Source: Patescibacteria group bacterium | GTDB taxonomy: Bacteria > Patescibacteriota > JABMPQ01 > JAQVVF01 | Direction: 5' to 3' | Assembly: GCA_041662665.1 (NCBI GenBank) | Contig: JBAZSC010000004.1 | Coordinates: 10,464-74,463 of the forward strand | DNA length: 64,000 bases | In this document: piece by piece, positions 1 to 64,000 of the stretch | Position numbering within the stretch: position 1 is the stretch's first letter | Layout: each line of letters begins with the position of its first letter | Made by a program: the position numbers and the translations under genes | Notes under the pieces: generated by a model | The model's input: only the letters and a program-made list of their open reading frames with translations | What the model was told of the DNA's origin: nothing | Database searches by the model: none

Positions 1-367
1 ATATTCCAACTAAAAGATAAGTCAAAAAAACAGTCACAATGTAAATTCCGCCAATTTTAAGAATTTCTTTAAACTTTTTGCCATTATCTTTTTCTTCAGG
101 ATGAACAAAAATAATTAAATAGCCTAAAAGCAAAATTATCAATCCAATCGCGCATGGATTTATGCCATCAATCAATCCAGCAACTATCACAATAGGCAAA
201 GTTAATTGTTCGGCATTCAAATGCAACATTTGTCCGACATCACAACCAAAAATAACAATTTTTTGCGCTTTACAAGTCGCTTCCGCAGCCAAAACTTGGT
301 TAGTAACTAGCAAACAGTAACTAGTAATTAGCAAAATAAAAACACTGATTTTTCTAAAATATTTCAT
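1..367 (-). CDS. CcdA/DsbD-family thiol-disulfide / cytochrome c biogenesis-type membrane protein, N-terminal part (gene runs past the window start)
   Basis: Minus-strand ATG at 367. My translation gives MKYFRKISVFILLITSYCLLVTNQVLAAEATCK...GINPCAIGLIILLLGYL, with the INPC motif typical of CcdA/DsbD TM1. The ORF is open to position 1. Confidence 0.4.
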   Translation of the reverse strand, partial: MKYFRKISVFILLITSYCLLVTNQVLAAEATCKAQKIVIFGCDVGQMLHLNAEQLTLPIVIVAGLIDGINPCAIGLIILLLGYLIIFVHPEEKDNGKKFKEILKIGGIYIVTVFLTYLLVGI

Positions 368-568
368 AAACTAAATCTAACACAAAAATTTATTCGGAAC
401 AATATTTCACCCTTCGGGTGACCACCCGCAGGGTGGCAATATTCAATATTCAATTCTAGCATCCAATCTTCGTAACAATATCCAAATTTCCTAATTTCCG
501 AATATCTTAATATCCGAATATATTTCGAAATACTTTATAAACTTTAAGAACTTTATAGACTTTACAAA

Positions 569-2209
569 CTAGAGTATCTCTTCCCGTTTTTCCTTGATAT
601 ACACAATCCAATCTTCAATAATTTCAATCATTAATTGGAATGGCGCTTCAATCAAAAAATCCATAATAAAAATAAAAACATTAACTCTAGAAAAAGTATT
701 AGAGATCCATCTGCCAAATCTCAAAATTGGCAAAGTAAAAATATCAAAAATAAATGTGATTATATTCTCTTTTTCTGTTTGTAAAATCAATTCTCGAACA
801 CTTTGCCGTAAAGAAACGCCAAAGAAACAAACGATACTGAATAACACAATGAAAATACCACCAGAAACAACATTAAAATCAAGTTTATGTAAAGACCAAA
901 TAATAAAACCAAACGTCATTGAAAAAACTAACAGATACAATGCCGAAAAAATAAAATTAAAAATAAATTTTCTTTTTCTCAATAAAACTTTTTCTTTGAC
1001 AAAAATTTTTCTTTTTACATCATCGTAAACAATTTCTTTTATGCCAGAAATAATTTTGTCAGAATTTTTTTCACCTGGTACTCGAACAAGCAATGCTACC
1101 AAAAATATCAAAAATGGCGGAACTAAAATATTCACAATAAATGCTGGATAATTTATCAATGACAAAAAAATCAATTCATACGGCACTTCTATAACTAATG
1201 CCAATAATATTTTTGTTAGCAAAATGTAAATAACTGCTCTAACAGCTTTGCGTCTTAATTTTGTTTTAAATTCTGCATATTTTTCTGAACAAACAGAACG
1301 CAATTTATCTTCCAATGATAAAATATCTGGCGGTGCAAAAGGATCAAATTCCAACGATGGCTCTGGCGGATTGATAAATAATTCCTTAGCATTCTCTGGA
1401 CTCTGTTCAATAAAACTTTTTAAAATCACAAACGGCGCCACATATTTTCGAACTAGCTGGTACAACCGATTCGCCATTTTATGATTCAATTGCCGATCTA
1501 TTCCATCTTTAATTAAATCAATATCATTCGCAATTTTTTCAATTGTTTGATATGAAGGCGTAGCAAACCAATTTGGAAAATGCAATCTAAACAAATGGTA
1601 AGACAAAATATCATCATCTGACTTTATCAATGCTCGATGAATCGCAATATAAACTTGAATATCTTTCTCGCCTTCCTTAATTCCTTGCTGCTCTAAAGAA
1701 ATTTTCTTAGCCAGCATATCGTACATGCAATTTACTAATGCTGTTTCCACTATTTTCGGTTTTAATAAATTATCAATTTCACAAGCTGAAATTGCCAGCA
1801 ACCATTCAATTTTTTTCAATGAACCTGGCAATTGCCTTTTTGCCAATTGATTATTTAAAAAAATATATTTATTCAAAATCGCGCTGATTTCTTCAACTGT
1901 TTCTTCAGTCACGCTCATATTTTTCAAATGCCTTGATCTAATCAATTCTCGAACTAACGAATCAGCAATAATTTTTGCCTTATTTTTATGGACAAATCTT
2001 CTTTTCAGAATTCTCAAAATTGCGCTTTTTCGTAATAAATGCTCTTCGCGATAATCAACTGCTGTTCTAATTTTTTCATAAAAAAAAGACAAAGTGGAAA
2101 TAACTTCATTTACTTTTATTACGGATCCTTTTCTCTTCTTATCCAAAGTCGATGCTTCGAAGAAAGCATCAAACAAATCATTGGCTTTTTTAGATAATCT
2201 TTTTTGCAT
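569..2209 (-). CDS. Hypothetical large membrane-associated protein (soluble N-terminal about 300 aa plus multi-TM C-terminus)
   Basis: 546-aa ORF with AT-rich host-like codon usage. Hydrophobic C-terminal helices; no family recognised. Confidence 0.5.
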   Translation of the reverse strand: MQKRLSKKANDLFDAFFEASTLDKKRKGSVIKVNEVISTLSFFYEKIRTAVDYREEHLLRKSAILRILKRRFVHKNKAKIIADSLVRELIRSRHLKNMSVTEETVEEISAILNKYIFLNNQLAKRQLPGSLKKIEWLLAISACEIDNLLKPKIVETALVNCMYDMLAKKISLEQQGIKEGEKDIQVYIAIHRALIKSDDDILSYHLFRLHFPNWFATPSYQTIEKIANDIDLIKDGIDRQLNHKMANRLYQLVRKYVAPFVILKSFIEQSPENAKELFINPPEPSLEFDPFAPPDILSLEDKLRSVCSEKYAEFKTKLRRKAVRAVIYILLTKILLALVIEVPYELIFLSLINYPAFIVNILVPPFLIFLVALLVRVPGEKNSDKIISGIKEIVYDDVKRKIFVKEKVLLRKRKFIFNFIFSALYLLVFSMTFGFIIWSLHKLDFNVVSGGIFIVLFSIVCFFGVSLRQSVRELILQTEKENIITFIFDIFTLPILRFGRWISNTFSRVNVFIFIMDFLIEAPFQLMIEIIEDWIVYIKEKREEIL

Positions 2210-2357
2210 AACAAGCTATCTTAGCTAAATATGCAATTTTAGTCAACAAAAAACCCAAATAATTTTAGGTTTTTAGATATAAGATATCTGTGTTATCTGT
2301 ATAGAATCTGTGTTATCTGTATAGAATCTGTTTTAAATCTGTGTAAAATCTGTAGCA

Positions 2358-3602
2358 TTAGACTTCAATATATCCTTTTTCCCAATTATCAATAATCATT
2401 TTTTCCATCATTGTTTTACCGCCGACATATTCATAGAAAATCTTATTCCATAATGATTCTTGATGGTGATAAAGATATTTAATCATCTCTTTTCGCTTCG
2501 CCAAACCCATTTCATTATCAATCAAATTAAAACTAATCAGTTCATCATTCAAATCGCCTTTAAAAAAATCTCCGACAAAATTCAAACCTTCCCAAAAAGC
2601 AAATTCTAAACCTTTAAATTTAACATCGAGTTTTGATAATGATTCTTCTGCTTTTGACCAATGAATTGTTTCTGGATTTACATGCGGTTCAAATAACCTG
2701 AAGTCATTTTCATCATCTTTTGCTAAATATCTTTGTACAATTCTAAAAAAACCAAATGGCATTTTTTCACTCAACACATCGCCACGAATTAATGAATCTA
2801 AATTATTTGCAAATTTTCCATCTGTTTTATGTTTTTCAATTAATTTAGAATAAAAAGGAATTTCGTTCAAATAATGCAAAATCAAAGAAAACATTCTCAA
2901 GGTTTCACCTGCAATTCCAGATGAGATTGGAATAATAAAAATTATTCCTAATTCTTTTAAATGGCTTAAATTATGATATTTTTTCTTAATAAATCTTTGG
3001 GCAATTCTTAACCATTTTTCATTTAAAACAATTACTTCGATATCACGATACTCAAAATCTGATGGCTGTAACTTTAGATAAGCTTTACTAAAAACATTAT
3101 TCATCCAATCTCTTGATTCAACAAATCTAAGTGCCGCATATACTTCTCTCCAATCTTCTTTTTCTAACAATAATTCCATACTTTTGTACTTCAAAGCTGA
3201 CAAAATATTCGGCGGCGGATTTTTTAATAAAAATTCTTTTGCCTTGTCTTTTTTTATAAAAAAACCTCGCTTATTATCTGTAATCTCCAATGCTACTTGT
3301 ATTGCTTTAGAACAAGATTCTTTTTTTTCACAAATCGGTTGACCAAGCATTTCAAACAAAGCTCGATCATCTCTTTTTAATTTTAAAATAATTGCTTTAT
3401 GAATAGTCAACGCATGACTATTTTTCGGCAATTTCAAAATTCCAAGCAATTCCTTTATTCGAAAATTATTTTCCGAAACAATTTTATCCAATACTAAAGA
3501 TTTTTTAAACTTTTTTTCCATCAACTCCGCAGTTTTTAAAACAGTAACCTTGTCGGTTCTCAAAATTCTCGCAATTTTTTCCGCTGAAACATAGTTTGCC
3601 AT
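2358..3602 (-). CDS. Hypothetical protein
   Basis: 414-aa ORF with no recognisable motif. Confidence 0.45.
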   Translation of the reverse strand: MANYVSAEKIARILRTDKVTVLKTAELMEKKFKKSLVLDKIVSENNFRIKELLGILKLPKNSHALTIHKAIILKLKRDDRALFEMLGQPICEKKESCSKAIQVALEITDNKRGFFIKKDKAKEFLLKNPPPNILSALKYKSMELLLEKEDWREVYAALRFVESRDWMNNVFSKAYLKLQPSDFEYRDIEVIVLNEKWLRIAQRFIKKKYHNLSHLKELGIIFIIPISSGIAGETLRMFSLILHYLNEIPFYSKLIEKHKTDGKFANNLDSLIRGDVLSEKMPFGFFRIVQRYLAKDDENDFRLFEPHVNPETIHWSKAEESLSKLDVKFKGLEFAFWEGLNFVGDFFKGDLNDELISFNLIDNEMGLAKRKEMIKYLYHHQESLWNKIFYEYVGGKTMMEKMIIDNWEKGYIEV

Positions 3603-3671
3603 AAAATATAAGTTAATAGAAAACAGAAAACAGAAACAACGACGACGTTACTGTTTCCTATTTTCTGTTTT

Positions 3672-4619
3672 CTAGAGCAGATAATTCTCTACTTTCACTT
3701 TATCAAATTTATTTAATCCACTCTTCGTCATTAATCCATTCTTTGCTCCAATTTTTTTCACAACTGATGATGCATTAGCAGTTGCTAATTGAATTGCATA
3801 ATTAACATCATTTTTAAAAAATAGTCCAGAAACAAATCCAGATCCAAAAGCATCTCCAGCACCAGTACTTTCAACAGCCTTACCTCCCATTGCCTTTGCT
3901 TTATAACAAGTTTTTCCGCTACAAGCTTCAACACCTTCCATTCCATTTGTAATTACTACTATTCCATCAGTCAAACTGTCTAATTTTTCAAAAATTTCTT
4001 TTGCATTTTTTAAACCAGTCAATTCTTTTGCTTCATCAAGATTTAAAATCAACACGCCAACTTTTGCTAAAAAAGGTTTTAAAGAAGTCATGCCTAATTT
4101 TATTTCCGAATTTCCAGGATTCCACGCAATTCTTATTTTTTTATCATTTGCACAATCAAAAATAGTTTTCAGAACTTTTACATTACCAGACAAAGAAGTA
4201 ATGTAAAACCATTTTGCATTAATTTTATTACATGGAATATCAGACTCTTTAAAATATTCACTTGTCCCTCGATGCACCAAAGCAACTCTGCCATTTTCAG
4301 TTGAAATAATAATTGAATAAGCTGTATATAGGTCTTTAGTTTCAGTAATAAATTGTGAACTAATCCCAAATTTTTTTAAATCTTCTAACACTGCCATACC
4401 TCCTGGATCATTTCCAATTCTACTAATACAAGCAGTATTCAATCCAAAATTTGAAAAAGTTGCTGCTGCATTAGTTGCTCCTCCGCCAGTAAAAAAGAAA
4501 ATCTCATCAACATCATTTTTTGATCCCAAATCAAAAGATAATTTATCTTTAGTTATAGGAAATTTTCCTTTCAAAAAAACATCGCGAGTCGCTGATCCAA
4601 TTGTAATTACATCAAACAT
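3672..4619 (-). CDS. PfkB-family carbohydrate/nucleoside kinase (ribokinase-like)
   Basis: N-terminal VITIGSATRDVF plus GGGATNAA, and C-terminal GAGDAFGSGF anion-hole motif of the PfkB family. Confidence 0.8.
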   Translation of the reverse strand: MFDVITIGSATRDVFLKGKFPITKDKLSFDLGSKNDVDEIFFFTGGGATNAAATFSNFGLNTACISRIGNDPGGMAVLEDLKKFGISSQFITETKDLYTAYSIIISTENGRVALVHRGTSEYFKESDIPCNKINAKWFYITSLSGNVKVLKTIFDCANDKKIRIAWNPGNSEIKLGMTSLKPFLAKVGVLILNLDEAKELTGLKNAKEIFEKLDSLTDGIVVITNGMEGVEACSGKTCYKAKAMGGKAVESTGAGDAFGSGFVSGLFFKNDVNYAIQLATANASSVVKKIGAKNGLMTKSGLNKFDKVKVENYLL

Positions 4620-4644
4620 AAATAAAAATATTAATAAAAAATAT

Positions 4645-5001
4645 TTAAATTATTCTATTGCCTAATCCTTCTATCATTTTTTTCATCGCCTGTATCATTT
4701 CTTCTTTATCAGATGAGCCTTTGGTCAAAACAGAATTAGCATTAGTTGCTAAGAAAGTATGGACTTCTTTTAATGATGGAGTAACTTCGGATAATTTAAA
4801 AATATTACCAACCTTTTCTATATAAATTCCTTCACCCTTCACATTTCTAAAACCATTTTCATTTTGATGAAAAGTTTTTGATGCCAATTCTTGAATTTCT
4901 TGAAAAGCTCTTTCAAATTGTTCAAAATTAAGTTCCTGAAGATCTAAATTTTCGAAATTCTTAGGTCCCTCAACATCTAAAGCAGGATGTTCTCCTATCA
5001 T
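4645..5001 (-). CDS. Hypothetical small protein
   Basis: 118-aa ORF in an operon-like position between gap and the PfkB kinase. Confidence 0.4.
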   Translation of the reverse strand: MIGEHPALDVEGPKNFENLDLQELNFEQFERAFQEIQELASKTFHQNENGFRNVKGEGIYIEKVGNIFKLSEVTPSLKEVHTFLATNANSVLTKGSSDKEEMIQAMKKMIEGLGNRII

Positions 5002-5031
5002 AATTTTGTTATTTAGTTATTTATAATTTCG

Positions 5032-6048
5032 TTATTTTATTAATGCTCCAGATTTAACAACATGCTCTACTAAAGTAACAGCGTATCCCCATTCATTGTC
5101 ATACCATGCCATAACTTTAACCAAATTTCCGCCAACAACTTTTGTAAATTCTGAATCAACAATACTAGCATGAGAATTCTTAATAATATCATGTGAAACG
5201 ATTGGTTCCGTAGAAAATTCTAATAAATTTTTCCATCGATCTTCTTTGCTCGCATCTTCCAAAATTTTATTTACTTCGGAAACGTTTGTTTCTTTTTTTG
5301 AAATAAATGTCACATCAGCAATAGAGCCACAAACAACCGGAACTCTAACAGCAATGCCATCAAATTTATCTGCCAATTCAGTTATTGCTTCAGTAGTTGC
5401 TTTTGCAGCTCCAGTTGTTGATGGCACCAAATTTTGCCCTGCTGATCTTCCACGTCTCATATCTTTCAAATCAGCTGGACCATCAACCAAGCTTTGAGTT
5501 GCAGTATAAGCATGAGTTGTATTCAACAACGCTTTTTCAATTCCTAATTTTTCATTTAAAATCGCAACAACCGGTGAAATAGCATTTGTTGTACAAGATG
5601 CGTTTGAAGTAATCACATCATCTTTCATTTTTTCTTCATTAACTCCTAATAAAATAGTTGGCACGCCTCCTTTTGCTGGTGCAGAAATTACCACTCTTTT
5701 TGCGCCAACTGTTAAATGCATTTTTGCCTTTTCTTTTTCCGTAAACACGCCAGTACATTCAACACAAACATCAACATTCAATTCTTTCCATGGCAATTTG
5801 CTTGGATCTTTTTCTTGAGAAAAATTAACTTTCTTGCCTTCCACAACTAAATTTCCATCAACAACTTCAACTTTCTTATCATATTTTCCATAGACCGTAT
5901 CATACTTCAAAAGATAAGCTAAATTTTCTAAATCTCCCAAATCATTAATTCCTACAATTTCCATTTCATCTTGCCGATCAAACGCAATTTGAAAAAATTG
6001 TCTGCCGATCCTGCCAAATCCATTGATTGCTACTTTTATTTTGTTCAT
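5032..6048 (-). CDS. gap: Glyceraldehyde-3-phosphate dehydrogenase
   Basis: INGFGRIGR Rossmann motif and the SNASCTTN catalytic Cys signature. Full-length 338 aa. Confidence 0.95.
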   Translation of the reverse strand: MNKIKVAINGFGRIGRQFFQIAFDRQDEMEIVGINDLGDLENLAYLLKYDTVYGKYDKKVEVVDGNLVVEGKKVNFSQEKDPSKLPWKELNVDVCVECTGVFTEKEKAKMHLTVGAKRVVISAPAKGGVPTILLGVNEEKMKDDVITSNASCTTNAISPVVAILNEKLGIEKALLNTTHAYTATQSLVDGPADLKDMRRGRSAGQNLVPSTTGAAKATTEAITELADKFDGIAVRVPVVCGSIADVTFISKKETNVSEVNKILEDASKEDRWKNLLEFSTEPIVSHDIIKNSHASIVDSEFTKVVGGNLVKVMAWYDNEWGYAVTLVEHVVKSGALIK

Positions 6049-6129
6049 AAAAATTCTTTTTTAAATAATAAAAACACCTGCTTCCCCTCCTTATAAAACA
6101 ATTATAACAAATTTTAACAATTCAGCCAA

Positions 6130-6160
6130 ACCAAAAAAGGGCACGTGCCCTTTTCAAAAA
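6130..6160 (-). terminator. Rho-independent terminator for the 6233-8623 gene
   Basis: Hairpin aagggcacgtgccctt flanked by A/T runs. Confidence 0.5.
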
Positions 6161-6232
6161 AGTTATTAGCAAATTATGAGCAAGTTAAAAAAATTGAATA
6201 AATTTTTTTAACAGCAAAAGATTAACGATTCT

Positions 6233-8623
6233 TTATTCAAAAAAGAAATCTTGGCTATCCGATGTTTCTAAATTAGTTGAATTAGATAAGGCATTCTTCT
6301 CAGCAATCACGAATTTAATCTTTTTTAATGTTCTGAAGTAAAATGATGGAGCAAATGGTCTGTTCTTTGTCTTGATATCTAAAGGATTTGGAACAGGATT
6401 TTTAGGTATCTTTACAAGATAATTTCTAATCTTAAATTTCAAAGTATGAGTTGTTTTGTTTTGATAAATTCTGTATGGTCCTCGCCAAATTCCGTCTCTA
6501 TCTTTAATAAATAGTCTTAAATTCTTTTCTTTGATCTTTGTCTTGTTTAATTTAGATTTTGAATATCTAACAGAGACTCTGAAATTAATATGTTTATTAA
6601 CATTTTTCTGATAGGCTCTTTTGACTGTACCAATATTTGATAATAGCTTTAAGTATCCTGGATAGCTGTTTTTCTTTGTAAAACCATTTAGATGTTTCTT
6701 TTTGTTTCTAATTAATTTGATATATAGATCGTTGATTGATTTTTGTTTAGGAAGAAGATAGAAAAGAAGATCTGCATTATCTTGTTGACTTTGATAAGTT
6801 TGGTTTAAAATTACATTTTCTAAATTAAGTTTTTCAATGAAAGGAATAACTGGAGCTTCAGTATTAATAATATATTCTTCAGTTTTTACACTTTCTGAAT
6901 TTCCAACATTATCAACTGAAAAGAATTTTAGAGTTGTTGTTTCAGAAATTTCGATTGGCGAAGAATAGACTAATGATGAAGTAGTTGGTTCTGTGCCATC
7001 AGTTGTGTAATATGTTGTAGCGACGCCAGAATTATCATCAACTGCTGTCAAGGTAACAGATTGAACTGATGTGTAAGTTTCACCAATTGGAGAAGCAGTG
7101 GTTATTGGTGCTACTGTATCAATAACATAAATCTCTGTTTTCACAGCTTCTAAATTACCAATGGCATTTTCTGAAAAGAATTTTAAGGTTGTATTCGTTA
7201 AAATATCAATCGGACTAGAATATGTTGGTGAAGCTTCTGTTGGGTCTGAACCATCTGTTGTATAGTATGTTGTTGCTGTCTTATTTGGAGTCAAAGTAAT
7301 TGATTGAGCGCTATTGTATGTATCACCTACTGGAGAGGCAGTTGTAACTGGAATATCACTATCCAATACATCGACAATTGTTTGGGCAATTTCCGTATAC
7401 CCTGCTACATTTTCGTGTACTCCATCACCAGAATCATATATGGCCTGTATATCCCAGTAATTACCAGCGTCTCCACCAACTCTAAATTGCCCGATATGTG
7501 GTTTGCTGTCAACTACTATGGCGGACGAGTACGAAGTGGCTATCAGATTTACAAGGTGTGTTTCCCAATCACTTCTTATCTGCCAGTTAGCATTCGACCT
7601 TGCAGTGAATGGTGTCGATAGCAGAACTACAGGTATAATATTATTAGTTACACAGGCATCAAGCATTGAAGTCCAATTGGCAAGAAAGATTGCCTCGGCC
7701 CCTTCTGCACTTGTGTCATCATTTGCGCTGGCTTCTATTATTGCCATCCTGGGGTGTAAATTAACCACATCATTCGTAAATCTTGCAGCAATTTGGGTAG
7801 ATGTTTGACTTCCAATACCCATATTCTGATATGTTGCAGAATGCAAAAGAGAGAATTGGTAACTAATAGAACTACTAAGTGAATATGTCGTACTGTTTTC
7901 AATAAACGAATAGTTTGCTGGATGTCCAGCCACAATAGAATCTCCAATATATACTATTTGAGGAGCTTGCATATAAACTTTGACAGGAAGTATTGAAGTG
8001 TATGGAGATTGTGCCGACCAATTATAATTAGTCGCACTAGGAGTCGCATCGTAAGCAAAATAGGCTGAGTTAGCCGCTTGACCAATTAATACATTCCATT
8101 GGTTACTACCTGCTCCACTAATAACTATTCCACATGCGATATAGTCTCCCTCTTGCACTGTCCAGGTAGTAGAGGGTGTAATATTTTTAGTCGCAGGTAA
8201 ACCAGTTAATTGGGCTAATACGTCTTCTTGATAAATTCTATCAAAAGTTGCGCCATTCTTACGCCATATCTGTATATAATAATTAGTTATATTAGTAACA
8301 TTATTTACGTGAATAGACAAATGGTCTATGACTCCATTTTGTCTAATACGCGACCTGTTATTATTAAGTAACCGATATCCGCTTGTATGTAATGACCCAT
8401 CGACACCCGAGTTGCCACCAACAGTTAATATTGCATCATAGCCACCAGCTTCAACAATATTCGAATTTGGAGCCATATCCCATGCATATGTAGAAGTAGG
8501 TACAAGCAAAATAAGTATCGGGATTAACAAGACCGCAAGTAAAATTAAAAAAGAGTTAAAAATTTTTACTTTTCCATTAAGCCCCCCCCCTCGTACTTTT
8601 TTGTTTATATTTAAATTATCCAT
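6233..8623 (-). CDS. Secreted SGNH/GDSL-family hydrolase with two chitobiase/hexosaminidase-C-like (YYTTDG...) beta modules and a lysine-rich C-terminal domain
   Basis: N-terminal TM/signal peptide. SGNH block I VYIGDSIVAG and block V DSGDGVHEN. Two tandem copies of about 85 aa (TTYYTTDGSDPT...LKFFS). Basic C-terminal 200 aa resembling the C-termini of the 22030-33614 paralog family. Confidence 0.65.
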   Translation of the reverse strand: MDNLNINKKVRGGGLNGKVKIFNSFLILLAVLLIPILILLVPTSTYAWDMAPNSNIVEAGGYDAILTVGGNSGVDGSLHTSGYRLLNNNRSRIRQNGVIDHLSIHVNNVTNITNYYIQIWRKNGATFDRIYQEDVLAQLTGLPATKNITPSTTWTVQEGDYIACGIVISGAGSNQWNVLIGQAANSAYFAYDATPSATNYNWSAQSPYTSILPVKVYMQAPQIVYIGDSIVAGHPANYSFIENSTTYSLSSSISYQFSLLHSATYQNMGIGSQTSTQIAARFTNDVVNLHPRMAIIEASANDDTSAEGAEAIFLANWTSMLDACVTNNIIPVVLLSTPFTARSNANWQIRSDWETHLVNLIATSYSSAIVVDSKPHIGQFRVGGDAGNYWDIQAIYDSGDGVHENVAGYTEIAQTIVDVLDSDIPVTTASPVGDTYNSAQSITLTPNKTATTYYTTDGSDPTEASPTYSSPIDILTNTTLKFFSENAIGNLEAVKTEIYVIDTVAPITTASPIGETYTSVQSVTLTAVDDNSGVATTYYTTDGTEPTTSSLVYSSPIEISETTTLKFFSVDNVGNSESVKTEEYIINTEAPVIPFIEKLNLENVILNQTYQSQQDNADLLFYLLPKQKSINDLYIKLIRNKKKHLNGFTKKNSYPGYLKLLSNIGTVKRAYQKNVNKHINFRVSVRYSKSKLNKTKIKEKNLRLFIKDRDGIWRGPYRIYQNKTTHTLKFKIRNYLVKIPKNPVPNPLDIKTKNRPFAPSFYFRTLKKIKFVIAEKNALSNSTNLETSDSQDFFFE

Positions 8624-8725
8624 TTTGTTTTAATTAATTTGTATTTTTAATTCTAAAAAATACAAAACAACTCACAGAGTTTTATCAAAATTATTATAGC
8701 ACAAAATATTATTTTCTAAAAATCA

Positions 8726-9010
8726 TCACACAAAAAACTTATCCACATCTATTTTATTTTTCTTAATTTCAATTCCTTCTTGTCTTAACAATTTTATTTT
8801 CTTTTTTAATCCTTTATTATATCCTCCAACAAAACCATCACTTCTTATCACTCTATGACATGGCACTTCTTTATTAAAATTTTTATTCAAAATATTACCA
8901 ACAGCACGATAAGCTCTAGGTTTATTTATCTTCTTTGCAATTTTTTTATAAGTAATAATTTTACCTTTTGGAATTTGCTTACAAATTTTATAAACTTCTT
9001 CTTTAAACAT
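8726..9010 (-). CDS. MGMT-family (methylated-DNA-protein-cysteine methyltransferase) DNA-binding domain protein, stand-alone C-terminal domain
   Basis: 94 aa with the PCHRVI active-site Cys motif and a helix-turn-helix region. Confidence 0.6.
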   Translation of the reverse strand: MFKEEVYKICKQIPKGKIITYKKIAKKINKPRAYRAVGNILNKNFNKEVPCHRVIRSDGFVGGYNKGLKKKIKLLRQEGIEIKKNKIDVDKFFV

Positions 9011-9083
9011 AAATTTATTATATCAAAAAAGCCTACTAAAATTGAAGTAGACTTTTTTTAAATTTTTAAAAATGATATTTAAA

Positions 9084-9155
9084 TACCGCCTAGGGGAATC
9101 GAACCCCTGTTGTCAGGATGAAAACCTGATGTCCTAGCCACTAGACGAAGGCGGC
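9084..9155 (-). tRNA. tRNA-Glu (anticodon UUC)
   Basis: The reverse complement, GCCGCCTTCGTCTAGTGGCTAGGACATCAGGTTTTCATCCTGACAACAGGGGTTCGATTCCCCTAGGCGGTA, folds as a cloverleaf with a TTC anticodon and a GGTTCGATTCC T-arm. It resembles bacterial tRNA-Glu. Confidence 0.8.
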
Positions 9156-9223
9156 ACAATTATTCTATATACACAGAATAATACTAAAATTACTTAAAGT
9201 CAATACTCAAACAATATATTATT

Positions 9224-9232
9224 TGTTATAAT
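9224..9232 (+). promoter_or_regulatory. Extended -10 promoter element (TGtTATAAT) upstream of the M23 peptidase gene
   Basis: tgttataat sits 24 nt upstream of the ATG at 9256. Confidence 0.35.
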
Positions 9233-9255
9233 AAAATAAATATTACATAAAATTC

Positions 9256-10782
9256 ATGAAAATAAAAACAACAATTTTAATTTTGTTATGTTTTCTTTTT
9301 ACTCCTTTTTTAACATTAGCGGAAGGCTCATCTGCCATATCCTACAGTTTTACTTGGCCATTAGATAAATGGATCTTTGACATGGAAGGTCAAAAATTTG
9401 GCACTATCAGAGGATCTGGGATTTATCATCTTGGCGATGATATTGGAATACAAGCAAACTCACCAGTTTATGCAATTGCCACAGGAGTTGTAAAAAATAT
9501 TGGCGTTTATACTGATTTCGGCACTGTTATTTTAATTGAACACACATTAGCAAATCAAGAAAAAATTGTTTCATTATATGGTCATCTTGGACGAGACACT
9601 CAAGTTGAAAAAGGACAATTTGTTAATAAAAATCAAATTATTGGTTATATCGGTACTACAGATGTTAATGGAGGCTGGCCAGAACATCTTCATTTCGGAA
9701 TCAGAAAAGGCGCCTATGTTACAAATTGGGTCTATTGGGGCTTAGGGTCAAAGGACAAATTAAATGATTGGCATAATCCAACTGATTTTTTATGGTACAA
9801 AATTAATAATCCAGATGTTAATTCTGGAAAAATTGTAACCTCCCCAAATTATCCTGGACGATCACACATTAGAATTTTTGACGAACAAGGTCTTGCCATT
9901 CCAACTTTTGATTTCTTCGCTTACCCTCCAAAGAACAAACAAGGATCTCAAATTTCTCTTGGCGATATCAATAATGATCAAAAACAAGAATTAATAATTA
10001 GCTCAAATAGTTATAAACCACAAATAAAAATTTTTAACAAAAATTCACAAGACTTTATTGCCAAATTCAAACCATTCTCCAAAAAATATAATGGCCAAAT
10101 TAATCTTGCAACGACAGATTTAAATTTAGACGGTCAAGATGAAATTATTGCCACATCTAGTTCAAATCAATATCCAAAAATAAAAATATTTTCTTTATCC
10201 GCCGAAGTCCCGCAGGACGAAGGCGGACTATACAAAACAACAAACACTTTTATAGAATTAACAAAAATTCCAAGTCCATTTAGCCATAAAATAAAATGCG
10301 GAATTAATTTAACAACTATTGATCTAAATAATGATGGCAAGAAAGAGATTCTCGCTACACCAGCCAATAATAAAAAATCAGTTTTAAAATATTGGGACGG
10401 CACAACTTGGCAAATTTTAAAATCCAGGATTTTCAAAAAAACTACCGCAAAATTAACAACTGGCGATATTGATGCAGATGGCAATGAAGAAATAATTGCT
10501 GGCTCACAATCAAATACAAGATCAGTCATCAAAATTATTAATAAAAATGGACACATCAGAAAGAAAAAAATTAAACCATTTGCCAGATATAATCAAGACG
10601 GAATAAATATTTCAACAGTTGATTACAATAATGATGGCATTACTGAAATAATTACTTCAATTGCCAAAAATGGCTCGCCTAGAATTAAAGTTTTTCAATA
10701 TCCTCAAAATATTGCCATTGCCAATTTTTTAGCCTATAATGAAAATTTCACTGGTGGTGTAAATATAGTGGGAATAAAATAA
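9256..10782 (+). CDS. Secreted M23-family metallopeptidase fused to FG-GAP/VCBS-like repeats
   Basis: Signal peptide. M23 motifs HLGDDIG (HxxxD) and EHLHFGI (HxH). At least five DxNxDGxxE repeats (DINNDQKQE, DLNLDGQDE, DLNNDGKKE, DIDADGNEE, DYNNDGITE). Confidence 0.8.
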   Translation: MKIKTTILILLCFLFTPFLTLAEGSSAISYSFTWPLDKWIFDMEGQKFGTIRGSGIYHLGDDIGIQANSPVYAIATGVVKNIGVYTDFGTVILIEHTLANQEKIVSLYGHLGRDTQVEKGQFVNKNQIIGYIGTTDVNGGWPEHLHFGIRKGAYVTNWVYWGLGSKDKLNDWHNPTDFLWYKINNPDVNSGKIVTSPNYPGRSHIRIFDEQGLAIPTFDFFAYPPKNKQGSQISLGDINNDQKQELIISSNSYKPQIKIFNKNSQDFIAKFKPFSKKYNGQINLATTDLNLDGQDEIIATSSSNQYPKIKIFSLSAEVPQDEGGLYKTTNTFIELTKIPSPFSHKIKCGINLTTIDLNNDGKKEILATPANNKKSVLKYWDGTTWQILKSRIFKKTTAKLTTGDIDADGNEEIIAGSQSNTRSVIKIINKNGHIRKKKIKPFARYNQDGINISTVDYNNDGITEIITSIAKNGSPRIKVFQYPQNIAIANFLAYNENFTGGVNIVGIK

Positions 10783-10796
10783 CTGCACTAAAATTA

Positions 10797-10890
10797 CAAA
10801 TCCCAAATTCCAAACAAATTACAAACCACAAATTACAAATCGCTTTTTTGTGATTTGAAATTTGGGATTTGTTTGGAATTTGGAATTTGT
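10797..10890. repeat. Long imperfect inverted repeat of the caaattccaaa / tttggaattg oligo-repeat family
   Basis: The left arm (caaatcccaaattccaaacaaattacaaacc...) is the reverse complement of the right arm (...atttgggatttgtttggaatttggaatttg) around a ttttttg loop. Confidence 0.7.
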
Positions 10891-10904
10891 TATTTAAGAC
10901 ACGT

Positions 10905-11978
10905 ATGTTAATTTTAGGTATCGACACATCCTGCGACGACACATCAGCCGCCATAGTCAAAGACGGCTCTTTTGTTTTATCAAATATTGTTTCTTCTCAA
11001 ACAGAAATCCATAGACAATTCGGCGGAGTTGTTCCAGAAGTTGCAGCAAGATCTCACATTGAATTAATCATTCCTGTTATTAAACAAGCTTTGCAAGAAG
11101 CAAATATAAAAAAAGAAGAATTAGATTTAATTGCCGTCACCAATGGTCCAGGTCTAATTACATCTTTAATGGTCGGCATTGATACTGCCAAGTCATTAGC
11201 CTATTCTTTAAATAAAAAAATCATCGCTATCAATCACATCGAAGGCCATATTTACTCCAACTGGCTCGTTCAAAAAAATAATTTCCGAATTTCCGAATTT
11301 CCCCTGTCCGCCGAAGCCAAACAAAGTGAGGCGAAGGCGGAGAATTTCCAATTTCCAATATTATGTTTAATAGTTAGTGGTGGTCACACTGAATTAATTT
11401 ACATGAAAGATCATCTAAATTACAACGTCATCGGCCAAACCAGAGACGATGCTGCTGGCGAAGCCTTTGATAAAGTCGCTAAATTATTAGATATCGGCTA
11501 TCCAGGCGGACCAATTATTTCCAAATTAGCAGAATCTGGAGATGATCAAGCTTACAATTTTTCTCGGCCAATGATTAATTCTAAAGATTTTGATTTTAGT
11601 TTTTCTGGATTAAAAACAGAAGTCTTAAGATTAACAAAAGAAAATAATATTTTTTCAAAACAACAAATTAACGATATTTGCGCTTCCTTCCAAAAAGCAG
11701 TTGTTGATACTTTAATTTTTAAGACAATAAATGCCGCCAAAAAATATAATGTCAAAACAATTATGTTGGGTGGCGGAGTTTCTGCAAACAAATCTTTACG
11801 AAAAAACCTTGAACAAAAAATCCAACAAGAGATCCCAGACTCTCACTTCTCAATTCTCAATTCCCAATTCTCAAGCGATAATGGAGCGATGATCGCTAGC
11901 ACAGCCTATCAATACGCTAAAAATAACAAGTTTAGCGATTTCTCAAAAATCATTCCAGAAGCAAATCTTTCGCTATAA
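10905..11978 (+). CDS. tsaD: tRNA N6-adenosine threonylcarbamoyltransferase TsaD (Kae1/YgjD family)
   Basis: MLILGIDTSCDDTSAAIV N-terminus and the HIEGH metal-binding motif. The true start is probably the ATG at 10905, since the 12 codons upstream in the ORF track lie inside the inverted repeat. Carries a roughly 25-aa in-frame repeat-derived insert at 11283-11358. Confidence 0.9.
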   Translation: MLILGIDTSCDDTSAAIVKDGSFVLSNIVSSQTEIHRQFGGVVPEVAARSHIELIIPVIKQALQEANIKKEELDLIAVTNGPGLITSLMVGIDTAKSLAYSLNKKIIAINHIEGHIYSNWLVQKNNFRISEFPLSAEAKQSEAKAENFQFPILCLIVSGGHTELIYMKDHLNYNVIGQTRDDAAGEAFDKVAKLLDIGYPGGPIISKLAESGDDQAYNFSRPMINSKDFDFSFSGLKTEVLRLTKENNIFSKQQINDICASFQKAVVDTLIFKTINAAKKYNVKTIMLGGGVSANKSLRKNLEQKIQQEIPDSHFSILNSQFSSDNGAMIASTAYQYAKNNKFSDFSKIIPEANLSL

Positions 11979-12024
11979 ATCTTAAACTGCCAAAATATGA
12001 CAGTTTTTTTACAAAAAAAATCAG

Positions 12025-12501
12025 CTAACATCGTAGCTGAGAATCACAAAGTACATCATCATCAACAACATAATTTTCCAAATCAAATCTCAATTCACCA
12101 GATCTAAAAAGCATCAACACAAAATTAACAATTGCATTATTATGACAATTGTCCGTCAAAAAAATCCGCCGATAACTACCATCAGAATCATAATAGAAAT
12201 AGATATCTGGACTGAAATCACTAATTTCTGCAAGTGTTACTTCCTTTAGATCATCTCTTTGCACATAGCCACCTAGACAATGCTCATCATTAAAAGAATA
12301 TTTTTTCATCTCCACAACAAAATACCTTATTTTTGCAACACTATGATCATATCTTGAAATTGGCTTGATGATCAAAGCTCTTAGACTTTGTTCGATCAAC
12401 ATTGCCGGTTCCTCCTCTTGTAAAAGGGCATCTTTTCTGATAGAATTAATCTCGAAATCGGTAAAACAATTTATTTTAGTACTAAATTCATAAAATGTCA
12501 A
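12025..12501 (-). CDS. Hypothetical protein
   Basis: 158-aa ORF with no recognisable motif. Confidence 0.4.
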   Translation of the reverse strand: MTFYEFSTKINCFTDFEINSIRKDALLQEEEPAMLIEQSLRALIIKPISRYDHSVAKIRYFVVEMKKYSFNDEHCLGGYVQRDDLKEVTLAEISDFSPDIYFYYDSDGSYRRIFLTDNCHNNAIVNFVLMLFRSGELRFDLENYVVDDDVLCDSQLRC

Positions 12502-15044
12502 GTCTTTCCAAAAAATATAATATTTTAGAACAAGAACAAAAATGGCAGAATTTTTGGGATCAAAACAATATTTATAAGTTCAATTCTAGCTCAAAAAAGC
12601 CAATTTTCTCAGTTGACACTCCTCCGCCTTATGCTTCAGCAGCTCATCTTCATGTCGGCCATGCCATGTCTTATACTCAAGCCGAATTTATCATCCGTTT
12701 CAAAAGAATGCAAGGTTTTAATGTTTTTTATCCCATGGGTTTTGATGACAATGGCTTACCAACTGAAAGATATGTTGAACAAAAATACAAAATTGCTGAT
12801 AAATCAAAAATTTCTCGCGAAGAATTTATTCAATTATGTTTAAAAGAAACCAAAGAAGTTGCCAAAACTTATACTTCTCTTTGGAAATCTTTAGGCCTTT
12901 CAATTGACTGGTCTTTATTATACTCAACAATCAGCGAATCATCTCGTCGTATTTCTCAAAAATCATTTTTAGATTTATACAAAAAAGGCTTATTAGAACA
13001 TCGCGAAGAGCCAACAATTTGGTGTCCGCACGACCAAACAGCATTAGCTCAAGCAGATCTTGAAGATGCCGAAGAAAAATCTACACTAAACTATATATCG
13101 TTCGAACTTAAACACTCAAACACTGAAACACCGGAACACTCTGACGATCCGACGCTCCGACGTTCTGACGCTCTCATTATCGCCACTTCCAGACCAGAAT
13201 TATTACCTGCATGTGTAGCTCTCTATGTCAATCCAGACGATGTCCGTTACAAAAACTTAATAAACAAAACTGCCATTGTTCCATTGTTTAATTATGAAAT
13301 CAAAATAAAATCCGACCCCACTGTTGATCCAAAATTTGGGACTGGCTTAATGATGGTTTGTACTTGGGGCGACTCCGAAGATGTTGCCAAATGGAAAAAA
13401 GACAAACTAGACACTAGATTAATTTTTGATAAATCTGGCCATCTTAATGAATGGGCAAAAACTTATCAAGGCTTAGATATAAAAACAGCTCGCACAAAAA
13501 TTTTAGAAGATTTACAAAAACAAAATCTTTTAGTCAAACAAGAAGATATTACTCATGTTTTAAATGTTCATGAACGTTGTAAAACTCCTGTTGAATTTTA
13601 TTTAACTAAACAATGGTTCATTAAAATTTTAGACAATTTAGAGGATTTTAAAAAACAAGGAAACAAAATAAATTGGTTTCCGCTCTTCATGAAAAAGAAA
13701 TATGACACCTGGCTAGATGGCTTAAAATGGGATTGGAATATTTCAAGAGAGCGCTATTATGGCGTCCCATTTCCAGTTTGGTATTGCAAAAAATGTCATG
13801 AAATAATTTTACCTGACGAAAAAGATTTGCCAATTGATCCATTACAAGATCAACCAAAACATCCTTGCCCAAAATGCCAATCGGAAGAATTTGTTCCAGA
13901 AAAAGATGTAATGGACACATGGATGACATCATCATTGACTCCACAAATTAATTCTCATTGGCAAGAACAAGATGAAAACAAAAAACTTTATCCAATGTCT
14001 TTACGGATTCAAGCTTTTGAAATTATCAGAACTTGGCTTTTTTATACAGTTGTAAAATCTTGGTACCATGAAAAAAAATTACCATGGCAGGATGTTATGA
14101 TTTCAGGCCATGGCTTGGATGAACAAGGCCGAAAGATTTCTAAATCATTAGGCAATTATGAACCAGTTGCTAATATAATTAAACGCTATGGTTCTGATGC
14201 TCTGCGTTATTGGTCAGCTGGATCAAATTTAGGAAATAATTTGAGATATAAAGAAGAAGAAGTCAAAGATGGCAAAAAATTAATCACCAAATTATTCAAC
14301 GCTTCAAAATTTAGCTTAATGTTTTTGCAATCCGTCAATCCGTCCGACTTTAAGAACTTTATGAACTTTAAAAACTTTCAACTTCAACCTCTTGATCAAT
14401 GGATATTAAGTAAACTTCAAACAACAATTAAAAACGTTACTGAACATTTTAACACGTACGAGTATTCAAAAGCCAAAAAAGAAGTTTACAACTTTTTCTG
14501 GAAAAATTTTGCTGATAATTATATTGAGCTTGCAAAATCAAGACTTTACAATGATGAAAACAAAGTAGCTAAAACATCAGCTCAAGCAACATTATATATT
14601 TGTTTAATAAATATTTTAAAAATGTTCGCGCCAATCTTGCCTCACATCACTGAAGAGATTTGGCAAGCGTTGCGAGAATTAAACAACGAAACAAAAAAAC
14701 AAGAAAACAGTCCAACTATCGAACAATCAATTCATATTAGTGCTTGGCCAAAAGTTGATAAAAAATTAGTTAACGAAAAGCAAGAAAAACTTGGTGATCA
14801 GATTGTCGAAATTTTAGCCGAAGTCCGAAAAACAAAATCGAATACTAATCTTGCAATGAATAAAGAAATCAAAGAAATAATTATTGATTCTAAAGAAAAA
14901 GATTTAGAAAAATTCTTTCCAGATCTAGCCAATGCCACACATGCCGAACAAATTTCATTTGGCACTGGCGATCTTCACCCTACGAGTGACCACCCGAAGG
15001 GTGGGAAAATTTCTGAAAATCTTAAAATAAAAATTGTTTTGTAG
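12495..15044 (+). CDS. valS: Valyl-tRNA synthetase (class I aaRS; Val assignment from the PPPYAS...HVGHA motif)
   Basis: HIGH region PPPYASAAHLHVGHA and KMSKS region KISKSLGN; 849 aa. Contains in-frame repeat-derived inserts at 13137-13176, 14332-14386 and 14962-15003. Confidence 0.75.
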   Translation: MSSLSKKYNILEQEQKWQNFWDQNNIYKFNSSSKKPIFSVDTPPPYASAAHLHVGHAMSYTQAEFIIRFKRMQGFNVFYPMGFDDNGLPTERYVEQKYKIADKSKISREEFIQLCLKETKEVAKTYTSLWKSLGLSIDWSLLYSTISESSRRISQKSFLDLYKKGLLEHREEPTIWCPHDQTALAQADLEDAEEKSTLNYISFELKHSNTETPEHSDDPTLRRSDALIIATSRPELLPACVALYVNPDDVRYKNLINKTAIVPLFNYEIKIKSDPTVDPKFGTGLMMVCTWGDSEDVAKWKKDKLDTRLIFDKSGHLNEWAKTYQGLDIKTARTKILEDLQKQNLLVKQEDITHVLNVHERCKTPVEFYLTKQWFIKILDNLEDFKKQGNKINWFPLFMKKKYDTWLDGLKWDWNISRERYYGVPFPVWYCKKCHEIILPDEKDLPIDPLQDQPKHPCPKCQSEEFVPEKDVMDTWMTSSLTPQINSHWQEQDENKKLYPMSLRIQAFEIIRTWLFYTVVKSWYHEKKLPWQDVMISGHGLDEQGRKISKSLGNYEPVANIIKRYGSDALRYWSAGSNLGNNLRYKEEEVKDGKKLITKLFNASKFSLMFLQSVNPSDFKNFMNFKNFQLQPLDQWILSKLQTTIKNVTEHFNTYEYSKAKKEVYNFFWKNFADNYIELAKSRLYNDENKVAKTSAQATLYICLINILKMFAPILPHITEEIWQALRELNNETKKQENSPTIEQSIHISAWPKVDKKLVNEKQEKLGDQIVEILAEVRKTKSNTNLAMNKEIKEIIIDSKEKDLEKFFPDLANATHAEQISFGTGDLHPTSDHPKGGKISENLKIKIVL

Positions 15045-15046
15045 AA

Positions 15047-15148
15047 ATTCTACCTGGCTTTAGCCAAGGGTTGTAGGACTTTAGTCCTAGTTCGTCATAA
15101 ATAATACGAGAACTAAAGTTCTCCTAACCCCAGCTAAAGCTGGGTAGA
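15047..15148 (+). other. Closed array of four short hairpins (cTTTAg/cTAAAg palindromes) immediately 3' of valS
   Basis: Outer stem ttctacc/ggtagaa encloses the hairpins ggctttagcc, taggactttagtccta, gagaactaaagttctc and cccagctaaagctggg. Confidence 0.4.
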
Positions 15149-15159
15149 ATCACCAAAAT

Positions 15160-15190
15160 AAAAGACCGTTTTCACGGTCTTTTTAAATTA
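15160..15190. terminator. Bidirectional rho-independent terminator (valS / 15204-15452 ORF)
   Basis: Hairpin agaccgttttcacggtct flanked by A-runs and T-runs. Confidence 0.6.
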
Positions 15191-15203
15191 ACAATTTTTA
15201 TTT

Positions 15204-15452
15204 CTAAAGAAGATCCTTGCCAACATCCTCATTATCTACATTATCGCTTTTTAGACCCTTTTTAGACCACTTTTCTATTACTGCAATAAGATCCCCTTTT
15301 AACTCATTTAGCTCTTCATCACTCATTTTTTCCAAAACATCACTACTCAACGTATCAATGTACTGACAAGCAGTATTCAATTGTGCTTCAATTCTTTCTC
15401 TTTTAGTTTGCATTTCTCCTTCTAACGAACCTTCGACTTGTTCTATTGGCAT
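15204..15452 (-). CDS. Hypothetical small acidic helical protein
   Basis: 82-aa ORF immediately downstream of pilB on the same strand. Confidence 0.35.
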   Translation of the reverse strand: MPIEQVEGSLEGEMQTKRERIEAQLNTACQYIDTLSSDVLEKMSDEELNELKGDLIAVIEKWSKKGLKSDNVDNEDVGKDLL

Positions 15453-15482
15453 ATTATTTTTATATTAATTAATTAATAAAAT

Positions 15483-17135
15483 CTACACTACTCTTCCCAC
15501 TTCCTCAACCGTTGTAATTCCATCAACAGCTTTTAACAAACCATCCTGCTCCATAGTCATCATTCCTTGAGCAATTGCTGCCTTTTGAATTTCGATATTT
15601 GAAACTCGATATCCAATCGCCTCTTCAATTTTATTATCAACTTCAAACATTTCATAAATTCCAGTTCTACCTTTATAACCAATATTATCGCAAACTTTGC
15701 AACCTTTTGCTTTATATAATTTTTTAATTCCTGTTTTTGGATAAAATTTGCCTAATTTTTCTTTCAATTCTTTTTCTTCATCTGCATCTGGATTATATTC
15801 TTGTTTGCATTTATCGCAAATTCTTCTAACTAATCTTTGCGCAATCACTAATCTCAAAGCCGGCGCTAATTCTTCTGGGCGCAACCCCATACTAATTAGA
15901 CGTGGAATTGCACCTGCTGCATCATTAGTATGCAAAGTTGATAATACTAAATGACCAGTCAAAGAAGCTTGAACTGCAATTTCAGCTGTATCTTTATCCC
16001 TAATTTCACCAACCATTACTACATCTGGATCTTGTCGCAGTACTGATTTTAGGGCATTTGAAAAATCCAGTCCTTTTTTTGGATCAATTTCTGTTTGTGA
16101 AATTCCTTTTATTTTATATTCAATTGGATTTTCTAATGTAATAATATTTTTCGCTGGATCATTAACTTCAGTGATGCAAGCATACAAAGTTGTTGATTTT
16201 CCAGAACCAGTTGGACCAGTTGTTAATAGCAAACCAGATGTTTTTTTAATTGCTTTACTAACAAGATCATGTTCTCTTTTTCTCATTCCCAAATCTTCAA
16301 GTTTTAATCCAACAGTACCAGTTCCAAGAAGTCTCATAACTAATGTTTCGCCATAAGCTGTTGGCAATGTTGACACTCTCAAATCAATTTCCTTATTTTC
16401 CATATCAATCGAAAACCTACCATCTTGCGGTTGATCAATCACATTAATTTTTAATTTTGAAACCAGCTTTACTCTCGATAAAATTTTTAATGCCACTTCA
16501 TTTGGCAATTCCATAATATCTTGCAATACTCCGTCAATTCTATATCGTAATTTTGCCTTTTCTTTTTCTGGTTCAATATGAACATCAGAAGCATCAACGC
16601 TCAATGCGCCAGCCAAAATATAGTCAATCATTTCAGTTACTTTAACTTTTTTGATCGTCTCTTTCAAATCAGTTAAATTTTGAATCTGTTCTTTTGCGCT
16701 TAATATTTCTTCTTTGCCAACTTTTATTTCATCCTTTTGCGGAATAACAATTTTAACTTTTTTGTATATTTCTAATGCGCTTTCCAAACCTTCCAAAGAA
16801 ATTACATAAAATTGATATTTATAGCCCATCTTTGATAATTTTTCTATAACTAAATTTAAACTTGGATTATTTTTATCCACAATTCCAATTCTAACTTCAG
16901 AGTCTTTAATCAAAAAACAAACAGCTTGCGCTTTTCTTGCTAAATCTTCAGGAATCAAAGTTATTGCTTCCTTATCAAGAGGAAAAATCCTCAGATCAAT
17001 ATAAGGCAGATTAACTGTCAAAGAATAAGCCATCGCTTTCTTTTCTTTTATCTTTTTTTCGGAAGCTGTTAGTTTCTCTTTTAATTTTCTTTCACGTTCC
17101 TGCTCTAAAATTTTATCAGCATCAGTTTTTGCCAT
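15483..17135 (-). CDS. pilB: Type IV pilus assembly / type II secretion ATPase (PilB/GspE family)
   Basis: Walker A GPTGSGKSTT, the GspE/PilB N-terminal domain, a Walker B/Asp-box region and a C-terminal CxxC zinc motif. Confidence 0.9.
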   Translation of the reverse strand: MAKTDADKILEQERERKLKEKLTASEKKIKEKKAMAYSLTVNLPYIDLRIFPLDKEAITLIPEDLARKAQAVCFLIKDSEVRIGIVDKNNPSLNLVIEKLSKMGYKYQFYVISLEGLESALEIYKKVKIVIPQKDEIKVGKEEILSAKEQIQNLTDLKETIKKVKVTEMIDYILAGALSVDASDVHIEPEKEKAKLRYRIDGVLQDIMELPNEVALKILSRVKLVSKLKINVIDQPQDGRFSIDMENKEIDLRVSTLPTAYGETLVMRLLGTGTVGLKLEDLGMRKREHDLVSKAIKKTSGLLLTTGPTGSGKSTTLYACITEVNDPAKNIITLENPIEYKIKGISQTEIDPKKGLDFSNALKSVLRQDPDVVMVGEIRDKDTAEIAVQASLTGHLVLSTLHTNDAAGAIPRLISMGLRPEELAPALRLVIAQRLVRRICDKCKQEYNPDADEEKELKEKLGKFYPKTGIKKLYKAKGCKVCDNIGYKGRTGIYEMFEVDNKIEEAIGYRVSNIEIQKAAIAQGMMTMEQDGLLKAVDGITTVEEVGRVV

Positions 17136-17244
17136 ATGTTTTAAAAATATAAAAATATAAAAAAAATATTCTCACTTCAAGAATAGCAAATTTTAAATAT
17201 TTATACCAGATTCAAAAGTATTCAAAAAAATATCAATCAAAAAA

Positions 17245-17275
17245 CAAAAAAAGGGCAATTACCCTTTTTTTCAAA
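17245..17275. terminator. Bidirectional terminator downstream of the glutamate dehydrogenase gene
   Basis: Hairpin aaagggcaattacccttt with flanking T/A runs. Confidence 0.5.
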
Positions 17276-17280
17276 AAATA

Positions 17281-18585
17281 TTATTTCTTAATCTTTTTTG
17301 TTATTCTCTCAACTGCCAAAGCATCAGCGCCCATTCTCAAGTCAACTTTATATTTTTCCGCCATTTTCCAAACATCAGCAAAAGATTTTTTAATTATCTT
17401 ATTTAATTTTCCGTTCACTTCGTCTAACTTCCAATACTTTCCATCCATATTTTGCAACCATTCAAAATATGAAACAGTCACACCACCTGCATTTGCCAAG
17501 ATATCTGGAATCACCACTTTTTTCTTTTTAAACAAAATTTTATCAGCATCAGGAGTTGTTGGACCATTTGCCATTTCTAAAATTATATTTGCTTTAATTT
17601 TATCAGCATTATCGGATGTTACTTGATTTTCAATTGCTGCTGGCACTAAAACATCAACATCTAATTCCAATAATTCAGCATTTGTAATCTTTTTTGTATC
17701 AGCCAATCCACTAACACTTCCAGTTTTCTTTTTCTGATTCATTATTTTTTCCAAATCAATTCCTTCTTTTTTAAATACACCGCTTCTAGAATCAGAAACA
17801 GCAACAATTGTAAATCTATTATCAGCAGATAAAATCTTGGCAATATAGTAGCCCACATTTCCCACGCCCTGTACCGCAACAGTCAGTTTTGTTTTAGTGT
17901 TTAAGTGTTTCGGTGTTTTTTTCAACGCTTCACATAGCGTAAAATATCCGCCCAAAGCAGTTGCTTCTGTTCTTCCCAAAGATCCGCCTTTTTTAATTGG
18001 TTTGCCAGTAAAAGTTCCCAACCATTCATTATCTTTAATTTTAAAATTTTTGCGTTTTTGTCCGCTTTTGTGCTTTTGTGGTTGCAGTTTTTTTATTGTC
18101 AATTTCTTAAACTCATCTGACATCCAAGCCATAATTTCCGGAGTTGTATTAACATCAGGTGCTGGAATATCTTTGTTTGGCCCAATACAATCAAAAATTG
18201 CTCGCACATATCCTCTTGATAGATTCTCCAATTCTTTTTTAGATAATTTTTTTGGATCAACAATTACTCCACCTTTTCCACCACCCAAAGGAATATTTGC
18301 AACTGCACATTTCATTGCCATCCAAAAAGACAATGCTTTTACCTCATAATCAGAAACTTCTTGATGGAATCTTATTCCGCCTTTGTACGGCCCTCTTGCA
18401 GAATTATATTGCATTCTAAATCCTTGAAACATTTTAATTTTTCCGTCAGCCATTTTAACTGGAAAATTAACATTAATTTCTCGTTCTGGTTTTGATAAAA
18501 TTTCTAAATAAGTTTTATCTAGTTTTATCAATTCAGCTACTCGTCCAAGCTGAGTTAGAGCATTCTCGAATACATTTTCTGGCAT
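17281..18585 (-). CDS. gdhA: Glutamate dehydrogenase (Glu/Leu/Phe/Val dehydrogenase family)
   Basis: GPYKGGIRFH and LGGGKGG motifs and a C-terminal NAD(P) Rossmann fold. Carries an in-frame low-complexity insert (KKLQPQKHKSGQKRKNFKIK) encoded by cttttgt oligo repeats near 18050-18110. Confidence 0.9.
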   Translation of the reverse strand: MPENVFENALTQLGRVAELIKLDKTYLEILSKPEREINVNFPVKMADGKIKMFQGFRMQYNSARGPYKGGIRFHQEVSDYEVKALSFWMAMKCAVANIPLGGGKGGVIVDPKKLSKKELENLSRGYVRAIFDCIGPNKDIPAPDVNTTPEIMAWMSDEFKKLTIKKLQPQKHKSGQKRKNFKIKDNEWLGTFTGKPIKKGGSLGRTEATALGGYFTLCEALKKTPKHLNTKTKLTVAVQGVGNVGYYIAKILSADNRFTIVAVSDSRSGVFKKEGIDLEKIMNQKKKTGSVSGLADTKKITNAELLELDVDVLVPAAIENQVTSDNADKIKANIILEMANGPTTPDADKILFKKKKVVIPDILANAGGVTVSYFEWLQNMDGKYWKLDEVNGKLNKIIKKSFADVWKMAEKYKVDLRMGADALAVERITKKIKK

Positions 18586-18652
18586 AATTTTATTTTAGTT
18601 TATTAGTTGATTAGTTTATTAGCAATTAGTTAACAATTAACAATGAAACAAT

Positions 18653-18847
18653 TTACTTCTTGTTGATCTCATCGATTATTTCTTTTATTTTTTTATCGTC
18701 TAAACCATGAGCCATACAACCTTGTTCAATTGTTTCACCATGCGCCATCAAGCAACCAACGCAAGGCAAACCATGCTTAACCAAAACATCAACAGTTTCT
18801 GGTTTTTCCTCAACTGCTTTACTAATTAAAGTATCTTTTGTGATCAT
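18653..18847 (-). CDS. Small redox protein, DUF1858-like (CxxC-containing)
   Basis: 64 aa with GLPCVGCLMA...GCMAHG Cys pairs; adjacent to the ferredoxin gene. Confidence 0.45.
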   Translation of the reverse strand: MITKDTLISKAVEEKPETVDVLVKHGLPCVGCLMAHGETIEQGCMAHGLDDKKIKEIIDEINKK

Positions 18848-18855
18848 AAAATAAA

Positions 18856-19056
18856 TTATAATTTTGTAATTTTAATACATTGCACTGGACATGCATCAGC
18901 AGCCTCTTGGTTACAACTAATTTCATCTACTTCTGGATTTTTTGGAAATGATTTATTATTTTCACCCTTTAATTCAAAATTTTCCGGACAAATTGTTGTG
19001 CAAGCACCACAGCTAATACATTTTTCTTGATCAATTTCGATTTTAAATTTCGCCAT
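18856..19056 (-). CDS. 4Fe-4S ferredoxin (single-cluster type)
   Basis: 66 aa with CISCGACTTICP plus CP C-terminal cysteines. Confidence 0.75.
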   Translation of the reverse strand: MAKFKIEIDQEKCISCGACTTICPENFELKGENNKSFPKNPEVDEISCNQEAADACPVQCIKITKL

Positions 19057-19075
19057 ATTTTTTTATTAAATAATA

Positions 19076-19101
19076 TAATACAAATATACAAATTTATGCA
19101 A
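19076..19101 (-). promoter_or_regulatory. Conserved promoter-like block (TTGCATAAATTYGTATATTTGTATTA) upstream of ferredoxin
   Basis: The reverse complement matches the block upstream of hsp20 and ruvB and lies 19 nt from the ATG. Confidence 0.45.
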
Positions 19102-19185
19102 ATGATACAAATTGCGAATACGTCGATTCGTAATTCGCAACATTCGTATTATTCGTATTCGCATTCGTATTATATTTTATGTTTT

Positions 19186-20355
19186 TTAAAAAGACAATTG
19201 CTTTAATTTCTCTAGCACCACTTTTTCCACATCCAACAAACTAATATTATCAAAATCAACTAAAATTAAGCCGTTCACTTTCTTACCCATAAAAATATCT
19301 CTGATTTTTTCTTTTGCTGAATCTTTATTGGTTTTGAAAATTGCTTTAACTCGTCCTTGCTGAAATTCATAAAAAATTATCACAATTTCTGCTAAATTCA
19401 CTGACATTGAAATTTCTTCTTCAACTCCCAAAATATCATTTTCTTCCTTTGATCCAGTCTTTTCAAAATCTTGATAATTAACTAATGTCCAAGCAATCTT
19501 TTTCGCATCATCAAATTTTACTCGAGCCAAAGCTCTGCCCCATAATTTCAAAGTTGATAATGATTTATTCTTAAAAATTGATTTAATAATTTTTTGCTGA
19601 TCTGCACCAAGCGCAATTAATTGCGCTGCAATTGTAAAAGATCTTGGTGTTGTTGTTGATGTTTGAAAACTCTTTGTTGATGACACGATTCCTGTCAACA
19701 AACAATTTGCAATTTCCTCATCAACTATTTTTTCGCCAAAAGATTCTAACAAAGTATACACAACTTCGGAAGTTGAAGAAGCTGTTACATCAACTAAATT
19801 CACTTCTCCATATTGCTCATTTGATGAACTGCTATCAATATTTATAATTGGAGTTTCATAAAATAATTCTGTATTTTCTTCATATATTTTTCCAAGCTTT
19901 TCTAAATCTGGAACATCAATACAAATTATCAAATTATATTTAAAACCAGAAGGTTTTGTTATCACATTGCTTGCATCATAATTTCCTTTTTCTGGAGTAA
20001 TATAAATATTTAATTTATTTCCATCCTCATCAAAATCATAAGAAAATTGAGCGACTTTTGCTTTTGATGTGTCTAATGTAATCACAAAATTCTTAGAGCC
20101 ATCAATTGTTTTTCCTAATTTAGAAATATTAGGCAAAAATGATAATGTCGAAGATATCGGTGCAGAACAAACCATATCAACTTCATGTCCGCCCATTTTT
20201 TCCAAAACTAAACCCAAGGAAAGCAAACTTCCAATCGAATCTTCATCAAAATCGGCCTTTGTTACTAATAAAATATTCTTGCTCTTTTTTATTAATTCAA
20301 AAATCTGTTGCTTAGATGATAATTCCATAAAATTTAAAAAAATTACAATATACAA
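19186..20355 (-). CDS. DHH-family phosphoesterase-like protein (NrnA-like architecture with degenerate catalytic motifs)
   Basis: The NrnA-like N-terminal layout is present but DxD/DHH are replaced (DEDSIG; no DHH), and a DHHA1-like C-terminus follows. The first about 9 codons lie in the inverted repeat at 20344-20452, so the start is probably the downstream ATG near 20328. Confidence 0.45.
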   Translation of the reverse strand: MYIVIFLNFMELSSKQQIFELIKKSKNILLVTKADFDEDSIGSLLSLGLVLEKMGGHEVDMVCSAPISSTLSFLPNISKLGKTIDGSKNFVITLDTSKAKVAQFSYDFDEDGNKLNIYITPEKGNYDASNVITKPSGFKYNLIICIDVPDLEKLGKIYEENTELFYETPIINIDSSSSNEQYGEVNLVDVTASSTSEVVYTLLESFGEKIVDEEIANCLLTGIVSSTKSFQTSTTTPRSFTIAAQLIALGADQQKIIKSIFKNKSLSTLKLWGRALARVKFDDAKKIAWTLVNYQDFEKTGSKEENDILGVEEEISMSVNLAEIVIIFYEFQQGRVKAIFKTNKDSAKEKIRDIFMGKKVNGLILVDFDNISLLDVEKVVLEKLKQLSF

Positions 20356-20452
20356 ATCTCAAATTCCAAACAAATACCAAATCACAATACACAAAGATTT
20401 TTGGAATTTGGAATTTGGAATTTGTTTGGGATTTGGAATTTGGGATTTTAAT
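20344..20452. repeat. Long inverted repeat, caaattccaaa family
   Basis: tacaaatctcaaattccaaacaaatacc... pairs with ...ttggaatttggaatttggaatttgtttgggatttggaatttggg. Confidence 0.7.
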
Positions 20453-20564
20453 AAGTAATTCTATAACTCCAAAAATAATCTGTCAAATGTGGATTATTTT
20501 GTTAATTTTTGTTATCATAAATTTAGTTTAAATTATAATAAATATTAATTAACACAGTTACTGA

Positions 20565-21023
20565 TTGCTAGTTACTAGTTACTTCAAAATGGAAATTATT
20601 TCTAAATCATCGCAACAAACACAAGATATCGCTCACAAACTTGCTCAACAATTAAATGGTGGCGAAATTTTATGTTTCTCTGGTGAATTAGGTGCCGGAA
20701 AGACCACTTTTATTCAAGGCCTAGCCAAAGGATTAGAAATCAAAGAAAATCTAACTAGCCCAACTTTTGTCATCTTCAAAAAATATCCTGCCAAAAACAA
20801 TCTCGAATTTTATCATTTTGATTTATACAGAATTCATGATCCACAAGAAATTTTAGATTTGGGCTATACCGAAATCATTAATAACAAAAAAAATATATCA
20901 GCAATAGAATGGTCAGAAAAAATTAAGGATCAAATTCCACTCAAAAATGTAATTCATATTAACTTAGAATATCTCGACAAAGATCAAAGAAAAATAATAA
21001 TCAACGAGAATAATGAATTATGA
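20565..21023 (+). CDS. tsaE: tRNA threonylcarbamoyladenosine biosynthesis ATPase TsaE
   Basis: GELGAGKTT P-loop and SPTF motif; about 150 aa. An alternative start at 20589 is possible. Confidence 0.8.
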   Translation: MLVTSYFKMEIISKSSQQTQDIAHKLAQQLNGGEILCFSGELGAGKTTFIQGLAKGLEIKENLTSPTFVIFKKYPAKNNLEFYHFDLYRIHDPQEILDLGYTEIINNKKNISAIEWSEKIKDQIPLKNVIHINLEYLDKDQRKIIINENNEL

Positions 21024-21162
21024 ATCAAGAATTATGATTAGAATTATGAATTACTGAATAACGATTTTTTTAATTTTCATAATTCTCAATTCAATATTCA
21101 AATCATCATTCATAATTCATCATTCATAATTCATAATTCATAATTCATAATTCATAATTCAC
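21010..21162. repeat. Imperfect inverted oligo-repeat (gaattatga / tcataattc words)
   Basis: gaattatgaatcaagaattatgattagaattatgaatt lies opposite (cataattcat)n x about 6. Confidence 0.6.
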
Positions 21163-21166
21163 GTCT

Positions 21167-21862
21167 ATGATTTATCTTTGGTACATTTTTGTCGCCTTAT
21201 TGCCAGGTTTATTCTGGCTCTGGTTTTATCGTCGAAAAGACAGACAAAATCCAGAACCATTAAAACAAATTTTCAAAATCTTTGTTTGGGGCATGGCTGC
21301 AACAATTCCTGCTATTGCTTTGGAATTCTCCGCTGATTTTTTTATTCCTTATGCTTCGTCAACAAAATATTTAGCCATGGTTTTAAGCTCATTTTTAATC
21401 GTCGCTCCGATTGAAGAATTTTTTAAATATTTAGTTTTAAAGCACAAAGCAGCAGAAAGCAAAGAATTCAACGAACCAATTGATGGAATTATTTATGGCA
21501 TTGTTGTTGGCTTAGGCTTTGCGACATTAGAAAACTTTTTGGTAACTTTAAGCGATGGCGGAACAGTTATTATTTTACGCTTTGCAACTGCTACTTTAAT
21601 GCATGCGATTTGTTCTGGTATCGTTGGTTATTATCTTGCTCGTCAAAAATTCCATCCTCAAGGCAACAAATCAAGCGTCATGAAAGGACTTTTCCTTGCC
21701 ATTTTTTTGCATGGCTTATACAATTCCGTCGCCTCTTACAATTCATCATATTCAATCATTTTGCTCGCTATTTTAATCATTGTCATGTATCTGATGCTTT
21801 CTCAAGATATTAAAGCCATAAAAAGATTAAAAATTACTGCTCAACAAAATAATCAAGAATAA
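21167..21862 (+). CDS. PrsW-family intramembrane metalloprotease
   Basis: Multi-TM protein with the EEFFKYL (EExxK), FATATLMH and HGLYN motifs of the PrsW family. Confidence 0.65.
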   Translation: MIYLWYIFVALLPGLFWLWFYRRKDRQNPEPLKQIFKIFVWGMAATIPAIALEFSADFFIPYASSTKYLAMVLSSFLIVAPIEEFFKYLVLKHKAAESKEFNEPIDGIIYGIVVGLGFATLENFLVTLSDGGTVIILRFATATLMHAICSGIVGYYLARQKFHPQGNKSSVMKGLFLAIFLHGLYNSVASYNSSYSIILLAILIIVMYLMLSQDIKAIKRLKITAQQNNQE

Positions 21863-21947
21863 TTCATTAGTACACCATTCGCAAACACTTGTCCACCGAA
21901 GTCCCGCAGGACGCAGGTGGATTCGAAAATTAATTAGAGTGTACAAC

Positions 21948-21982
21948 CAAAACTCCAAGAAATTTCCTGGAGTTTTTTTTGC
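21948..21982 (+). terminator. Rho-independent terminator after the prsW-like gene
   Basis: actccaagaaatttcctggagt followed by a T8 run. Confidence 0.6.
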
Positions 21983-22029
21983 CTGCACATTGCCAAGTCT
22001 CTGTATTCAATCTTTTAATCTTGAGTAGA

Positions 22030-24078
22030 TTATCTACCTATGGCATAATATCTTTCTGAAAAATCAAATGGAGAATTCAAATAAATCGTAAAAGTATTTT
22101 CTTTGTTATTTTGTCTGGCGTCTAAATCAGACCATTCTCTTAGTTCAACATCATATAATTTTAAATGCAAGTCGCTTTCTTTTAAGCCAGTCATTTTCTT
22201 TTTTAAAACTTTAAATTCTTTTTTAGTATAATAAAAAATCACTTTAATTTTAAAGCTATCAGACAATTGATTTAAATCAGTTGTTATCAACCAATTTTTT
22301 TTCAACAACATATTTTCTGCATTAACATAAGTTATTGGATATTTTTTAAATCTTTGCACTTGCCAATAATAATTATATTTTTTAAGACTCTTAGAATATT
22401 TCTTAAAAACAAAATCAAAATCATTAGCAAAATAATTATGGTTTTTTCCTTTAATCTTGACTGTTTTATCGTTTGCTTTCTTAGTTACAAATTTAGCTTT
22501 TTTAATTACATACTTTTTACTGACAACAGAAGATTGATTGCCAGCATTATCAATTGCCATAAATTTCAAAGTCATGTCTTTGGAAACAACAATTTTCTTG
22601 CTGTAAACATCGGAAGTTGTTTTTGGCTTCTTGCCATTAGTTGTATAATAAATTTTATCCACGCCAGAAAGAGCATCAGTTGCTGACAAAGCAACTTTTT
22701 TAATATTTTTATAAGTGCCTTTTTTTACTGATGCCAAAACTTCTGGAGCTGTCGCATCATAAACAATGCTGGCTGACACTGCTGCTGTTTCTGCATACCA
22801 AGTATCTCGAAATTTTGCATAAACAGTTTTTGTCCCCTCGCTAGCTGATAAAGTAAAAGACTGCGAAGTTCCATATGTCGTCCATGCTGATCCAAAAGAA
22901 CTGCTGTTTTCTGTTGTTGCCATTTCTAATGTATCGCTTGAAGAAGACAAACCAAGCGTTAAACTTGAAGAATTAGTGTAAGTTGCTCCAGAATTAATTA
23001 TTAATGCTGCTAAAGACGGACCAGGAGTATAGGTATAAACCAAACCAGTAGCAATATCATAATTACACACTTGCGACCGATTATTAGAATCAACATCAAT
23101 AGAAGTATAATAGCCAGAACTAGAAGCACCTATAGTATATGTCGCCCAAGAGCCAGACACATTAGTCGCATATTTCAAACCATTGCCAGAATAAGTAATT
23201 CTAACTTTATCATTAGAATCAATTGCCAAAGAATTATTTGATCCCACAGTGCCAGAACTGTCTAAAATTTGTACTGTCCCCCAAAAGCTGGGCCTACCAG
23301 TAATATACTTCAAATCATAACTTACATTATCAAAATAACAAATATGAACATTATCGCCGGAATCAACGCCAAGATCCATATGCGTAGAAGTATAGTCACC
23401 CATATCAACATCATCCAAAGTTTCTCTCACCCAACTCCCAGAAGAATTTGTTACAAATCGCAGATGATTATTAGTATCATCATAATAACTTATCTGCGGA
23501 TAGTTATTGGAATCTAACTCAATTGCTGTATATTTTCCCATATCAGTACTTGTATCATCAACCACTTCTGTGCTCCAAGAACCATAATGGCCTTTGGCAT
23601 ATTTCAAATCTTGTCCTGTTGAATAATAATAAGAAATATGCGCTTCGCTGTCAGATCCAACCGCAATTGAAGTGTACCTGCCTACAACACCAGTTGCATC
23701 TACCTGTTCCGTCTGCCATGATCCAGAAACATTAGTTGCATATTTCAAAGAAGTATTATCTGTATCATAATAACTGATATGCGCTTTATTATTAGAATCC
23801 AATGCTAATGAAGAATATCTACCAACATCGGGACCGCCAAAACCATCTACTATCTCGCTTGTCCAAGAACCAGTTAAATTATTGACATATACCAAATCTT
23901 CATCACCTATAGCATAATAACAAATATGAATTTTATCATTCGTATCAACTTTTAATTCAGTGTCTGTAATATTTGCTAATATCGTAATTGTACTCGCTGA
24001 CCAGTCAGCCGCTTTTACATTTTGCCCAACAAAAATTACACTAATTAAAATTAAAAATAACCACAAAATTTTTCGCAT
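22030..24078 (-). CDS. Secreted repeat protein, paralog 1 of 6: signal peptide, YATN-type propeller-like repeats, chitobiase-C-like module and lysine-rich C-terminal domain ending YYAIGR
   Basis: Signal peptide MRKILWLFLILISVIFVGQNVKAADW; repeats of about 46 aa (SLALDSNNKAHISYYD.TN..LKYATNVSGSW); a KIYYTTNGKKP...KFMAIDNAGN module; lysine-rich tail. Confidence 0.8.
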   Translation of the reverse strand: MRKILWLFLILISVIFVGQNVKAADWSASTITILANITDTELKVDTNDKIHICYYAIGDEDLVYVNNLTGSWTSEIVDGFGGPDVGRYSSLALDSNNKAHISYYDTDNTSLKYATNVSGSWQTEQVDATGVVGRYTSIAVGSDSEAHISYYYSTGQDLKYAKGHYGSWSTEVVDDTSTDMGKYTAIELDSNNYPQISYYDDTNNHLRFVTNSSGSWVRETLDDVDMGDYTSTHMDLGVDSGDNVHICYFDNVSYDLKYITGRPSFWGTVQILDSSGTVGSNNSLAIDSNDKVRITYSGNGLKYATNVSGSWATYTIGASSSGYYTSIDVDSNNRSQVCNYDIATGLVYTYTPGPSLAALIINSGATYTNSSSLTLGLSSSSDTLEMATTENSSSFGSAWTTYGTSQSFTLSASEGTKTVYAKFRDTWYAETAAVSASIVYDATAPEVLASVKKGTYKNIKKVALSATDALSGVDKIYYTTNGKKPKTTSDVYSKKIVVSKDMTLKFMAIDNAGNQSSVVSKKYVIKKAKFVTKKANDKTVKIKGKNHNYFANDFDFVFKKYSKSLKKYNYYWQVQRFKKYPITYVNAENMLLKKNWLITTDLNQLSDSFKIKVIFYYTKKEFKVLKKKMTGLKESDLHLKLYDVELREWSDLDARQNNKENTFTIYLNSPFDFSERYYAIGR

Positions 24079-24152
24079 ACTTTTTTATTAATTAGTAGTG
24101 ATATTCCTGCCTGATAACAGTCAGGTATAACAAAATTTGCGTAAATTCACAA

Positions 24153-26000
24153 TTATCTTCCGATTGCATAATATCTTTCCGAATAATTAAATGGCGAACT
24201 TAAATAAATCATAAAAGTATTTTTTTTAGTATTCGGCTTGACTTGCAAATCCGCCCATTCTCTTGATTCAGAATTATATAATTTTAGATAAAGATTTTTC
24301 TCTTTCAAACCTTTTACCTTTTTCTTTAAAGCCTTAAATTCTTTATTAGTATAAGAAAATACTAATTTTAATTTTACTGGTTTGCTAGAATTATATTTTT
24401 GATAATCAGTTTTAATTTTCCAATATTTCTTTATCAAATTATGCTTTGCGTCAACAAAAAGTTTCGTATACTTTTTTTGCCTCTCAACCAAAAAATATCT
24501 TTTTGTCTTTTTAAAACTTTTTGGAAATTTTTTGAAAGTCAAATTTAATTCTCTTGCATAATATTTTTTATTTTTTTTCTTGATTTTAACTTCATTCTTT
24601 TTCTTGGATTTTTTTGTTGTAAATTTTGGATTGCCAACATATTTAACAATTTGTGAAACAACATCTGATTCAGCATGCCAAGCATCTCTATATTTTACAT
24701 AAACAGTTTTCTTGCCTTTTTTTGCTGGCATTTTAAATGTCTTATCAGCCAAATAACTTTGCCAAGTTTTGTTTGAAAAATCAGATTTTGTTGACACAAT
24801 CATTTCGACCGGACTTTCAGTCAAAGAAGATGTAATATGAATTTTTCTATAAGCAGAATATTTACGTCCATAATTTATTTCTGTTATTTGATTTGAAGGA
24901 CCAGGAGTATTAGCAAGTTTTAATTTCTCGCTTGTCTGATCATAATATGCGATATAGGCTCTGTTTTTTGAATCCACATCCAAAGATGGATAACCAACAA
25001 CATCGCTGTCATTCAAAGTATTTTTTACAAAAGAATCAGTTACATTGCTCATATAGCCTATCCAATTTCCTCCTCCAACTGTTCCGCCATAATAACTTAA
25101 ACGAACCTTATTATCAGAATCTAAAGCTAAAGAATTATTAAATGCTGTAAAATCAGGCAAGATTTCACTATCCATATCGCTTATCGTCCAATTACTGTCT
25201 GCCGTTGTTTTAGTCGCATATTTAAGCGTCGTATTAGGATTAGCTAAATACAAATAAGCCAAATGTGCTGTATTATTGCTATCAAACTTCAAAGAATTAA
25301 AATAACCAGTTCTATAAGTACTATCAATCGCGCTCAATACCCAACTGCCGGAAACATTAGTCGCATATTTCAAATAATCATTTGTCCCTTCAAAATAAGC
25401 AATATGAACTTTATTATTAGAATCAATAGCCAGAGAATTAAACGTTCCACTATTATCAACCGTATCCAAAGTCTCATAAACCCAATCACCAGTAACATTA
25501 GTCGCATATTTCAAATGATCATTAGTACCATCATAATAAGCAATATGCGCCTTATTATTTGAATCCAAGGCTAAAGACGGATATGAACCAGCTTCAATTG
25601 TCGGATCTAAAATTGTTACTTGCCAAGAACCAGAAGCATTAGTCGCATACCGCAATTGATCTTCAATCATAGCATAATAAGCCAAATAAAAATTATTATT
25701 AGAATCAACTGCCGAAGAAATAAATAATCCTGCATAAAGAGTATCATCAACAGTCTGTTGCTCCCAAGCCCCAGAAGCATTTGTAGCATACTTTATTTTA
25801 TGATCAGTATTATCAAAATAACCAATATAAATCTTATCATTACTGCCAACTTTTAAAGAAACAACAGCCGCACCTTCTGACACCATTGGCACGTTTCCCA
25901 TATCAGCCACATCGCTAAAAACCCAATCAGCAGCCTTAACATTTTGGCCAAAAATAAACAAAGTAAAAACAACAATCAAAATTAACAATCCTTTTTTCAT
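24153..26000 (-). CDS. Secreted repeat protein, paralog 2 of 6
   Basis: Same architecture: signal peptide, 7 repeats, beta module after the TPGPS linker, and a lysine-rich C-terminal domain ending RYYAIGR. Confidence 0.8.
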   Translation of the reverse strand: MKKGLLILIVVFTLFIFGQNVKAADWVFSDVADMGNVPMVSEGAAVVSLKVGSNDKIYIGYFDNTDHKIKYATNASGAWEQQTVDDTLYAGLFISSAVDSNNNFYLAYYAMIEDQLRYATNASGSWQVTILDPTIEAGSYPSLALDSNNKAHIAYYDGTNDHLKYATNVTGDWVYETLDTVDNSGTFNSLAIDSNNKVHIAYFEGTNDYLKYATNVSGSWVLSAIDSTYRTGYFNSLKFDSNNTAHLAYLYLANPNTTLKYATKTTADSNWTISDMDSEILPDFTAFNNSLALDSDNKVRLSYYGGTVGGGNWIGYMSNVTDSFVKNTLNDSDVVGYPSLDVDSKNRAYIAYYDQTSEKLKLANTPGPSNQITEINYGRKYSAYRKIHITSSLTESPVEMIVSTKSDFSNKTWQSYLADKTFKMPAKKGKKTVYVKYRDAWHAESDVVSQIVKYVGNPKFTTKKSKKKNEVKIKKKNKKYYARELNLTFKKFPKSFKKTKRYFLVERQKKYTKLFVDAKHNLIKKYWKIKTDYQKYNSSKPVKLKLVFSYTNKEFKALKKKVKGLKEKNLYLKLYNSESREWADLQVKPNTKKNTFMIYLSSPFNYSERYYAIGR

Positions 26001-26050
26001 TATTTTATTTTAATTAACTTTTAACTTTAGATTTTAGACTTTTAACTCAC

Positions 26051-27895
26051 CTATCTGCCGATAGCATAATATCTTTCCGAATAATTAAATGGCGAATTTA
26101 GATAAATAATAAAAGTATGATTAGTTGTATCAGGTTTAACTTGTAAATCAGCCCAACTATCAGATTCAGAAACATAATATTTCAGATGCAAATTCTTTTC
26201 TTTTAATCCTTTAACTTTCTTTTTCAAAACTTTGAATTCATCGCTAGTATACTGAAATACTAATTTTAATCTAACTTGCTTGCTTCCTGTATATTTATTA
26301 AAGTCAGTATTTACTTTCCAATATTTTTTTAACAAATTGTGCTTTGCATCTGCAAAAAGTTTTGTGTATTTTAATTGTCTTTCAATTAGAAAATATCGCT
26401 TTGTATTTTTGAATTTAGTTGGATATTTTTTGAATTTAAGCTTTAGATCTCTTGCGTAATAAGTTTTATTCTTTTCTTTAACTTTCACTTCATTAGATTT
26501 CCTTGCTTTTTTTGTTACAAACTTTATTGGATTGCCAGTATATTTTACTTCTTGAGAAACAACATTAGATTCAGCATGCCAAATATCTCTGAATTTCATA
26601 TAAACAGTATTTTCACCTTTTTCTGATGGCATTCTAAATGTTGTATCAGCTGAATATGTTTTCCAAGTTTTATCTGAAAAATCAGATTTTGTTGAAACGA
26701 TCATTTCTGTTGGAGTTCCTGCAACTGTTGATTTTATATTAATATTTCTTGTTGCTGAATAATTTCTACCATTATTTATTTCAGAAGAAGTGATACTTGG
26801 ACCAGGAGTGAAAGCATAATTCAAATCATTATCAGTAGTATTATAATATGAAATATGAATACGATTATTTGAATCTACGTCAAGTGAAATTTGATTATAG
26901 TATCCAAATAATACCACTATGTATGATCCAACATTATCAATCACATTATATGTCCATGACCCTGAAGTATTAGTTGCATACTTTAATTGTTGCTCAGTAA
27001 CATCATAATAACCAATATGTACACCATTATTGTTATCAACAGCTATCGAAGTATTATATCCTGCTTGATTTGCCGTATCCAAATTCGTTGCAACCCAAAC
27101 ACCAGTAGAATTAGTAATGTATTTCAAATCTAAATTTGTAGCATCTAAATAACTAATATGGATGCTATTGTTAGTCCCAATCGCCAAAGAAGAATACCAT
27201 CCAGCCTCAACTGAATTATCTAAAGTACTTGTTGACCAAACACCAGACAAACTATTCGTCGCATATTTTAGAGTACTATTAGTTTCATCACGATAACTAA
27301 TATGCGCAAACCCATTTGAATCAATACCAAGCGAATTAAAAATGCCCACATCACCAACTGAATCAACTGTTGTCAACACCCAAGAACCGGTTGCATTAGT
27401 TGCATATTTTAAATCACTATTAGTTGAATCATAATAGCTAATTTGAACCGCATTATTTGCATTCAATACTATTGATGTATTATTTATATCAAAAATACCT
27501 ACTGTAATAGTACCTGAATTATCAACAGTTGTAGCAACCCAAGAACCAGAAGCATTTGTGGCATATTTCAAATTACTATTAGTATCATCAATATAACTAA
27601 TATGAGATTTGTTATTACTATCAATTGCTATTGAAACACCTTCGCCTACGTTTCCTGCACTATCTACAGTTGTAATAGCCCACGAACCTGACTCATTTGT
27701 TATATATTTCAAATCATTAGTACCAACTTCAAAATAAGCAATATGCACAAAGCCATTATGATCAACAGCAATCGCATTATCAGCGCCAGTATTTACAGCA
27801 TCGATTGAAGATTTCTGCCAATCCGCAGCCTTCACATTTTGGCCAAAGATAAACAAACCAACAATGGCCAGACAAATTAATAAATACTTCCGCAT
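26051..27895 (-). CDS. Secreted repeat protein, paralog 3 of 6
   Basis: Same architecture; ends RYYAIGR. Confidence 0.8.
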   Translation of the reverse strand: MRKYLLICLAIVGLFIFGQNVKAADWQKSSIDAVNTGADNAIAVDHNGFVHIAYFEVGTNDLKYITNESGSWAITTVDSAGNVGEGVSIAIDSNNKSHISYIDDTNSNLKYATNASGSWVATTVDNSGTITVGIFDINNTSIVLNANNAVQISYYDSTNSDLKYATNATGSWVLTTVDSVGDVGIFNSLGIDSNGFAHISYRDETNSTLKYATNSLSGVWSTSTLDNSVEAGWYSSLAIGTNNSIHISYLDATNLDLKYITNSTGVWVATNLDTANQAGYNTSIAVDNNNGVHIGYYDVTEQQLKYATNTSGSWTYNVIDNVGSYIVVLFGYYNQISLDVDSNNRIHISYYNTTDNDLNYAFTPGPSITSSEINNGRNYSATRNINIKSTVAGTPTEMIVSTKSDFSDKTWKTYSADTTFRMPSEKGENTVYMKFRDIWHAESNVVSQEVKYTGNPIKFVTKKARKSNEVKVKEKNKTYYARDLKLKFKKYPTKFKNTKRYFLIERQLKYTKLFADAKHNLLKKYWKVNTDFNKYTGSKQVRLKLVFQYTSDEFKVLKKKVKGLKEKNLHLKYYVSESDSWADLQVKPDTTNHTFIIYLNSPFNYSERYYAIGR

Positions 27896-27951
27896 AATTT
27901 TTTTGTTTTAAATTTTTAAATTTCTGAAACTAAATTTATATAAATTATATA

Positions 27952-29802
27952 TTATTTACCAATTGCATAATATCTTTGCGAAAAATTAAACGGAGATTTC
28001 AAATAAACCGTAAAAGTATTTTTCTTTGTATTGCGTTTAGCTGACAAATTAGTCCACTTTTTTGATTTCAAATTATATGCTTTTAGATATAAATTCTTTT
28101 CTTTCAACCCTTTTACTTTTTTCTTTAATTTTTTAAATTCTTTTTTAGAATATGAAAATACTAATTTTAATTTAACATTCTTACTTAATTTATATTTTGA
28201 AAAATCAGTATTAATTTTCCAATATTTTTTTAACAAATTATGCTTTGCATCCACAAAAAGTTTTGTAAATTTCTTTTTTCTCACAACCAAAAAATATCTT
28301 TTTGTTTTTTTAAAAGCTTTTGGATATTTTTTGAAAGTCAAATTTAATTCTCTAGCATAATATTTTTTATTTTTCTTTTTAATCCTTACTTCATTTTTTT
28401 TCTTCGCTTTTTTTGTAACAAACTTTGGATTACCGACATATTTGACATTAAAAGATACAACAGCAGATTCAGCACTATAGACATCTCTAAATTTAACGTA
28501 AATTGTTTTTATGCCTTTTTTTGAAGGCATTTTAAAAATCGTATTAGCCAAATAACTGCTCCAAATCTTATTAGAAAAATCAGACTTTGTCGAAACAATC
28601 ATTTCAGTAGGACTGCCAGAAACTGAAGATGCAATATTAATTTTTCTATAAGCTGAATAATCCCTTCCATTATTTATTGTTATTGTTTGAACTGAAGGTC
28701 CAGGAGTATAAGTATAATTCAAACTAGTATTAACTAAACCAGCACTAGTTTTAAAATAAATAACATGTGTTCGATTCATTGAATCTATTCCTAACGATAT
28801 TGGACGATAATATGCATTAAAAGTTTCAAAAGAAAACAAAAGACTGTACGATCCAGTATCCTGTTGATTATAAATTGACCATTGTCCAGAAACATTTGTC
28901 GCGTATTTTAATCTGCCATTTAAAATATCATGATAAGCAACATGCAATTTATTATTATCATCAATTTTTAATGAAGGATAATAGCCCACTTGACCTGCAC
29001 TGTCATTATCAATAACACTTGCAACCCATGCTCCTGAAATATTAGTAATATATTTTAAATCAGAGTTAGTATAATCCAAATAAGCAATATGAATTTTATT
29101 ATTTGAATCAATCGCTATGGAAGACTGAAGACCTACCGATCCATTAGAATCTAAAACTACAGATAGCCAAGAACCACTATCATTAGTAATATATTTTAAA
29201 TCGGAATTAGTAGTATCACGATAAGAAATATGCACCTTATTATTTGAATCCAATGCCAAAGAAGAACTACCTCCAACATCAGTACTAGAATCTATTGTTT
29301 CATTTGCCCATGAACCAGACACGTTTGTCGCATATTTCAAATTGCTATTATCTGAATCATAATAGCTTACATATATTTTTTTATTTCCATCCAAAGCCAT
29401 TGATACTTGTCCCAAGCCAATAGTTCCACTATTATCAATTATCTCGAAAACCCATGTTCCATTAACATTATTCGCATATTTTAACCAATCATTCGTTCTA
29501 TCTTCATAAACAATATATACTTTTCCATTAACATCTATTCCCAAAGAAGAATTACCAACATTAACAGAGTTATCAACAATTTCTGCCATCCAAGTACCAG
29601 AAGAATTAGTCGCATATTTCAAATCAGAATTAGTATTATCAAAATAACTAATATGAACTTTGTTATTTTGATCAATTGCTAATGCATTAACACTTCCAGC
29701 AGATGCCTCCAATTCCTGCGACTGCCAATCAGCAGCCAAAACATTTTGGCCAAACAGAAACAGACCAACAATGGCCAGACAAATTAATAAATACCTCCGC
29801 AT
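27952..29802 (-). CDS. Secreted repeat protein, paralog 4 of 6
   Basis: Same architecture; the 7 repeats are counted explicitly; ends RYYAIGK. Confidence 0.8.
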   Translation of the reverse strand: MRRYLLICLAIVGLFLFGQNVLAADWQSQELEASAGSVNALAIDQNNKVHISYFDNTNSDLKYATNSSGTWMAEIVDNSVNVGNSSLGIDVNGKVYIVYEDRTNDWLKYANNVNGTWVFEIIDNSGTIGLGQVSMALDGNKKIYVSYYDSDNSNLKYATNVSGSWANETIDSSTDVGGSSSLALDSNNKVHISYRDTTNSDLKYITNDSGSWLSVVLDSNGSVGLQSSIAIDSNNKIHIAYLDYTNSDLKYITNISGAWVASVIDNDSAGQVGYYPSLKIDDNNKLHVAYHDILNGRLKYATNVSGQWSIYNQQDTGSYSLLFSFETFNAYYRPISLGIDSMNRTHVIYFKTSAGLVNTSLNYTYTPGPSVQTITINNGRDYSAYRKINIASSVSGSPTEMIVSTKSDFSNKIWSSYLANTIFKMPSKKGIKTIYVKFRDVYSAESAVVSFNVKYVGNPKFVTKKAKKKNEVRIKKKNKKYYARELNLTFKKYPKAFKKTKRYFLVVRKKKFTKLFVDAKHNLLKKYWKINTDFSKYKLSKNVKLKLVFSYSKKEFKKLKKKVKGLKEKNLYLKAYNLKSKKWTNLSAKRNTKKNTFTVYLKSPFNFSQRYYAIGK

Positions 29803-29874
29803 AATTTTTTTGTTTTTATTCCACCAAAGTTCCGCAGAACGTAGGTGGATTAATTTTTAAAAACTTAAAATAAA

Positions 29875-31686
29875 CTATTTTATTCCAATCCCAAAAGTCC
29901 TTTTGCTAAAAGAAATTGGAGAATCAATTATTAAAGTAAAAGTTCTCTTTTTTAAATTTAAAGTTGCAAATGAATTTTTCCACTTTTTCTTTAATTTATT
30001 GTAATATAATAATTTCAAATCACTTTGTTTTAATGTCTTATTATTCTTTTTTAATTTTTTGAATTCTTTTTTAGAATAATTAAAAGTCACTTTTAATCTG
30101 AAATTATTCTTGGCTTTTTTATAAGTATATTTATTTAAATCATCTGTCACTAGCCAATATTTTTTTAATAGCTTATTTTTGTCTATTTTCTTAAAATAGT
30201 TACTGAATAATTTTGATTGAACAAAATATTTTTCTTTTTTTAAATTTTTTGGATATTTTGTCATTACAAAATTCAAATCTCTCGCAGAATAAACCTTGCC
30301 TTGCTTTTTCAACAAAACTTCATTAACTTTTCTAGCCTTTTTTGTTACAAATTTTGGATTTTTAATGTATCTAATTGTCTTTGTTAAAGCACCTGATTCA
30401 GCAAACCATTGATCTCTGAAATTGACATAAACTGTTTTTGTTCCATCAACTTTTGATAAAGTAAAAATCTTTGATGTATCATAAGCTTCCCAATTTGCAT
30501 TTGCAAAATCAGCATTTTCAGAAATTATCATTTCAGTTGGACTGCCTGCTGAAGATAAAGACAATGCTACTGTTCTTAAGGCAGTATATGCTTTATTAGA
30601 ATTAATCTTTAAACTTGTATTTGTTGGTCCCATAGAAGCAGCGTATTTTAAATCGCCATTTGTATGATCCTGATAAGCAATATGAATTCTATTTAGATCA
30701 TCAACCTTAATTGAAGTTTGAAAACCTAAAATTAAAGTATCGCTTCCTTGATCAACAATATATTTCTGAAAGGTTCCTGAAATATTTGTCGCATATTTCA
30801 AAGAATAATTTGGATAACCATCATGATAACTAATATGAGCATAATTATTTTTATCCAAGCTCAAACTAGAAAACATTCCAGTCAATCCTCCTGCTAAAAC
30901 TGCAGTATCAATTGTTGTTTTCTGCCAACTTCCAGATAAATTTGTAATATATTTCAAAGCTTGCACTCCGCCATCATAATAGCTAACATGCACTTTATTA
31001 TTTGTATCAACAGCAATTGAAGAATATTGTCCAACTCCTCCATTATCAATTGCTGAGCTTAAAAAAGATCCTGATTCATTTGTTGCGTATTTTAACCATT
31101 GATTACTGCTATCATAATAGCTAATATGAGCTTTGCCATTTGAATCAACTGCAATTGATGTATTGCTTGTAGAAGATAATGTTTCTACATCGTAGAAAAA
31201 CCAAGTTCCAGATGACTTGATTGCATATCTAACTTTTGATCCATTATAATAGCTAATATTCAATCGATCACTTGAATCAATCGCCATATCCACAAAAGTC
31301 CCGCCCAAAGCATCTAAAACAGAATTTCCCCAATTTCCTCCAGCATTTGTGGCATATTTCAAATCATCATTTACAGCATCATAATAAGCAATATGAATTT
31401 TGTTCGCTGAATCAACCACTAAAGAAGGATAAAGCCCAACCATTACTGAACTCTCGTCAATTATCGTAATTTGAAAACTGCCAGAACTATTAGTCGCATA
31501 TTTTAATTTACCATCACCAAGATATGCAATATGAACATATCCTAACGAATCAACACTAATTGATGTTCCATCTCCAGCAAAACCAGTTGCATCAACTGTT
31601 GTTTTTTGCCAATCTGCTGCCAACACAGTATGACCAAACAACATCAGGCAAAACATTGCCACCAAAATTAATAATTTCTTTTTCAT
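29875..31686 (-). CDS. Secreted repeat protein, paralog 5 of 6 (more divergent)
   Basis: Signal peptide, LKYATN repeats, beta module and a lysine-rich tail ending FGIGIK. Confidence 0.75.
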   Translation of the reverse strand: MKKKLLILVAMFCLMLFGHTVLAADWQKTTVDATGFAGDGTSISVDSLGYVHIAYLGDGKLKYATNSSGSFQITIIDESSVMVGLYPSLVVDSANKIHIAYYDAVNDDLKYATNAGGNWGNSVLDALGGTFVDMAIDSSDRLNISYYNGSKVRYAIKSSGTWFFYDVETLSSTSNTSIAVDSNGKAHISYYDSSNQWLKYATNESGSFLSSAIDNGGVGQYSSIAVDTNNKVHVSYYDGGVQALKYITNLSGSWQKTTIDTAVLAGGLTGMFSSLSLDKNNYAHISYHDGYPNYSLKYATNISGTFQKYIVDQGSDTLILGFQTSIKVDDLNRIHIAYQDHTNGDLKYAASMGPTNTSLKINSNKAYTALRTVALSLSSAGSPTEMIISENADFANANWEAYDTSKIFTLSKVDGTKTVYVNFRDQWFAESGALTKTIRYIKNPKFVTKKARKVNEVLLKKQGKVYSARDLNFVMTKYPKNLKKEKYFVQSKLFSNYFKKIDKNKLLKKYWLVTDDLNKYTYKKAKNNFRLKVTFNYSKKEFKKLKKNNKTLKQSDLKLLYYNKLKKKWKNSFATLNLKKRTFTLIIDSPISFSKRTFGIGIK

Positions 31687-31763
31687 GATTTTCCCTCGTC
31701 CGCCATGCTTCTTCGCTTAAGCGAAGAGCGAAGGCGGATATTAAATAGTAATTATTTTAAAAT

Positions 31764-33614
31764 TTATTTTTTTCCTATTGCATAATAAATTTCATTCCAA
31801 GATATCGGCGAAATCAAAGTGATAGCAAATGTCCTATTTTTCACAGAATGTACGGCATTTAAATTATGCCATTTCTTTTCTTTAACATTATAATATTTTA
31901 AAACCAAACTACTTTCTGACAAACCTTTATTTCTATTTTTTAAAGTCTTGAATTGCTTTTTTGTATATTTAAAAACAAATTTAGTTTTAAAATTATCAGC
32001 TAATTTATATTTATTAAAATTACCTTTTATTTTCCAATATTCTTTAATCAAATTTTTCTTGGCTGCAATATAAGTTTTTGAATATTTTCTATATCTTTTT
32101 ACTTGCCAAGAATATTTTGCTTTTTTCAAACCTTTTGGCAATTTCAAAAATTTTAAATAAAATTTTTGAGCAGTATATTTTTTATTTTTCTTTTTTATTA
32201 AAATTTCTTTGCTTTTTGCATTTTTTGTTACAAAAGTTGGATTTGGCAAATATTTAATTGAATCAGAAACAGTTGCTGATTCCGCATACCATTGATCTCG
32301 AAATTTTACATAAATAGTCTTTTTGCCAACCCTAGAAGACATTTCAAAAACTTTATTCACATTATATGTTTCCCATTCTGCTCCAGCAAAAGTAGAATAT
32401 TCAGACAACATCATTTCTGTTGGATTGCTAGTTGCAGATAAAACCAAATCAACATCTTTAAAATTTGTATATTTTTTACCTGCTTCTATTACAACTTCTG
32501 GACTTATTGGACCAAGTACATCAGCAAATTTTACTTCACCATCCCAAGGAGAATAAGTATGCAGATAAAATAGACCAACGTAAAGTCTGTTTGAAGAATC
32601 CATAGCCAAAGAAATTGGCTGTTCAGCTGTATGAATTGCATCTCCAATATCACTAACAGCTACAGTTGAAAAACTTGTCCCAACATTATTTGCCAGCTTA
32701 AAATCAAAGTTATCCACATCATAATATCCAATTCTTACTCTTGAATTGCTATCAACTACTAGAGAAGAATATATTCCAACATCTCCAGCAGTATCAACTG
32801 TCGAATTTGACCAATAGCCCAACATATTATTTGCGTATTTCAAATCTCGATTCCCGCGATCATAATAACTAATATGAACGAAATCACTATCGTCAATTTT
32901 TATTGAACTAAACTCACCAACATTACCGCTATCAACGGTTTGAGCCACAAAATTTCCAGAAGAATTTGTAATATATTTTAAAGATAGATTTGCCGAATCA
33001 TAATAACTGATATGGACTTTATTGTAATCATCAACAGTTAATGAAGAAAATAGTCCGACAAAAGTACTACTGCTATCTATTGTTGATAATGTAAAACCAG
33101 TTCCATTAGAATTTGTTGCGTATTTTAAATCGTCATTTGTTAAATCATAATAACTAATATGCACATAACCTAATGAATCAACACCAATCGAATCATACAT
33201 ACCAACTTCGCCTGTTGTATCAATTGATGATGCTGCCCACACTCCAGAAGCATTAGTCGCATATTTCAAATCAGAATTAGCATAATCATAATAACTAACA
33301 TGCGCCTTATCATTATAATCTATTGCAATTGATGGATACTGTCCCAAACCAGAACCAAGATCAATTGTTTCACTCACAAAACTGCCAGATGCGTTTGTTG
33401 CATATTTTAGATAATAAGTTGCACCAGTTGTCTCTAAATAAACCAGATGCGCTTTGCTATTTGAATCCAAAGCAATTGCCACAATAGGACCAACACCTAC
33501 TCCTCTCGACAATGACTCAAATTGCCAATCCGATGCCTTTGCTTGACCAAAAAAACAAAAGACACAAGACAACGTTGCAAAAACCACTCCTAAAATTAGA
33601 GATTTTTTTCTCAT
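31764..33614 (-). CDS. Secreted repeat protein, paralog 6 of 6 (more divergent)
   Basis: Signal peptide, LKYATN repeats and a lysine-rich tail ending YYAIGKK. Confidence 0.75.
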   Translation of the reverse strand: MRKKSLILGVVFATLSCVFCFFGQAKASDWQFESLSRGVGVGPIVAIALDSNSKAHLVYLETTGATYYLKYATNASGSFVSETIDLGSGLGQYPSIAIDYNDKAHVSYYDYANSDLKYATNASGVWAASSIDTTGEVGMYDSIGVDSLGYVHISYYDLTNDDLKYATNSNGTGFTLSTIDSSSTFVGLFSSLTVDDYNKVHISYYDSANLSLKYITNSSGNFVAQTVDSGNVGEFSSIKIDDSDFVHISYYDRGNRDLKYANNMLGYWSNSTVDTAGDVGIYSSLVVDSNSRVRIGYYDVDNFDFKLANNVGTSFSTVAVSDIGDAIHTAEQPISLAMDSSNRLYVGLFYLHTYSPWDGEVKFADVLGPISPEVVIEAGKKYTNFKDVDLVLSATSNPTEMMLSEYSTFAGAEWETYNVNKVFEMSSRVGKKTIYVKFRDQWYAESATVSDSIKYLPNPTFVTKNAKSKEILIKKKNKKYTAQKFYLKFLKLPKGLKKAKYSWQVKRYRKYSKTYIAAKKNLIKEYWKIKGNFNKYKLADNFKTKFVFKYTKKQFKTLKNRNKGLSESSLVLKYYNVKEKKWHNLNAVHSVKNRTFAITLISPISWNEIYYAIGKK

Positions 33615-33796
33615 TATTTTTGTTTTTTATTTTAATAAATTTTAATTACTGATATCTTAACATTTTTTTACCTATTTAACAAAAAAGCTATCCACTGCCA
33701 AAATTTACATTATGCCAATAATAATGTATAATAAAATTAATCAAATATCATTTTTAAAAACAGAATTAAAATTAGAAAAAGTATTTGCATTATTTG

Positions 33797-33836
33797 CATA
33801 TTCGCAATATTTGCATAAATTCGTATATTTGTATTA
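33797..33836 (+). promoter_or_regulatory. Conserved about 40-nt promoter-like block ending at the hsp20 start codon (candidate leaderless promoter: TTCGCA-17-TATATT)
   Basis: catattcgcaatatttgcataaattcgtatatttgtatta is near-identical (1 mismatch) to the block upstream of ruvB and is related to the block upstream of ferredoxin. Confidence 0.5.
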
Positions 33837-34393
33837 TGCCTAAACAATCTTTTTTCGCAAGATTTTTACAATCAAAACAAGTTGCTGACAATCCTACGCC
33901 GCCAAAACCACCAGTTGGACATCTGCCAACTCCAAAGACTTCTCAGCCAGATCCAGCTCCAATCCAAGTTCAACAGCAACAACAACCACAACCTCAACAA
34001 AATTCTTCTCAATCTTCACAAGATAGTCAAGAAAATTACGAAGGCCAGCTTGCTATTGATGTTTATCAAACTCCTCAAGAAATAGTTATTAAATCAACAA
34101 TTGCTGGTGTTAATCCAGAAAACATTGACATCAATATCGATAATGACATGGTTACAATCAAAGGCGAAAGAAAAAATATCACTGAAGCAAAAGAAAATGA
34201 TTATTATTATCAAGAATGTTATTGGGGCTCTTTTTCAAGATCAATTATCTTGCCAGAAGAAGTCGTTGCTGATAATGCTGTTGCTGAATTAAAAAATGGA
34301 ATTCTGACAGTCAGATTACCAAAAGCAAATGCCGTTAAAACCAAAAAAATAGAAGTCAAAATGGCGAGCGATACAGTGACTAGTAATCAATAA
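33836..34393 (+). CDS. Hsp20/alpha-crystallin family small heat-shock protein with a Q/P-rich N-terminal extension
   Basis: Alpha-crystallin domain (LAIDVYQT...VTIKGER...AELKNGILTVRLPK). The start is assigned to the ATG at 33836 (MPKQSFF). Confidence 0.85.
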   Translation: MPKQSFFARFLQSKQVADNPTPPKPPVGHLPTPKTSQPDPAPIQVQQQQQPQPQQNSSQSSQDSQENYEGQLAIDVYQTPQEIVIKSTIAGVNPENIDINIDNDMVTIKGERKNITEAKENDYYYQECYWGSFSRSIILPEEVVADNAVAELKNGILTVRLPKANAVKTKKIEVKMASDTVTSNQ

Positions 34394-34466
34394 CTAGCAA
34401 CAAGAAATCCAATTGCCAATTACTAATTTTTCTAGTTACTTGTTACTTGTTAATACATTATATTTA

Positions 34467-34500
34467 CCCGAGCTACAGCTCGGGATTATTATTGTTTTTT
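34467..34500 (+). terminator. Rho-independent terminator after hsp20
   Basis: cccgagctacagctcggg followed by a T-rich tract. Confidence 0.65.
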
Positions 34501-34558
34501 ATTCTTTACAAATTAAAAAATAGCTGTTATATTATTTCATTAAGATTTCAATATTTTT

Positions 34559-34846
34559 TTGTTTATAATGCAAACGATAAAAGTAATTTTAGATCGATTT
34601 TTCGATGATTCCGTAATATTAATTACCGAATCTGGCAAACAAATTTTATGGCCAAAAGACAAGCTTCCAGAAGAAGCAGAACTTGGTCAAACTTTGAATT
34701 TGACTTTAAATATAAATTCGCCTGCAATAAATTTTGTTAAAAAAAATAAAGATAATGCAATTCAAATACCGCAAGATCATACCAAAATCGCCAAAGCAAT
34801 TTTAGAAGAAATCTTAAATAGCAACGAACAAGAAATCTTAAAATAG
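34559..34846 (+). CDS. Hypothetical small protein
   Basis: 95-aa ORF. Confidence 0.4.
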   Translation: MFIMQTIKVILDRFFDDSVILITESGKQILWPKDKLPEEAELGQTLNLTLNINSPAINFVKKNKDNAIQIPQDHTKIAKAILEEILNSNEQEILK

Positions 34847-34871
34847 TACCCTAAACAAAAGGAGAACCGAA

Positions 34872-35246
34872 GTGGAACAATCAGAAGGATACGCGATCTT
34901 TGATTTTAATTTAGATCCTTCAAAAAGAAGTAAATGGTCAACTGGTTCTTTTCTTGAACCAAATTCTCCATTCTTTTCAAAACATGTAGAAATCGGAATT
35001 AGCCAACGCAATTCACAATCGCGACCAGACTCTCAACATTTTCACCGCGAAACCAAAGAATTTTATTTGGTTATTTCTGGACAACTTGTTCTGCAAATCA
35101 ACAATAAAACAATTATCCTAAAACCTCTTGAAATGGTTGTTGTTTTACCTAATTCAATTCATGCAGTAATAAAAGCAGTTGATGACACAAAATTCATTGT
35201 CATCAAATCACCTTCGGGACTTAATGACAAAGTAATCGTTCCCTAA
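34872..35246 (+). CDS. Cupin-fold protein (GTG start, SD-bearing)
   Basis: G(X)5HXH-like HRETKEFYLVISGQLVL and PNSIHAV cupin motifs. aaggag sits 8 nt upstream of the GTG start. Confidence 0.5.
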   Translation: MEQSEGYAIFDFNLDPSKRSKWSTGSFLEPNSPFFSKHVEIGISQRNSQSRPDSQHFHRETKEFYLVISGQLVLQINNKTIILKPLEMVVVLPNSIHAVIKAVDDTKFIVIKSPSGLNDKVIVP

Positions 35247-35248
35247 AC

Positions 35249-35272
35249 ACCTACTCTCGTAGGTTTTTTTAT
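35249..35272 (+). terminator. Terminator after the cupin gene
   Basis: cctactctcgtagg followed by a T7 run. Confidence 0.55.
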
Positions 35273-35333
35273 TTCAATATTCAAATCATAATTCTTTATT
35301 CTTTATTCATAATTCTCATGCTAGAATAATTTA

Positions 35334-37073
35334 ATGCCTAAAAAAATATTTAAAACTTTTTTTATAATTTCAATCATTTTCTTAACCACGTTAAGCCTTT
35401 CTTTAATTGTCTTAAATTTTTATTACAAAGATAAATTTTATCCAGGTACAACAATTGCTAATTTTAATGTTTCTGGAAAAACAAAACAACAAGCAACTGA
35501 TTTTTTAAATAATAAATTAGAAGAATTTAATCAAGGAATTAGTTTTGTTAATAAAGATTATAACCAAAAAATAAAACCAGAACTTTTTGGCGTTGAAATT
35601 GATTTAGAAAAAACAATCAATCAAGCTTTTGATAAAACAAATTCTGGAAGCAAACATAATCGAAGTTTCAATATCATTAAAACTTTAATTTTAAAAGATC
35701 ATAATAATTTAATTTATTCGATCCAATCAAATAAATTAGAAAATTTTTACAATCAAGAATTATCCAAATTAGACCAGCAAAAAAAAGAGACCAACATCTC
35801 TTTTCAAAAAAATAATTTAAAAATAATTTCTGGAAATTCGGGCTTTTCTTTAAACAAGCAATTTTTAACAAGCTTAATAAATTCCAGAATTAAAAATTTA
35901 TCAGCTGACGAAATAAATGTTCCATTTCAAAAAATCAATCCTGAAAATAATAAAAAAATAATTTTTAAAACAAGTCTTGAAGCCAAAAATATTGTTTCAC
36001 AAAAAATTATTTTGCAATACGAAAAAGATAAGTGGATAATTGACCAAGATACGTTAAAATCCTGGGCTAATTTTGCTGTTCAAAAAACACCAATTACTAG
36101 TTATCCAAGTCTAAATAAAAATTATCCAGTACAAAATCTAATTTATAATTCTTTATCAACTAAACAAAAAAATAATTTTCAAGATCAACTAGTTGCCTAT
36201 TTTGACCGACAAAAAATCGGCGATTATTTATCAAAAGAAATTGCGCCAAAAATCAATCAAGCTCCTCAAAATATCCGCTTGCAAATGCAAAATAATGAAT
36301 TAACAATTTTTCAGCCTGCCAAAAAAGGCAAAGAATTATTAATCGAAGGCAATCTAAAAAATATTATTGATAATATCAAAAATCAAAATACCAAAATTAA
36401 ATTATTAACCAAATCTTTAGGCGCTGAAATTAACAAAAAAAATATCAAAGAACTTGGCATCAAAGAATTATTAGGCAAAGGCGAATCAAATTTTTCTGGA
36501 AGTCCTACCAATCGCATTCAAAATATTACTGTTGCCGCCCAAAAACTGAATGGTATTTTAGTAAAACCAAATGAAGAATATTCTTTAGTTAATAATTTAG
36601 GCGAGGTCAATGCTGAAGCAGGATACCTGCCAGAATTAGTTATTAAAGAAGACAAAACCATCCCAGAATATGGAGGAGGTTTATGCCAAATCGCCACCAC
36701 TAATTTTCGTGCTGCGCTAAATTCAGCCTTACCAATCACCGAACGCCAATCGCATTCTTATGCAGTCCAATATTATGATCCGCAAGGAACAGATGCTGCA
36801 ATTTACATTCCTCATCCAGATCTAAAATTTTATAACAATACTAAAAATTATATTTTAATTCAGACATCAATCTTTAATGATATTTTAACTTTTGAATTTT
36901 ATGGAACTAATGATGGCAGATCTGTCAGATTTGAGGGTCCAGAATATTGGGACCAAAAACCTGACAAATCATTCAAGGCAAAATATTCCCAAATTATTAC
37001 CTATCCCGACAAAACCGAAAAAAAATCAACCTTCTTTAGCTATTACGATAATCCTGATAAATACAAACACTAG
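35334..37073 (+). CDS. VanW-family protein with N-terminal TM anchor
   Basis: C-terminal VanW-like region (GGGLCQIATTNFRAALNS...YIPHPDLKF) and an N-terminal signal anchor. Confidence 0.6.
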   Translation: MPKKIFKTFFIISIIFLTTLSLSLIVLNFYYKDKFYPGTTIANFNVSGKTKQQATDFLNNKLEEFNQGISFVNKDYNQKIKPELFGVEIDLEKTINQAFDKTNSGSKHNRSFNIIKTLILKDHNNLIYSIQSNKLENFYNQELSKLDQQKKETNISFQKNNLKIISGNSGFSLNKQFLTSLINSRIKNLSADEINVPFQKINPENNKKIIFKTSLEAKNIVSQKIILQYEKDKWIIDQDTLKSWANFAVQKTPITSYPSLNKNYPVQNLIYNSLSTKQKNNFQDQLVAYFDRQKIGDYLSKEIAPKINQAPQNIRLQMQNNELTIFQPAKKGKELLIEGNLKNIIDNIKNQNTKIKLLTKSLGAEINKKNIKELGIKELLGKGESNFSGSPTNRIQNITVAAQKLNGILVKPNEEYSLVNNLGEVNAEAGYLPELVIKEDKTIPEYGGGLCQIATTNFRAALNSALPITERQSHSYAVQYYDPQGTDAAIYIPHPDLKFYNNTKNYILIQTSIFNDILTFEFYGTNDGRSVRFEGPEYWDQKPDKSFKAKYSQIITYPDKTEKKSTFFSYYDNPDKYKH

Positions 37074-37189
37074 ACAAGAATACAAATCTACAAATAACGC
37101 TAATCTACGAATATACGAATCGTCGTATTCGCATATTCGCTATATTGGCATTATTCGTATATTCGTATTTTACCCAACAAAAAACTGTA

Positions 37190-37330
37190 GGCTAATGTCC
37201 CGTGCTACCTTATGTGAACGCATATTTCACAGAAAATAGCGCGGGACGAAGTAACAATCCCAAGTGATTCAGTAGTAAAACACCGCCGAATCCTTTCTGA
37301 TTGTTCCTTATAAAATAGCTGCCTACAGAT
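37190..37330 (+). ncRNA. Candidate structured ncRNA (GC-rich nested-stem element in an AT-rich 436-nt intergenic region); strand uncertain
   Basis: Outer stem ctgtaggc (37194-37201) pairs with gcctacag (37319-37326). Inner stems include gtcccgtgc/gcgcgggac and tgtgaa/ttcaca. No match to the tRNA, tmRNA, SRP or RNase P signatures that I can recall. Confidence 0.25.
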
Positions 37331-37465
37331 TTTTGGCCACGAAAAACATTACTTTTTTTTCATGACTAAACAGCTTAGCATATTATATTTCGCCTGTCAA
37401 TACTTTTTGCTATAATATAATACGAATATGCAAATCTATGCAAATAATACGAATATACAAATTCG

Positions 37466-37505
37466 TATATTCGCAACATTTGCATAAATTCGTATATTTG
37501 TATTA
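37466..37505 (+). promoter_or_regulatory. Conserved about 40-nt promoter-like block upstream of ruvB
   Basis: gtatattcgcaacatttgcataaattcgtatatttgtatta ends 5 nt before the ATG at 37511. Confidence 0.5.
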
Positions 37506-37510
37506 CATAA

Positions 37511-38533
37511 ATGATAAAAAACACAACACCAAAAATCATCGCACCAGAAGAAAAATTAGAAGACAAAGCTCTTGATTTTACCTTAAGACCAAAAAAATTA
37601 GATGAATTTATTGGCCAAAACAAGCTAAAAGAAAACCTCAAGATCTTAATTCAAGCTGCAAACATGAGAAAAGAACAAATTGATCATTTGTTACTTTATG
37701 GCCCTCCTGGTACTGGAAAAACAACACTTGCCAACATTATTTCTTGTGAAACAAACGTCAATATCAGAGTCACTTCAGGACCAGCCTTAGAAAAAGCCGG
37801 AGATCTAGCTGCCATTTTAACAAACCTAAAAGATAATGATATTTTGTTTATTGATGAAATACACAGAATGAACAAAAACATTGAAGAAGTCCTTTATCCT
37901 GCCATGGAAGACTATTCTTTAGACATCGTTCTAGGCAAAGGTCCTTCTGCCAAAACAGTCAGATTAGATTTGCCAAAATTTACTCTTATCGGCGCAACTA
38001 CCAGAATTGGTTTATTATCATCACCTCTTCGCGATCGTTTTGGTGCAATTTATCATTTAGATTTTTATGAAGATCACGAATTAGAAAAAATTGTCACTAG
38101 ATCAGCCAATATTCTAAATATAAAAATTGAAGCTTCGGGTTCATCAGAAATCGCTAAAAGATCTAGAAAAACTCCTCGAATTGCCAACAGATTATTAAAA
38201 CGAGTTCGCGATTTTTCTCAAGTAAAATCAGATGGTACAATTACTCAAGCAACTGCTAAAAAAGCTTTAGATTTATTAGAGATTGATAGCTTAGGATTAG
38301 ATGCCGTTGACCGCAAAATTTTAATGACTATTATCCAAAAATTTAATGGCGGACCAGTAGGTATTAAAACAATTTCTCAATCAACTGCCGAAGAACAAGA
38401 TACATTAGAAGAAGTTGTTGAACCATTTTTATTGCAACTCGGTTTTATCAATCGTACAGCCAAAGGCCGAGAAACAACCAGTCTTGCTTATCAACATTTA
38501 GGCATTACTAACATCAAAGAATGGAAAAAATAG
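37511..38533 (+). CDS. ruvB: Holliday junction branch-migration helicase RuvB
   Basis: [11 protein letters not shown] Walker A, DEIHRMN Walker B and the RuvB C-terminal winged helix. Confidence 0.95.
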
Positions 38534-38573
38534 TTTTTTTACTTTTTAATTTTTCCTTTTTACTTTTTTTAAC

Positions 38574-38798
38574 ATGCCAATTTACATCATCTATATAATT
38601 TTTTATGCCCTTCTCGCAATCTACATCATTGCCAGTTTTTTAGTCATTAATTATATTTATAAATATAAACATTTAGGTCCAGCTGTAAAATATCTTATTC
38701 CGCTTTATATTGCCGTATCATTAATCATTATAATTATTGCTAATTTTTATATATTAAAGACCGGCTTTTCCGAAATTATCACTTTAAATATTTTTTAA
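38574..38798 (+). CDS. Hypothetical small membrane protein
   Basis: 74 aa with two hydrophobic helices. Confidence 0.35.
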   Translation: MPIYIIYIIFYALLAIYIIASFLVINYIYKYKHLGPAVKYLIPLYIAVSLIIIIIANFYILKTGFSEIITLNIF

Positions 38799-38830
38799 TT
38801 TTATTTACTTATTACTAGTTACTTTCGCTC

Positions 38831-39346
38831 ATGCTAAATTACACTCTTAATCCAGACGAAAAATTAATAATGCTTATTAGAAAACATAAGATCTACTATC
38901 TAAAACATGCTTTAGTAATATTATTTTTATCAATTTTACCAATTTTATTATATCTATTTTTAGCCTTAAATTTTGAAGATCTATTCAATCCAATAATTGA
39001 TACTTTATTTATAATCATAAGTTCTATCTATTATTTAGCTATTCTTTTTTTCTCACTTATCAGCTGGATGAATTATTATCTTGATGTTTGGTTGGTTACT
39101 AATGAAAGAATAATTGAATACGAACAGAAAAGCCCATTTCGTCGCGAAACTGGTGAATTAATGCTTGAATCAATTGAAGATGTCTCAGTTAAAGTTGAAG
39201 GCATTATTCCATCAATTATAAAATCTGGCAACATTTATGTTCAAACTGCAGGCCAAGCCGAAAGATTTATTTTTACAGATGCGCCAAGACCTGAAGAAAT
39301 TAAAGAAACAATTGTTAAACTAACACATCAATCACTGCATCAATAA
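38831..39346 (+). CDS. Hypothetical membrane protein (two TM helices plus a C-terminal bPH/YdbS-like region?)
   Basis: 171 aa; TM hairpin followed by a soluble domain. Confidence 0.4.
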   Translation: MLNYTLNPDEKLIMLIRKHKIYYLKHALVILFLSILPILLYLFLALNFEDLFNPIIDTLFIIISSIYYLAILFFSLISWMNYYLDVWLVTNERIIEYEQKSPFRRETGELMLESIEDVSVKVEGIIPSIIKSGNIYVQTAGQAERFIFTDAPRPEEIKETIVKLTHQSLHQ

Positions 39347-39361
39347 AATTATAAAAATAAA

Positions 39362-39392
39362 TTAAGCCTTGATAATCTTCAAGGCTTTTGTT
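39362..39392 (+). terminator. Rho-independent terminator
   Basis: aagccttgataatcttcaaggctttt followed by gttat. Confidence 0.6.
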
Positions 39393-39395
39393 ATA

Positions 39396-39518
39396 TTTGG
39401 CAGAAGAATCTTGAATCTAGAATTTGGAATCTAGAATGAATAATGAATTTAGAATACAGAATTCTCGATTCTAAATTCCAAATTCTATTCCAGATTCTAG
39501 ATTCCAGATTCTATATTC
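39396..39518. repeat. Inverted oligo-repeat element (gaatctagaat words)
   Basis: ttgaatctagaatttggaatctagaatg is paired with cagattctagattccagattctat. Confidence 0.6.
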
Positions 39519-39526
39519 TAATTTTT

Positions 39527-40570
39527 ATGTCCACAAAACTTTCAGACTACGACTACAATCTTCCACAAAAACTAATTGCCCAAACACCAGCTTCTCCAAG
39601 AGACAAAGCACGTCTTTTAGTTTTGAATCGAAAAAATGACAAGATTTTTCATCACAAATTTTTCGAAATTGACAAATTTTTGAAAAAGGGCGATGTCATA
39701 GTTTTAAATAATACCAAAGTCATTCCAGCCAGATTATATGGCAAAAAAGAAACCGGCGGTAAGGTCGAAATTTTATTATTAAATCCTGTAGCGACAGGGC
39801 ACTGCCCTGTCGCGGTCTGGTCGTGTCTCACCAAGCCAGGCTTAAAACCAAATACTAAAATAATTTTTAATAACAAAATTTCTGCCAAAATAATTTCTCG
39901 TGAAAATGAAAAAGCAACTATAGAATTTGATTTAAACAAAAAACAATTTAACCAATTTTTAAAAAAATCTGGCAATGTCCCATTACCTCCATACATCTCA
40001 CCAAAACAAAAAAACAATAAAACAAAAAAACAATACCAAACCGTTTTCGCAAAATTTGATGGTTCTGTCGCCGCTCCAACTGCTGGTCTTCATTTCACGA
40101 ACAGATTAATCAAAAAATTAAAAAATAAAGGTATTAAATTTGAATATATAACTTTACATGTCGGTTTAGGCACTTTTCAGCCAGTCAAAGAAAATGATAT
40201 TACTAAACACAAAATCCATTCAGAATACGCTGAAATTTCTGCACAAACCGCTAAAAACTTGAACAATGCAAAGAAAAAAGGCCATCGCATTATCGCTTGT
40301 GGAACAACAGTAGTTCGAACACTCGAAGCCGCAGCAATTAACAATTTAGCAATTAAACAATTTAGCAATAATACATCAATTTTTATCACGCCAGGCTATA
40401 AATTCAAATTCGTTGACGCGATGATCACGAATTTCCATTTACCAAAATCAACACTATTAATGTTAATTTCTGCTTTTTCTAATTTAAAACAAATTAAAAA
40501 AACTTATAAAGTCGCCATAAAAAACAAATACAAATTTTATTCTTTCGGTGACGCAATGTTAATATTGTAA
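39527..40570 (+). CDS. queA: S-adenosylmethionine:tRNA ribosyltransferase-isomerase QueA
   Basis: MSTKLSDYDYNLPQKLIAQTP N-terminus typical of QueA. The start is assigned to the ATG at 39527. Carries an in-frame GC-rich palindrome at 39786-39833. Confidence 0.85.
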   Translation: MSTKLSDYDYNLPQKLIAQTPASPRDKARLLVLNRKNDKIFHHKFFEIDKFLKKGDVIVLNNTKVIPARLYGKKETGGKVEILLLNPVATGHCPVAVWSCLTKPGLKPNTKIIFNNKISAKIISRENEKATIEFDLNKKQFNQFLKKSGNVPLPPYISPKQKNNKTKKQYQTVFAKFDGSVAAPTAGLHFTNRLIKKLKNKGIKFEYITLHVGLGTFQPVKENDITKHKIHSEYAEISAQTAKNLNNAKKKGHRIIACGTTVVRTLEAAAINNLAIKQFSNNTSIFITPGYKFKFVDAMITNFHLPKSTLLMLISAFSNLKQIKKTYKVAIKNKYKFYSFGDAMLIL

Positions 40571-40582
40571 AACAAATTTTAA

Positions 40583-40618
40583 ACTAATTTTCCGACGCTC
40601 TGACGTTCTGACGCTCTG
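40583..40618. repeat. 8-nt tandem microsatellite, about 4 units of CTCCGACG/GACGCTCT
   Basis: tccgacgctctgacgttctgacgctctg. Confidence 0.7.
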
Positions 40619-40620
40619 AT

Positions 40621-40648
40621 TTTCCGAAATAAAAAAGAGCCCATTAGG
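40621..40648 (-). terminator. Terminator of island gene A
   Basis: The minus-strand RNA forms agaguccuaaugggcucu followed by U6. The identical sequence recurs at 41431-41458. Confidence 0.65.
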
Positions 40649-40666
40649 ACTCTATAAAAAAGAGCT

Positions 40667-41203
40667 TCAGTTCATCTTCATCCTGTAAGCTTCACAAACC
40701 TTGAAAGTCAGACTTCCCCGAAAATCATAATAGTTGGTAGCACGCTTGCCATTTCCATTCACTGGCAAGTTTTCATAATCGTAAAAAGTTGAATCGTCAA
40801 TGTGACTCAACGAAATCTTTCGAGCCATTTTGCGATTCACATTGATTGCAGTCATCATTCGACCCTTGTATCGCTTCGGCCGATGTCCACCGATCAACCG
40901 CTCAGCGCGACGATTGTCTTCACCAACCTTCACGCCAACAGTCAACAGATGACGCCGCCTCAAGTTCGAATAAGGAGTGCCATTCCCACGTTCACCATGA
41001 TGTTTTCCAGTCCCGGCAACAGGCTTGCCCCGAACCGGATCTCTCATCCATTCCATCACATTCTTCTTCTCTTCACGCTTCCTTTCCACTTGCTTTCGCA
41101 CTTCTTCGTCATACGACATCCTGTTCTCAATTTCTCTTCTCTGATAGTCTCTGTCAGCAGTATTCTTGTTTGCAACACAAGCAGTATCTCGATGAATGCC
41201 CAT
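40667..41203 (-). CDS. Island protein A, hypothetical (AGTGKHHG-motif family)
   Basis: Start reassigned to the ATG at 41203, preceded by ggagggaaagag (SD). The ORF-track N-terminal extension (TTG start at 41311) contains the sigma70 promoter. The product is charged and R/K/E-rich. Confidence 0.6.
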   Translation of the reverse strand: MGIHRDTACVANKNTADRDYQRREIENRMSYDEEVRKQVERKREEKKNVMEWMRDPVRGKPVAGTGKHHGERGNGTPYSNLRRRHLLTVGVKVGEDNRRAERLIGGHRPKRYKGRMMTAINVNRKMARKISLSHIDDSTFYDYENLPVNGNGKRATNYYDFRGSLTFKVCEAYRMKMN

Positions 41204-41273
41204 CTCTTTCCCTCCACGCGCCTGTTTTTCCAGGCTGTTCGTCCCTCCACGACACCAGAAAACAGAATAAAAC

Positions 41274-41301
41274 ATTATATCACAACCATATAATTTGTCA
41301 A
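41274..41301 (-). promoter_or_regulatory. Canonical sigma70-type promoter of island gene A (TTGACA-N16/17-TATAAT)
   Basis: The minus strand reads ttgacaaattatatggttgtgatataat. Confidence 0.65.
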
Positions 41302-41378
41302 GATTTTTCAATATTTAAGCTTATTTAAAACAAAAAAACTACAAACATTTCCGAAAATCTGACAATCAGAAGCTCAGA

Positions 41379-41428
41379 AGTCTGACGCTCCGACGCTCCA
41401 ACGCTCCGACGTTCCCACGTTCCCAAAT
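41379..41428. repeat. 8-nt tandem microsatellite (CTCCGACG)n, about 6 units
   Basis: gtctgacgctccgacgctccaacgctccgacgttcccacgttccc. Confidence 0.7.
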
Positions 41429-41430
41429 AA

Positions 41431-41458
41431 AAAAGAGCCCATTAGGACTCTACAAAAA
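41431..41458 (-). terminator. Terminator of island gene B (identical to that at 40621-40648)
   Basis: aaataaaaaagagcccattaggactct. Confidence 0.65.
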
Positions 41459-41477
41459 GGTACAAATTACAAATAGT

Positions 41478-42248
41478 TCAATCGAATACAACTGGTACGA
41501 ACCCACCCTGATTGTGCCAAGGCATATGCTCTCCCATCGCAAATCCGAAAGGATCTTCAAACCGACGATCTTCCAGATCCTCAATCTTTGGAACCTTCCA
41601 ATTCGAACTCCGATCTGTAACAACTCGATTCAGCTTAGGATCGAACATTCTGAATTGAAGCCCATCTTGACTGAAAAGATCCGCATTGAAATGGATTCCT
41701 CCATTCCTATCTTCTGCATCTTCATCTTCATCATGTTCATCAAACTGCTCAAAACTCTTCCCATCAGAAGAATTGTCATCATCTTCACAATCGTCTTCAT
41801 CCTTATCATTCACATCATCAGCACAAATGTAAGCAACAGCCGGTTCAGGCACATCGTTGATAGTCTTTTTCTTTGAAATGGCCACAAGTTCCTCAATCGT
41901 AACCTGATGCTCTTCCCTGAATTGCCGATCGATCTCAGCTTCCCATTCCTGAATGGTCGAATCATCAGCTTCACTCAAAGTCATCTTCCTCAAAACCAGA
42001 TCACGATGTTCACTTTCCATATCATGCACACCCTTCGGCTGTTTCGTTCCAATCAACCTTGTTCCACACTTCAAACGAATTGTACAAGTTGATTCACCTT
42101 GTCCAGAATCACCATGATGCTTTCCAGTTCCAGCAATTGGAAAACCCCTTTCCGGAGCAATGTAAGTTCGCTTCTCCCCTTTCTCTGCAAGTTCGTTCAG
42201 CCTCATCGTATGATAAACACGCTTCTGATCCTTGGACAACCGAGCCAT
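41478..42248 (-). CDS. Island protein B, hypothetical paralog of A (AGTGKHHG motif) with a long poly-acidic tract
   Basis: Start reassigned to the ATG at 42248, preceded by gcggagggaaagagaa (SD). Shares RGFPIAGTGKHHGDSGQG and RLIG with protein A. Contains the acidic stretch DDVNDKDEDDCEDDDNSSD...DEHDEDEDAED. Confidence 0.6.
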   Translation of the reverse strand: MARLSKDQKRVYHTMRLNELAEKGEKRTYIAPERGFPIAGTGKHHGDSGQGESTCTIRLKCGTRLIGTKQPKGVHDMESEHRDLVLRKMTLSEADDSTIQEWEAEIDRQFREEHQVTIEELVAISKKKTINDVPEPAVAYICADDVNDKDEDDCEDDDNSSDGKSFEQFDEHDEDEDAEDRNGGIHFNADLFSQDGLQFRMFDPKLNRVVTDRSSNWKVPKIEDLEDRRFEDPFGFAMGEHMPWHNQGGFVPVVFD

Positions 42249-42372
42249 TTCTCTTTCCCTCCGCGCCACCAAAACTTCTTGTTTGGTGGTCGTTTTCCCG
42301 CTTTTTTCTCTTGCGGGTCCCATCGATCTCGTACCCAAAATAACATAGAACTAACCAGAAATATAGCATTTT

Positions 42373-42401
42373 ATTCTATCATTAAAAAATAAAAATGTCA
42401 A
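42373..42401 (-). promoter_or_regulatory. Sigma70-type promoter of island gene B (TTGACA-N17-TAGAAT)
   Basis: The minus strand reads ttgacatttttattttttaatgatagaat. Confidence 0.6.
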
Positions 42402-42467
42402 TAGAAATCAAAAATACCAACTTTTTGGCTTTAAAAAGACAAGAAAAATATCATAAATTTGAGTGGT

Positions 42468-42546
42468 GGCGTTCTGACGATCCAAAGCTCCCACGCTCCG
42501 ACGCTCCGAAAGTCCCACGCTCCGACGCTCCCACGTCCCACGTTCC
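42468..42546. repeat. 8-nt tandem microsatellite, about 9 units (CTCCGACG/CTCCCACG)
   Basis: gttctgacgatccaaagctcccacgctccgacgctccgaaagtcccacgctccgacgctcccacgtcccacgttccc. Confidence 0.7.
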
Positions 42547-42548
42547 CA

Positions 42549-42580
42549 AATAAAAAAATGGCATCAAAGCCATTAAATAA
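42549..42580 (-). terminator. Terminator of island gene C
   Basis: The minus strand forms aatggctttgatgccatt followed by T7. Confidence 0.6.
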
Positions 42581-42587
42581 AGAACAA

Positions 42588-42941
42588 CTACAACTTTTTT
42601 GCTTCTACTCTTCTTTCAATTTCTCGCCTTACAGCCGACAACACACCTTGAGGCATCAGCTTCGAATCAAAATTCGTCCAACGAAAAATTTCAAAACCTA
42701 CTTTGATTTCACCCAAAGCAATCACTTCTCTCGCAATTTCCAACCTTTTCTGCAAATAATCCAAATCTTCCTTTCTGCACCATCCTCTCCTTTCAAATCC
42801 AAATTCATCAAAACCCCAGTCTGCCAAAACATCATCTGGATGATCAAAAAAATCTGTTTTGTGATCACCCTCGAAAGGATAAAAAACAGTACCACGCCTA
42901 ACAAAAATATCATTCAATGCATACTTCCGACCCTTATCCAT
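42588..42941 (-). CDS. Island protein C, hypothetical 117 aa
   Basis: Strong SD aaaggagagg 5 nt from the ATG; a 7-bp GC hairpin in the leader. No recognisable domain. Confidence 0.55.
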   Translation of the reverse strand: MDKGRKYALNDIFVRRGTVFYPFEGDHKTDFFDHPDDVLADWGFDEFGFERRGWCRKEDLDYLQKRLEIAREVIALGEIKVGFEIFRWTNFDSKLMPQGVLSAVRREIERRVEAKKL

Positions 42942-42994
42942 TTCCTCTCCTTTGCCTGTCTCCCCCTTTTGACAGGCTTTTTTTGCACCTTAAA

Positions 42995-43022
42995 AGTATA
43001 TCAAAATTTTTCATAAAGTCAA
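42995..43022 (-). promoter_or_regulatory. Sigma70-type promoter of island gene C (TTGACT-N16-TATACT)
   Basis: The minus strand reads ttgactttatgaaaaattttgatatact. Confidence 0.55.
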
Positions 43023-43052
43023 TATTATATTATAATCATAATATCAAAACCC

Positions 43053-43081
43053 TTGACTTTAAATAAAAAAGATATTATAAT
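43053..43081 (+). promoter_or_regulatory. Sigma70-type promoter of island gene D (TTGACT-N17-TATAAT), divergent from the gene C promoter
   Basis: ttgactttaaataaaaaagatattataat, followed by the SD aagggggg 5 nt before the ATG at 43118. Confidence 0.6.
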
Positions 43082-43117
43082 CAACCGTTCGTTCTCTTGA
43101 CAACAAGGGGGGAAAAA

Positions 43118-43918
43118 ATGCCTCCATTCAGCCAAACAAGATTAAATATCAACAAAATGCTTTTTGAACGAAAATGGTTTCAAAATACTGATGCTAATAT
43201 CGTTCAAAAACTCTTCAATTTGCCTGAAGCTTGTAATGGTTTTTTGGAAGATCTAGCAATTCGTCCTGAACAAATTGGCAAATGGACACTTTCCAAAATC
43301 TCTGAAATCTTCATTCCATTCAATGAACGTGCCTGGAACATTTACATCGTTTTTGAAATCAAAAATCAGAATGATGAAATCAGTCATTTCCAATACCATT
43401 CTTGGCAAAAAGGACCTTCGTCTGGAGTCAAAGGCATTGTTTTGATCAAAGATAAGACTTCTGGAAAAATCTCACACTTTGTTTTATTACAAGGCTATAA
43501 ATTTGGAGCAGGAGTACTAACTTTCGATTGTATTGGTGGCTTTGCTGAAGATGGTGAAGAAAATGAAGCCGGAATGACACAACGATTCCGCACTGAAATG
43601 AAAGAGGAGCTGGGACTTCCAACCTTGCCTCCTCATCAAATTGTTTCTCTTGGCAGATTTAATCCAGATGCTGGGATTTCCAATAACAGACCTTTCTTGA
43701 TGGTTGCAATTGTTTCTTCTGAACATTTGCCATACATCGAAACATCAAATCTCCCTAATCCAAGCACATTTGAAAACGTTGCAAAAATCATTGTTCCAGT
43801 TTCCGAACTTGCAAGATTTGTTGACAATTGCGAAGACTCGTTCTTTCATGTCTGCATTACCAGACTTTTAGCCAAAGGCATTACTCTTTCCACCAGCCCC
43901 ATCTCAACTCACCCTTAA
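43118..43918 (+). CDS. Island protein D, hypothetical with a degenerate Nudix-like box in its C-terminal half
   Basis: GGFAEDGEENEAGMTQRFRTEMKEELGL approximates the Nudix box GX5EX7REUXEEXGU with a one-residue shift. Start at the ATG after the G-rich SD. Confidence 0.45.
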   Translation: MPPFSQTRLNINKMLFERKWFQNTDANIVQKLFNLPEACNGFLEDLAIRPEQIGKWTLSKISEIFIPFNERAWNIYIVFEIKNQNDEISHFQYHSWQKGPSSGVKGIVLIKDKTSGKISHFVLLQGYKFGAGVLTFDCIGGFAEDGEENEAGMTQRFRTEMKEELGLPTLPPHQIVSLGRFNPDAGISNNRPFLMVAIVSSEHLPYIETSNLPNPSTFENVAKIIVPVSELARFVDNCEDSFFHVCITRLLAKGITLSTSPISTHP

Positions 43919-43934
43919 GTGAGTTTTTTTATTC
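43903..43934 (+). terminator. Terminator of island gene D
   Basis: actcacccttaagtgagt followed by T7. Confidence 0.6.
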
Positions 43935-44101
43935 CTTGTCAACCGTAATGCCTTCAAAATTTAGTTTCAAAAATTAAGGGATTTAGAAAATAAGAAAATT
44001 AAAATAAATTCATATCATATTTTTAAGGCATGAAGGTTGAACAAAAAAATCGCAATAGCGATTTAATTTAGAGTTATTTAAATAAATAAAAGTTTATTTT
44101 T

Positions 44102-45469
44102 TCAATTTTCTTTTTCCGTTTTCAATTTTGTAATAATCATCAAAGCAATAATCAACCAAAATAAAATTGACAAATCATTTTTAAAATACGGCACATCAAC
44201 AATACCATGCATAATTATACAAACCATCGCACCCATCAAAGCAATTTCCAATTTCCAATTTCCAATTTCCAATTCTCCCATCCCAGTTTGTAATTTGTTG
44301 TTTGTAATTTGTTTGTTTTTTTGTTCTTTTGTTTTTTTGTTTTTTTCAAAACCTTGCCAAAAGAATAAAACTAAAATCCAAACAAAAGAAATTAATCCGA
44401 GCACCCCCGTCTCCACCCAAAAATTCAAAATAATATTATGCGGATAAACTAAAATTTCAGTATGCTTATTTAATTTATAATTTGGATAAGCTTTTTGAAA
44501 TCCAGCTAAACCAGCTCCAAAAATTGGATTTGCTTTTATTAAATTCCATGTTCCTTCCCAAAGAACAAGTCTCACATCGCCTGAAGTTTCTTGAAAAGTA
44601 ATAATTGGCACCACTTTTTTTGAAGTTACTGGAACTATCAAAATAGAAATTATCGAAACAATCGCCAGTCCAACCACCCACCATCTGAATTTCGTAAACA
44701 TCAGCATAAAAAACAATCCGATCAAAATTCCAAAAATCGCACCCTTAGACACAGCCAAGACAACTGCTATTACTCCTGCTAAAACAACCAAACAATAAAA
44801 CAATAAAACAAAAATCGACACAATTTGTTTTCTTGTTTTATTGTTTTCTTGTTTCATGCCGACAATCAACCCACTAAACAATACAACTATTGGTGCGACA
44901 TATAAACCGATCGCATTTGGATAATCAAACACGCTCGTTGCTCGTTTTAAATTTGGCAAATTATAATCTACTGGAATATTAATATTAAAAATGTATTGAA
45001 TAATCGCATAAACAGAAATAACTAATGATGACAAACCTAATGCCCACAAAATTAAATTTAATTGCTTTTTAGATCTTAAGACATCAAGCAAAATTAAAAA
45101 AACTAAAATTGGTTCTACAAAATATGCTCTAAATCTTCCCAAAGCATGTTTAAAATCAGCCGAAACAAAAACTGAAATTATCGCAGCCAGCAAAAATAAC
45201 AAAATTGGCAACCACCATTTTTTCAACAGTTCTCGCCAATTCGCAACAGTCTGCTTTATCTCTTTATTTAAAATCTTCTTAACAACAAAAATTAGAGTTA
45301 AAACTAATACCATCAATTCCAAAAATGTTGACGGCAATGGCCCAAGATTAAATCTCAACAAATACAATGGCATGGCAAAGACAACTAGACTTAATCCAAT
45401 ATCAACTCTTCGCCAACAAATAATGGCGTAAATAATCAATAGTGAAAATACAATAATTATGTTTAACAT
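44102..45469 (-). CDS. O-antigen ligase / Wzy-like polytopic membrane protein with an in-frame repeat insert
   Basis: 10-12 TM helices in Wzy_C-like topology. The repeat at 44243-44310 is translated in frame as KQITNNKLQTGMGELEIGNWKLEI. Confidence 0.55.
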   Translation of the reverse strand: MLNIIIVFSLLIIYAIICWRRVDIGLSLVVFAMPLYLLRFNLGPLPSTFLELMVLVLTLIFVVKKILNKEIKQTVANWRELLKKWWLPILLFLLAAIISVFVSADFKHALGRFRAYFVEPILVFLILLDVLRSKKQLNLILWALGLSSLVISVYAIIQYIFNINIPVDYNLPNLKRATSVFDYPNAIGLYVAPIVVLFSGLIVGMKQENNKTRKQIVSIFVLLFYCLVVLAGVIAVVLAVSKGAIFGILIGLFFMLMFTKFRWWVVGLAIVSIISILIVPVTSKKVVPIITFQETSGDVRLVLWEGTWNLIKANPIFGAGLAGFQKAYPNYKLNKHTEILVYPHNIILNFWVETGVLGLISFVWILVLFFWQGFEKNKKTKEQKNKQITNNKLQTGMGELEIGNWKLEIALMGAMVCIIMHGIVDVPYFKNDLSILFWLIIALMIITKLKTEKEN

Positions 45470-45518
45470 AAACTCAAAGCACTAATTTCGTTAAAAGCTT
45501 CTAAGGTCGCTTTTAACT

Positions 45519-45626
45519 CCTAAACAAATTCAAAACTCAAATTTCAAATTCCAAAACATTGACGACGAGTTTTGAAAATTTTGATTTTGAGCATTTAGAT
45601 TTGTTTAGAATTTAGGATTTAGGATT
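45519..45626. repeat. Long inverted repeat (caaattcaaaa / tttggaattt-type words)
   Basis: Left arm cctaaacaaattcaaaactcaaatttcaaattccaaaac pairs with right arm gagttttgaaaattttgattttgagcatttagatttgtttagaatttaggatttagg. Confidence 0.65.
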
Positions 45627-45634
45627 TTCTAAAA

Positions 45635-47515
45635 TTATTTTTCAGGTATATTATAAACCAAAATTGATCCGCCAATTATTGTTACTGGCTTATATTTTTC
45701 AAGCCAAGAATAATCTTTTTCTCCGTTAACTCTCGCATAATATTTTGAATTCTGATAATAAGTTGCTGAAACTGCCAGCCAACCAGTTGTTTCGCCAAAA
45801 CTCGATCGCCATAATTCTTGTTTATCACCCATATAATAAGATGGTACTGATCCGCCAAAATAATCAACTTTTATTTTTTCAATTTTATTATCATCAACAA
45901 ATTTTGCCAATCTCTTCAAATCCTGACCCCAATCAGTATTAGAATCAACTGAATATTTATAGCCATTTTTGTACCCACCAACTAACTCATTATAATACGC
46001 TAAATAATGAGGCCAAATTTCAAATTGAACAACAATATACCACAAAATTAACAAAGTACCAAAAATAATTCTCGGAATTTTAAATTTCATTGTCTTGTTC
46101 ACTTGATCTGTTCCTAGCTCCCGCATTCGAGACTCATTCGAAAAATCGATTCGAGTGAGCTTCGCAAAGCCCCATCCGCACAGCATTATCATAAATGGCC
46201 ACAAACCTAGAATATGCCTTAAACCAATATTTAAATTTCCTAATATACCAACCATCATAAACATTGTTATGCAAGTAATTGCAATAAAGAAAAATAAATA
46301 ATCATTCATTATTTTCACAAACTCATTCCAAAATCGATTCCATTTTCCATGAATATCAAGCTGTTCTTGATCTTTTTTTACTCGTTTATAAATACAATAG
46401 CCTAATACAATTAATGAAAATCCCAACAACATCTGCAAAACTAAAGTAGTTTTAATTAAAAATGACACTGGATAAAAATACCACCAAGATTGATTAGATG
46501 TCTGACCTAAAAAATAAGTCGTATTTCCACCAGCTACTCTAGCAAAAACCATTCTAAGTCCCAAACCATAATATGCGTATGGACGTAAAACTCGATTATC
46601 CGACATTTTATTCAGAACATTTTTAATCTGAATTGACAGATTATCAGTTTGCTCTAAAGAACCATTTATTGTTTGATGAATTTTGTCTACAGGCATTCTA
46701 CAAGTAAACAATGCATAAGTTGCTCCAACTATTGAAAATCCGATCGCACAAATTAAAATAAAAGAAATTGAGAACATCCATAATCTTCCAAACCATGCTC
46801 GTTTAAATTTATTATATCCCAAAAAAGTAGTCGGGCTAGTTGGTCTCCAAACAAACACTAAAACAAAAATTAATAAAATCATGTAGACAACTAACAGAAT
46901 ATTTGAAAATTTTGCTAATTGCGCGATTCCAAAAAATATTCCGCTTGCCCACAAATACCAGCCTTGCGGTTTTTTTATAAATTTATAAAAATAATAAATT
47001 GCAAAAAAGAAAGTTGCTGTCGCGCCCAAATCAGTTGTTACCAATCTAGAATGAGCCAAAATATTCGGCGATAAACAATAAAAAAATAAACAAACAAGTC
47101 CAACTTTCCAACCCCACAATTCTCGTGCAAAACGATAAATAAATAATCCAAAGATTAAGGCTAAAATCAAAACTGGAATTCTAGTCAGCAATAAAATTTG
47201 ATCTGCATTGTTACCCATTCTATAAATAAATTCCCAACCGCATTCCCATTGTCCATTTGTATCAGTTGTCCAACAAATTTTATCAACTGGAAATTTCAAA
47301 TTCTTAACAAATAATAATGGCAATGCATCCCAAACTTTAATCAATGGCGGATGTTCTGGATTTAACCTATAATCTAAATATTTTATATAAGAATAACCAG
47401 CTGGAATATGTGCCACTTCATCCGTTGTACCAGAATCGCCTTTCAAAGAATAAAGACCCAAAACAAACATGGTCCCTAGCATTAATAAAACAAATAGCCA
47501 TTGAAATTTTTTCAT
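45635..47515 (-). CDS. GT39/GT83-type (PMT/ArnT-like) membrane glycosyltransferase
   Basis: N-terminal TM, then DEVAHIPAGYSYIKYLDYRLNPEHPPL, which fits the dolichyl/undecaprenyl-phosphate-sugar-dependent family. Multi-TM, 626 aa. Confidence 0.65.
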   Translation of the reverse strand: MKKFQWLFVLLMLGTMFVLGLYSLKGDSGTTDEVAHIPAGYSYIKYLDYRLNPEHPPLIKVWDALPLLFVKNLKFPVDKICWTTDTNGQWECGWEFIYRMGNNADQILLLTRIPVLILALIFGLFIYRFARELWGWKVGLVCLFFYCLSPNILAHSRLVTTDLGATATFFFAIYYFYKFIKKPQGWYLWASGIFFGIAQLAKFSNILLVVYMILLIFVLVFVWRPTSPTTFLGYNKFKRAWFGRLWMFSISFILICAIGFSIVGATYALFTCRMPVDKIHQTINGSLEQTDNLSIQIKNVLNKMSDNRVLRPYAYYGLGLRMVFARVAGGNTTYFLGQTSNQSWWYFYPVSFLIKTTLVLQMLLGFSLIVLGYCIYKRVKKDQEQLDIHGKWNRFWNEFVKIMNDYLFFFIAITCITMFMMVGILGNLNIGLRHILGLWPFMIMLCGWGFAKLTRIDFSNESRMRELGTDQVNKTMKFKIPRIIFGTLLILWYIVVQFEIWPHYLAYYNELVGGYKNGYKYSVDSNTDWGQDLKRLAKFVDDNKIEKIKVDYFGGSVPSYYMGDKQELWRSSFGETTGWLAVSATYYQNSKYYARVNGEKDYSWLEKYKPVTIIGGSILVYNIPEK

Positions 47516-47533
47516 TTTTGTTTTTTTGATTAT

Positions 47534-48139
47534 TTATTTTGTTTCTTCTTCAACAACCTTGAATAATTGCTTCTTCAAATACATTACAATAAAAATTACA
47601 ATAACACCTACAACAACAATCAAGGTCACAAACAAAATACTATTTTGCACATATTGCCTTAAAACTTGCCAAGATTCTCCGAAAAAATAGCCTAAGAATG
47701 TCATAACAGTTGCCCAAACAAAACTGCCAACCGCATTCAACAATAAAAATTTTCCGAAATTAATTCTTAATGCTCCAGCCAAAATCAAAACCATTGCTCT
47801 GACTCCATAAACAAATCTTACCAACAAAATTGTTTTGCTAGCATGTTTTTTCAACAGTTGATCAAGACCAACAGCTTTTTCTTTTTTTCCAATTAATACT
47901 TTTTGTAATCTGTTTACCAAGGCCTTCTCTCCAAATCTTCCAATTACGTACCAAACAATATCAACTAATAATACTGCAATTGTTGCGAAAAAAATCACCC
48001 AAACAACATTAAAATAACCTTGGGCTGCCAAAAATCCAGCTGCTAAAAGTAAAATTTCTCCACCAACAATAACACCGGCAAAAATTCCAATGTAACCATA
48101 TTGTATTAAAATTGCCGAAAGCGCGGAAATTTCTAACAT
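47534..48139 (-). CDS. DedA/TVP38-family membrane protein
   Basis: YGYIGIFAGVIVGGE...G motif region and four TM helices. Confidence 0.75.
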   Translation of the reverse strand: MLEISALSAILIQYGYIGIFAGVIVGGEILLLAAGFLAAQGYFNVVWVIFFATIAVLLVDIVWYVIGRFGEKALVNRLQKVLIGKKEKAVGLDQLLKKHASKTILLVRFVYGVRAMVLILAGALRINFGKFLLLNAVGSFVWATVMTFLGYFFGESWQVLRQYVQNSILFVTLIVVVGVIVIFIVMYLKKQLFKVVEEETK

Positions 48140-48146
48140 AGTAATT

Positions 48147-48258
48147 AAATCTCAAATTACAAACAAATCTCAAATCACAAAGATACAAACTTTAAATCCT
48201 ATTTTGTAATTTGTCTTTTGTAATTTGTTTGGAATTTGGAATTTGGAATTTTCGTAAC
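48147..48258. repeat. Long inverted repeat, caaattccaaa family, overlapping the 3' end of the 48192-49766 gene
   Basis: Left arm ctcaaattacaaacaaatctcaaatcacaaag; right arm gtaatttgtcttttgtaatttgtttggaatttggaatttggaatt. Confidence 0.7.
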
Positions 48259-49766
48259 GCTAAATTCTGTCCAGCAATAATCAATCCAATCAAAAACCAA
48301 ATATGAATAATATATAAAGAAGAAAAAGTCATGTATTGAATTAAAATTCCAGCAAATGCAACTGTCAGTCCGACAACCAAAGTTTTATCCATAAAATCAT
48401 CGCTCTTAAACCAAACTTTCAGCGTTCTAAAAAAGATAAAAAATATCATTGCCAAAAAAATCAGCAATCCAAAAATTCCAGTCTCTGCCCAAATTTCTAA
48501 AAATTCATTATTTACAATTGCCCAACCATTCTTTGGAATGGAAATTGGACCTTGCGCTACCTCTGGTCCAAAACCTCCAATCCCAACTCCCAAAATCGGA
48601 TTCCTCTGAATCAAAAACCATGCCTGTTTATAAGTTGAATATCTTTCTTCAATTGATGCACCTTCTTCAAATTCTGTTGCTTGAGCTGTAAAATTTTTAA
48701 TATTTACATCTTTCCTTGTAAATTTTAATAAATATATTGTCGATACAATTGCAATTATCGCAATCGCCGCAATTATAATAATTCTTTTCGGCGAAAAAAA
48801 AGATTTAAAATAAAATAATGCAAACAAAACCAACATTCCAGCAAATCCCAAATAAGCACCGCGCGAGACCGTCAAAACCAAATTCAAAACCATCAAACCA
48901 AGTATTACAAATAACACAATTGGCGCACTCAAATTTAGAAGCCGGTTTGTTTTATTGTTTTTTTGTTTTTTTGTTTCTTGCCCTAAAATCAAACCATTGT
49001 CAATTTCATCTTGTTTGCCTCGTTTTCTACTCAATATCATCGCCAAACATATTCCCAAAGGAATTAACAAAAAGTTACCAAAATATAATGGCTCAGAAGA
49101 TGTCCCTTGAATTCTTGGAAAACCGAATACTTGTGATGTATATATATCTCTCAAACCTGTTATTTCTTTTGGAATACCAATCATATCTCCGACAAATTGA
49201 AAAAGTCCATAAATAGACACTACTAATCCAGACAGCAATATCACCCAAACAATTTTTTTAAATAATTCTTTTGAATTAATCAAGCTTGGAATAACTAATG
49301 CCACCAGCATTACAAAAAAATTAAAACCTAAAATTGTCAAACTTCTTGAAATATTTTGAGCATTAGCTAAAGATAAAACAGAAACGCCAGTAAACAAAAA
49401 AACAAAAATTATTAATGGATTTTTAACATAATTATTTTTTTTCTTTGCCAAACTAACCAAAAAAAATGCAATCAAAGTTATCAACGCAAAAACTTGTGAA
49501 ATTCTCACTGTCATACTTCCCATTTCAAACGATCCTAATCTTTCAAAAGGCAGAAAAAAAGCGACTAAAAATAAACCAAAATAAGGTTTTTTAAAAATTG
49601 CCAAAGAAAGCCCAATAAAAATCATCGCACCAACCAAAAACAGAAAAACAGATTTATACTGATCATTTACTAAAACTCCAGTAATAGCGCAAACAACTAA
49701 AACAACCAAAGTCTTAATTAAGTTTTCTTTGCTAAAAATATTCAGTTTTTCAATTGCTTCAGCCAT
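48192..49766 (-). CDS. O-antigen ligase / polymerase (Wzy)-like polytopic membrane protein; C-terminal tail encoded by a repeat element
   Basis: At least 10 TM helices. The last about 20 aa (KFQIPNSKQITKDKLQNRI) are encoded by the inverted repeat. Confidence 0.55.
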   Translation of the reverse strand: MAEAIEKLNIFSKENLIKTLVVLVVCAITGVLVNDQYKSVFLFLVGAMIFIGLSLAIFKKPYFGLFLVAFFLPFERLGSFEMGSMTVRISQVFALITLIAFFLVSLAKKKNNYVKNPLIIFVFLFTGVSVLSLANAQNISRSLTILGFNFFVMLVALVIPSLINSKELFKKIVWVILLSGLVVSIYGLFQFVGDMIGIPKEITGLRDIYTSQVFGFPRIQGTSSEPLYFGNFLLIPLGICLAMILSRKRGKQDEIDNGLILGQETKKQKNNKTNRLLNLSAPIVLFVILGLMVLNLVLTVSRGAYLGFAGMLVLFALFYFKSFFSPKRIIIIAAIAIIAIVSTIYLLKFTRKDVNIKNFTAQATEFEEGASIEERYSTYKQAWFLIQRNPILGVGIGGFGPEVAQGPISIPKNGWAIVNNEFLEIWAETGIFGLLIFLAMIFFIFFRTLKVWFKSDDFMDKTLVVGLTVAFAGILIQYMTFSSLYIIHIWFLIGLIIAGQNLALRKFQIPNSKQITKDKLQNRI

Positions 49767-49892
49767 ATATAAACTTATCCATATTTTATCCCATTTTTAA
49801 CATTTTAGCAATTCGAAAAAACATTCGCTTTATTCGCAAATTCATTCGAGTGAGCAACAAAAAAAGAGCACAAAATGCTCAAAAAAGTTCTA

Positions 49893-50261
49893 TCACTTTC
49901 TCATCGTAAGTTTCAAAACAATAACTCCTCTTTCTTCATCATTTTTCAGACCAAAATGATCATCCTCACAAAATGTAAACCCATCCTTTCTATAACTTTC
50001 AATTACGGGAAAAAGCAACAACAATGTTTCAATGGTTATGCATATTCCTGATTTTAAATCGTCTTTGTCTTCATGAGTTTTAGGCAAAAAACCAATTTTC
50101 ACAAATGGCACTTCTAGATCTACTGATGTCACTTCAGGTTTGCATTCTAAATGAACAGTTCTAACGATACCGCCACCCAAAGTATCCTTTTCCATAAGAC
50201 ATATTAATCCAGATTTTTCTTTCGATTTATCATCTGAACGAACAACTACTATTTCTCCCAT
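49893..50261 (-). CDS. Hypothetical protein (SD-bearing, GC-richer)
   Basis: Start assigned to the ATG at 50261, preceded by aaaaggaggagaaa. The ORF-track start at 50333 lacks an RBS. Confidence 0.4.
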   Translation of the reverse strand: MGEIVVVRSDDKSKEKSGLICLMEKDTLGGGIVRTVHLECKPEVTSVDLEVPFVKIGFLPKTHEDKDDLKSGICITIETLLLLFPVIESYRKDGFTFCEDDHFGLKNDEERGVIVLKLTMRK

Positions 50262-50378
50262 TTTCTCCTCCTTTTCGCCTAGGACATAAAAAAGTACAAT
50301 AAAATATTTTACTAAATTAAAATACAAAGTCAATATTTAATTTCGTAATTTTCAATTTCGATAATTTAATCTATCTAA

Positions 50379-51467
50379 CTAATCTATTATTTTTAACTCG
50401 TTATAAACTTCTAATGTTTCTTCAGCACATTTTTTCCAAGAAAATTTATCAGCTTGCTTTAATCCATCTGCTTTCATCATGATCTGTTTTTCAGGACTTT
50501 TCAAAACTTCTATAATATTTTTCACCCATACTTCTTTATTTTTTGGATCAATTAAAATTCCTGCATCACCGACAACTTCTGGCAACGATGAAGAATTTGA
50601 AGAAATAACTGGCACTCCACATTTCATTGCTTCTAATATCGGCAAACCAAAACCTTCATAAATTGACGGAAATGCAAACAGTTTCGCACCATTATATAAA
50701 TACGGCAAATCACCTTCTTCAACATAATCCGTAAAAATAACTTTATCTTGAAGATTTAGTTCTTTAATCAGTAAAAATATATTTTCATACCTCCACCCTT
50801 TTTTACCCGCAATAACAAGCTTCAAATCTCCAATATCCGAATATCTTAATTTCCGAATATCATTAAATACGTTTACCAAAAATTCTAAATTTTTTCTTGG
50901 CTCAAGTGTCCCAACATTCAAAATATAATTTCCACTAATTCCATATTTTTTCTTAACCTCTTCAATTCTATTCAAATCAGTTATCACTCTAAATTCTGAG
51001 CCCGCTGCCTCATAAATCACTTTTATTTTATTTTCATCTAATCCAAGTTTTTCCACTAAATCTTTTTTCGCACTTTCTGAAATTGTAATAATATAATCTG
51101 CAAACTTATACGACCAAGGCATTAATTTTGTAAAATAAAACCTTGAACTCATTGAAAAATTTTCTGGATAAAGAATTGGAATAATATCATGAATTGTCAC
51201 CACTTTTTTAAAATTTCCAAATTTCGGCACAGAAAAACAAGTTTTGTGAACAACATCTGGTTTTATTAATTTTACTTTTTTTACAAATTTTACCTGATCC
51301 CACCAAATTCTTTCATAAGTTCTCAAATCTTTATTTTTTCCTGAATCAATTAAAAAATACTCATTTTGAGTATCAATTTTTTTTAGATTTTCAACTAAAT
51401 TTTTAACATAAAAACCAAACCCGCTCTTCTTTCCCAACATTGTCTGTGTATCGATGACTATCCTCAT
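50379..51467 (-). CDS. GT4-family (GT-B, glycosyl transferase group 1) glycosyltransferase
   Basis: C-terminal EGFGLPILEAMKCGVPVISSNSSSLPEV signature. Confidence 0.85.
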   Translation of the reverse strand: MRIVIDTQTMLGKKSGFGFYVKNLVENLKKIDTQNEYFLIDSGKNKDLRTYERIWWDQVKFVKKVKLIKPDVVHKTCFSVPKFGNFKKVVTIHDIIPILYPENFSMSSRFYFTKLMPWSYKFADYIITISESAKKDLVEKLGLDENKIKVIYEAAGSEFRVITDLNRIEEVKKKYGISGNYILNVGTLEPRKNLEFLVNVFNDIRKLRYSDIGDLKLVIAGKKGWRYENIFLLIKELNLQDKVIFTDYVEEGDLPYLYNGAKLFAFPSIYEGFGLPILEAMKCGVPVISSNSSSLPEVVGDAGILIDPKNKEVWVKNIIEVLKSPEKQIMMKADGLKQADKFSWKKCAEETLEVYNELKIID

Positions 51468-51477
51468 TTATAAGCAC

Positions 51478-51700
51478 TGTCATCCTGAACCGCAGTGAAG
51501 GATCCCGTTGCTAAATAAATAATCACGGGATTCTTCGGCTTCGGCCTCAGAATGACAATATCTAAAAATATATTTTTCTAAAAAAATAAAAACAGATATT
51601 GGCAAAAATTATTTTTTTCTGAAGGCGAGGATTGTCTGAGCCCCGAACCGCAGTGAAGGGGCGAGTTCCGCAGCCTGAAGAAAAAAATAATTTTTGACAA
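51478..51700. other. Two GC-rich structured elements sharing gaaccgcagtgaagg, separated by an AT-rich spacer
   Basis: tgtcatcctgaaccgcagtgaaggatcccgt...acgggattcttcggcttcggcctcagaatgaca and ctgagccccgaaccgcagtgaaggggcgagttccgcagcctgaag. Confidence 0.4.
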
Positions 51701-51725
51701 TCAACACAAAACATCTTTTTCAACA

Positions 51726-53180
51726 TTATTTAACCTTAATGCCTTCTTTAACCAATTCCTCTTTTCTCAAAGAAATAATTTCTTTAACCTCGCCTATCAA
51801 AATTGCTTTAATTAAAAATGCAATCCCAAAATAAACAGCAACAGCAATCAATCCTCTGATCGCAAAATTCCAAGATTCAGGCATTATAAATAATGCTATT
51901 GCCATAAAAATTCCAGCGATCAAAGATTTGCCAGCAATTTTATAATTCAATCCAACTTTTTCCAGTTTCCAAATTATTAATGCTGTCAGAACTGCAACTG
52001 CAACTTCAGAAACAACTGTTGAAATTGCTGCACCATAATATGAATATTTTGGAATCAACCACAAACATAATACAACTGCCAAAATTGCCGTAAAAATATA
52101 AACCCACATTGTTTTATGCTGTTTATTTGCTGCAACTGCAGCATTTCCAAAAAGATGAGAGAAAAAGATCGCGCCAGTTGCGATAATCAATAATTTCAAA
52201 ACATTTCCAGAATCAGAAAAATCACTACCTCCAAAAAATGCCATTATTGGTTCTGCAAGAAACAACGTTCCTATAATTAACGGAATTACAAAAATAATCA
52301 AAATATCAAATCCTTTTTTATAAATTTCTTCAAACTTCTTTCTATCTTCTTCAAAAAACTTCGACATTACAGGCAACAATAATCCAGCAAAAATCGCTGC
52401 AAAAGTAATTAAGACTTCCAAAACTTTGTATGCCGCGCCGTATACACCGACATCGCTTTCTGATTTCATAATTGATAAAAACAAAGTATCAACTTTAAAA
52501 TAAATTAAATTAAAAACTACTGAAAAAGCCAAAGGCGCAGTCATGATCAAAATCTTTTTCCACAATGCAAAATCAAAAGCTAATTTAACTTTTACATATT
52601 TTCTGGAATAAAGGAACAGCACCAAAAAATTTACAAAATTGGACAACGCAATTCCAAAAATCATATACAAAATTGAAGCGTTTGCATTAATAACAAGTAT
52701 AACAGCAACCAACCAAACAATTCTGCCAGCAACTTCAGCAACTGCCACTTTATACATTGAAAAATATTTTTGAAAAACACCGATTAAAGTTTGATTTAAT
52801 AAAATAAATAAATAAGAAGCAGCTCCAACCACAACGCCCCATTTTACAATTGGATCATAAGGAAAAAGCCAAATTACCAAAGAACCAATCGTCAGAATTA
52901 ACAATCCTGACAATCCTTTTATTGTCATTGCATTACTGACAAATTTATCTTGATCAATATTTTTCTTTGATATTTCACGAGTTACAACCAAATACAAACC
53001 CAAATCAGCCATAATTGAAAAAACAGATAGATAAGCCATAATTGTCGTATATTGTCCAAATCCAGACTGGCCTAAATATCGAAGCATTAATGATACTGTC
53101 ACCAATGCCAAAACCATTCCAATTCCTTTGCCGACAAATTGTATCAGCGTATTATGCGCAACTTTTCTAGCTAAAGACAT
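51726..53180 (-). CDS. Polysaccharide/oligosaccharide flippase, Wzx (MOP superfamily)
   Basis: 14 TM helices with a PST-family N-terminus (LIQFVGKGIGMVLALVTVSLMLRYLG). Confidence 0.75.
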   Translation of the reverse strand: MSLARKVAHNTLIQFVGKGIGMVLALVTVSLMLRYLGQSGFGQYTTIMAYLSVFSIMADLGLYLVVTREISKKNIDQDKFVSNAMTIKGLSGLLILTIGSLVIWLFPYDPIVKWGVVVGAASYLFILLNQTLIGVFQKYFSMYKVAVAEVAGRIVWLVAVILVINANASILYMIFGIALSNFVNFLVLFLYSRKYVKVKLAFDFALWKKILIMTAPLAFSVVFNLIYFKVDTLFLSIMKSESDVGVYGAAYKVLEVLITFAAIFAGLLLPVMSKFFEEDRKKFEEIYKKGFDILIIFVIPLIIGTLFLAEPIMAFFGGSDFSDSGNVLKLLIIATGAIFFSHLFGNAAVAANKQHKTMWVYIFTAILAVVLCLWLIPKYSYYGAAISTVVSEVAVAVLTALIIWKLEKVGLNYKIAGKSLIAGIFMAIALFIMPESWNFAIRGLIAVAVYFGIAFLIKAILIGEVKEIISLRKEELVKEGIKVK

Positions 53181-53318
53181 TCGTTTAAAAAACTAAAAAT
53201 ATAAAAATCACTAACTCATATTATCATTTTTTCTATGCAACAGCAAACAAAAAAGAGCAGAATGCTCTTAATTTCTAATTTCCGAATTTTTATATTTTTA
53301 ATTTTTTATATCCGTACG

Positions 53319-53882
53319 CTATTCCGTATCTTTCATTACAACATCAGAAATCATCTCTTTTTGCTCAAGCTTTGCAGAAACAGGCTTACGTTGTTCTTCA
53401 CGTACTAAATCATCCTTCACAACAATAGCTTTTTTACTAATCGAAACAATTTTATCAAAAGAAATAATTAATTGGCCTTTAAACAATTTTCTTAAAAAAC
53501 CTGTTTTTACATACATTTTTTCAAGTCTATAAGAAATATCATCCATTTCAAAATCAACAACTTTGCCTAATTCTTCTCCACTCTCTGTTACAACATTATT
53601 ATCTTTGATTTTAATTTCTTTTTTCAAAAGTTCTTCAAACAAACCAAAATTATTTAATGGCTTTACTGACATCTCACTATCAACAAAAACATTTCCATCT
53701 CTAATTTCTTTTACATCTTCAATTCGTAAAATTCGCTGTTCTTTCAATAAACCTTCAGACAACTGAAAACCTAATAATTTTCCAGTTTCAAAATTAATTA
53801 TGAATTCATTTATTTTGCCAATTTCTTTATTGCTAGAAACAACCAAAATAGTCGCACCAATTGTCTCGTTGTAATCAATCAT
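53319..53882 (-). CDS. Hypothetical protein, possibly tandem PRC-barrel-like domains
   Basis: Two related halves of about 85 aa; weak PRC-barrel resemblance. Confidence 0.35.
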   Translation of the reverse strand: MIDYNETIGATILVVSSNKEIGKINEFIINFETGKLLGFQLSEGLLKEQRILRIEDVKEIRDGNVFVDSEMSVKPLNNFGLFEELLKKEIKIKDNNVVTESGEELGKVVDFEMDDISYRLEKMYVKTGFLRKLFKGQLIISFDKIVSISKKAIVVKDDLVREEQRKPVSAKLEQKEMISDVVMKDTE

Positions 53883-53884
53883 AA

Positions 53885-53962
53885 ACGTGAATTAAGAATC
53901 ATGAATTAAGAATTATGAATTTTATCATAATTCTTGATTCTTTATTCATGATTCTCGTGGCT
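53885..53962. repeat. Inverted oligo-repeat (gaattaagaatcatgaatt / aattcttgattctttattcatgattc)
   Basis: Related to the words at 21010-21162 and 35270-35330. Confidence 0.55.
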
Positions 53963-54446
53963 TAATTACTATTTTTCTATTCGGATCTTCGCCAATACTT
54001 TCTGTACAAACTAGCTCATTATTTGCCAAACACATATGAACAACTCTCCGCTCATAAGCAGTCATTGGTCTTAATACGATTTCTTTGTTAATTCGAACTA
54101 CTTTTTCCGCAGTATCCAAAGCTATCTTTTTTAAATATTCTTCTTTTTCTTGGCGATAATTATTCACATCAATGTAGAATGGAATTTCAGAAACGCTATT
54201 TTTTCTTTTTAAAAATACTTTTGCTAAATGTTGAATTGCAAATAAATTGCAGCCTCGCTGTCCAATCAAATAATTTGCATCATCAGCCTCAATATTCAAA
54301 CAAACAATTTCCTTTCCTTCTTTTTCGTCAATTCGAGCATTTGTCTTTCCATTGATTCCCATTTTCAGAATTAAATCTTCAACTACTCCTTTTACCTCCT
54401 CGATACTTGTTGCATTGATTTCATTCATATGTTTTAAAATAATCAA
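53946..54446 (-). CDS. jag: Jag/KhpB-type R3H RNA-binding protein
   Basis: KH-like domain plus R3H (LIGQRGCNL...; YERRVVH). Located downstream of yidC. Confidence 0.75.
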   Translation of the reverse strand: MIILKHMNEINATSIEEVKGVVEDLILKMGINGKTNARIDEKEGKEIVCLNIEADDANYLIGQRGCNLFAIQHLAKVFLKRKNSVSEIPFYIDVNNYRQEKEEYLKKIALDTAEKVVRINKEIVLRPMTAYERRVVHMCLANNELVCTESIGEDPNRKIVIKPRES

Positions 54447-54585
54447 TAATCAATTACCAATAATCAATAAATAATCAATTTCCAATAACTAAATAATCAA
54501 TAAAATCGTCGCAATTTTGATTATTAAATTATTGGTTATTGGTTTTTTACTGATTATTGAAATTTGATTATTGGTTATTTAAGCC
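54440..54585. repeat. Inverted oligo-repeat (aataatcaat / attgattatt words)
   Basis: aataatcaataatcaattaccaataatcaataaataatcaatttcc... lies opposite ...ttgattattaaattattggttattgg. Confidence 0.6.
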
Positions 54586-55286
54586 GCTGTTACTCCCGAA
54601 ACTCCAGTTTTCTTAGTCATTATATATTGTTGCGCAATTGCAAATAAAGTTGTTGTAATCCAATAAATTGCTAAACCTGCTGGCAAACTCATCGCAATAA
54701 AAACTGTCATTACTGGCATAAAATATGTCATTTGTTTTCCTAACATTCCTGCCATTTTATCGCTTGTTTTCTTTTGTTTTGAAAATACCATCCATGATTG
54801 CACAAATTGTAAAAGCCCAGCAATAATTGCCAAAATCAAATTTGGAGTTGTCATACTAACTAATCCAAACAACATTGGATTAATGCTTTCTGGTTTTGAA
54901 ACAAAAGAATATAGCAAATCCATGCTAGAATTTTGTAAACCTTTTTGAAATACTCCATACAAAGCAAAAATAATTGGCAATTGAACTAATAAAGGTAAAC
55001 AAGAAGACATTGGATTAATTTTGTTTTCTTTATAAAATTTCATCAATTCTTCGCTTTGTTTTTGCTTGTCGTCTTTAAATTTATTTTTAATCTCATCCAT
55101 TTTTGGTTGCAATCCTTGCAAAGATTGTTGCGATTTCATTGACTTTAATGACAAAGGCAACAAAACAAAACGAATCAAAATCGTTACAATAATAATTGCA
55201 ACACCAATATCACCAATCATGTTATACAGCCAAACTAATAAATTTAATAATGGCTGAAATAAAATTATATTATATAGTTGAATCAT
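54579..55286 (-). CDS. yidC: Membrane protein insertase YidC (short form)
   Basis: GVAIIIVTILIRFVLLPLSLKS and NPMSSCLPLLVQLPIIFALY motifs of the YidC/Oxa1 family. Confidence 0.85.
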   Translation of the reverse strand: MIQLYNIILFQPLLNLLVWLYNMIGDIGVAIIIVTILIRFVLLPLSLKSMKSQQSLQGLQPKMDEIKNKFKDDKQKQSEELMKFYKENKINPMSSCLPLLVQLPIIFALYGVFQKGLQNSSMDLLYSFVSKPESINPMLFGLVSMTTPNLILAIIAGLLQFVQSWMVFSKQKKTSDKMAGMLGKQMTYFMPVMTVFIAMSLPAGLAIYWITTTLFAIAQQYIMTKKTGVSGVTAA

Positions 55287-55302
55287 AGTTTTAAAAATTT
55301 AT

Positions 55303-55416
55303 AAATTACAAATCCCAAAATCCAAACAAATCCCAAATAACAAATTACAAAATATCTTTTGTGGTTTGTAATTTGGAATTTGTAATTTGTTTGGTATTTG
55401 AAATTTGGAATTTCAC
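55303..55416. repeat. Long inverted repeat, caaattccaaa family, overlapping the 3' end of yidD
   Basis: Left arm aaattacaaatcccaaaatccaaacaaatcccaaataacaaattacaaa; right arm tggtttgtaatttggaatttgtaatttgtttggtatttgaaatttggaatttc. Confidence 0.7.
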
Positions 55417-55671
55417 AGGTACGTTATCCACTCCGCCATGACTCCACGGATTACATCTTAACACACGCCAGCCAGCCAACAAAGAGCCTTTAAAAATTCC
55501 ATGTTTTTCAATTGCTTGATATCCATATTCTGAACAAGTCGGATGATATTTGCAAACACCATAAGGAAGATAATTAGATATTAAGCCATGATCAGGAGAA
55601 ATGGTTTTCTGATAAACTTTAATCAAAAGCAATAATGGCAATCTAAATATATACATAAATACAATTATCAA
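55345..55671 (-). CDS. yidD: Membrane protein insertion efficiency factor YidD, with a repeat-encoded C-terminal tail
   Basis: ISPDHGLI...[17 protein letters not shown]...RCNPWSHGG core. The C-terminal 23 aa ([23 protein letters not shown]) lie within the inverted repeat. Confidence 0.75.
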
Positions 55672-55790
55672 TTCACAATTACCAATTTACAATCAATTAA
55701 TCAATGATCAATAATCAATTTTCGACGAAGTTTTGTAAATTGTAAATTAGTAAATTTATTGAAAATTGATAATTGGTAATTGAAAATTAA
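55655..55790. repeat. Inverted oligo-repeat (caattatcaat / attgataattg words)
   Basis: caattatcaattcacaattaccaatttacaatcaattaatcaatgatcaataatcaatt lies opposite aaattgataattggtaattgaaaatt. Confidence 0.55.
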
Positions 55791-56131
55791 ACTATTCCCG
55801 CCATACTCAAAACTCTATCCAAAGCCTGATTAACTTCGGTATAGCTTTTTCCAATAATTTCCGGCCTCACCAGTACAATTATATCAAATCCTTTTTTCAA
55901 TTTACAATTTTTTATTTTTAATCTAAATACTTCTCTTAGAATTCTTTTAATTTTGTTCCGAATTACAGCCTTTTTTGAGATTTTTAATCCAACTAAAAAA
56001 CCAACGCGCGTTACATCTAATCCGTTTGGTAAAAATCTTATTGCTAGAAACTCGTCGCCACAGAATCTGCCTCTTTTATGAATTCTGCCAAAATCATCTT
56101 TCTTTGTCAGCCTGTTTTCTTTTTGAAGCAT
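55787..56131 (-). CDS. rnpA: RNase P protein component
   Basis: Conserved RNR-like basic motif (KAVIRNKIKRILRE); 114 aa; between rpmH and yidD. Confidence 0.85.
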   Translation of the reverse strand: MLQKENRLTKKDDFGRIHKRGRFCGDEFLAIRFLPNGLDVTRVGFLVGLKISKKAVIRNKIKRILREVFRLKIKNCKLKKGFDIIVLVRPEIIGKSYTEVNQALDRVLSMAGIV

Positions 56132-56225
56132 TATCTTAGTTCTAAAAGTTATAAAGTTATAAAGTTCGTAAAGTCCGTAACTTTATAAACTTTATAACTT
56201 TATGAACAGCACGAACTAACGCAAA

Positions 56226-56366
56226 CTAAACAGTCAGTTTTTTTCGGCCTTTTGCTCTTCTTCTTTTCAGCACATTTCTTCCGCCTTTTGTGCTCATTTT
56301 CTGCAAAAAACCATGAGTTCTAGCTCTTTTTCTCTTTTTCGGTTGATATGTTCTTTTTGTTGCCAT
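56226..56366 (-). CDS. rpmH: 50S ribosomal protein L34
   Basis: [46 protein letters not shown]. The ORF-track N-terminal extension is discarded. Confidence 0.9.
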
Positions 56367-56499
56367 ATGTCTCAATTTACCAGAAAAAAACTGATTAGTC
56401 AATCCAATTACGATATTGAGAAAACAATAAAATCTTGTTAATATAAAAATATACTGAGGCAAAAAATAATATTTTTGGCTCTAATTTACCTAAAAAAGT

Positions 56500-57582
56500 A
56501 TGCCAGAACAAAAAACAAATACGCAAAAAATTCAACCAGTAAAAAAATATCAAAAAAATAAAAAAATAATCGTTGCCTGTTGTTCAATTTTTGCTGGATT
56601 TTTTATTATTTTATTTTTTACATTTATCGCAATTTGGTTTTTTGTTTTGCCAAAAAGTTCTAATCCTCCAAAAAATCTCCCCAACATTTCCCAAAATATT
56701 GCTTTAAATTCACCAGCAGAATCTAACTCCCAAAATTATTTAATTTCCGAAAATATCATCCTACAAAATATTGGCCTGCAAGATTCTTATATGCAAACTG
56801 TCTATATTGCTAAATTCCATGATCTTGCTCCTTATCAAGATGTTTTAGAAGAAACAATCTCACCAACAAATTATGAAATTATTAAAGATGAAAATAATAA
56901 TGAATATCTAAAATATACTTTTTATAACTTGTCTGCAAATGAATCAAGAAATTTTAATCTTCAATACAAAATAAAAATAAATGCAGTTAATTATGATTTA
57001 AAAAATTGCCAAGGAAATTCTACGAATCAATTTTTATTGCCAGAAAAATCAGTTGAATCAGACAATCCAGAAATAATTGATTTAGCAAAAAGTATCACCA
57101 AAAATTCTCAAAATCAATGCCAGGCTTCGAAAGACATTTACAATTGGATTGGTGACAATATTAGCTATCCAGGCTATATTCCAGATGCCAAAGGCGCATT
57201 ATGGGCATTAGAAAATAAACAAGGAGATTGCACAGAATTTGCTGACCTAAATATTGCTTTAAATCGCGCTGATAATATTCCTGCTCGTTTTGTTGAAGGT
57301 TTAGTTTATCAATCCGATCAAGAAACAGATCCATCACAAATGAAACATGATTGGTCGCAAGTTTATTTGCCAAGCACAGGATGGGTGCCAGTTGATCCAA
57401 CTTTTGGCAGACTATCAACAAATCGCAAAGATTATTTTGCCGAAATTCCAGATAATCATGCCATTTTAACAATTGGGCAGAATTTAGAAATATTGCATGG
57501 CTTTTATTTTTATTATTATGAATATAATGGATCAACCATAGAAACAACTCAAGAAAATTGGCGAATGCAAAAGACAAATTAA
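56500..57582 (+). CDS. Transglutaminase-like (Cys-His-Asp papain-fold) domain protein with an N-terminal TM anchor
   Basis: KQGDCTEFADL (Cys), HDWSQVYLP (His) and WVPVDPT (Asp). Confidence 0.75.
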   Translation: MPEQKTNTQKIQPVKKYQKNKKIIVACCSIFAGFFIILFFTFIAIWFFVLPKSSNPPKNLPNISQNIALNSPAESNSQNYLISENIILQNIGLQDSYMQTVYIAKFHDLAPYQDVLEETISPTNYEIIKDENNNEYLKYTFYNLSANESRNFNLQYKIKINAVNYDLKNCQGNSTNQFLLPEKSVESDNPEIIDLAKSITKNSQNQCQASKDIYNWIGDNISYPGYIPDAKGALWALENKQGDCTEFADLNIALNRADNIPARFVEGLVYQSDQETDPSQMKHDWSQVYLPSTGWVPVDPTFGRLSTNRKDYFAEIPDNHAILTIGQNLEILHGFYFYYYEYNGSTIETTQENWRMQKTN

Positions 57583-57589
57583 AAATTTT

Positions 57590-57660
57590 TCAAAATACCT
57601 TATCTTAAAGGTATTTTTTTGACACAAAAAAAGCTAGATAAATCTAGCTAACAAGGTACT
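57590..57660. terminator. Bidirectional terminators (aataccttatcttaaaggtatt-T7 for the + strand; agctagatttatctagct-T7 for the minus-strand operon)
   Basis: Two hairpins, each followed by a T-run on the appropriate strand. Confidence 0.55.
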
Positions 57661-57671
57661 ATTCACAACTC

Positions 57672-57941
57672 TTATGCCGACAAAGCTTGATCAATCAAGA
57701 CTCGCAAACCTTGATCAGTAATCCTATACAATCTTCTTCGAGGTCTTCTCAAACTAACATGTTCCTCTCTGCGACTTGCAATATCATTTCTATCTTCCAA
57801 TTGATCCAGCCAAACATATACAGTTCCACGCTTCAATTTTCCTGAAGATCTTTCGATAATATCCAATCCATACATCTCATTTCCATTTTCTTGCAAAATT
57901 TCCAAAATCAATATTTCCAATCCAGAATAATCATTCATCAC
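57672..57941 (-). CDS. Winged-helix transcriptional regulator, PadR-like
   Basis: LEILILEILQENGNEMYGLDII...GTVYVWLDQLEDRNDI resembles the PadR wHTH. The SD aggaagaggagg precedes the ATG. Confidence 0.45.
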   Translation of the reverse strand: MMNDYSGLEILILEILQENGNEMYGLDIIERSSGKLKRGTVYVWLDQLEDRNDIASRREEHVSLRRPRRRLYRITDQGLRVLIDQALSA

Positions 57942-57960
57942 AGCCTCCTCTTCCTAAAAT

Positions 57961-58452
57961 TCAGGAAATCGCCGAACTGATTGTGTTAGCAAGATAACTA
58001 AAACGCATAGGCAACAAATAACTTCCTCTCGGATTTTTCGCAAGATGCTCTTTCGCCTCCATAATATGTAGAGTCCACACTGCAACACTCGGAACATTCA
58101 AGGGCTTTATCCATTCAATTAGCTCCTCAACGGAAATTGCATACTTCTTCCTCTCGCAAAAATAATTCGATAAATTAGGCAAAAATCGCCTATGACTATT
58201 ATGATTATCACGATCACTTGCGACAGCAAAATAAATGTTTCTCGAAGATTGCACATTTCTCACAATACCAAAACCGATCAATCCACAAGGTGACTTCACT
58301 GCATTTGTCCACTCAATAACCAGAATAGTTCCAGAACTAACAATTTCATTAACCGTATCATCAGTCAATAATCTTTCTAAAAATCCACGAACCGGCATTT
58401 CTTCTAAATGCAACATTACTTGTTCTGTTCCACCTTTAAACATCGTCACCAT
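57961..58452 (-). CDS. Hypothetical protein, paralog A2 (tandem paralog of 58490-58954)
   Basis: Start at the MVTMFKGG ATG at 58452, preceded by aaaaaggaggaagaca. Shares about 45% identity by eye with the upstream paralog. Confidence 0.55.
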   Translation of the reverse strand: MVTMFKGGTEQVMLHLEEMPVRGFLERLLTDDTVNEIVSSGTILVIEWTNAVKSPCGLIGFGIVRNVQSSRNIYFAVASDRDNHNSHRRFLPNLSNYFCERKKYAISVEELIEWIKPLNVPSVAVWTLHIMEAKEHLAKNPRGSYLLPMRFSYLANTISSAIS

Positions 58453-58489
58453 TGTCTTCCTCCTTTTTCCTATGAAAAGCAATCAAGAA

Positions 58490-58954
58490 TTATAATGCCG
58501 AATTAATTGGATAAATACAAAAACGCAATGGAAGAAAGCTATCACTACGACCAGAAGAAGATTGTTCTTTTGCTTCCATAATATGATACGCCCATATATC
58601 AGCTGCAGGAATATTCAATGGCTTTATCCAATCCATTAATTCATCAACAGAAATTCCGGTCATTTTCCTATCGCAACAAACTTTATTAATTGCAAAAAAC
58701 TTACCTTCTCCTTGATCCTTTGCACCAGCAAAAAATACATTTTTTGAAGTTTCCATATCTCGTAAAATTCCAAACCCAATCATTCGACAAGGCCTTTTTA
58801 CTGCACTCGTCCATTCCAAAACCAAGATAGTTCCATCACTAACAATTTGATCAACTACGTCATCTCTCAATAATTTCTCCAAAAATTCACGAACTGGCAT
58901 CTCTTCAAAACGTCTTTCCAATTCTTCTTCAGTCCCTTCAAACATTGTTACCAT
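58490..58954 (-). CDS. Hypothetical protein, paralog A1
   Basis: Start at the MVTMFEG ATG at 58954, preceded by aaaaggaggagaaaagaca. Conserved blocks EEMPVR.FLE.LL.DD, GTILV.EWT.AVK.PC..IGFGI and HIMEAKE. Confidence 0.55.
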   Translation of the reverse strand: MVTMFEGTEEELERRFEEMPVREFLEKLLRDDVVDQIVSDGTILVLEWTSAVKRPCRMIGFGILRDMETSKNVFFAGAKDQGEGKFFAINKVCCDRKMTGISVDELMDWIKPLNIPAADIWAYHIMEAKEQSSSGRSDSFLPLRFCIYPINSAL

Positions 58955-59110
58955 TGTCTTTTCTCCTCCTTTTCTGCGAACGATAATTTTTAAAGAGCAT
59001 TTTTCAATATATAATAAACTGAACAAAAAAACAAGACTAAAACCTTGTCTTTGTGTAACTACAAATTTTAGATTGCCAAAAGGCTTAAGTAAGATTAAAA
59101 TAACAATATT

Positions 59111-59198
59111 GGAGAGGTGCCAGAGAGGCCGAATGGGCTGGTCTCGAAAACCGGTATGCCCGAAAGGGCATCGTGGGTTCGACTCCCACCCTCTCCGC
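59111..59198 (+). tRNA. tRNA-Ser (anticodon CGA)
   Basis: GGAGAGG acceptor stem; anticodon loop CTCGAAA; long variable arm GTATGCCCGAAAGGGCATC; T-arm GTGGGTTCGACTCCCAC; discriminator G. Confidence 0.85.
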
Positions 59199-59310
59199 CT
59201 TCGCCCGCCGAAGCTTTAGCAAAAGCGAAGGCGGGATAGTCAAATACACGAATCAATGTTTCTGTTTTTTCTAATTCACGGGCGGGCTTCGGCGGACAAA
59301 GTCCGTTAAG
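59196..59310. repeat. GC-rich palindromic elements (CCGCC-GAAG...GAAG-GGCGG family) abutting the tRNA-Ser 3' end
   Basis: cccgccgaagctttagcaaaagcgaaggcggg and cgggcgggcttcggcggacaaagtccg. Confidence 0.6.
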
Positions 59311-59385
59311 AAATATTAATTTTAACTTAAATAAAAAATTATCCATACAAATCCGCGTGTAATCCGCATTAATCCGCGCGTAAAA

Positions 59386-60837
59386 CTAGAGTTTTCCTAA
59401 ATCCAATTCTTCATCAAATCTTATTTGTTTTACAAAATCAGGCATGTGACTGACCATGATCATCGCTCCTTCGTAGTCATTAATTGCTTTAGCAATAATT
59501 GGCAAATGACGAAAATTAATATGATTAGTTGGTTCATCCAAAATTAATAAACCTGGCTTCATTAAAGTTAATCTTGCAAAATTCAATAATCCTTTTTGCC
59601 CTTCTGACAAATCTCCAACTTTATGGCTCATCATGCTGCCATCAATCAAAAAACCAGATGCAACTGAACGCATGTTATGTTCATCTAGTCCTTCAGCTAA
59701 AATGCTTGAAAGAGAATCATAAACAGTTTGATCAAAATCTAAATTAGAAAAATCTTGGCTATAATATCCAACTTTAACATCTTCTAAAATTTTAGCATTT
59801 TCATCTTTATTGTTTACTAGAGTTCGAAGCAATGTACTCTTGCCTATTCCATTTGGTCCAACAACTAAAAGATGCATTCTTTTTCGAATCACTTTTTCAG
59901 TTTCTTTCAAAACTGGCTCGTGATTTTTAATCACTTTAACTGCTTTAATTTTTACAATTTCTCCAGAAATATCTTGAACTGGAATTTCAAATTCTCTAAT
60001 CGTCTTATCTTCTTTTCTAACATCAACCATATTTTCTTCCATTTCTTGAGCTTCCAATTTTAATTTTCTTGCCAATTGACGCATCTTTCCGCCTTTGTTT
60101 GCAAAAAAATTAACTTTTTCTTTGCGATCAATAATTGATTTTTTTAACTGAGCATTTTTTCTTTGCTCTCTAAGAACTCTACTTTTTATTTCCTCTACTA
60201 CTGAAAAATAATCGCCGACATAAGTTTCAATCTTATGTGTAAAAACATCAAGATAAATAACGCCTTCAGTAAAACAATTCAAAAAATCAGCATCGTGCGA
60301 AATCACAATTACTGTCTTATCATACATCACTAAAAATTCAATCAAGTGTTCAATGCCGGCTTGATCAAGATTATTAGTCGGCTCATCCAATAACAAAATA
60401 TCTGAATTTTGAATCAACGCATTTGCCAACAATAATCTTGCTTGTTGTCCGCCAGATAAATCTCCGACTTTTCGATCAGTTGGCACATCTAAATTTACTG
60501 CTTGTAAAACCTTGAATATTTTACTTGCCATATCAGGCTGTTCTACTTCAAAAGCTTTCTCAAAATACTCGCTAACCTTCAAAGAAAAATCTTCTCGCTT
60601 CATCACTTGGCGAGCAGTTGCAATTGTTGCTCCATTTGAAATATGAATTTGACCAGATGTTGGCTGTAATTCTCCCATAATTAAAGCAAATAACGAACTT
60701 TTTCCAGCGCCATTTTGACCCATCAATGTTATTTTAGCTCCTTTTCGAACACTAAAACTGACCTCGTCCAAAACAGGCTTATCATGATCATATTCAAAAT
60801 TTACTTCATCAAATCTTAAAATTACTTCTTCAGCCAT
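59386..60837 (-). CDS. ABC-F family ATPase (tandem ABC domains, no TMD; EttA/Uup-like translation factor)
   Basis: Two Walker A motifs (GQNGAGKSS; GPNGIGKST), two signatures (LSGGQQ; LSEGQK) and two Walker B motifs (LLLDEPTN; LILDEPTN). Confidence 0.9.
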   Translation of the reverse strand: MAEEVILRFDEVNFEYDHDKPVLDEVSFSVRKGAKITLMGQNGAGKSSLFALIMGELQPTSGQIHISNGATIATARQVMKREDFSLKVSEYFEKAFEVEQPDMASKIFKVLQAVNLDVPTDRKVGDLSGGQQARLLLANALIQNSDILLLDEPTNNLDQAGIEHLIEFLVMYDKTVIVISHDADFLNCFTEGVIYLDVFTHKIETYVGDYFSVVEEIKSRVLREQRKNAQLKKSIIDRKEKVNFFANKGGKMRQLARKLKLEAQEMEENMVDVRKEDKTIREFEIPVQDISGEIVKIKAVKVIKNHEPVLKETEKVIRKRMHLLVVGPNGIGKSTLLRTLVNNKDENAKILEDVKVGYYSQDFSNLDFDQTVYDSLSSILAEGLDEHNMRSVASGFLIDGSMMSHKVGDLSEGQKGLLNFARLTLMKPGLLILDEPTNHINFRHLPIIAKAINDYEGAMIMVSHMPDFVKQIRFDEELDLGKL

Positions 60838-60948
60838 AAAAATAAAATAAAAATGCGCCTTTCACGCAAGTGGAATTAATATAACATATTATCCAAAAAT
60901 GTACAGACTATTTGATTTAAAAAAATAAATAAAAAATAACACAAAAAT

Positions 60949-61626
60949 ATGTTCGAAAATCTCACCTTTACTATTATTATTTCTATTGCCAGTTTAGCTA
61001 TCCTTGACAGCATCAATCCGCTTGAACTATTAGCTGCCTTATTCATTTTTTCTATTAAAAAACCGATCAGCCGTTTTCTACCTTATGTTATTGGTATCTT
61101 TTTCTTTCACTTTTTAGTAGGATTCATTCTTTATTACACTCTTCATTTTATCCTAAATCTTAACATCTTTAATTCGCCTATCTTTGACCGCTCTCTTGAA
61201 ATCATTGCAGGCATTCTTTTAATCATTGTTGGACTAAAAATGAAAAAACATAATAAATCAACAATTAAAACAATTCTTAATCCAAAACCGCTCTATACTT
61301 TTCTGCTAGGTCTAGGCATTACAGCTTCTGCTCTCCCAAGCTCTGCCGTCTATTTTTCTGCTTTAGGAATTATTGCTAATGATGATCTAAAATTTGCAAG
61401 TCTTGCCCTGCTTTTGCTTATCTATAATATTATCTTTGTTTTACCGCTCTTTATTTTGCTGGCGATTTATTTATTATTTCAAAAACGTTCAGAAAAAGTA
61501 TTTTCCAAAATCAGAAATTTTATTCAGCATCGTTTAAATTCAATTTTAAAAGTAATTATAATACTAGTCGGATCATTTTTAATTTTAGACTTTATTCTTT
61601 ATCTTTTTCACACGCCAATTCTCTAA
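60949..61626 (+). CDS. Hypothetical polytopic membrane protein (DsbD_2/LysE-like topology, no Cys pair)
   Basis: Six TM helices with an N-terminal LAILDSINPLELL motif. Confidence 0.4.
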   Translation: MFENLTFTIIISIASLAILDSINPLELLAALFIFSIKKPISRFLPYVIGIFFFHFLVGFILYYTLHFILNLNIFNSPIFDRSLEIIAGILLIIVGLKMKKHNKSTIKTILNPKPLYTFLLGLGITASALPSSAVYFSALGIIANDDLKFASLALLLLIYNIIFVLPLFILLAIYLLFQKRSEKVFSKIRNFIQHRLNSILKVIIILVGSFLILDFILYLFHTPIL

Positions 61627-61660
61627 AAAAATAAAAAAGACCAAATCAATTGGTCAAAAC
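61627..61660. terminator. Bidirectional terminator
   Basis: gaccaaatcaattggtc flanked by A-runs and T-runs. Confidence 0.5.
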
Positions 61661-62349
61661 GCACTATGGGTGCATTCACAAGGATCTTTATGACAATTAT
61701 GACAGCCATTGCCATAATATTTCAAAACAACTGCCTCCAAATCAATATTCAATAAATTTGCAATTGCAATCGTCCAAGCTAATGTATCAGCTAATTCCAA
61801 TGCAAATTCTTTTTCCATCTCATCTAAAGTTAAACTTCTTTCAGGAATTCTCATCAACAGTTGCAACAACTCGCTAATCTCTTTAAACAAACGATTCAAA
61901 CAGTTTTCTAAACCTTTCTGCTCATTCCTTTTTCCATAAATCTCTTTCATTGAAGCACACCATTCTTTTAAAGTCCATTCCATCTGAACCACAAAATCTA
62001 TAACAGCATCAGGATCGTAAGACAATTTTGGATCCAATCTCCTTTCCGAACATTTGCATGATTTTTGCAAACAATAACTGCAAACACCTCTTGGATATTT
62101 TCTTGCCATATATTCCACCAACGGCAATTTCCAAAAATGGTTAGCAACGCAGAAAATCCTTGCTACTACACTTGCCAATTCTTTTTCAACATCACCATTT
62201 TTTCGAATTGCATCCTGCAAATTTCCGATTCCAACATTCAAAAAATTAATTCGCGCAGACAAACTTGGCAAAAATATTCTGTTGCGCCTTTCATAAAGTC
62301 CCCAAAAATGAATCATCAAATCCTGCAAACTTCTCTCTTCTTTTTCCAT
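61654..62349 (-). CDS. MazG-like nucleotide pyrophosphohydrolase with Cys-rich (CxxC) insertions (SD-bearing)
   Basis: Two MazG-like EExxE/D helices (EFALELADTLAWTIAIANLLNIDLE) plus CSYCLQKSCKC and CHNCHKDPCEC. The SD gaaaaggaggagaaaggg precedes the ATG. Confidence 0.45.
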   Translation of the reverse strand: MEKEERSLQDLMIHFWGLYERRNRIFLPSLSARINFLNVGIGNLQDAIRKNGDVEKELASVVARIFCVANHFWKLPLVEYMARKYPRGVCSYCLQKSCKCSERRLDPKLSYDPDAVIDFVVQMEWTLKEWCASMKEIYGKRNEQKGLENCLNRLFKEISELLQLLMRIPERSLTLDEMEKEFALELADTLAWTIAIANLLNIDLEAVVLKYYGNGCHNCHKDPCECTHSAF

Positions 62350-62441
62350 CCCTTTCTCCTCCTTTTCGAAGTTCTAAATATTTTGTTGTAACAAAGAACG
62401 AATTATTATAAGATAATATGAATATTAATTAAAGTCAAATC

Positions 62442-63170
62442 ATGACCATCTTAAAACAAATAGACCGAGAATTAAAACAACATATTGATCAAGGATACAA
62501 AGCAGGATCAATTAGATATTTCAAAGAAAAAATAAAAGTAATTGGCGTAAGAAGTAAGATTGTCAACAAGATTTCCCAAAAATATTGGAAAAATTTATCC
62601 ACCGAAGTCTCGCAAGACGGAGGTGGATCAAAATTAGAAATCTTTAATCTTTGCGAACAACTATTAAAAACTGGTTATAGTGAAAAAATCAGCATTGCCT
62701 TAGATTGGACATTTAGACTTAAAAAAGATTTTGAAAAATCAGATTTTAAAATTTTTACGTCTTGGCTTTCAAAGTATATTAGCAATTGGGCATCTGATGA
62801 CGATTTATGCACTCACCCATTAGGCTATCTTATTTATAAATTTCCAGAATTTTTACCGCAATTGCAAAAATTAACCAAATCAAAAAATAGATGGGAACGA
62901 CGTGCTTCAGCAGTCACATTTATTTATCCAATCCGCTATGATAAAAAATTTCTGCCACATGTTTTTAAAACTGCCAAAATCTTATTGCAAGATCAAGATG
63001 ATCTAGTCCAAAAAGGTTATGGCTGGATGTTAAAAGTTGCCAGCCAAAAATTTCCAGCAGATGTTTTAAAATTTATCAATCAACACAAATCCAAAATGCC
63101 ACGCACAGCTTTAAGATATGCCATTGAAAAATATCCACAAAGGATAAGAAGAGAAATCTTGAAAAATTAG
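62442..63170 (+). CDS. DNA alkylation repair protein, AlkD/AlkC-like HEAT-repeat family
   Basis: Helical repeat protein of matching size (242 aa) with a conserved Trp/Tyr layout. Carries an in-frame GC-rich hairpin insert at 62597-62630. Confidence 0.45.
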   Translation: MTILKQIDRELKQHIDQGYKAGSIRYFKEKIKVIGVRSKIVNKISQKYWKNLSTEVSQDGGGSKLEIFNLCEQLLKTGYSEKISIALDWTFRLKKDFEKSDFKIFTSWLSKYISNWASDDDLCTHPLGYLIYKFPEFLPQLQKLTKSKNRWERRASAVTFIYPIRYDKKFLPHVFKTAKILLQDQDDLVQKGYGWMLKVASQKFPADVLKFINQHKSKMPRTALRYAIEKYPQRIRREILKN

Positions 63171-63296
63171 CTTCTACCCTGCCCACGGCAGGAGTTAATC
63201 AACGCACAAAATAAAGACTTTTTCGCAAAACACGAACCCTTGCCACGCCTGCCCACCGTAGCATGTGCGAAGGTGGGGGCAAGGTAGAAAACTAAA
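63171..63296. other. GC-rich multi-hairpin structured element (candidate small RNA or REP cluster)
   Basis: Outer pairing ttctaccctgcc/ggcaaggtagaa; inner hairpins cctgcccacggcagg and cccaccgtagcatgtgcgaaggtggg. Confidence 0.4.
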
Positions 63297-63367
63297 AAAA
63301 TATCCGCAAAAAATCAAAAAACAAATTCTAGCAAAGACTTTATAAACTTTATAACTTTACAAACTTT

Positions 63368-64000
63368 ATGAACTTGTCTAACCGCGCATCAAACACGCCC
63401 GCTTCTCCTATTCGAAAATTGTTCCCCAAAGCATCAGAAGCCGAAAAAAAAGGCATCAAAATTTACAAATTGAATATCGGCCAGCCAGATTTAAAAACTC
63501 CTAACTGCATTAAAAAACGTTGCCAAAATTATCCAAAAGATTTAGTCTATGAACCTTCACCTGGAATTCCTGAATTAATTTCAACTTGGGCAAAATATTT
63601 TGCCAAAGATAATTTGCCAGTCACAGATAAAGACTTAATTATTACAACTGGCGGCAGCGAAGCTATTGTTTTTTCACTTCTTGCCACTTGCGATCCAAAT
63701 GATGAAGTTATTGTTTTCGAACCTTTTTATGCCAATTACAAATCTTACGCTATTCAAACTAGCGTCAAATTAGTTCCAGTTACTTTAAAAATTGAAGATA
63801 ATTTTCATCTTCCAAATGCTGAAGAAATTGAAAAAAAGATAACTTCAAAAACCAAAGCAATTTTAATCAATAATCCAAGCAATCCAACTGGAGCAGTTTA
63901 CAAAAAAAATGAATTGCAGATGATTACTGATTTAGCTATCAAGCACAATTTATTTATCATTTCTGATGAAGTCTATAATGAATTTGTTTTAGACAAAAAA
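63368..64000 (+). CDS. Class I/II pyridoxal-phosphate aminotransferase (aspartate aminotransferase-like), 5' part; gene runs past the window end
   Basis: ATG at 63368. My translation is MNLSNRASNTPASPIRKLF...IYKLNIGQPDLKTP...ITTGGSEAI...FEPFYANY...LINNPSNPTGAVY, typical of AspC-family enzymes. Open to position 64000. Confidence 0.8.
   Translation, partial: MNLSNRASNTPASPIRKLFPKASEAEKKGIKIYKLNIGQPDLKTPNCIKKRCQNYPKDLVYEPSPGIPELISTWAKYFAKDNLPVTDKDLIITTGGSEAIVFSLLATCDPNDEVIVFEPFYANYKSYAIQTSVKLVPVTLKIEDNFHLPNAEEIEKKITSKTKAILINNPSNPTGAVYKKNELQMITDLAIKHNLFIISDEVYNEFVLDKK

Follow-up and report, generated by a model that had tools for sequence, protein, structure and literature searches.

An orphan protein family in self-contained expression cassettes at a variable chromosomal slot of Patescibacteria

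Introduction

HMGB1, T4 gp32, T7 gp2.5 and bacterial SSB each combine a basic binding domain with an acidic tail, and gp32 additionally autoregulates via its own structured leader. Antigenic variation of the pilE/pilS type is one case of a recombination-driven variable locus. Phage morons, for example HK97 gene 15, are autonomous accessory cassettes (PMC3594210).

Here, we describe a locus in a 64-kb window (the whole stretch of Patescibacteria DNA that was analysed, 64,000 nucleotides) that resembles each of these systems in part. In proteins of the family encoded by its genes A and B, as in HMGB1, gp32, gp2.5 and SSB, a basic N-terminal part leads into a strongly acidic tract, and the C-terminal end is aromatic or hydrophobic. 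However, the A/B family has no sequence or fold similarity to these proteins, and neither an OB-fold nor an HMG box was detected in it; the likeness would be one of functional analogy only. By the same kind of analogy, gp32 autoregulation via a leader is the mechanism that we propose the family might use. As in the autoregulatory leaders of ribosomal-protein and other genes, a conserved structured 5' UTR with compensatory changes runs up to the Shine-Dalgarno sequence (SD) of a small basic protein gene, but this leader has no Rfam match and its hairpins leave the SD free. Constant 5' and 3' flanks around a mosaic, fast-evolving coding region recall pilE/pilS, although no silent donor copies were seen in the window and the A/B product has no evident export signal.

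The cassettes also resemble morons in having a promoter and terminator for each gene, a deviant GC content and a site between genes that are conserved in relatives. Unlike morons, they have no nearby phage genes and no phage or IMG/VR relatives, they lie at a chromosomal, syntenic locus with apparently vertical inheritance, and their regulatory flanks are constant across genomes while the cargo varies. A high density of Asp and Glu is common to the gene B product and to Ocr and ArdA; yet in B the acidic stretch is a short one of low complexity with predicted disorder, there is no mobile-element context, and we found no homology to Ocr, ArdA, ArdB or KlcA in six members scanned against Pfam, PHROG, PADLOC and NCBIfam, nor in the PDB at E<=10.

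Results

Three self-contained cassettes form a GC-rich block

Genes A, B and C are self-contained monocistronic cassettes, each built of a near-consensus sigma-70 promoter, a leader, an ORF, an intrinsic terminator and a period-8 array. The promoters of A, B and C match the sigma-70 consensus at 12/12, 11/12 and 10/12 positions, a hairpin and T-run follow each gene, and every leader carries a hairpin immediately 5' of a strong SD.

Gene A (40667..41203, minus strand, ATG at 41203) encodes a 178 aa protein with a computed pI of 10.1 and net charge of +17, annotated at NCBI as hypothetical protein WC663_05815 (Patescibacteria group bacterium), with the motif PVAGTGKHHG at 40994-41023. Its promoter (41274..41301, minus; TTGACA-16-TATAAT, all 12 positions matched, extended TG) is followed by a 5' leader (41204..41267, minus; start inferred from the -10 box) that contains the hairpin GCCTG/CAGGC (41220-41235) and then the SD GGAGGGAAAGAG (41204-41215). 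Directly beyond the terminator (40626..40653, minus; AGAGTCCTAATGGGCTCT plus T-run) lies a tandem array of GACGCTCY (plus strand, 40583..40625).

Gene B (41478..42248, minus strand, ATG at 42248) encodes a 256 aa protein of pI 4.7, laid out as a basic core, a helical middle, an acidic tract and a C-terminal module, FEDPFGF..WHN..GFVPV. The motif, here PIAGTGKHHG, is at 42111-42140, and the acidic tract spans residues 144-180 (41709-41819), in which 22 of 37 residues are Asp or Glu. The promoter (42373..42401, minus; TTGACA-17-TAGAAT with TG) precedes a 5' leader (42249..42366, minus) of two hairpins, P1 (CCCGC/GCGGG) and P2 (CCACCAAA/UUUGGUGG), and then the SD. The terminator (41424..41451, minus) is the same as that of gene A, and a period-8 array (41373..41423) separates it from the gene A promoter. 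An N-terminal extension of gene B from an upstream TTG (ORF 41478..42338) is open in frame in four loci; we rejected it because there is no SD at the TTG, a consensus SD precedes the ATG, and the stretch behaves as RNA hairpins.

Gene C (42588..42941, minus strand, 117 aa) is a third cassette of the same layout as A and B, with no relatives detectable in family libraries. Its promoter and leader occupy 42942..43022 (minus), with the promoter TTGACT-16-TATACT at 42995-43022 and the hairpin GCCTGTC/GACAGGC ahead of the SD AAGGAGAGG (leader z = -3.7). Beyond its terminator (42557-42574, minus) is the longest period-8 array (42465-42555), the two together filling 42465..42574. The gene C terminator is also present upstream of the B-type gene in the related loci L001 and L010, and conservation upstream of the gene B promoter, to ~42450, extends to the same two loci.

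Together the three cassettes make up the window's sole large block of high GC content (0.40-0.51 vs a mean of 0.314). GC at third codon positions (GC3) is 0.37-0.46 for the block and 0.37-0.81 overall, against 0.18-0.28 in host genes, and family genes reach a GC3 of up to 0.8 in genomes with other genes near 0.2.

A and B belong to an orphan family with a basic core and an acidic tail

Seven distinct members emerged when 1.84 billion representatives and 5.8 billion clusters were searched, with no homologue in any other organism among the 1.84 billion representatives. All seven are on AT-rich contigs, those that are named or have informative flanks come from closely related Patescibacteria, and the distribution is very narrow, at about one genus. 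The sequence-only reading had been unable to assign P[VI]AGTGKHHG to a family, and the motif indeed lies outside every described one: the six members scanned had no match in Pfam, PHROGs, PADLOC or NCBIfam, and the PDB sequence search gave none at E<=10. A GTDB scan with the narrow pattern G[KFC]P[VI]AGTGK, a search of phage, plasmid and IMG/VR collections for relatives, and a search for literature specific to the family were likewise negative. With no annotated or structurally characterised relative, the family is genuine "dark matter" of uncultured ultra-small bacteria; with so narrow a distribution, its wider impact will stay limited unless some activity can be demonstrated.

Taken over all members, the motif reads [AESK]GTGKH[HR], with a second His that is not invariant. 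In the bipolar form of the family it is embedded in a basic, Gly/Arg-rich N-terminal core, W.RDPVRG.P..GTGKH...G.G....LR...G.RLIG. C-terminal to the core come long helices (DDSTF.EWE.EI.R), then an acidic tract of low complexity, then either of two C-terminal modules that are interchangeable. In B-type members with a core, residues 21-100 carry a net charge of +1 to +15, whereas that of 20-residue blocks further along falls as low as -9 to -13. The acidic tract of B noted from the sequence is real, but it is no addition peculiar to B, since every full-length member has one. Gene A is the family core alone, without the tract; the form with basic core and acidic tail is probably ancestral, and A a core-only copy. 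In L001, the B-type protein (B') has lost codons 2-49 and lacks the motif, which is present in the adjacent A'. On our reading, L001 in effect divides the protein between two genes, A' for the core and B' for the tail, a natural dissection of a basic-core/acidic-tail protein.

A and B share a collinear core with 37% identity across 89 residues (BLASTP E=2e-11), confirming the paralogy and shared motif proposed from the sequence, and the peptides quoted in that proposal are all present. A tblastn of the 64-kb window returned no copies beyond A and B (E about 1e-9). At the DNA level, the motif region is a 48-nt repeat of 75% identity (40992-41039 vs 42109-42156). The identical SD context and terminators noted earlier also held: the SD block GGAGGGAAAGAG has just two occurrences in the window, before A and before B, and the hairpin AGAGTCCTAATGGGCTCT with its T-run is the same at 40636-40653 and 41434-41451. 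A tandem duplication, as had been proposed, fits only part of these data. The regulatory flanks are locally duplicated (70-nt repeat, 84% identity), but the coding core of A is at least as close to members from other genomes (77-79 bits to L009 and L005) as to that of B (47 bits), and L001, a related contig, already has the two types arranged in the same order. Either any duplication is old, or the copies were drawn from a shared allele pool.

AlphaFold runs on a 6-sequence alignment gave unreliable models (pLDDT 48 and 52, pTM 0.21 and 0.18, in two runs), with a pLDDT of about 40 in the motif region and below 50 in the acidic tract, and consisting only of long helices and low-confidence regions. 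Several motif assignments were considered and discarded. A likeness to bL27 (GTKFH.G.N.G.G vs GTGKH.G..G.G, with the E. coli L27 sequence) scored an hhalign probability of 0.1% over 6 aligned columns. By eye, the spacing was incompatible with a Walker-A P-loop (GxxxxGK[ST]), the second Arg of a putative RGRP AT-hook was variable (K/E/Q/F/V/C), and the Cys and second His of a possible His/Cys zinc site were unconserved. Among the search hits, P0007 and P0008 were spurious matches to repeat proteins, and L008 was a spurious match unrelated to the family.

Coding regions diverge within a conserved regulatory frame

Within one group of closely related Patescibacteria, the cassettes lie in a variable slot with bPH_2/queA on one side and wzy on the other. 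In the window, the flanks comprise ruvB, a bPH_2 protein gene, queA, and Wzy_C and PMT_2 genes, among which we saw no phage protein families. Wherever flanks were visible, a family gene lay in this same chromosomal slot, with synteny in three genomes; the copy number and the neighbouring content of the slot vary between genomes.

The coding sequences of the family are mosaics, and their evolution outpaces that of neighbouring genes about 3-14 times, with dN of 0.58-0.67 vs 0.04-0.19 for flanking orthologues; synonymous sites in the flanking genes of the three related genomes are near saturation (dS 0.9-1.7). The A/B family genes are real coding genes: dN/dS is 0.39-0.69 and everywhere below 1, differences by codon position rank 3>1>2, and indels leave the reading frame intact. 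Mosaic blocks stand out sharply in L005 and L006, where stretches of 95-100% identity adjoin others of 35-47%. Relaxed constraint on a disordered protein would account for the high dN/dS and the mosaicism as well as any specific function would.

Regulatory DNA is better conserved than the coding sequence. The promoters, the two-hairpin 5' leader and the 3' UTR are conserved, AT-rich and host-like. Between gene B of the window and its L009 counterpart, the promoter and leader are 54-78% identical, against mostly 28-50% in the coding sequence, with peaks in the 60s-70s; for gene A and its L001 copy, the values are 90% and 73-76%.

The B-type leader is a candidate cis-regulatory RNA

We observed the B-type leader in all six B-type loci, with compensatory changes. 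Its structure has 15 pairs with 93% of cells paired and compensatory change at 5 of the pairs; in this hand-fitted alignment of six sequences from essentially two clades, none of 500 shuffles reached the covariation score, and slid controls paired at 26-47%. The hairpins do not sequester the SD. Searching 596 Gb of DNA with a pattern for the leader only returned two further loci, both from Patescibacteria and each directly before a family member; the link between leader and protein is one of position alone. The leader model matched the A leader weakly (14 bits, E=0.07), so the A and B leaders share little besides the last hairpin and the SD. Another weak match (17 bits) at 43879-43956 was dismissed as the tail and terminator region of ORF D. 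Against Rfam 15, nothing in the whole window reached the gathering score except two tRNAs, and matches in the GC island were at chance level (E of at least 0.25). As a structured leader without an Rfam match, it is a candidate new cis-regulatory RNA.

Discussion

We tentatively favour, with well under even confidence, a strongly expressed, leader-regulated protein whose basic core is predicted to bind polyanions and whose acidic tail would modulate that binding. The core would act as a polyanion-binding module, most likely for nucleic acid; the tail may mask the core or compete for it in cis (compare HMGB1, T4 gp32, T7 gp2.5 and SSB), and A would be the free, unmasked core. Expression is presumably high, with control exerted via the two-hairpin leader and the conserved promoter-proximal region, and the family protein itself may be the regulator. 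Neither the sequence searches nor the AlphaFold models (pLDDT 48, 52) yielded homology or a fold supporting nucleic-acid binding, and the GC3 excess is left unexplained by this polyanion-binding model.

The dN excess over flanking orthologues, the mosaic blocks of L005 and L006, the two interchangeable C-terminal modules, the varying copy number and neighbour content, and A-type genes that are nearest to alleles of other genomes could instead mark a diversifying conflict locus, whose effectors or inhibitors would be directed at phage, at a competitor or at the cell that hosts these probable episymbionts, with allele-pool recombination keeping the slot variable. We consider this possible but unlikely: visual inspection showed neither a signal peptide nor a transmembrane segment, there was no match to a PADLOC, PHROG or Pfam model, no toxin/immunity-type partner gene accompanies the monocistronic cassettes, dN/dS is below 1 throughout, and disordered proteins are also expected to evolve fast. 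Such drift, the strong expression signals, the AlphaFold output of long helices and low-confidence regions only, and a composition (Gly 6-11%, Asp+Glu 21-25%, Lys+Arg 13-17%, charged residues 34-40%) that roughly agrees with the hydrophilin criterion of Gly >6% and very high hydrophilicity would suit a hydrophilin/LEA-like protein or disordered chaperone, a protectant made in abundance, rich in charge and mostly disordered, for which the precise sequence would matter little. However, no LEA or hydrophilin family was matched, the A/B split and GC3 excess go unexplained, and the sharp conservation of both the core motif and the C-terminal motif FEDPFG..GE..WHNP..FVPV speaks for specific contacts; we hold this reading to be quite unlikely.

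The sequence-only reading had taken the acidic tract as a sign of a DNA-mimic or anti-restriction protein, or else of a chaperone-like tail, on which our data are neutral. A DNA-mimic role is one that 22 Asp/Glu in 37 residues, similar tracts in all B-type members, and a cassette anatomy and deviant GC reminiscent of morons, frequent carriers of such genes (PMC3594210), might suggest for gene B. This role found no support and is very unlikely. We found no likeness to Ocr, ArdA or any phage, anti-defence or defence model and no relatives among phages, plasmids or IMG/VR; the slot lies in the chromosome, in synteny amid housekeeping genes, and it is not obvious why a resident chromosomal gene would have to evade restriction. 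In the unreliable AlphaFold models, the short tract appears as a low-complexity, low-confidence segment rather than a folded, DNA-shaped surface. Recent import of the whole island, as a prophage or integrative-element remnant or by transfer from a high-GC donor, ranks lower still. It would account for the autonomy of the cassettes and for the GC and GC3 contrasts (0.40-0.51 vs 0.31 and 0.37-0.81 vs 0.18-0.28), yet the same slot is occupied in three related genomes with flanking dS already at 0.9-1.7, the promoters, leaders and UTRs are AT-rich, host-like and conserved, no integrase, attachment-type flanking repeat or adjacent tRNA was found, and none of the 1.84 billion representatives provides a homologue from another organism. 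It is highly improbable that the GC-rich block reflects a chance ORF or a structured RNA with no protein product. A GC-rich island in an AT-rich genome often proves to be a structured RNA, and long ORFs are open here in several frames, but one frame is kept in seven divergent members with in-frame indels, second codon positions change least, a consensus SD is correctly spaced, and no Rfam match was present. The long antisense ORFs over A, B and the L009 and L010 genes are codon-aligned reverse complements and thus artefacts, arising from avoidance of TTA, CTA and TCA codons.

Beyond our preferred polyanion-binding reading, a bolder view, which we regard as rather unlikely (although less so than the protectant), would make the locus an undescribed kind of recombination hotspot of reduced episymbiont genomes. 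A fixed "expression socket" of conserved promoter, two-hairpin leader and 3' UTR would receive one mosaic allele after another, each coding for a bipolar protein that binds nucleic acid. Either GC-biased gene conversion or selection on the mRNA would push local GC3 to 0.8 in a genome at 0.2, and the leader would be a new autoregulatory RNA bound by the GTGKH core. We found no literature specific to GC-biased conversion in these bacteria. One gene has kept strongly GC-rich synonymous sites in an AT-rich reduced genome though neighbouring synonymous sites turned over, and the GC3 excess could offer a clean natural test of GC-biased gene conversion against selection on mRNA in bacteria.

An orphan protein family of very narrow distribution

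Genes A (41203 to 40667; 178 aa counted from the ATG 3' of the SD) and B (42248 to 41478; 256 aa) are neighbours on the minus strand, and the A product is listed in NCBI as hypothetical protein WC663_05815 of Patescibacteria group bacterium. Together with this database name, the gene content places the window in a Patescibacteria (CPR) genome. A sequence-only reading had described the two products as paralogues with identical SD contexts and terminators, and we could confirm this: all quoted peptides were found, the A/B alignment spans 89 residues (37% identity, E=2e-11), the SD block GGAGGGAAAGAG is present at just two places in the window, 5' of A and 5' of B, and an identical terminator hairpin AGAGTCCTAATGGGCTCT with a T-run ends both genes. 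The acidic tract of about 40 residues reported for B covers 37 (residues 144-180), 22 of them Asp/Glu. A 48-nt DNA repeat covers the P[VI]AGTGKHHG (GTGKH) motif region in both genes, and tblastn found no third copy in the 64-kb window. The motif had been placed in no known family, which agrees with our searches of Pfam, PHROGs, PADLOC, NCBIfam and PDB sequences, none of which gave a credible match for any member. Two AlphaFold runs were of low confidence (pLDDT 48 and 52, ~40 in the motif region) and predicted only long helices. The A/B feature is real, well-delimited and genuinely orphan, with several unexplained properties.

The distribution of the family is very narrow. Among 5.8 billion clusters, word-indexed searches with B, A and a family profile recovered the window proteins, P0002, P0004, P0005 and P0006 and nothing else; exhaustive profile searching of 1.84 billion representatives with HMMER added to this set only two spurious repeat proteins. 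JGI metagenomes yielded nothing beyond the same genome, and IMG/VR, INPHARED phages and PLSDB plasmids yielded no relatives. A DNA pattern of the B leader only, run against 596 Gb of GTDB genomes, found two loci, both from Patescibacteria and each directly 5' of a family member. Locus L009, from a 'Candidatus Saccharibacteria' MAG, bears P0004, and L010, from Patescibacteria STF1_73, bears a new member. The cluster, HMMER, JGI and GTDB-pattern searches together give as distinct members A and B of the window, A' and B' of locus L001, and those of L009, L005, L006 and L010.

The pattern of substitutions indicates that these are real protein-coding genes. A single reading frame is preserved in seven divergent relatives despite indels, the second codon position differs least (72/46/84 differences by codon position between window B and L001), and dN/dS is 0.39-0.69. 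Long antisense ORFs, such as one of 313 aa in L009, are codon-aligned reverse complements; we rejected them as genes because they are an expected artefact where a gene avoids TTA, CTA and TCA codons.

Autonomous cassettes with a structured leader

The window is AT-rich (mean GC 0.314 in 300-nt windows), and A and B lie inside its only large GC-rich block (40601-42800; GC peak 0.51), to which a third minus-strand gene, C (42588-42941; 117 aa), also belongs. All three genes form autonomous units, each with a promoter, a leader, the ORF, an intrinsic terminator and then a tandem 8-nt array. The sigma-70 promoters are near-consensus and all have an extended TG (A, TTGACA-16-TATAAT, 12/12 consensus matches; B, TTGACA-17-TAGAAT, 11/12; C, 10/12), and the final leader element is in each case a hairpin 2-4 nt 5' of the SD. 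The arrays (GACGCTCC units on the plus strand) lie directly past each terminator, at 40583-40625, 41373-41423 and 42465-42555. This anatomy works like that of a phage moron (PMC3594210), but the A/B/C cassettes lack the phage context. Upstream of the B promoter -35 box is a conserved stretch, TTTTAAGCCAAAA… (window 42402-42450, L001 130-175, L010 7830-7870, and L009 2270-2300 in the opposite orientation, TTTTGGCTTGAA), and a small palindrome, GATAGTTCTATC, directly follows the -10 box; both are possible candidate protein-binding sites.

A leader of ~85-95 nt, with two hairpins and then the SD, is common to all six loci of the B type (acidic tract and C-terminal module, usually behind a basic core). 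In A10, a hand-made alignment of six sequences from about two clades that was fitted to the structure, the 15 pairs are 93% paired, and in five of them both partners have changed; examples are C-G<->U-A in P1 and A-U<->C-G, C-G<->A-U and A-U/G-U/G-C in P2. None of 500 shuffles reached the covariation score, slid controls paired at 26-47%, and RNAalifold recovered both hairpins from an unsupervised alignment. Rfam gave no match for the leader, and a leader covariance model scored strongly on B-type loci only and weakly on the A leader.

Charge layout and possible function

The main clue to function is the charge layout. A has a pI of 10.1 and a net charge of +17; B-type members have a pI of 4.5-5.0, and in those that retain the core, residues 21-100 carry a positive net charge, and farther along the chain there are 20-residue blocks with charges down to -9 to -13. 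From this layout, the strong expression signals and the conserved structured leader, we infer, as a tentative possibility, a core that would bind a polyanion, most likely nucleic acid, an acidic tail that would modulate the core, and perhaps autoregulation through the leader. Such a protein would work like HMGB1, gp32, gp2.5 or SSB, but A and B show no sign of membership in those families. That the family belongs to a conflict locus seems unlikely to us, and a hydrophilin-like nature rather improbable. An anti-restriction role for B, raised in the sequence-only reading, we consider very improbable, acidity being the one property that speaks for it.

A mosaic gene in a variable slot

The family gene slot is syntenic across the window, L010 and L009. 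The window order is ruvB, a 74-aa membrane protein, a bPH_2 protein, queA, the slot with A, B and C, ORF D and Wzy_C. L010 has ruvB, the 74-aa protein, bPH_2 and queA, followed by a lipoprotein, a B-type gene, an 8-mer array and a C-type terminator, and L009 has the 74-aa protein, bPH_2, a B-type gene, a cNMP-binding-like protein and Wzy_C. ORF D (43097-43918, plus strand; 273 aa, GC 0.38) is divergent from C, had no family matches and contains, by eye, a Nudix-box-like stretch (GGFAEDGEENEAGMTQRFRTEMKEELGL). Its place in L009 is taken by the 341-aa protein, cNMP-binding-like by eye, and in L010 and L006 a 141-aa lipoprotein-like gene adjoins the B-type gene; because these genes differ, the entire queA/bPH_2-to-wzy interval is variable.

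Flanking orthologues share 73-94% identity (dN 0.04-0.19) and B-type proteins 36-40% (dN 0.58-0.67). The transcription units are mosaic: between L005 and L006, identity is 95-100% across the leader, N-terminus and a single middle block, and 35-47% in the stretches separating them and in the C-terminal module. In every pair compared, conservation is highest in the promoter, leader and 3' UTR. Two C-terminal modules (…FEDPFG..GE..WHN..FVPV and …LPSPEAQ.F.RGE..F) occur independently of overall relatedness among members. In GC-rich B-type genes (L004/L009, L005, L006, L010), the 3' UTR is conserved for ~100 nt past the stop and ends …TTGTTCTTTGTTnnAGACTTC…GGAGTCTTTTT; in L006 and L010 a similar terminator module is also located behind the adjacent lipoprotein gene, a sign that the element may have been reused inside these genomes.

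A is a core-only version of the family protein, and the bipolar form (basic core and acidic tail) is probably ancestral, since single-copy genomes bear it. The core of A scores 47 bits to neighbouring B versus 77-79 bits to L009/L005, and the nearest relatives of A' are in L010 and L006. In the B-type gene of L001, codons 2-49 are precisely deleted, GTGKH motif included, and A' retains the motif. The tandem duplication proposed from sequence alone is thus valid for the regulatory flanks; for the coding parts it is at best ancient.

GC3 is 0.77-0.81 in the family genes of L009, L010, L005 and L006, 0.37-0.46 in those of the window and L001, and 0.18-0.31 in all other genes examined from the same genomes. 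Because the flanking orthologues are already close to saturation at synonymous sites (dS 0.9-1.7), some process must either actively maintain the excess or re-import it repeatedly. No potential donor homologue from other lineages was present among the 1.84 billion representatives; candidate causes are GC-biased conversion at a recombining locus and mRNA selection.

Repeats elsewhere in the window

Five tandem paralogous ORFs of 603-616 aa occupy 24153-33614 on the minus strand; the two that were scanned had no Pfam match. Intergenic regions throughout the window are rich in period-7/8 tandem repeats (TTTGGAA x7 and TTCATAA x12.6, for example), with arrays at 20400-20448, 21076-21161, 39405-39437 with 39467-39518, and 48203-48251, and these are often inverted, so that they could form long hairpins beside gene ends. 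The island's own 8-mer arrays, which are GC-rich, seem to be a local variant of this tendency of the whole genome. An island-type 8-nt array is also found at 13100-13172 (…AAACACTC AAACACTG AAACACCG GAACACTC TGACGATC CGACGCTC CGACGTTC TGACGCTC), in frame inside ORF 12495..15044, a class-I aminoacyl-tRNA synthetase gene, where it encodes …ELKHSNTETPEHSDDPTLRRSDA…; an essential gene has thus received an insertion derived from the repeat.

Follow-up and report, generated by a model that had tools for sequence, protein, structure and literature searches.

The ribosomes of Flavobacterium johnsoniae (Bacteroidia) are blind to the Shine-Dalgarno (SD) sequence, and rpsU is the sole gene with a strong SD (PMC7797042, PMC9976891, PMC13000453, PMC6847099). 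SD-blind Bacteroidia keep this one strong SD, on rpsU (PMC9976891, PMC13000453). CPR lineages differ in the presence of an anti-SD; only 48% of Parcubacteria showed the anti-SD motif, and bS21, which does the sequestering, is frequently missing from them (PMC9297842). The loss of the anti-SD in a Parcubacteria subgroup (Tsurumaki et al. 2022, PMC9297842) was described within the same superphylum as the DNA analysed here, and it accounts for the dominance that SD-less genes can reach in CPR and for the differing SD usage among the loci that we sampled. That work treats rRNA and ribosomal proteins, not mRNAs, and predicts that lineages without the anti-SD have no functional SDs. A full-text literature search returned a single paper that treats the anti-SD in CPR and nothing on SD usage in CPR mRNAs. 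The CPR or Patescibacteria account for a sizeable part of bacterial diversity, their ribosomes are reduced and unusual, and the way in which they select mRNAs is essentially undescribed. SD-minority genomes are known from cyanobacteria and Mycoplasma, and leaderless-rich ones from Actinobacteria and archaea. The SD-minority genome found here lies within this known variation and differs from it in its sharp bimodality, in the coherent conserved accessory set that carries the SDs, and in SD-less genes that appear to have short leaders rather than to be leaderless.

The window, by which we mean the whole analysed stretch of 64,000 nucleotides, comes from a low-GC Patescibacteria (CPR) MAG, and ValS homologues place it at that level and no finer. 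A Bacteroidetes origin, to which the SD-less, A-rich start regions had pointed, was rejected on account of the short YidC, the Jag/KhpB gene, the archaeal type of both ValS and Gdh, and the Patescibacteria label of the source at NCBI. The region from -22 to -3 of each gene was scored for pairing with an assumed canonical 16S tail (GAUCACCUCCUUUCU). Genes with predicted pairing weaker than -4 kcal/mol were classed as SD-less and those with a GGAGG-type site of -9 to -13 kcal/mol as SD-led; several start codons were chosen in this analysis, not taken from annotation. After the starts in the island at 40.6-43.9 kb had been re-annotated, 11 of the 57 genes were SD-led and 46 SD-less. This agrees with the earlier note on this DNA, which had described core genes lacking SDs next to a scattered subset with strong ones, and the split that it drew through the window is clean and bimodal, with almost no sites of intermediate energy. 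With the first start choices, under which 56 genes were scored, 46 genes were weaker than -4 kcal/mol and seven reached -11 kcal/mol or lower, compared with 0-1 of 56 in each of three mock windows. Only 0.64% of random 20-nt windows reach this energy, and the excess is significant (binomial P = 8e-8). Furthermore, the window contains three exact copies of the 15-mer GAAAAGGAGGAGAAA, each shortly before an ATG; at two or fewer mismatches, four matches were found against 0.42 expected, a number reached in 0 of 100 shuffles. The coordinates and SD motifs given previously for the gene at 49893-50261, the MazG-like gene and the tRNA-Ser operon were reproduced exactly, and to these our survey adds the SD-led genes at 12025-12402 (-) and 42588-42941 (-) and the downstream starts of two island paralogs.

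Table 1 Positions of SD-led and SD-less genes and associated elements in the 64,000-nt window (dG in kcal/mol; loci of relatives are labelled L003 and so on).
Feature	Position	Strand	Remarks
SD-less genes, n = 46	1..64000	.	gap, gdh, pilB, valS, tsaD, tsaE, ruvB, queA, yidC, yidD, rnpA, hsp20, ABC-F gene, five-paralog array
p125, small gene divergent from valS, SD-led	12025..12402	-	AGAGGAGG at 12411-12418
Cupin_2 protein, 124 aa, second of a gene pair	34872..35246	+	GTG start; weaker SD AAAAGGAG at 34857-34864; dG -9.3
GC-richer island, four SD-led genes	40580..43935	.	GC 0.38-0.46; dG -9.6 to -11.4
Island gene, 178 aa	40667-41203	-	SD-led at downstream start
Island gene (island256), 256 aa, paralog of the 178-aa gene	41478-42248	-	SD-led at downstream start
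Island gene, 117 aa	42588-42941	-	SD-led
Island gene (p266), 266 aa	43118-43918	+	SD-led
p122 (focal gene), 122-aa orphan, SD-led	49893..50261	-	ATG at 50261; between GT4 glycosyltransferase and Wzy-type gene
SD of p122, GAAAAGGAGGAGAAA	50262..50276	-	GGAGG core, then 5-nt spacer; dG -12.4
Predicted promoter-like TTGACT-N16-TAAAAT	50306..50333	-	44 nt upstream of p122 ATG; consensus match only
PadR-family regulator, 88 aa, last operon gene, SD-led	57672..57938	-	Pfam PadR; GAGGAGG at 57944-57950; dG -12.6
p163, p154 paralog (52% identity), SD-led	57961..58452	-	AAGGAGG at 58459-58465; dG -12.2
p154, first gene of tRNA-Ser-adjacent operon, SD-led	58490..58954	-	orthologues SD-led in L003 and L005
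SD of p154, GAAAAGGAGGAGAAA	58960..58974	-	10-nt spacer; dG -13.2
tRNA-Ser(CGA)	59111..59199	+	flanks SD-led operon; same tRNA adjoins small-gene cluster in L009 and L010
MazG-like NTP pyrophosphohydrolase, 231 aa, SD-led	61654..62349	-	Pfam MazG; 8 invariant Cys
SD of MazG-like gene, GAAAAGGAGGAGAAA	62353..62367	-	8-nt spacer; dG -12.9

The consensus start of the SD-less majority is A-rich at -6 to -3, carries T at -2 and -1, and is nearly free of G. In composition, the 46 genes have 54-65% A at -6 to -3 and 0-13% G across -15 to -1. The median energy of the true SD window is -1.0 kcal/mol, compared with -1.9 to -2.5 in the mock windows (values for this window, not the whole genome), which indicates that SD-like sequence is avoided before these remaining genes. 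Housekeeping neighbours of the SD-led genes are SD-less in every genome compared. Of 38 extended -10 boxes before SD-less starts, 4 fall within 11 nt of the start and most are 23-52 nt upstream of it, and only 7 of the 46 SD-less window genes have a -10-like box that ends 6-7 nt ahead of the ATG. As far as promoter motifs tell, these positions do not support the suggestion of the earlier note that the SD-less genes are possibly leaderless; short, A/U-rich leaders seem to be the rule, and few genes look leaderless. The list of core genes without an SD held at the listed starts, with the qualification that gap has AAGGAGGGG 38 nt upstream.

The minority SD consists of an (A/G)A(A/G)AGGAGG core that would form 8-9 bp with the canonical CCUCCUUU tail at about -12 to -13 kcal/mol. 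Among 30 SD-led start regions of the clade, the core is GGAGG (or GGGGG, GGAG or AGGA) in all 30, the spacer is 5-10 nt in 29, a purine-rich tract lies on both flanks of GGAGG, and the pairing energy against the assumed tail GAUCACCUCCUUUCU ranges from -9 to -17 kcal/mol. The SD-led fraction of 17% in the clade sample is an overestimate of the genome-wide value, because the loci of relatives were fetched around SD-led genes and the sample is thereby biased. Across the sampled Patescibacteria loci, SD usage varies from 0 to about 40% of genes. The likeness to Bacteroidia is twofold: SDs are lacking or under-represented and upstream positions are A-rich and "Kozak-like" (here judged from the window), and a few genes carry SDs of exceptional strength, conserved between species. 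By analogy, this suggests that SD use may be a gene-specific device rather than the default, as in Bacteroidia. The differences are that the present clade belongs to the Patescibacteria, that its SD-led genes are non-ribosomal (a MazG-like enzyme, the PadR operon and small orphans), that 11 of 57 genes are SD-led here versus one per genome there, and that the pairing is shorter and weaker than the 9-13 bp (-14 to -21 kcal/mol) of rpsU. In Bacteroidia, the extended SD of rpsU (-13 kcal/mol or lower, 9-13 bp) gives autoregulation of bS21, a pocket of bS21, bS18 and bS6 holds the 16S 3' tail, and adenines at -3 and -6 act as positive determinants; none of the genes for these three proteins lies in the window, and rpsU is also absent from the loci of relatives.

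The SDs are retained on the same genes in relatives. The p125, MazG-like and PadR genes and the p154/p163 family occupy the same positions in 3-4 related species, whose ValS proteins are 82-85% identical (this range holds inside the genus-level cluster; identity is 65% or less beyond it). These genes are present and syntenic in L003, L005/L010/L089, L009/L091 and L090, and their orthologues keep GGAGG SDs amid diverged flanking leaders. The p125 family is SD-led in 4 of 4 genomes, and the orthologues in L089, L090 and L091 all carry AGAGGAGG (dG -12.3 to -12.8 kcal/mol). PadR is SD-led in 3 of 3 genomes (including L003_91 and L005_99) and the p154 family in 4 of 4, and two more small-protein families of the relatives are likewise SD-led. 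The MazG-like gene is SD-led in all four close genomes; its leader is variable and includes an insertion of about 50 nt, AAAGGAGG is conserved, and the SD is kept in the orthologues of L003, L009 and L010 despite their diverged leaders. All close relatives belong to a single genus-level cluster, and these orthologue counts are therefore not independent events. At a wider range, the MazG-like gene reaches -9 kcal/mol or lower in 13 of 18 species, compared with 39 of 257 other genes (15%; Fisher P = 4e-7), and among the distant species alone in 9 of 14 versus 25 of 157 (P = 2e-4). As read from these comparisons, the SDs are shown to descend vertically with their genes and to be under purifying selection in the related species. 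Small proteins and the MazG-like gene make up the SD-led class across species, a coherent and conserved set of accessory genes, and the conservation of the SDs in relatives points to an inherited second initiation mode rather than the scar of a recent gene transfer.

We consider it probable, though well short of certain, that two initiation modes coexist in this lineage, an SD-less default and a minority of genes with strong SDs that are used. In the default mode, about 80-90% of genes would start from short leaders that are rich in A/U, poor in G and carry adenines at -3 to -6, SD-like sequence being avoided. In the minority mode, strong SDs would serve the MazG-like gene, the PadR operon with its small proteins confined to the clade, p125, the cupin gene, p122 and the four-gene island. 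The clade's 16S rRNA would retain a working anti-SD, whose pairing with the SD would position the 30S subunit on SD-led mRNAs, so that the SD-led class may have its own way into initiation, and probably its own point of control, apart from the bulk proteome. Purifying selection on the SDs in the host lineage argues that the host ribosome uses them, and it also argues that the clade belongs to the anti-SD-retaining part of the Parcubacteria. Neither the window nor 25 related loci (about 270 kb) contained a 16S rRNA gene, and the anti-SD is assumed; with the motif found in no more than 48% of Parcubacteria (PMC9297842), its loss in this clade is a real possibility. An indirect sign of a working anti-SD comes from 114 kb of clade coding sequence, which contain 55 copies of AGGAG where 99.9 would be expected (z = -5.5) and 55 of GGAGG where 78 would be (z = -3.3), with no depletion of GAAGG, AAGGG or CCTCC, the controls of the same composition. 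In the same test, many unrelated 5-mers fall further below expectation, and the depletion of AGGAG and GGAGG is therefore not specific evidence for a working anti-SD.

The earlier note had regarded the SD-led genes as laterally acquired, and the corresponding account, in which recently acquired foreign DNA brought donor ribosome-binding sites into an SD-independent native genome where they persist as functionless or poorly used relics, is on the whole unlikely. It draws on the island, which with its atypical GC, four SD-led genes and a separate repeat family (GACGCTCC tandem repeats between the island genes, a type particular to the island) resembles genomic islands with donor-type expression signals; on an SD-led transketolase of GC 0.41 found in only one relative; on the tRNA-Ser next to the operon; on a distant Wzy locus without p122; and on canonical TTGAC(A/T)-N16-17-TAnAAT promoters, which are commoner before SD-led genes. 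The SD-led genes are also slightly GC-richer overall: outside the island, their mean GC is 0.348 versus 0.310 in SD-less genes (P = 4e-4), while the GC3 difference (0.26 versus 0.22) does not reach significance (P = 0.055), so that the compositional signal outside the island is marginal. The range of 35-47% GC previously given for the set fits the island (38-46%) and not the seven SD-led genes outside it (32-38%). The orthologues of p125, MazG-like, PadR and p154, in contrast, are syntenic and SD-led in 3-4 species with diverged intergenic DNA, where relic SDs would be expected to decay. Essentially all 99 homologues of the MazG-like protein are from Patescibacteria, Parcubacteria or Paceibacterota, and by this distribution the family is native to Patescibacteria. 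With p122 an orphan and the p154 family limited to 4 representatives among 1.8 billion proteins, no SD-using donor is identifiable. Scans of Pfam, PHROG and NCBIfam gave no integrase or transposase, and IMG/VR held no relatives of MazG-like, p154, island256 or p266; a phage origin of the SD-led genes was rejected on this lack of viral relatives for the four proteins, the PHROG matches being weak and of unknown function. The clade-wide presence of the p125, MazG-like, PadR and p154-family genes with their SDs refutes recently acquired foreign DNA as the source of most members, which differ from genomic islands in being syntenic, conserved in relatives and without integrases or viral relatives. 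Lateral acquisition thus applies to a part of the set: the island at 40.6-43.9 kb is compositionally foreign, the sole part of the SD-led set that looks so, and it and the transketolase of one relative probably entered by transfer, perhaps from SD-using Patescibacteria. The slightly higher GC of the SD-led genes, together with the island and the transketolase, leaves room for older transfers; transfer of some members is not what defines the class.

That the SD matches are chance purine runs before wrongly picked start codons is exceedingly improbable. Several starts were of our own choosing, and in two island paralogs and two genes of relatives the SD-led start lies inside the longest ORF; against this stand the excess over random windows and mocks reported above, the same SD-led starts in independent gene calls on public contigs, and the agreement of orthologue N-termini. 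It is also very unlikely, in our judgement, that the purine-rich element is read not by an anti-SD, which may be missing, but by a regulator such as a CsrA-like protein or small RNA, or acts as a generic purine-rich enhancer, the genes forming a post-transcriptional regulon. The low anti-SD frequency in Parcubacteria (PMC9297842), the identical 15-mer on three unrelated genes, which is longer than SD pairing needs, the purine-rich tract on both sides of GGAGG and the PadR regulator among the set would all suit such a site. What is conserved among orthologues, however, is the GGAGG core with upstream A/G, the exact complement of CCUCCUU(U), and the flanks vary; 29 of 30 sites keep the canonical spacing of 5-10 nt to the start codon, and SD-like pentamers are depleted within genes. 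Moreover, the SD of the MazG-like gene is degenerate in the loci without any strong SD (L007/L014, where it reads AAAGGTG, and L024), which fits a joint loss of SD and anti-SD. Comparably small is the probability that we assign to SDs without regulatory meaning, needed merely for longer or structured leaders or GC-richer starts, the class then reflecting mRNA architecture. Promoter-like sites lie 36-70 nt upstream of SD-led genes, whose leaders would thus exceed the roughly 16-45 nt estimated for SD-less genes, and the SD-led genes are GC-richer. Yet around the SD their leaders show no significant excess of structure over shuffled controls, operon-internal genes of the SD-less class have no SD whereas the PadR operon has one before each of its genes, and the class is limited to small accessory proteins and the MazG-like gene across species. 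A stronger form of the two-mode reading, in which the conserved SD-led genes form a translational regulon, the 16S tail being normally unavailable or little used and the genes switched on when the anti-SD becomes accessible, appears quite unlikely; the trigger might be an altered ribosome population in starvation, dormancy or host contact. If true, it would be a second, independently evolved specialised-ribosome control, with a multi-gene, non-ribosomal output, in a lineage often without bS21.

Coexistence of two modes, with a conserved SD-led class, would offer a concrete and testable handle on initiation in CPR. The phylum-wide MazG-like enzyme and a few conserved proteins of unknown function stand out as likely targets of a translational control of their own. 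The result also affects gene calling in CPR MAGs, as the start codon of at least four genes changed when the SD was considered, and it makes the presence of an SD in an SD-poor genome unsafe evidence of horizontal transfer.

Canonical -35/-10 promoters precede about 4 of 8 SD-led genes versus about 4 of 46 SD-less genes, which is suggestive of a putative second mark of the SD-led class. One -35 box coincides with the valS start codon on the opposite strand, and for this reason the promoter mark is not relied upon. Sequestration of the SD in leader hairpins of a thermosensor- or riboswitch-like kind was rejected, as the unpaired probability was not below that of shuffled leaders (combined P = 0.18), and an Rfam scan of the window returned two tRNAs and no other known RNA element. 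The focal protein p122 had no match in Pfam, PHROG or NCBIfam, its sole match among 5.8 billion proteins was itself, and its single-sequence AF2 model is uninformative (pLDDT 36). A search for p122 in relatives by way of the adjacent Wzy gene retrieved only two contigs, both short and distant; in L094, GT4 is followed directly by Wzy, with no p122. The AAGGAGGGG element of gap precedes a 10-codon upstream ORF. The AF2 model of the MazG-like protein has a pLDDT of 93, and its best-matching folds are iMazG, DR2231 and DCTPP1.

Start regions in the window fall into two discrete classes, and the class led by a Shine-Dalgarno (SD) site has canonical geometry and is conserved on orthologues. The SD before the focal gene p122 reads gcGAAAAGGAGGAGAAA-ATG, exactly as the earlier note gave it. 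The 15-mer at this position also occurs, without mismatch, in front of the MazG-like gene and of the leading gene in the tRNA-Ser-adjacent operon, and with up to two mismatches it has 4 matches against 0.42 expected, a count that no shuffle attains. Pairing energies, calculated for positions -22 to -3 of each gene against GAUCACCUCCUUUCU, an assumed canonical tail, are bimodal, with 46 genes weaker than -4 kcal/mol and a distinct group at -9 to -13 kcal/mol. In a mock-SD control modelled on McNutt et al., -11 kcal/mol is reached by 7 of 56 genes in the true window, compared with 0-1 of 56 in the mock windows and 0.64% of random 20-mers (P = 8e-8). The proposed split into SD-less and SD-led genes is real and beyond chance. 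The median pairing energy is weaker in the true SD window than in the mocks, showing that ordinary genes avoid SD-like sequence ahead of their starts.

The core-to-start spacer measures 5-10 nt in 29 of the 30 SD-led start regions of the window and its relatives. SD-led proteins are short (88-266 aa, against an SD-less median of 353 aa) and mostly clade-restricted, with a regulator and a nucleotide-pool enzyme among them; speculatively, the set would fit separately controlled accessory or stress genes. The GC range of 35-47% earlier ascribed to this set needs correction, as values of 38-46% occur only in the genes of the GC-richer island, and the mean of the other seven SD-led genes is 34.8%, compared with 31.0% in the SD-less class (P = 4e-4). 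For GC3 within the window, the SD-led genes outside the island do not differ significantly from the SD-less ones.

Coordinates of SD-led genes and other features (window positions except in the last row)
Feature	Position	Strand	Remarks
gap leader	6045-6092	-	AAGGAGGGG, 6 nt, then GTG-initiated 10-codon upstream ORF (VFLLFKKEFL)
p125	12025-12402	-	SD-led
ValS	12495-15044	+	best-scoring model archaeal-type
Gdh	17281-18585	-	best-scoring model archaeal-type
(AAATTCG)TATATTTGTATT upstream blocks	33782-33835, 37126-37169, 37485-37510, 19057-19100		
Tandem repeats (examples; many others)	20400-20448, 21008-21161, 39405-39521, 48203-48251, 10791-10891		
Paralog array	22030-33614	-	five genes, 603-682 aa (~610 aa); signal-peptide-like N-termini
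Array paralog	29875-31686		intermediate SD-like GAGGGAAAATC-ATG, dG -7.2
Cupin	34872-35246	+	SD-led
Island	40580-43935		
Four island genes	40.6-43.9 kb		SD-led
p122	49893-50261	-	SD-led
PadR	57672-57938	-	SD-led
p163	57961-58452	-	SD-led
p154	58490-58954	-	SD-led
83-aa ORF	59095-59346	-	46% GC; overlaps tRNA-Ser
MazG-like	61654-62349	-	SD-led
Transketolase, related locus L089	18912-21299	-	SD-led; GC 0.41; beside DHH gene (GCA_964574655.1)

The SD-led genes had been read as laterally acquired, which proves largely wrong. The contigs of relatives show synteny with the window, and in every one of them a GGAGG SD precedes the MazG-like, PadR-like and p154-family genes, two more small-protein families beside tRNA-Ser and the small gene facing valS; the neighbours yidC, jag, rnpA, ABC-F, gap, gdh, pilB, valS, tsaD and others are SD-less there. 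Alignment of the MazG-like upstream regions revealed a variable leader (with an insertion of ~50 nt in one species) and a conserved AAAGGAGG downstream. Across 18 species-level Patescibacteria loci, 13 MazG-like genes carry a strong SD, compared with 39 among 257 other genes (Fisher P = 4e-7; P = 2e-4 with distant species only), and the MazG-like site is degenerate in the loci that have no strong-SD gene at all (L007/L014 and L024). The 99 homologues of the MazG-like protein (41-79% identity) come, where the source is named, from Patescibacteria, Parcubacteria or Paceibacterota; four of 1.8 billion cluster representatives belong to the p154/p163 family, and the orphan p122 matches only itself among 5.8 billion proteins. 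Searches with the MazG-like, p154 and island 256-aa and 266-aa proteins found no viral-contig relatives, and Pfam, PHROG and NCBIfam scans found no mobility genes in the window. On this evidence, most members of the class inherited their SD and have kept it under selection.

Acquisition is still plausible for the island, given its atypical GC, the GACGCTCC-type octamer repeats between its genes and a duplicated terminator-like module; AAATAAAAAAGAGCCCATTAGGACTCT follows two of these genes. The SD-led internal starts in the island are also those that gene calling on public contigs picked independently, and no homologous family was found for its proteins. These comprise two charged paralogs (178 and 256 aa) with a common GTGKHHG motif, one protein of 117 aa and one of 266 aa, the last with a Nudix-box-like stretch by eye only and no Pfam match. 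Elsewhere, the SD-led transketolase of L089 is not present at the DHH gene in the window or in two other relatives, and it is likely a recent acquisition whose SD arrived with the gene.

The SD-less genes had been proposed as possibly leaderless. Most extended -10 boxes (TGnTAnAAT) in the window and its close relatives are 23-52 nt ahead of the start codon, and a -10-like hexamer ends 6-7 nt before the ATG in only 7 of the 46 SD-less genes; these distances argue against leaderless transcripts, and short, unstructured, A/U-rich leaders appear to be the default. Before these 46 genes A reaches 54-65% at -6 to -3 and T about 60% at -2/-1, with G at 0-13% across -15 to -1, a pattern similar to the 'Kozak-like', adenine-rich starts known from Bacteroidia (PMC6847099).

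In the mechanism that we propose, the 16S rRNA of the clade would keep a CCUCCUU(U) tail, which would pair with the SDs over 8-9 bp (about -12 to -13 kcal/mol) and position the start codon, and other mRNAs would be loaded via their unstructured A/U-rich leaders. In 114 kb of clade coding sequence compared with synonymous-codon shuffles, AGGAG (55 observed, 99.9 expected, z = -5.5) and GGAGG (55 against 78, z = -3.3) are depleted and GAAGG, AAGGG and CCTCC are not, a weak hint of a working anti-SD given that numerous unrelated pentamers show a stronger bias. The proposed tail has to be weighed against a study that detected the anti-SD motif in just 48% of Parcubacteria, a group that often lacks bS21 (PMC9297842). 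Masking of SDs by leader hairpins was not supported as a structural explanation.

Partial SD usage lies within known prokaryotic variation, and no publication on SD usage in CPR mRNAs came up in a literature search. The nearest parallel is Bacteroidia, whose ribosomes are SD-blind through sequestration of the anti-SD by bS21, bS18 and bS6, and in which SDs occur less often than chance predicts and only rpsU keeps an extended SD, for autoregulation (PMC7797042, PMC9976891, PMC13000453). In both systems SDs are avoided, adenines precede the start codon, and particular genes have conserved strong SDs. They differ in phylum, SD-led genes make up about 10-15% of the window genes rather than one per genome, these genes are non-ribosomal, the pairing is shorter, and bS21 is frequently absent in Parcubacteria.

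The window has a GC content of ~30% throughout except at 40-44 kb (35-43%), and it contains 57 delimited genes, most of them annotated, and two tRNAs; no rRNA was found. Housekeeping genes include gap, a PfkB kinase, ogt, an M23 peptidase, tsaD, valS, pilB/gspE, gdh, ferredoxin, a DHH phosphoesterase, tsaE and PrsW, accompanied by hsp20, VanW, ruvB, queA, PRC-barrel, Jag/KhpB, a short YidC, YidD, rnpA, transglutaminase, ABC-F, SfLAP, a DNA-alkylation repair enzyme and a polysaccharide cluster (Wzy, PMT_2, VTT, GT4, flippase). One of the five array paralogs carries an OmpL47-type barrel domain, and the 83-aa ORF is almost certainly spurious. The archaeal-type ValS and Gdh agree with earlier evidence that CPR and archaea share genes, and DPANN archaea and Methanocella are among the sources of ValS homologues at ~50-55% identity. 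Together with the short YidC and Jag, these two proteins speak against a Bacteroidetes origin.

The MazG-like family has eight invariant cysteines (alignment A1), and its confident AF2 model (pLDDT 93) best matches the solved structures of iMazG, DR2231 and DCTPP1. The family appears to consist of two helical halves, each followed by a CxxC...CxC cluster; EExxD and the Pfam MazG match are confined to the C-terminal half, and the N-terminal half may, by eye, be a degenerate MazG repeat.

In the gap leader, the TGA stop of the upstream ORF shares bases with the gap ATG (ATGA), a hint that the two are translationally coupled; neither of the relatives L090 and L091 has this arrangement in its gap leader. 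The block shared upstream of hsp20, ruvB and the ferredoxin gene is preceded by TATTCGCA-type repeats and may serve all three as promoter or operator. Short tandem repeats with a period of 7-8 crowd the intergenic regions, many of them made up of three bases only, such as TTCATAA x12.6 just 5' of PrsW, TTTGGAA x7, GAATTAT x7.6 and AATTCTA x9; they might act as spacers or protein-binding arrays, or might keep leaders unstructured. Similar repeats with other units occur in relatives, upstream of yidC in L005 and of gdh in L089.

Follow-up and report, generated by a model that had tools for sequence, protein, structure and literature searches.

Why should one peptide motif (...KQIT..KLQ...) recur in the C-terminal tail of YidD, in that of a Wzy-like protein (Wzy1) and in an internal loop of a second Wzy-like protein (Wzy2), each time where a copy of one inverted-repeat family overlaps the coding sequence? 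A first, sequence-only reading of this DNA held that the repeats donate the peptide to three unrelated membrane proteins, and that genes here terminate inside, or absorb, repeat elements. The stretch analysed (the window; 64,000 nt, ~30% G+C) is part of a 136,403-nt MAG contig; it carries rnpA-yidD-yidC-jag, tsaD, tsaE, ruvB, queA and two Wzy_C genes, most of its genes lie on the minus strand, and their best protein matches are annotated Patescibacteria. A domain search of the window found no transposase or reverse transcriptase genes.

One part of the answer is arithmetical. The three peptides quoted for YidD, Wzy1 and Wzy2 proved exact, and their hosts are YidD and two paralogous Wzy_C-family proteins rather than three unrelated ones. 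Both the shared peptide and the shared frame are a consequence of the 7-nt unit, not biology. Because 7 is not a multiple of 3, a heptamer run visits all three frames, which gives every frame the same K/F/Q/I/P/N/S/T vocabulary and accounts for the common motif: (CAAATTC)n encodes cyclic KFQIPNS, (CAAATTA)n KLQITNY and (CAAATCC)n KSQIPNP, identically in all frames. That the three copies share a frame, as the first reading had noted, has a chance of 1 in 9 and adds no information. What, then, are these elements, and do they really reshape the ends of genes?

Anatomy of the CAAATNN elements

Six loci had been described as imperfect hairpins of 90-110 nt. Five of them do fold (one weakly) and are highly non-random; the sixth (44243-44310) consists of two repeat blocks within a CDS and has no hairpin fold (-5.8 kcal/mol, z = -0.4). 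The mRNA-sense strand of 55298-55418, by comparison, reaches -39.2 kcal/mol vs -18.1 +/- 3.0 in shuffles, its predicted stem being a chain of 5-11-bp helices with 2x2 internal loops at the NN positions. The sequence CAAATTCCAAA, allowing at most one mismatch, occurs 47 times in the window vs 11.0 +/- 3.5 expected, and the architecture pattern CAAATNNCAAACAAATNNCAAAT five times vs 0 expected. Read on either strand, a copy follows one grammar, namely two to three CAAATNN units, AAAC, two to three further CAAATNN units, a loop, and then the inverse, with repeat periods of 7, 11, 18 and 25 nt according to Tandem Repeats Finder. At the four loci with CAAATNN inverted repeats the arms are 35-52 nt long and 80-83% complementary. 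The first arm is essentially G-free and almost without stop codons, and the stop-free run across the five elements, entered from either side and in any frame, has a median of 21.5 codons. None of the copies in the window is near-identical to another, and there is therefore no sign of recent copying.

The claim that the family fills most intergenic gaps was too generous: it occupies just five of the 44 gaps of at least 40 nt in the window, and about 16 hold a long oligo-repeat hairpin if every word is counted. Numerous further spacers in the window follow the same hairpin design with other words (Table 1). The operon rpmH-rnpA-yidD-yidC-jag-PRC has one hairpin per junction and a different word each time, the words at its adjacent junctions being AAAGTTAT, CAATTAC, CAAATNN, CAATAAT and GAATTAA. 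All ten hairpins next to gene 3' ends in the window either start within 7 nt past the stop or overlap the CDS by 2-69 nt. The element after the M23-peptidase gene begins 5 nt past the stop and ends ~5 nt before the likely tsaD start. The copy at 20349-20453 is the sole member of the family in the window that lies away from any gene 3' end. Within the Wzy2 CDS, the A-rich arm of the other-word hairpin in loop A encodes KQENNKTRKQ and its T-rich arm the start of a transmembrane helix.

Table 1. Window coordinates of the repeat elements and of two coding sequences that they overlap (percentages, complementarity of the arms)
Feature	Position	Strand	Arms	Remarks
Wzy1 (O-antigen-ligase family) CDS	48192-49766	minus		524 aa, MFA6296854.1
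yidD CDS	55345-55671	minus		PF01809 = residues 13-84 of 108
CAAATNN hairpin, yidD/yidC	55303-55413		55303-55351/55365-55413; 49 nt, 82%	loop 55352-55364; z = -7.0
CAAATNN hairpin, Wzy1/VTT-domain gene	48147-48252		48147-48181/48210-48244; 35 nt, 80%	lineage-specific insertion
Diverged member, CTAAAT/CAAAT units	45535-45627			7 nt downstream of PMT_2 gene stop; weaker hairpin (~45535-45620)
CAAATNN member, DHH-family gene/tsaE divergent spacer	20349-20453		20353-20387/20408-20442; 35 nt, 83%	
CAAATNN member after M23-peptidase gene	10788-10898		10788-10839/10847-10898; 52 nt, 83%	
Decayed intragenic copy, Wzy2 loop B	44242-44318	minus		CAAATTA/AAAC block then (GGAAATT)n; encodes KQITNNKLQTGMGELEIGNWKLEI; no hairpin
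8-nt-unit hairpin, other word, within Wzy2 CDS loop A	44782-44854	minus	31 nt, 90%	
CAATAAT hairpin, yidC/jag	54437-54580		64 nt, 83%	2-nt overlap with yidC stop
GAATTAA hairpin, jag/PRC-barrel gene	53872-53964			jag stop (TGA) comes from repeat
CAATTAC hairpin, rnpA/yidD	55701-55783			gap in relatives = 9-21 nt
GAATTAT hairpin, entire tsaE-prsW spacer	20996-21172			contains last 9 tsaE codons and downstream start codon
AGAAAAC hairpin	3618-3673			2-nt overlap with PfkB-kinase gene stop
AGAATCT hairpin	39405-39512			
AAAGTTAT hairpin	56149-56205			

Gene ends and loops against syntenic relatives

The window was compared with three syntenic loci at ~71-80% protein identity (L001, L004 and L143) and with two short contigs (L139 and L140). 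The clearest case is Wzy1, whose last 19 codons (48195-48251, KFQIPNSKQITKDKLQNRI) are element-derived, 61 nt of its CDS lying within the element. Its orthologs in L001, L004 and L143 have 506 aa and end in ...ALRKQNN* or similar, the gap to the next gene measures 8, 6 and 5 nt, respectively (the L001 junction reads ...GCGTTAAGAAAACAAAATAACTAATTACATAAATG...), and the hairpin at the Wzy1-VTT junction is absent from all three. In the window both flanks of this junction are kept, and a canonical element of ~103 nt replaces CAAAATAAY, the last 9 nt with the ancestral TAA. On this comparison, the Wzy1 tail is shown to derive from what appears as an insertion of ~103 nt that the three relatives lack.

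In yidD, codons 85-108 (55348-55419) are read from the first arm of the element and the stop lies in its loop, which places 69 nt of the CDS inside the element. The TTG start in the ORF list is probably five codons early, the true start being Met6 at 55656, and the JGI call gives a YidD of 103 aa. In six of six genomes a hairpin is found at this position, its first arm starting directly after the conserved ...VP, with heptamers that differ from genome to genome. The first in-frame stop is met at varying depth: within the first unit in L004 (tail EKF), at the centre of the arm in L001 (tail DNFKLKMTNAK), in the loop in the window, and in the second arm, after reading through the loop, in L140. 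The resulting tails have between 3 and 24+ residues and show no sequence relationship across the six genomes, and the part of YidD past the conserved VP likewise varies in length and sequence among 24 homologs. Given this lack of conservation, nothing indicates that the tails have a function.

The third host, Wzy2 (455 aa in the public gene call), carries repeats in two loops, both of which are hypervariable among orthologs at 71-79% identity; more distant orthologs have short loops. Loop B of one relative (L141) holds a canonical CAAAT arm (CAAACAAATTCCAAATTCCAAATTCCAAAC...) followed by (GGAAATT)n. To judge from these orthologs, the Wzy2 loops are hypervariable sites of repeat insertion. Elsewhere in the operon, the rnpA-yidD and jag-PRC hairpins are confined to the window lineage when set against the syntenic relatives, the jag/PRC-barrel gap being 2 nt in L001 and L143, and over the same 20 kb the relatives carry fewer oligo-repeat hairpins than the window.

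Could the tails be products of misplaced gene ends? There is no upstream in-frame stop, as the sequence-only reading had already maintained, and the tails are retained in the public gene calls (NCBI and JGI). Its proposal of gene-end remodelling gains support from the ortholog comparison of YidD and Wzy ends, with an insertion in Wzy1, shifting stops in YidD and hypervariable loops in Wzy2; given this evidence of insertion and of variable stops, the interpretation holds.

Origin, wider family and competing readings

How might elements of this kind come to rewrite gene ends? The explanation that we favour, and regard as likely, is that non-autonomous palindromic heptamer arrays, copied into or expanding at tiny spacers, displace a gene's stop codon or cause it to be bypassed, and that the reading frame then runs on into an arm with few stops. 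The elements are palindromes of CAAATNN units in which AAAC shifts the phase mid-arm and the CA-rich, G-free arm comes first on whichever strand is read, and the window holds five intact hairpins and one decayed intragenic remnant; they would be non-coding and unable to move on their own. Ancestral operon spacers would have measured 2-20 nt, and elements would insert there or grow by unit slippage; with spacers this small in a compact genome, they would land on or beside stop codons. A gene losing or bypassing its stop would then read a median of ~21 codons before a chance TAA, TGA or TAG, and the outcome would be stereotyped yet lineage-specific tails on YidD and Wzy1, with intragenic insertions surviving only in tolerant loops, as in Wzy2. 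The tails would be neutral by-products, and the elements would spread by copying and not be selected as regulators. With no target-site duplication, parent element or mobilising enzyme in evidence, we infer mobility only from presence and absence between relatives of ~75% identity. The 20349-20453 copy, which lies between divergent genes, is a point against the explanation just given.

Membership of the family extends far beyond this genome. A scan of one-genome-per-species GTDB contigs with the 23-nt architecture pattern returned at least 120 loci, and among the matches listed the CAAATNN/AAAC grammar is found in ~20 taxonomic groups, as labelled by MAG record titles, in which some mis-binning is possible. 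The arms listed come from Desulfobacterota (33), Patescibacteria (18), Aminicenantes (13), Planctomycetota (12) and Bacteroidota (11), with further ones from Acidobacteriota, Verrucomicrobiota, Omnitrophota, Chloroflexota and others, and the G+C of the listed loci ranges from 0.29 to 0.66. When 125 arms from these matches were aligned, conservation continued past the searched bases (consensus AAATnnCAAATnnCAAgcaCCAAATnnCAAACAAATnnCAAATnnCAAtgaCCAAAAC), with a sharp 5' boundary and a 32-nt super-period; a non-repetitive CAAGCAC unit occurs under labels from nine groups, and a CAATGACC unit is present in versions from other phyla, again among the matches listed. In the same set the CA-rich arm precedes the GT-rich one in 45 pairs vs 1, and the flanking genes are co-directional in 41 cases, convergent in 10 and divergent in one. 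The distance to the adjacent stop has a median of 55 nt among the listed matches of the wider family, which makes direct coding overlap a feature of compact Patescibacteria genomes.

Nothing that travels with the elements has come to light in this wider set. No target-site duplication or duplicated flank was found at 45 complete elements, and no linked gene emerged from an all-against-all BLAST of 580 ORFs neighbouring the listed matches, the most frequent family reaching 5 of the 120 at most; at two loci (L088 and L090) paired hairpins enclose ordinary genes. Phages and plasmids gave no BLAST match, in a search where the low-complexity filter may mask the query, and IMG/VR only 11 matches. 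A literature search with the literal element sequences found no paper.

Many phyla share a conserved CAAAT word and AAAC shift, which suggests functional constraint, not pure junk. Are the elements, then, selected cis-acting RNA or single-strand structures, such as intercistronic mRNA stabilisers, RNase processing sites or arrays bound by a single-strand-binding protein, whose overlap with coding sequence is a side effect of compaction? In line with this, the yidD-yidC hairpin keeps its position in all six genomes despite its differing sequence, divergent spacers are avoided in other phyla (the 41/10/1 distribution of the matches listed), and across the ~20 groups among those matches the 5-nt word and phase shift are conserved with the 2-nt spacer left free. 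Roles in transcript stability or coupling have been proposed for STRR repeats (PMC2670836), and binding of S1, Csp or CsrA for TAACTGA repeats (PMC4679880). Both tests for a role of RNA structure, however, gave a negative result. Between the arms, only 10 of 90 NN dinucleotides are complementary vs 12.6 +/- 3.0 expected, as are 53 of 180 single bases at these positions vs 64 +/- 6 expected; CAAAT positions match at 93-100% between arms, as against an identity of 17-42% at NN positions. It is the phased 5-nt word, and not the pairing, that has been conserved. Nor is there a strand bias in G·U pairs, which number 95 in the sense fold vs 88 in the antisense fold (p = 0.66). Most junction hairpins are, moreover, missing in close relatives with the same operon, and Rfam matches none of the elements, only two tRNAs exceeding the gathering threshold in the window; related loci gave only sub-threshold matches to miRNA-precursor models, as generic long hairpins do. 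Selection for a cis-acting structure is quite possible although somewhat doubtful, and it can coexist with the copying or expansion of arrays favoured above.

It is also conceivable, if rather unlikely, that the CAAATNN/AAAC palindrome constitutes one family across the ~20 groups and serves as a widespread, hitherto undescribed cis-element that is read as a single strand, bound by a conserved protein and spread horizontally. This proposal rests on the conserved 5-nt word and its phasing (as opposed to base pairing), on the fixed arm order and on the lack of an associated gene. The candidate reader would be a cold-shock-domain, S1 or Rho-type binder approaching from either direction, and the remodelling of gene ends would be no more than a by-product in compact genomes.

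Several established classes of element were rejected. Intrinsic terminators close a transcription unit with a short G+C-rich stem and a U-run behind it; the present elements are AT-rich, have neither a T-run nor a terminator-like stem and lie inside operons, among them rpmH-rnpA-yidD-yidC-jag with its essential genes, and canonical terminators with a GC stem and T-run stand elsewhere in the window (53253-53269, 49866-49880 and 44047-44064). A MITE has terminal inverted repeats, a target-site duplication and a related autonomous insertion sequence; here the arms could pass for long terminal inverted repeats, but target-site duplication, cargo and parent element were not found. On anatomy, integron attC sites were dismissed because the R'/R'' core sites are absent, and CRISPR because spacer-repeat organisation is absent. 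TIGR-Tas arrays are defined as tandem guide units beside a Tas (Nop-domain) gene, with box C/D-like motifs (PMC12045711). The present hairpins are single and dispersed among housekeeping genes, and the window holds no Tas gene or Nop-domain protein and no box C/D motif.

Instead of being copied in, could the elements have grown where they stand? Polymerase slippage would multiply a local 7-8-nt seed and intrastrand template switching would make the inverted copy, and growth from a local seed would give each spacer its own word. The different words at adjacent junctions of one operon are just what this predicts, and together with the lack of duplicated flanks they favour local growth; the lack of a target-site duplication and of a transposase points the same way. 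Furthermore, there is a likeness between the ancestral end of Wzy1 (AAAACAAAATAAC) and the core of the element (AAACAAATTAC), one arm of the 44782-44854 hairpin is complementary to a conserved segment coding for a transmembrane helix, and slippage of heptamers has been suggested to be a general bacterial process (PMC4692102). However, the AAAC shift, the CAAGCAC and CAATGACC units, the sharp 5' boundary and the 32-nt super-period recur in many phyla among the matches listed, at a GC of 30-66%, and a non-repetitive signature common to many phyla is not expected from independent local growth. The Wzy1 insertion, too, appears complete and is canonical in layout, with no intermediate in the three relatives. 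The cross-phylum signature and this insertion favour copying, and growth in place, as opposed to transposition, seems to us somewhat unlikely.

Might the hosts instead have recruited the tails and loops as functional modules, such as cationic segments close to the membrane? Each of the three hosts is a membrane protein, the tails abound in Lys, Asn and Gln, and the arms of the 44782-44854 hairpin code for a hydrophilic loop and a hydrophobic helix. Yet neither tail length nor tail sequence is conserved among orthologs, the composition is dictated entirely by the DNA unit, the soluble proteins TsaE and Jag are overlapped as well, and Wzy1 orthologs function without the tail, all of which makes recruitment highly improbable. 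Palindromes and short repeats are classic assembly trouble spots, and the yidD start in the ORF list is probably misplaced, but assembly chimeras at inverted repeats or gene-calling errors are barely credible as an explanation, given that a second, independent ENA assembly is identical across 1768 nt, including one element and both Wzy2 loops (this single comparison revealing no strain-level polymorphism), that in syntenic relatives recovered from other samples the same junction likewise carries a hairpin, and that the frames are continuous, with the same ends called by NCBI and JGI.

If arrays do enter or expand at spacers as we favour, what follows? In ultra-small genomes with almost no intergenic DNA, repeat elements would rewrite the 3' ends and loops of conserved genes and act as a steady source of lineage-specific low-complexity tails. 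For Patescibacteria proteins, such tails can lead annotation, the clustering of orthologs and the prediction of structures astray, and the elements probably also break assemblies. The shared grammar extends an old puzzle, namely why heptamers are favoured in bacteria and how distant phyla come to share one word, for which CAAATNNCAAACAAATNNCAAAT offers a concrete search handle, with at least one cultured carrier (Wenzhouxiangella sp.).

Comparison with known repeat systems

The nearest relatives in kind are other heptamer repeats. STRR are 7-bp repeats that form hairpins between cyanobacterial genes, such as the co-transcribed hupS-hupL, where a role in transcript stability or translational coupling has been proposed (PMC2670836). 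The heptamers (GGGANTN)n in Xanthomonas and GGGGA(C/T)T in Nostoc combine fixed and free positions, with some inverted pairs, and at one and the same junction their arrays differ in length and sequence from one close relative to the next. In many bacteria no other long simple repeats are as over-represented as heptamers, for which polymerase slippage is a possible cause (PMC4692102). The present elements share with these systems the 7-nt unit with fixed and free positions, a mostly intergenic location, inverted arrays and junction-level variation between relatives. They differ in their word, CAAATNN, in the AAAC phase shift with super-periods of 11, 18, 25 or 32 nt, in being almost always palindromic, with fixed arm order and systematic stop-codon overlap, and in their host, a Patescibacteria genome of ~30% GC. 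None of the known heptamer words compared (CCCCAGT, TTGGTCA, CAACAGT, GGGAATC, GGGGATT and TAACTGA) is the CAAATNN (NNATTTG) word; the sole overlap is that the CAATGACC unit from other phyla contains TTGGTCA on its reverse strand.

TAACTGA heptamers occur in marine Beggiatoaceae, Cyanobacteria and Bacteroidetes, where horizontal transfer is suspected although its mechanism is not evident (MacGregor 2015, PMC4679880). They run across the stop codons of the genes before them and code for terminal peptide segments of proteins; what a 7-nt unit means for the reading frame is discussed in the same paper, and S1, Csp and CsrA are named as possible binders (PMC4679880). One heptamer family common to distant phyla, overlap with stop codons and peptides at protein ends are thus features of both systems. 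TAACTGA arrays, however, consist of direct repeats for which no structure is predicted, are mostly found immediately before start codons and, in forward orientation, carry stops in all frames, whereas the present elements are palindromic, have a stop-poor leading arm and lie at gene 3' ends.

Palindromes within proteins have a precedent too. Rickettsia palindromic elements (RPEs), of ~100-150 bp, are reportedly found both between genes and in frame within protein-coding genes, where they are said to add lineage-specific peptide segments that the host protein tolerates. RPEs have family-specific consensus sequences without short tandem units, and typically are internal insertions, not stop-codon replacements. 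The Wzy1 tail and the Wzy2 loops resemble them in being palindrome-derived, in frame in protein genes and missing from orthologs; unlike RPEs, the present elements are built of heptamers, and for that reason neither sequence similarity to RPE-1 to RPE-10 nor membership in these families is expected.

REP/BIME elements, short palindromes that cannot move by themselves, lie in extragenic DNA that is transcribed, at the 3' ends of genes or in operon spacers, and rarely between divergent genes; a REP near a stop codon can reportedly affect translation termination. REPs measure 20-40 nt, have a conserved GTAG head and co-occur with RAYT (IS200/IS605-like Y1) transposases. The present family is likewise made up of extragenic imperfect palindromes at gene 3' ends that are rare between divergent genes (41/10/1 among the matches listed), but unlike REPs it has no GTAG in its consensus, no RAYT-like neighbour near the 120 listed loci, and arms of 35-60 nt composed of heptamers. 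MIRUs are said to occupy intercistronic operon spacers, with ends overlapping the flanking stop and start codons; they are 40-100-bp direct repeats with small ORFs, whereas the present elements are heptamer palindromes. Seen against these systems, the present case brings together known traits in a new word, in a phase-shifted palindromic form and in a new host group.

Inverted repeats within the Wzy2 coding sequence

The second Wzy-like (Wzy_C-family) protein, Wzy2, contains a hairpin within its coding sequence (see the table), the A-rich arm of which encodes a hydrophilic loop, KQENNKTRKQ, and the T-rich arm FVLLFYCLVVL, with which a transmembrane helix begins. This helix start is conserved in orthologs, which suggests that the helix-coding DNA may have been the source, and the A-rich arm an inverted copy of it. 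In the relative L142, the repeat-derived loops A and B of Wzy2 also contain small, nested G+C-rich palindromes (CCTGCC...GGCAGG), which add residues such as KPAYWSGRQ; these may represent a second kind of mini-insertion at the loop hot spots.

Features of the window (strand given where noted)
Feature	Window position	Description
Hairpin of nested CTTTAG-type sub-hairpins	15034-15163	58-nt arms
Tandem paralogous ORFs (five)	24153-33614	603-616 aa; minus strand
Inverted repeat upstream of ruvB	37404-37519	58-nt arms, no spacer
G+C-rich octamer arrays (GACGCTCC)	40594-40619, 41384-41423, 42476-42548	within segment 40000-44000
Intragenic hairpin of Wzy2	44782-44854	31-nt arms, 90% complementary; 8-nt units
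Operon junction hairpins	56149-56205, 55701-55783, 55303-55413, 54437-54580, 53872-53964	

Other hairpins and atypical segments of the window

In the window, a long hairpin occupies every junction of the rpmH-rnpA-yidD-yidC-jag-PRC operon, and the short word from which it is built is different at each; in three syntenic relatives, hairpins are limited to two or three of the junctions. A 258-nt spacer holds two long G+C-rich hairpins (51478-51701), different in design from the oligo-repeat hairpins. One of the two lies between A/T-run arms of 29 nt that are 90% complementary (51598-51626/51673-51701). The CTTTAG-type hairpin overlaps the last three codons of a class-I aminoacyl-tRNA synthetase gene and is followed by a canonical terminator-like stem (AAAAGACCG...CGGTCTTTTT). 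No ORF of at least 80 aa was found in the 600 nt at 18586-19185, a stretch that ends in a ATTCGTAT-type hairpin (19096-19158).

The segment 40000-44000, with a GC content of 0.38-0.39 versus ~0.30 elsewhere, contains four ORFs without Pfam matches as well as the octamer arrays; it is possibly a foreign island that has a repeat family of its own. The five tandem paralogous ORFs likewise gave no Pfam match at E <= 1e-5.

Spread of the CAAATNN/AAAC grammar

Among the matches listed from a scan of one-genome-per-species GTDB contigs (loci L008-L127), the CAAATNN/AAAC grammar occurs in about 20 taxonomic groups, as labelled in the MAG records, at GC contents of 0.29-0.66; one further carrier, Wenzhouxiangella sp. 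(L106), is a cultured isolate. These listed loci share the extra units CAAGCAC and CAATGACC, and the grammar in them has a sharp boundary and a super-period of 32 nt.
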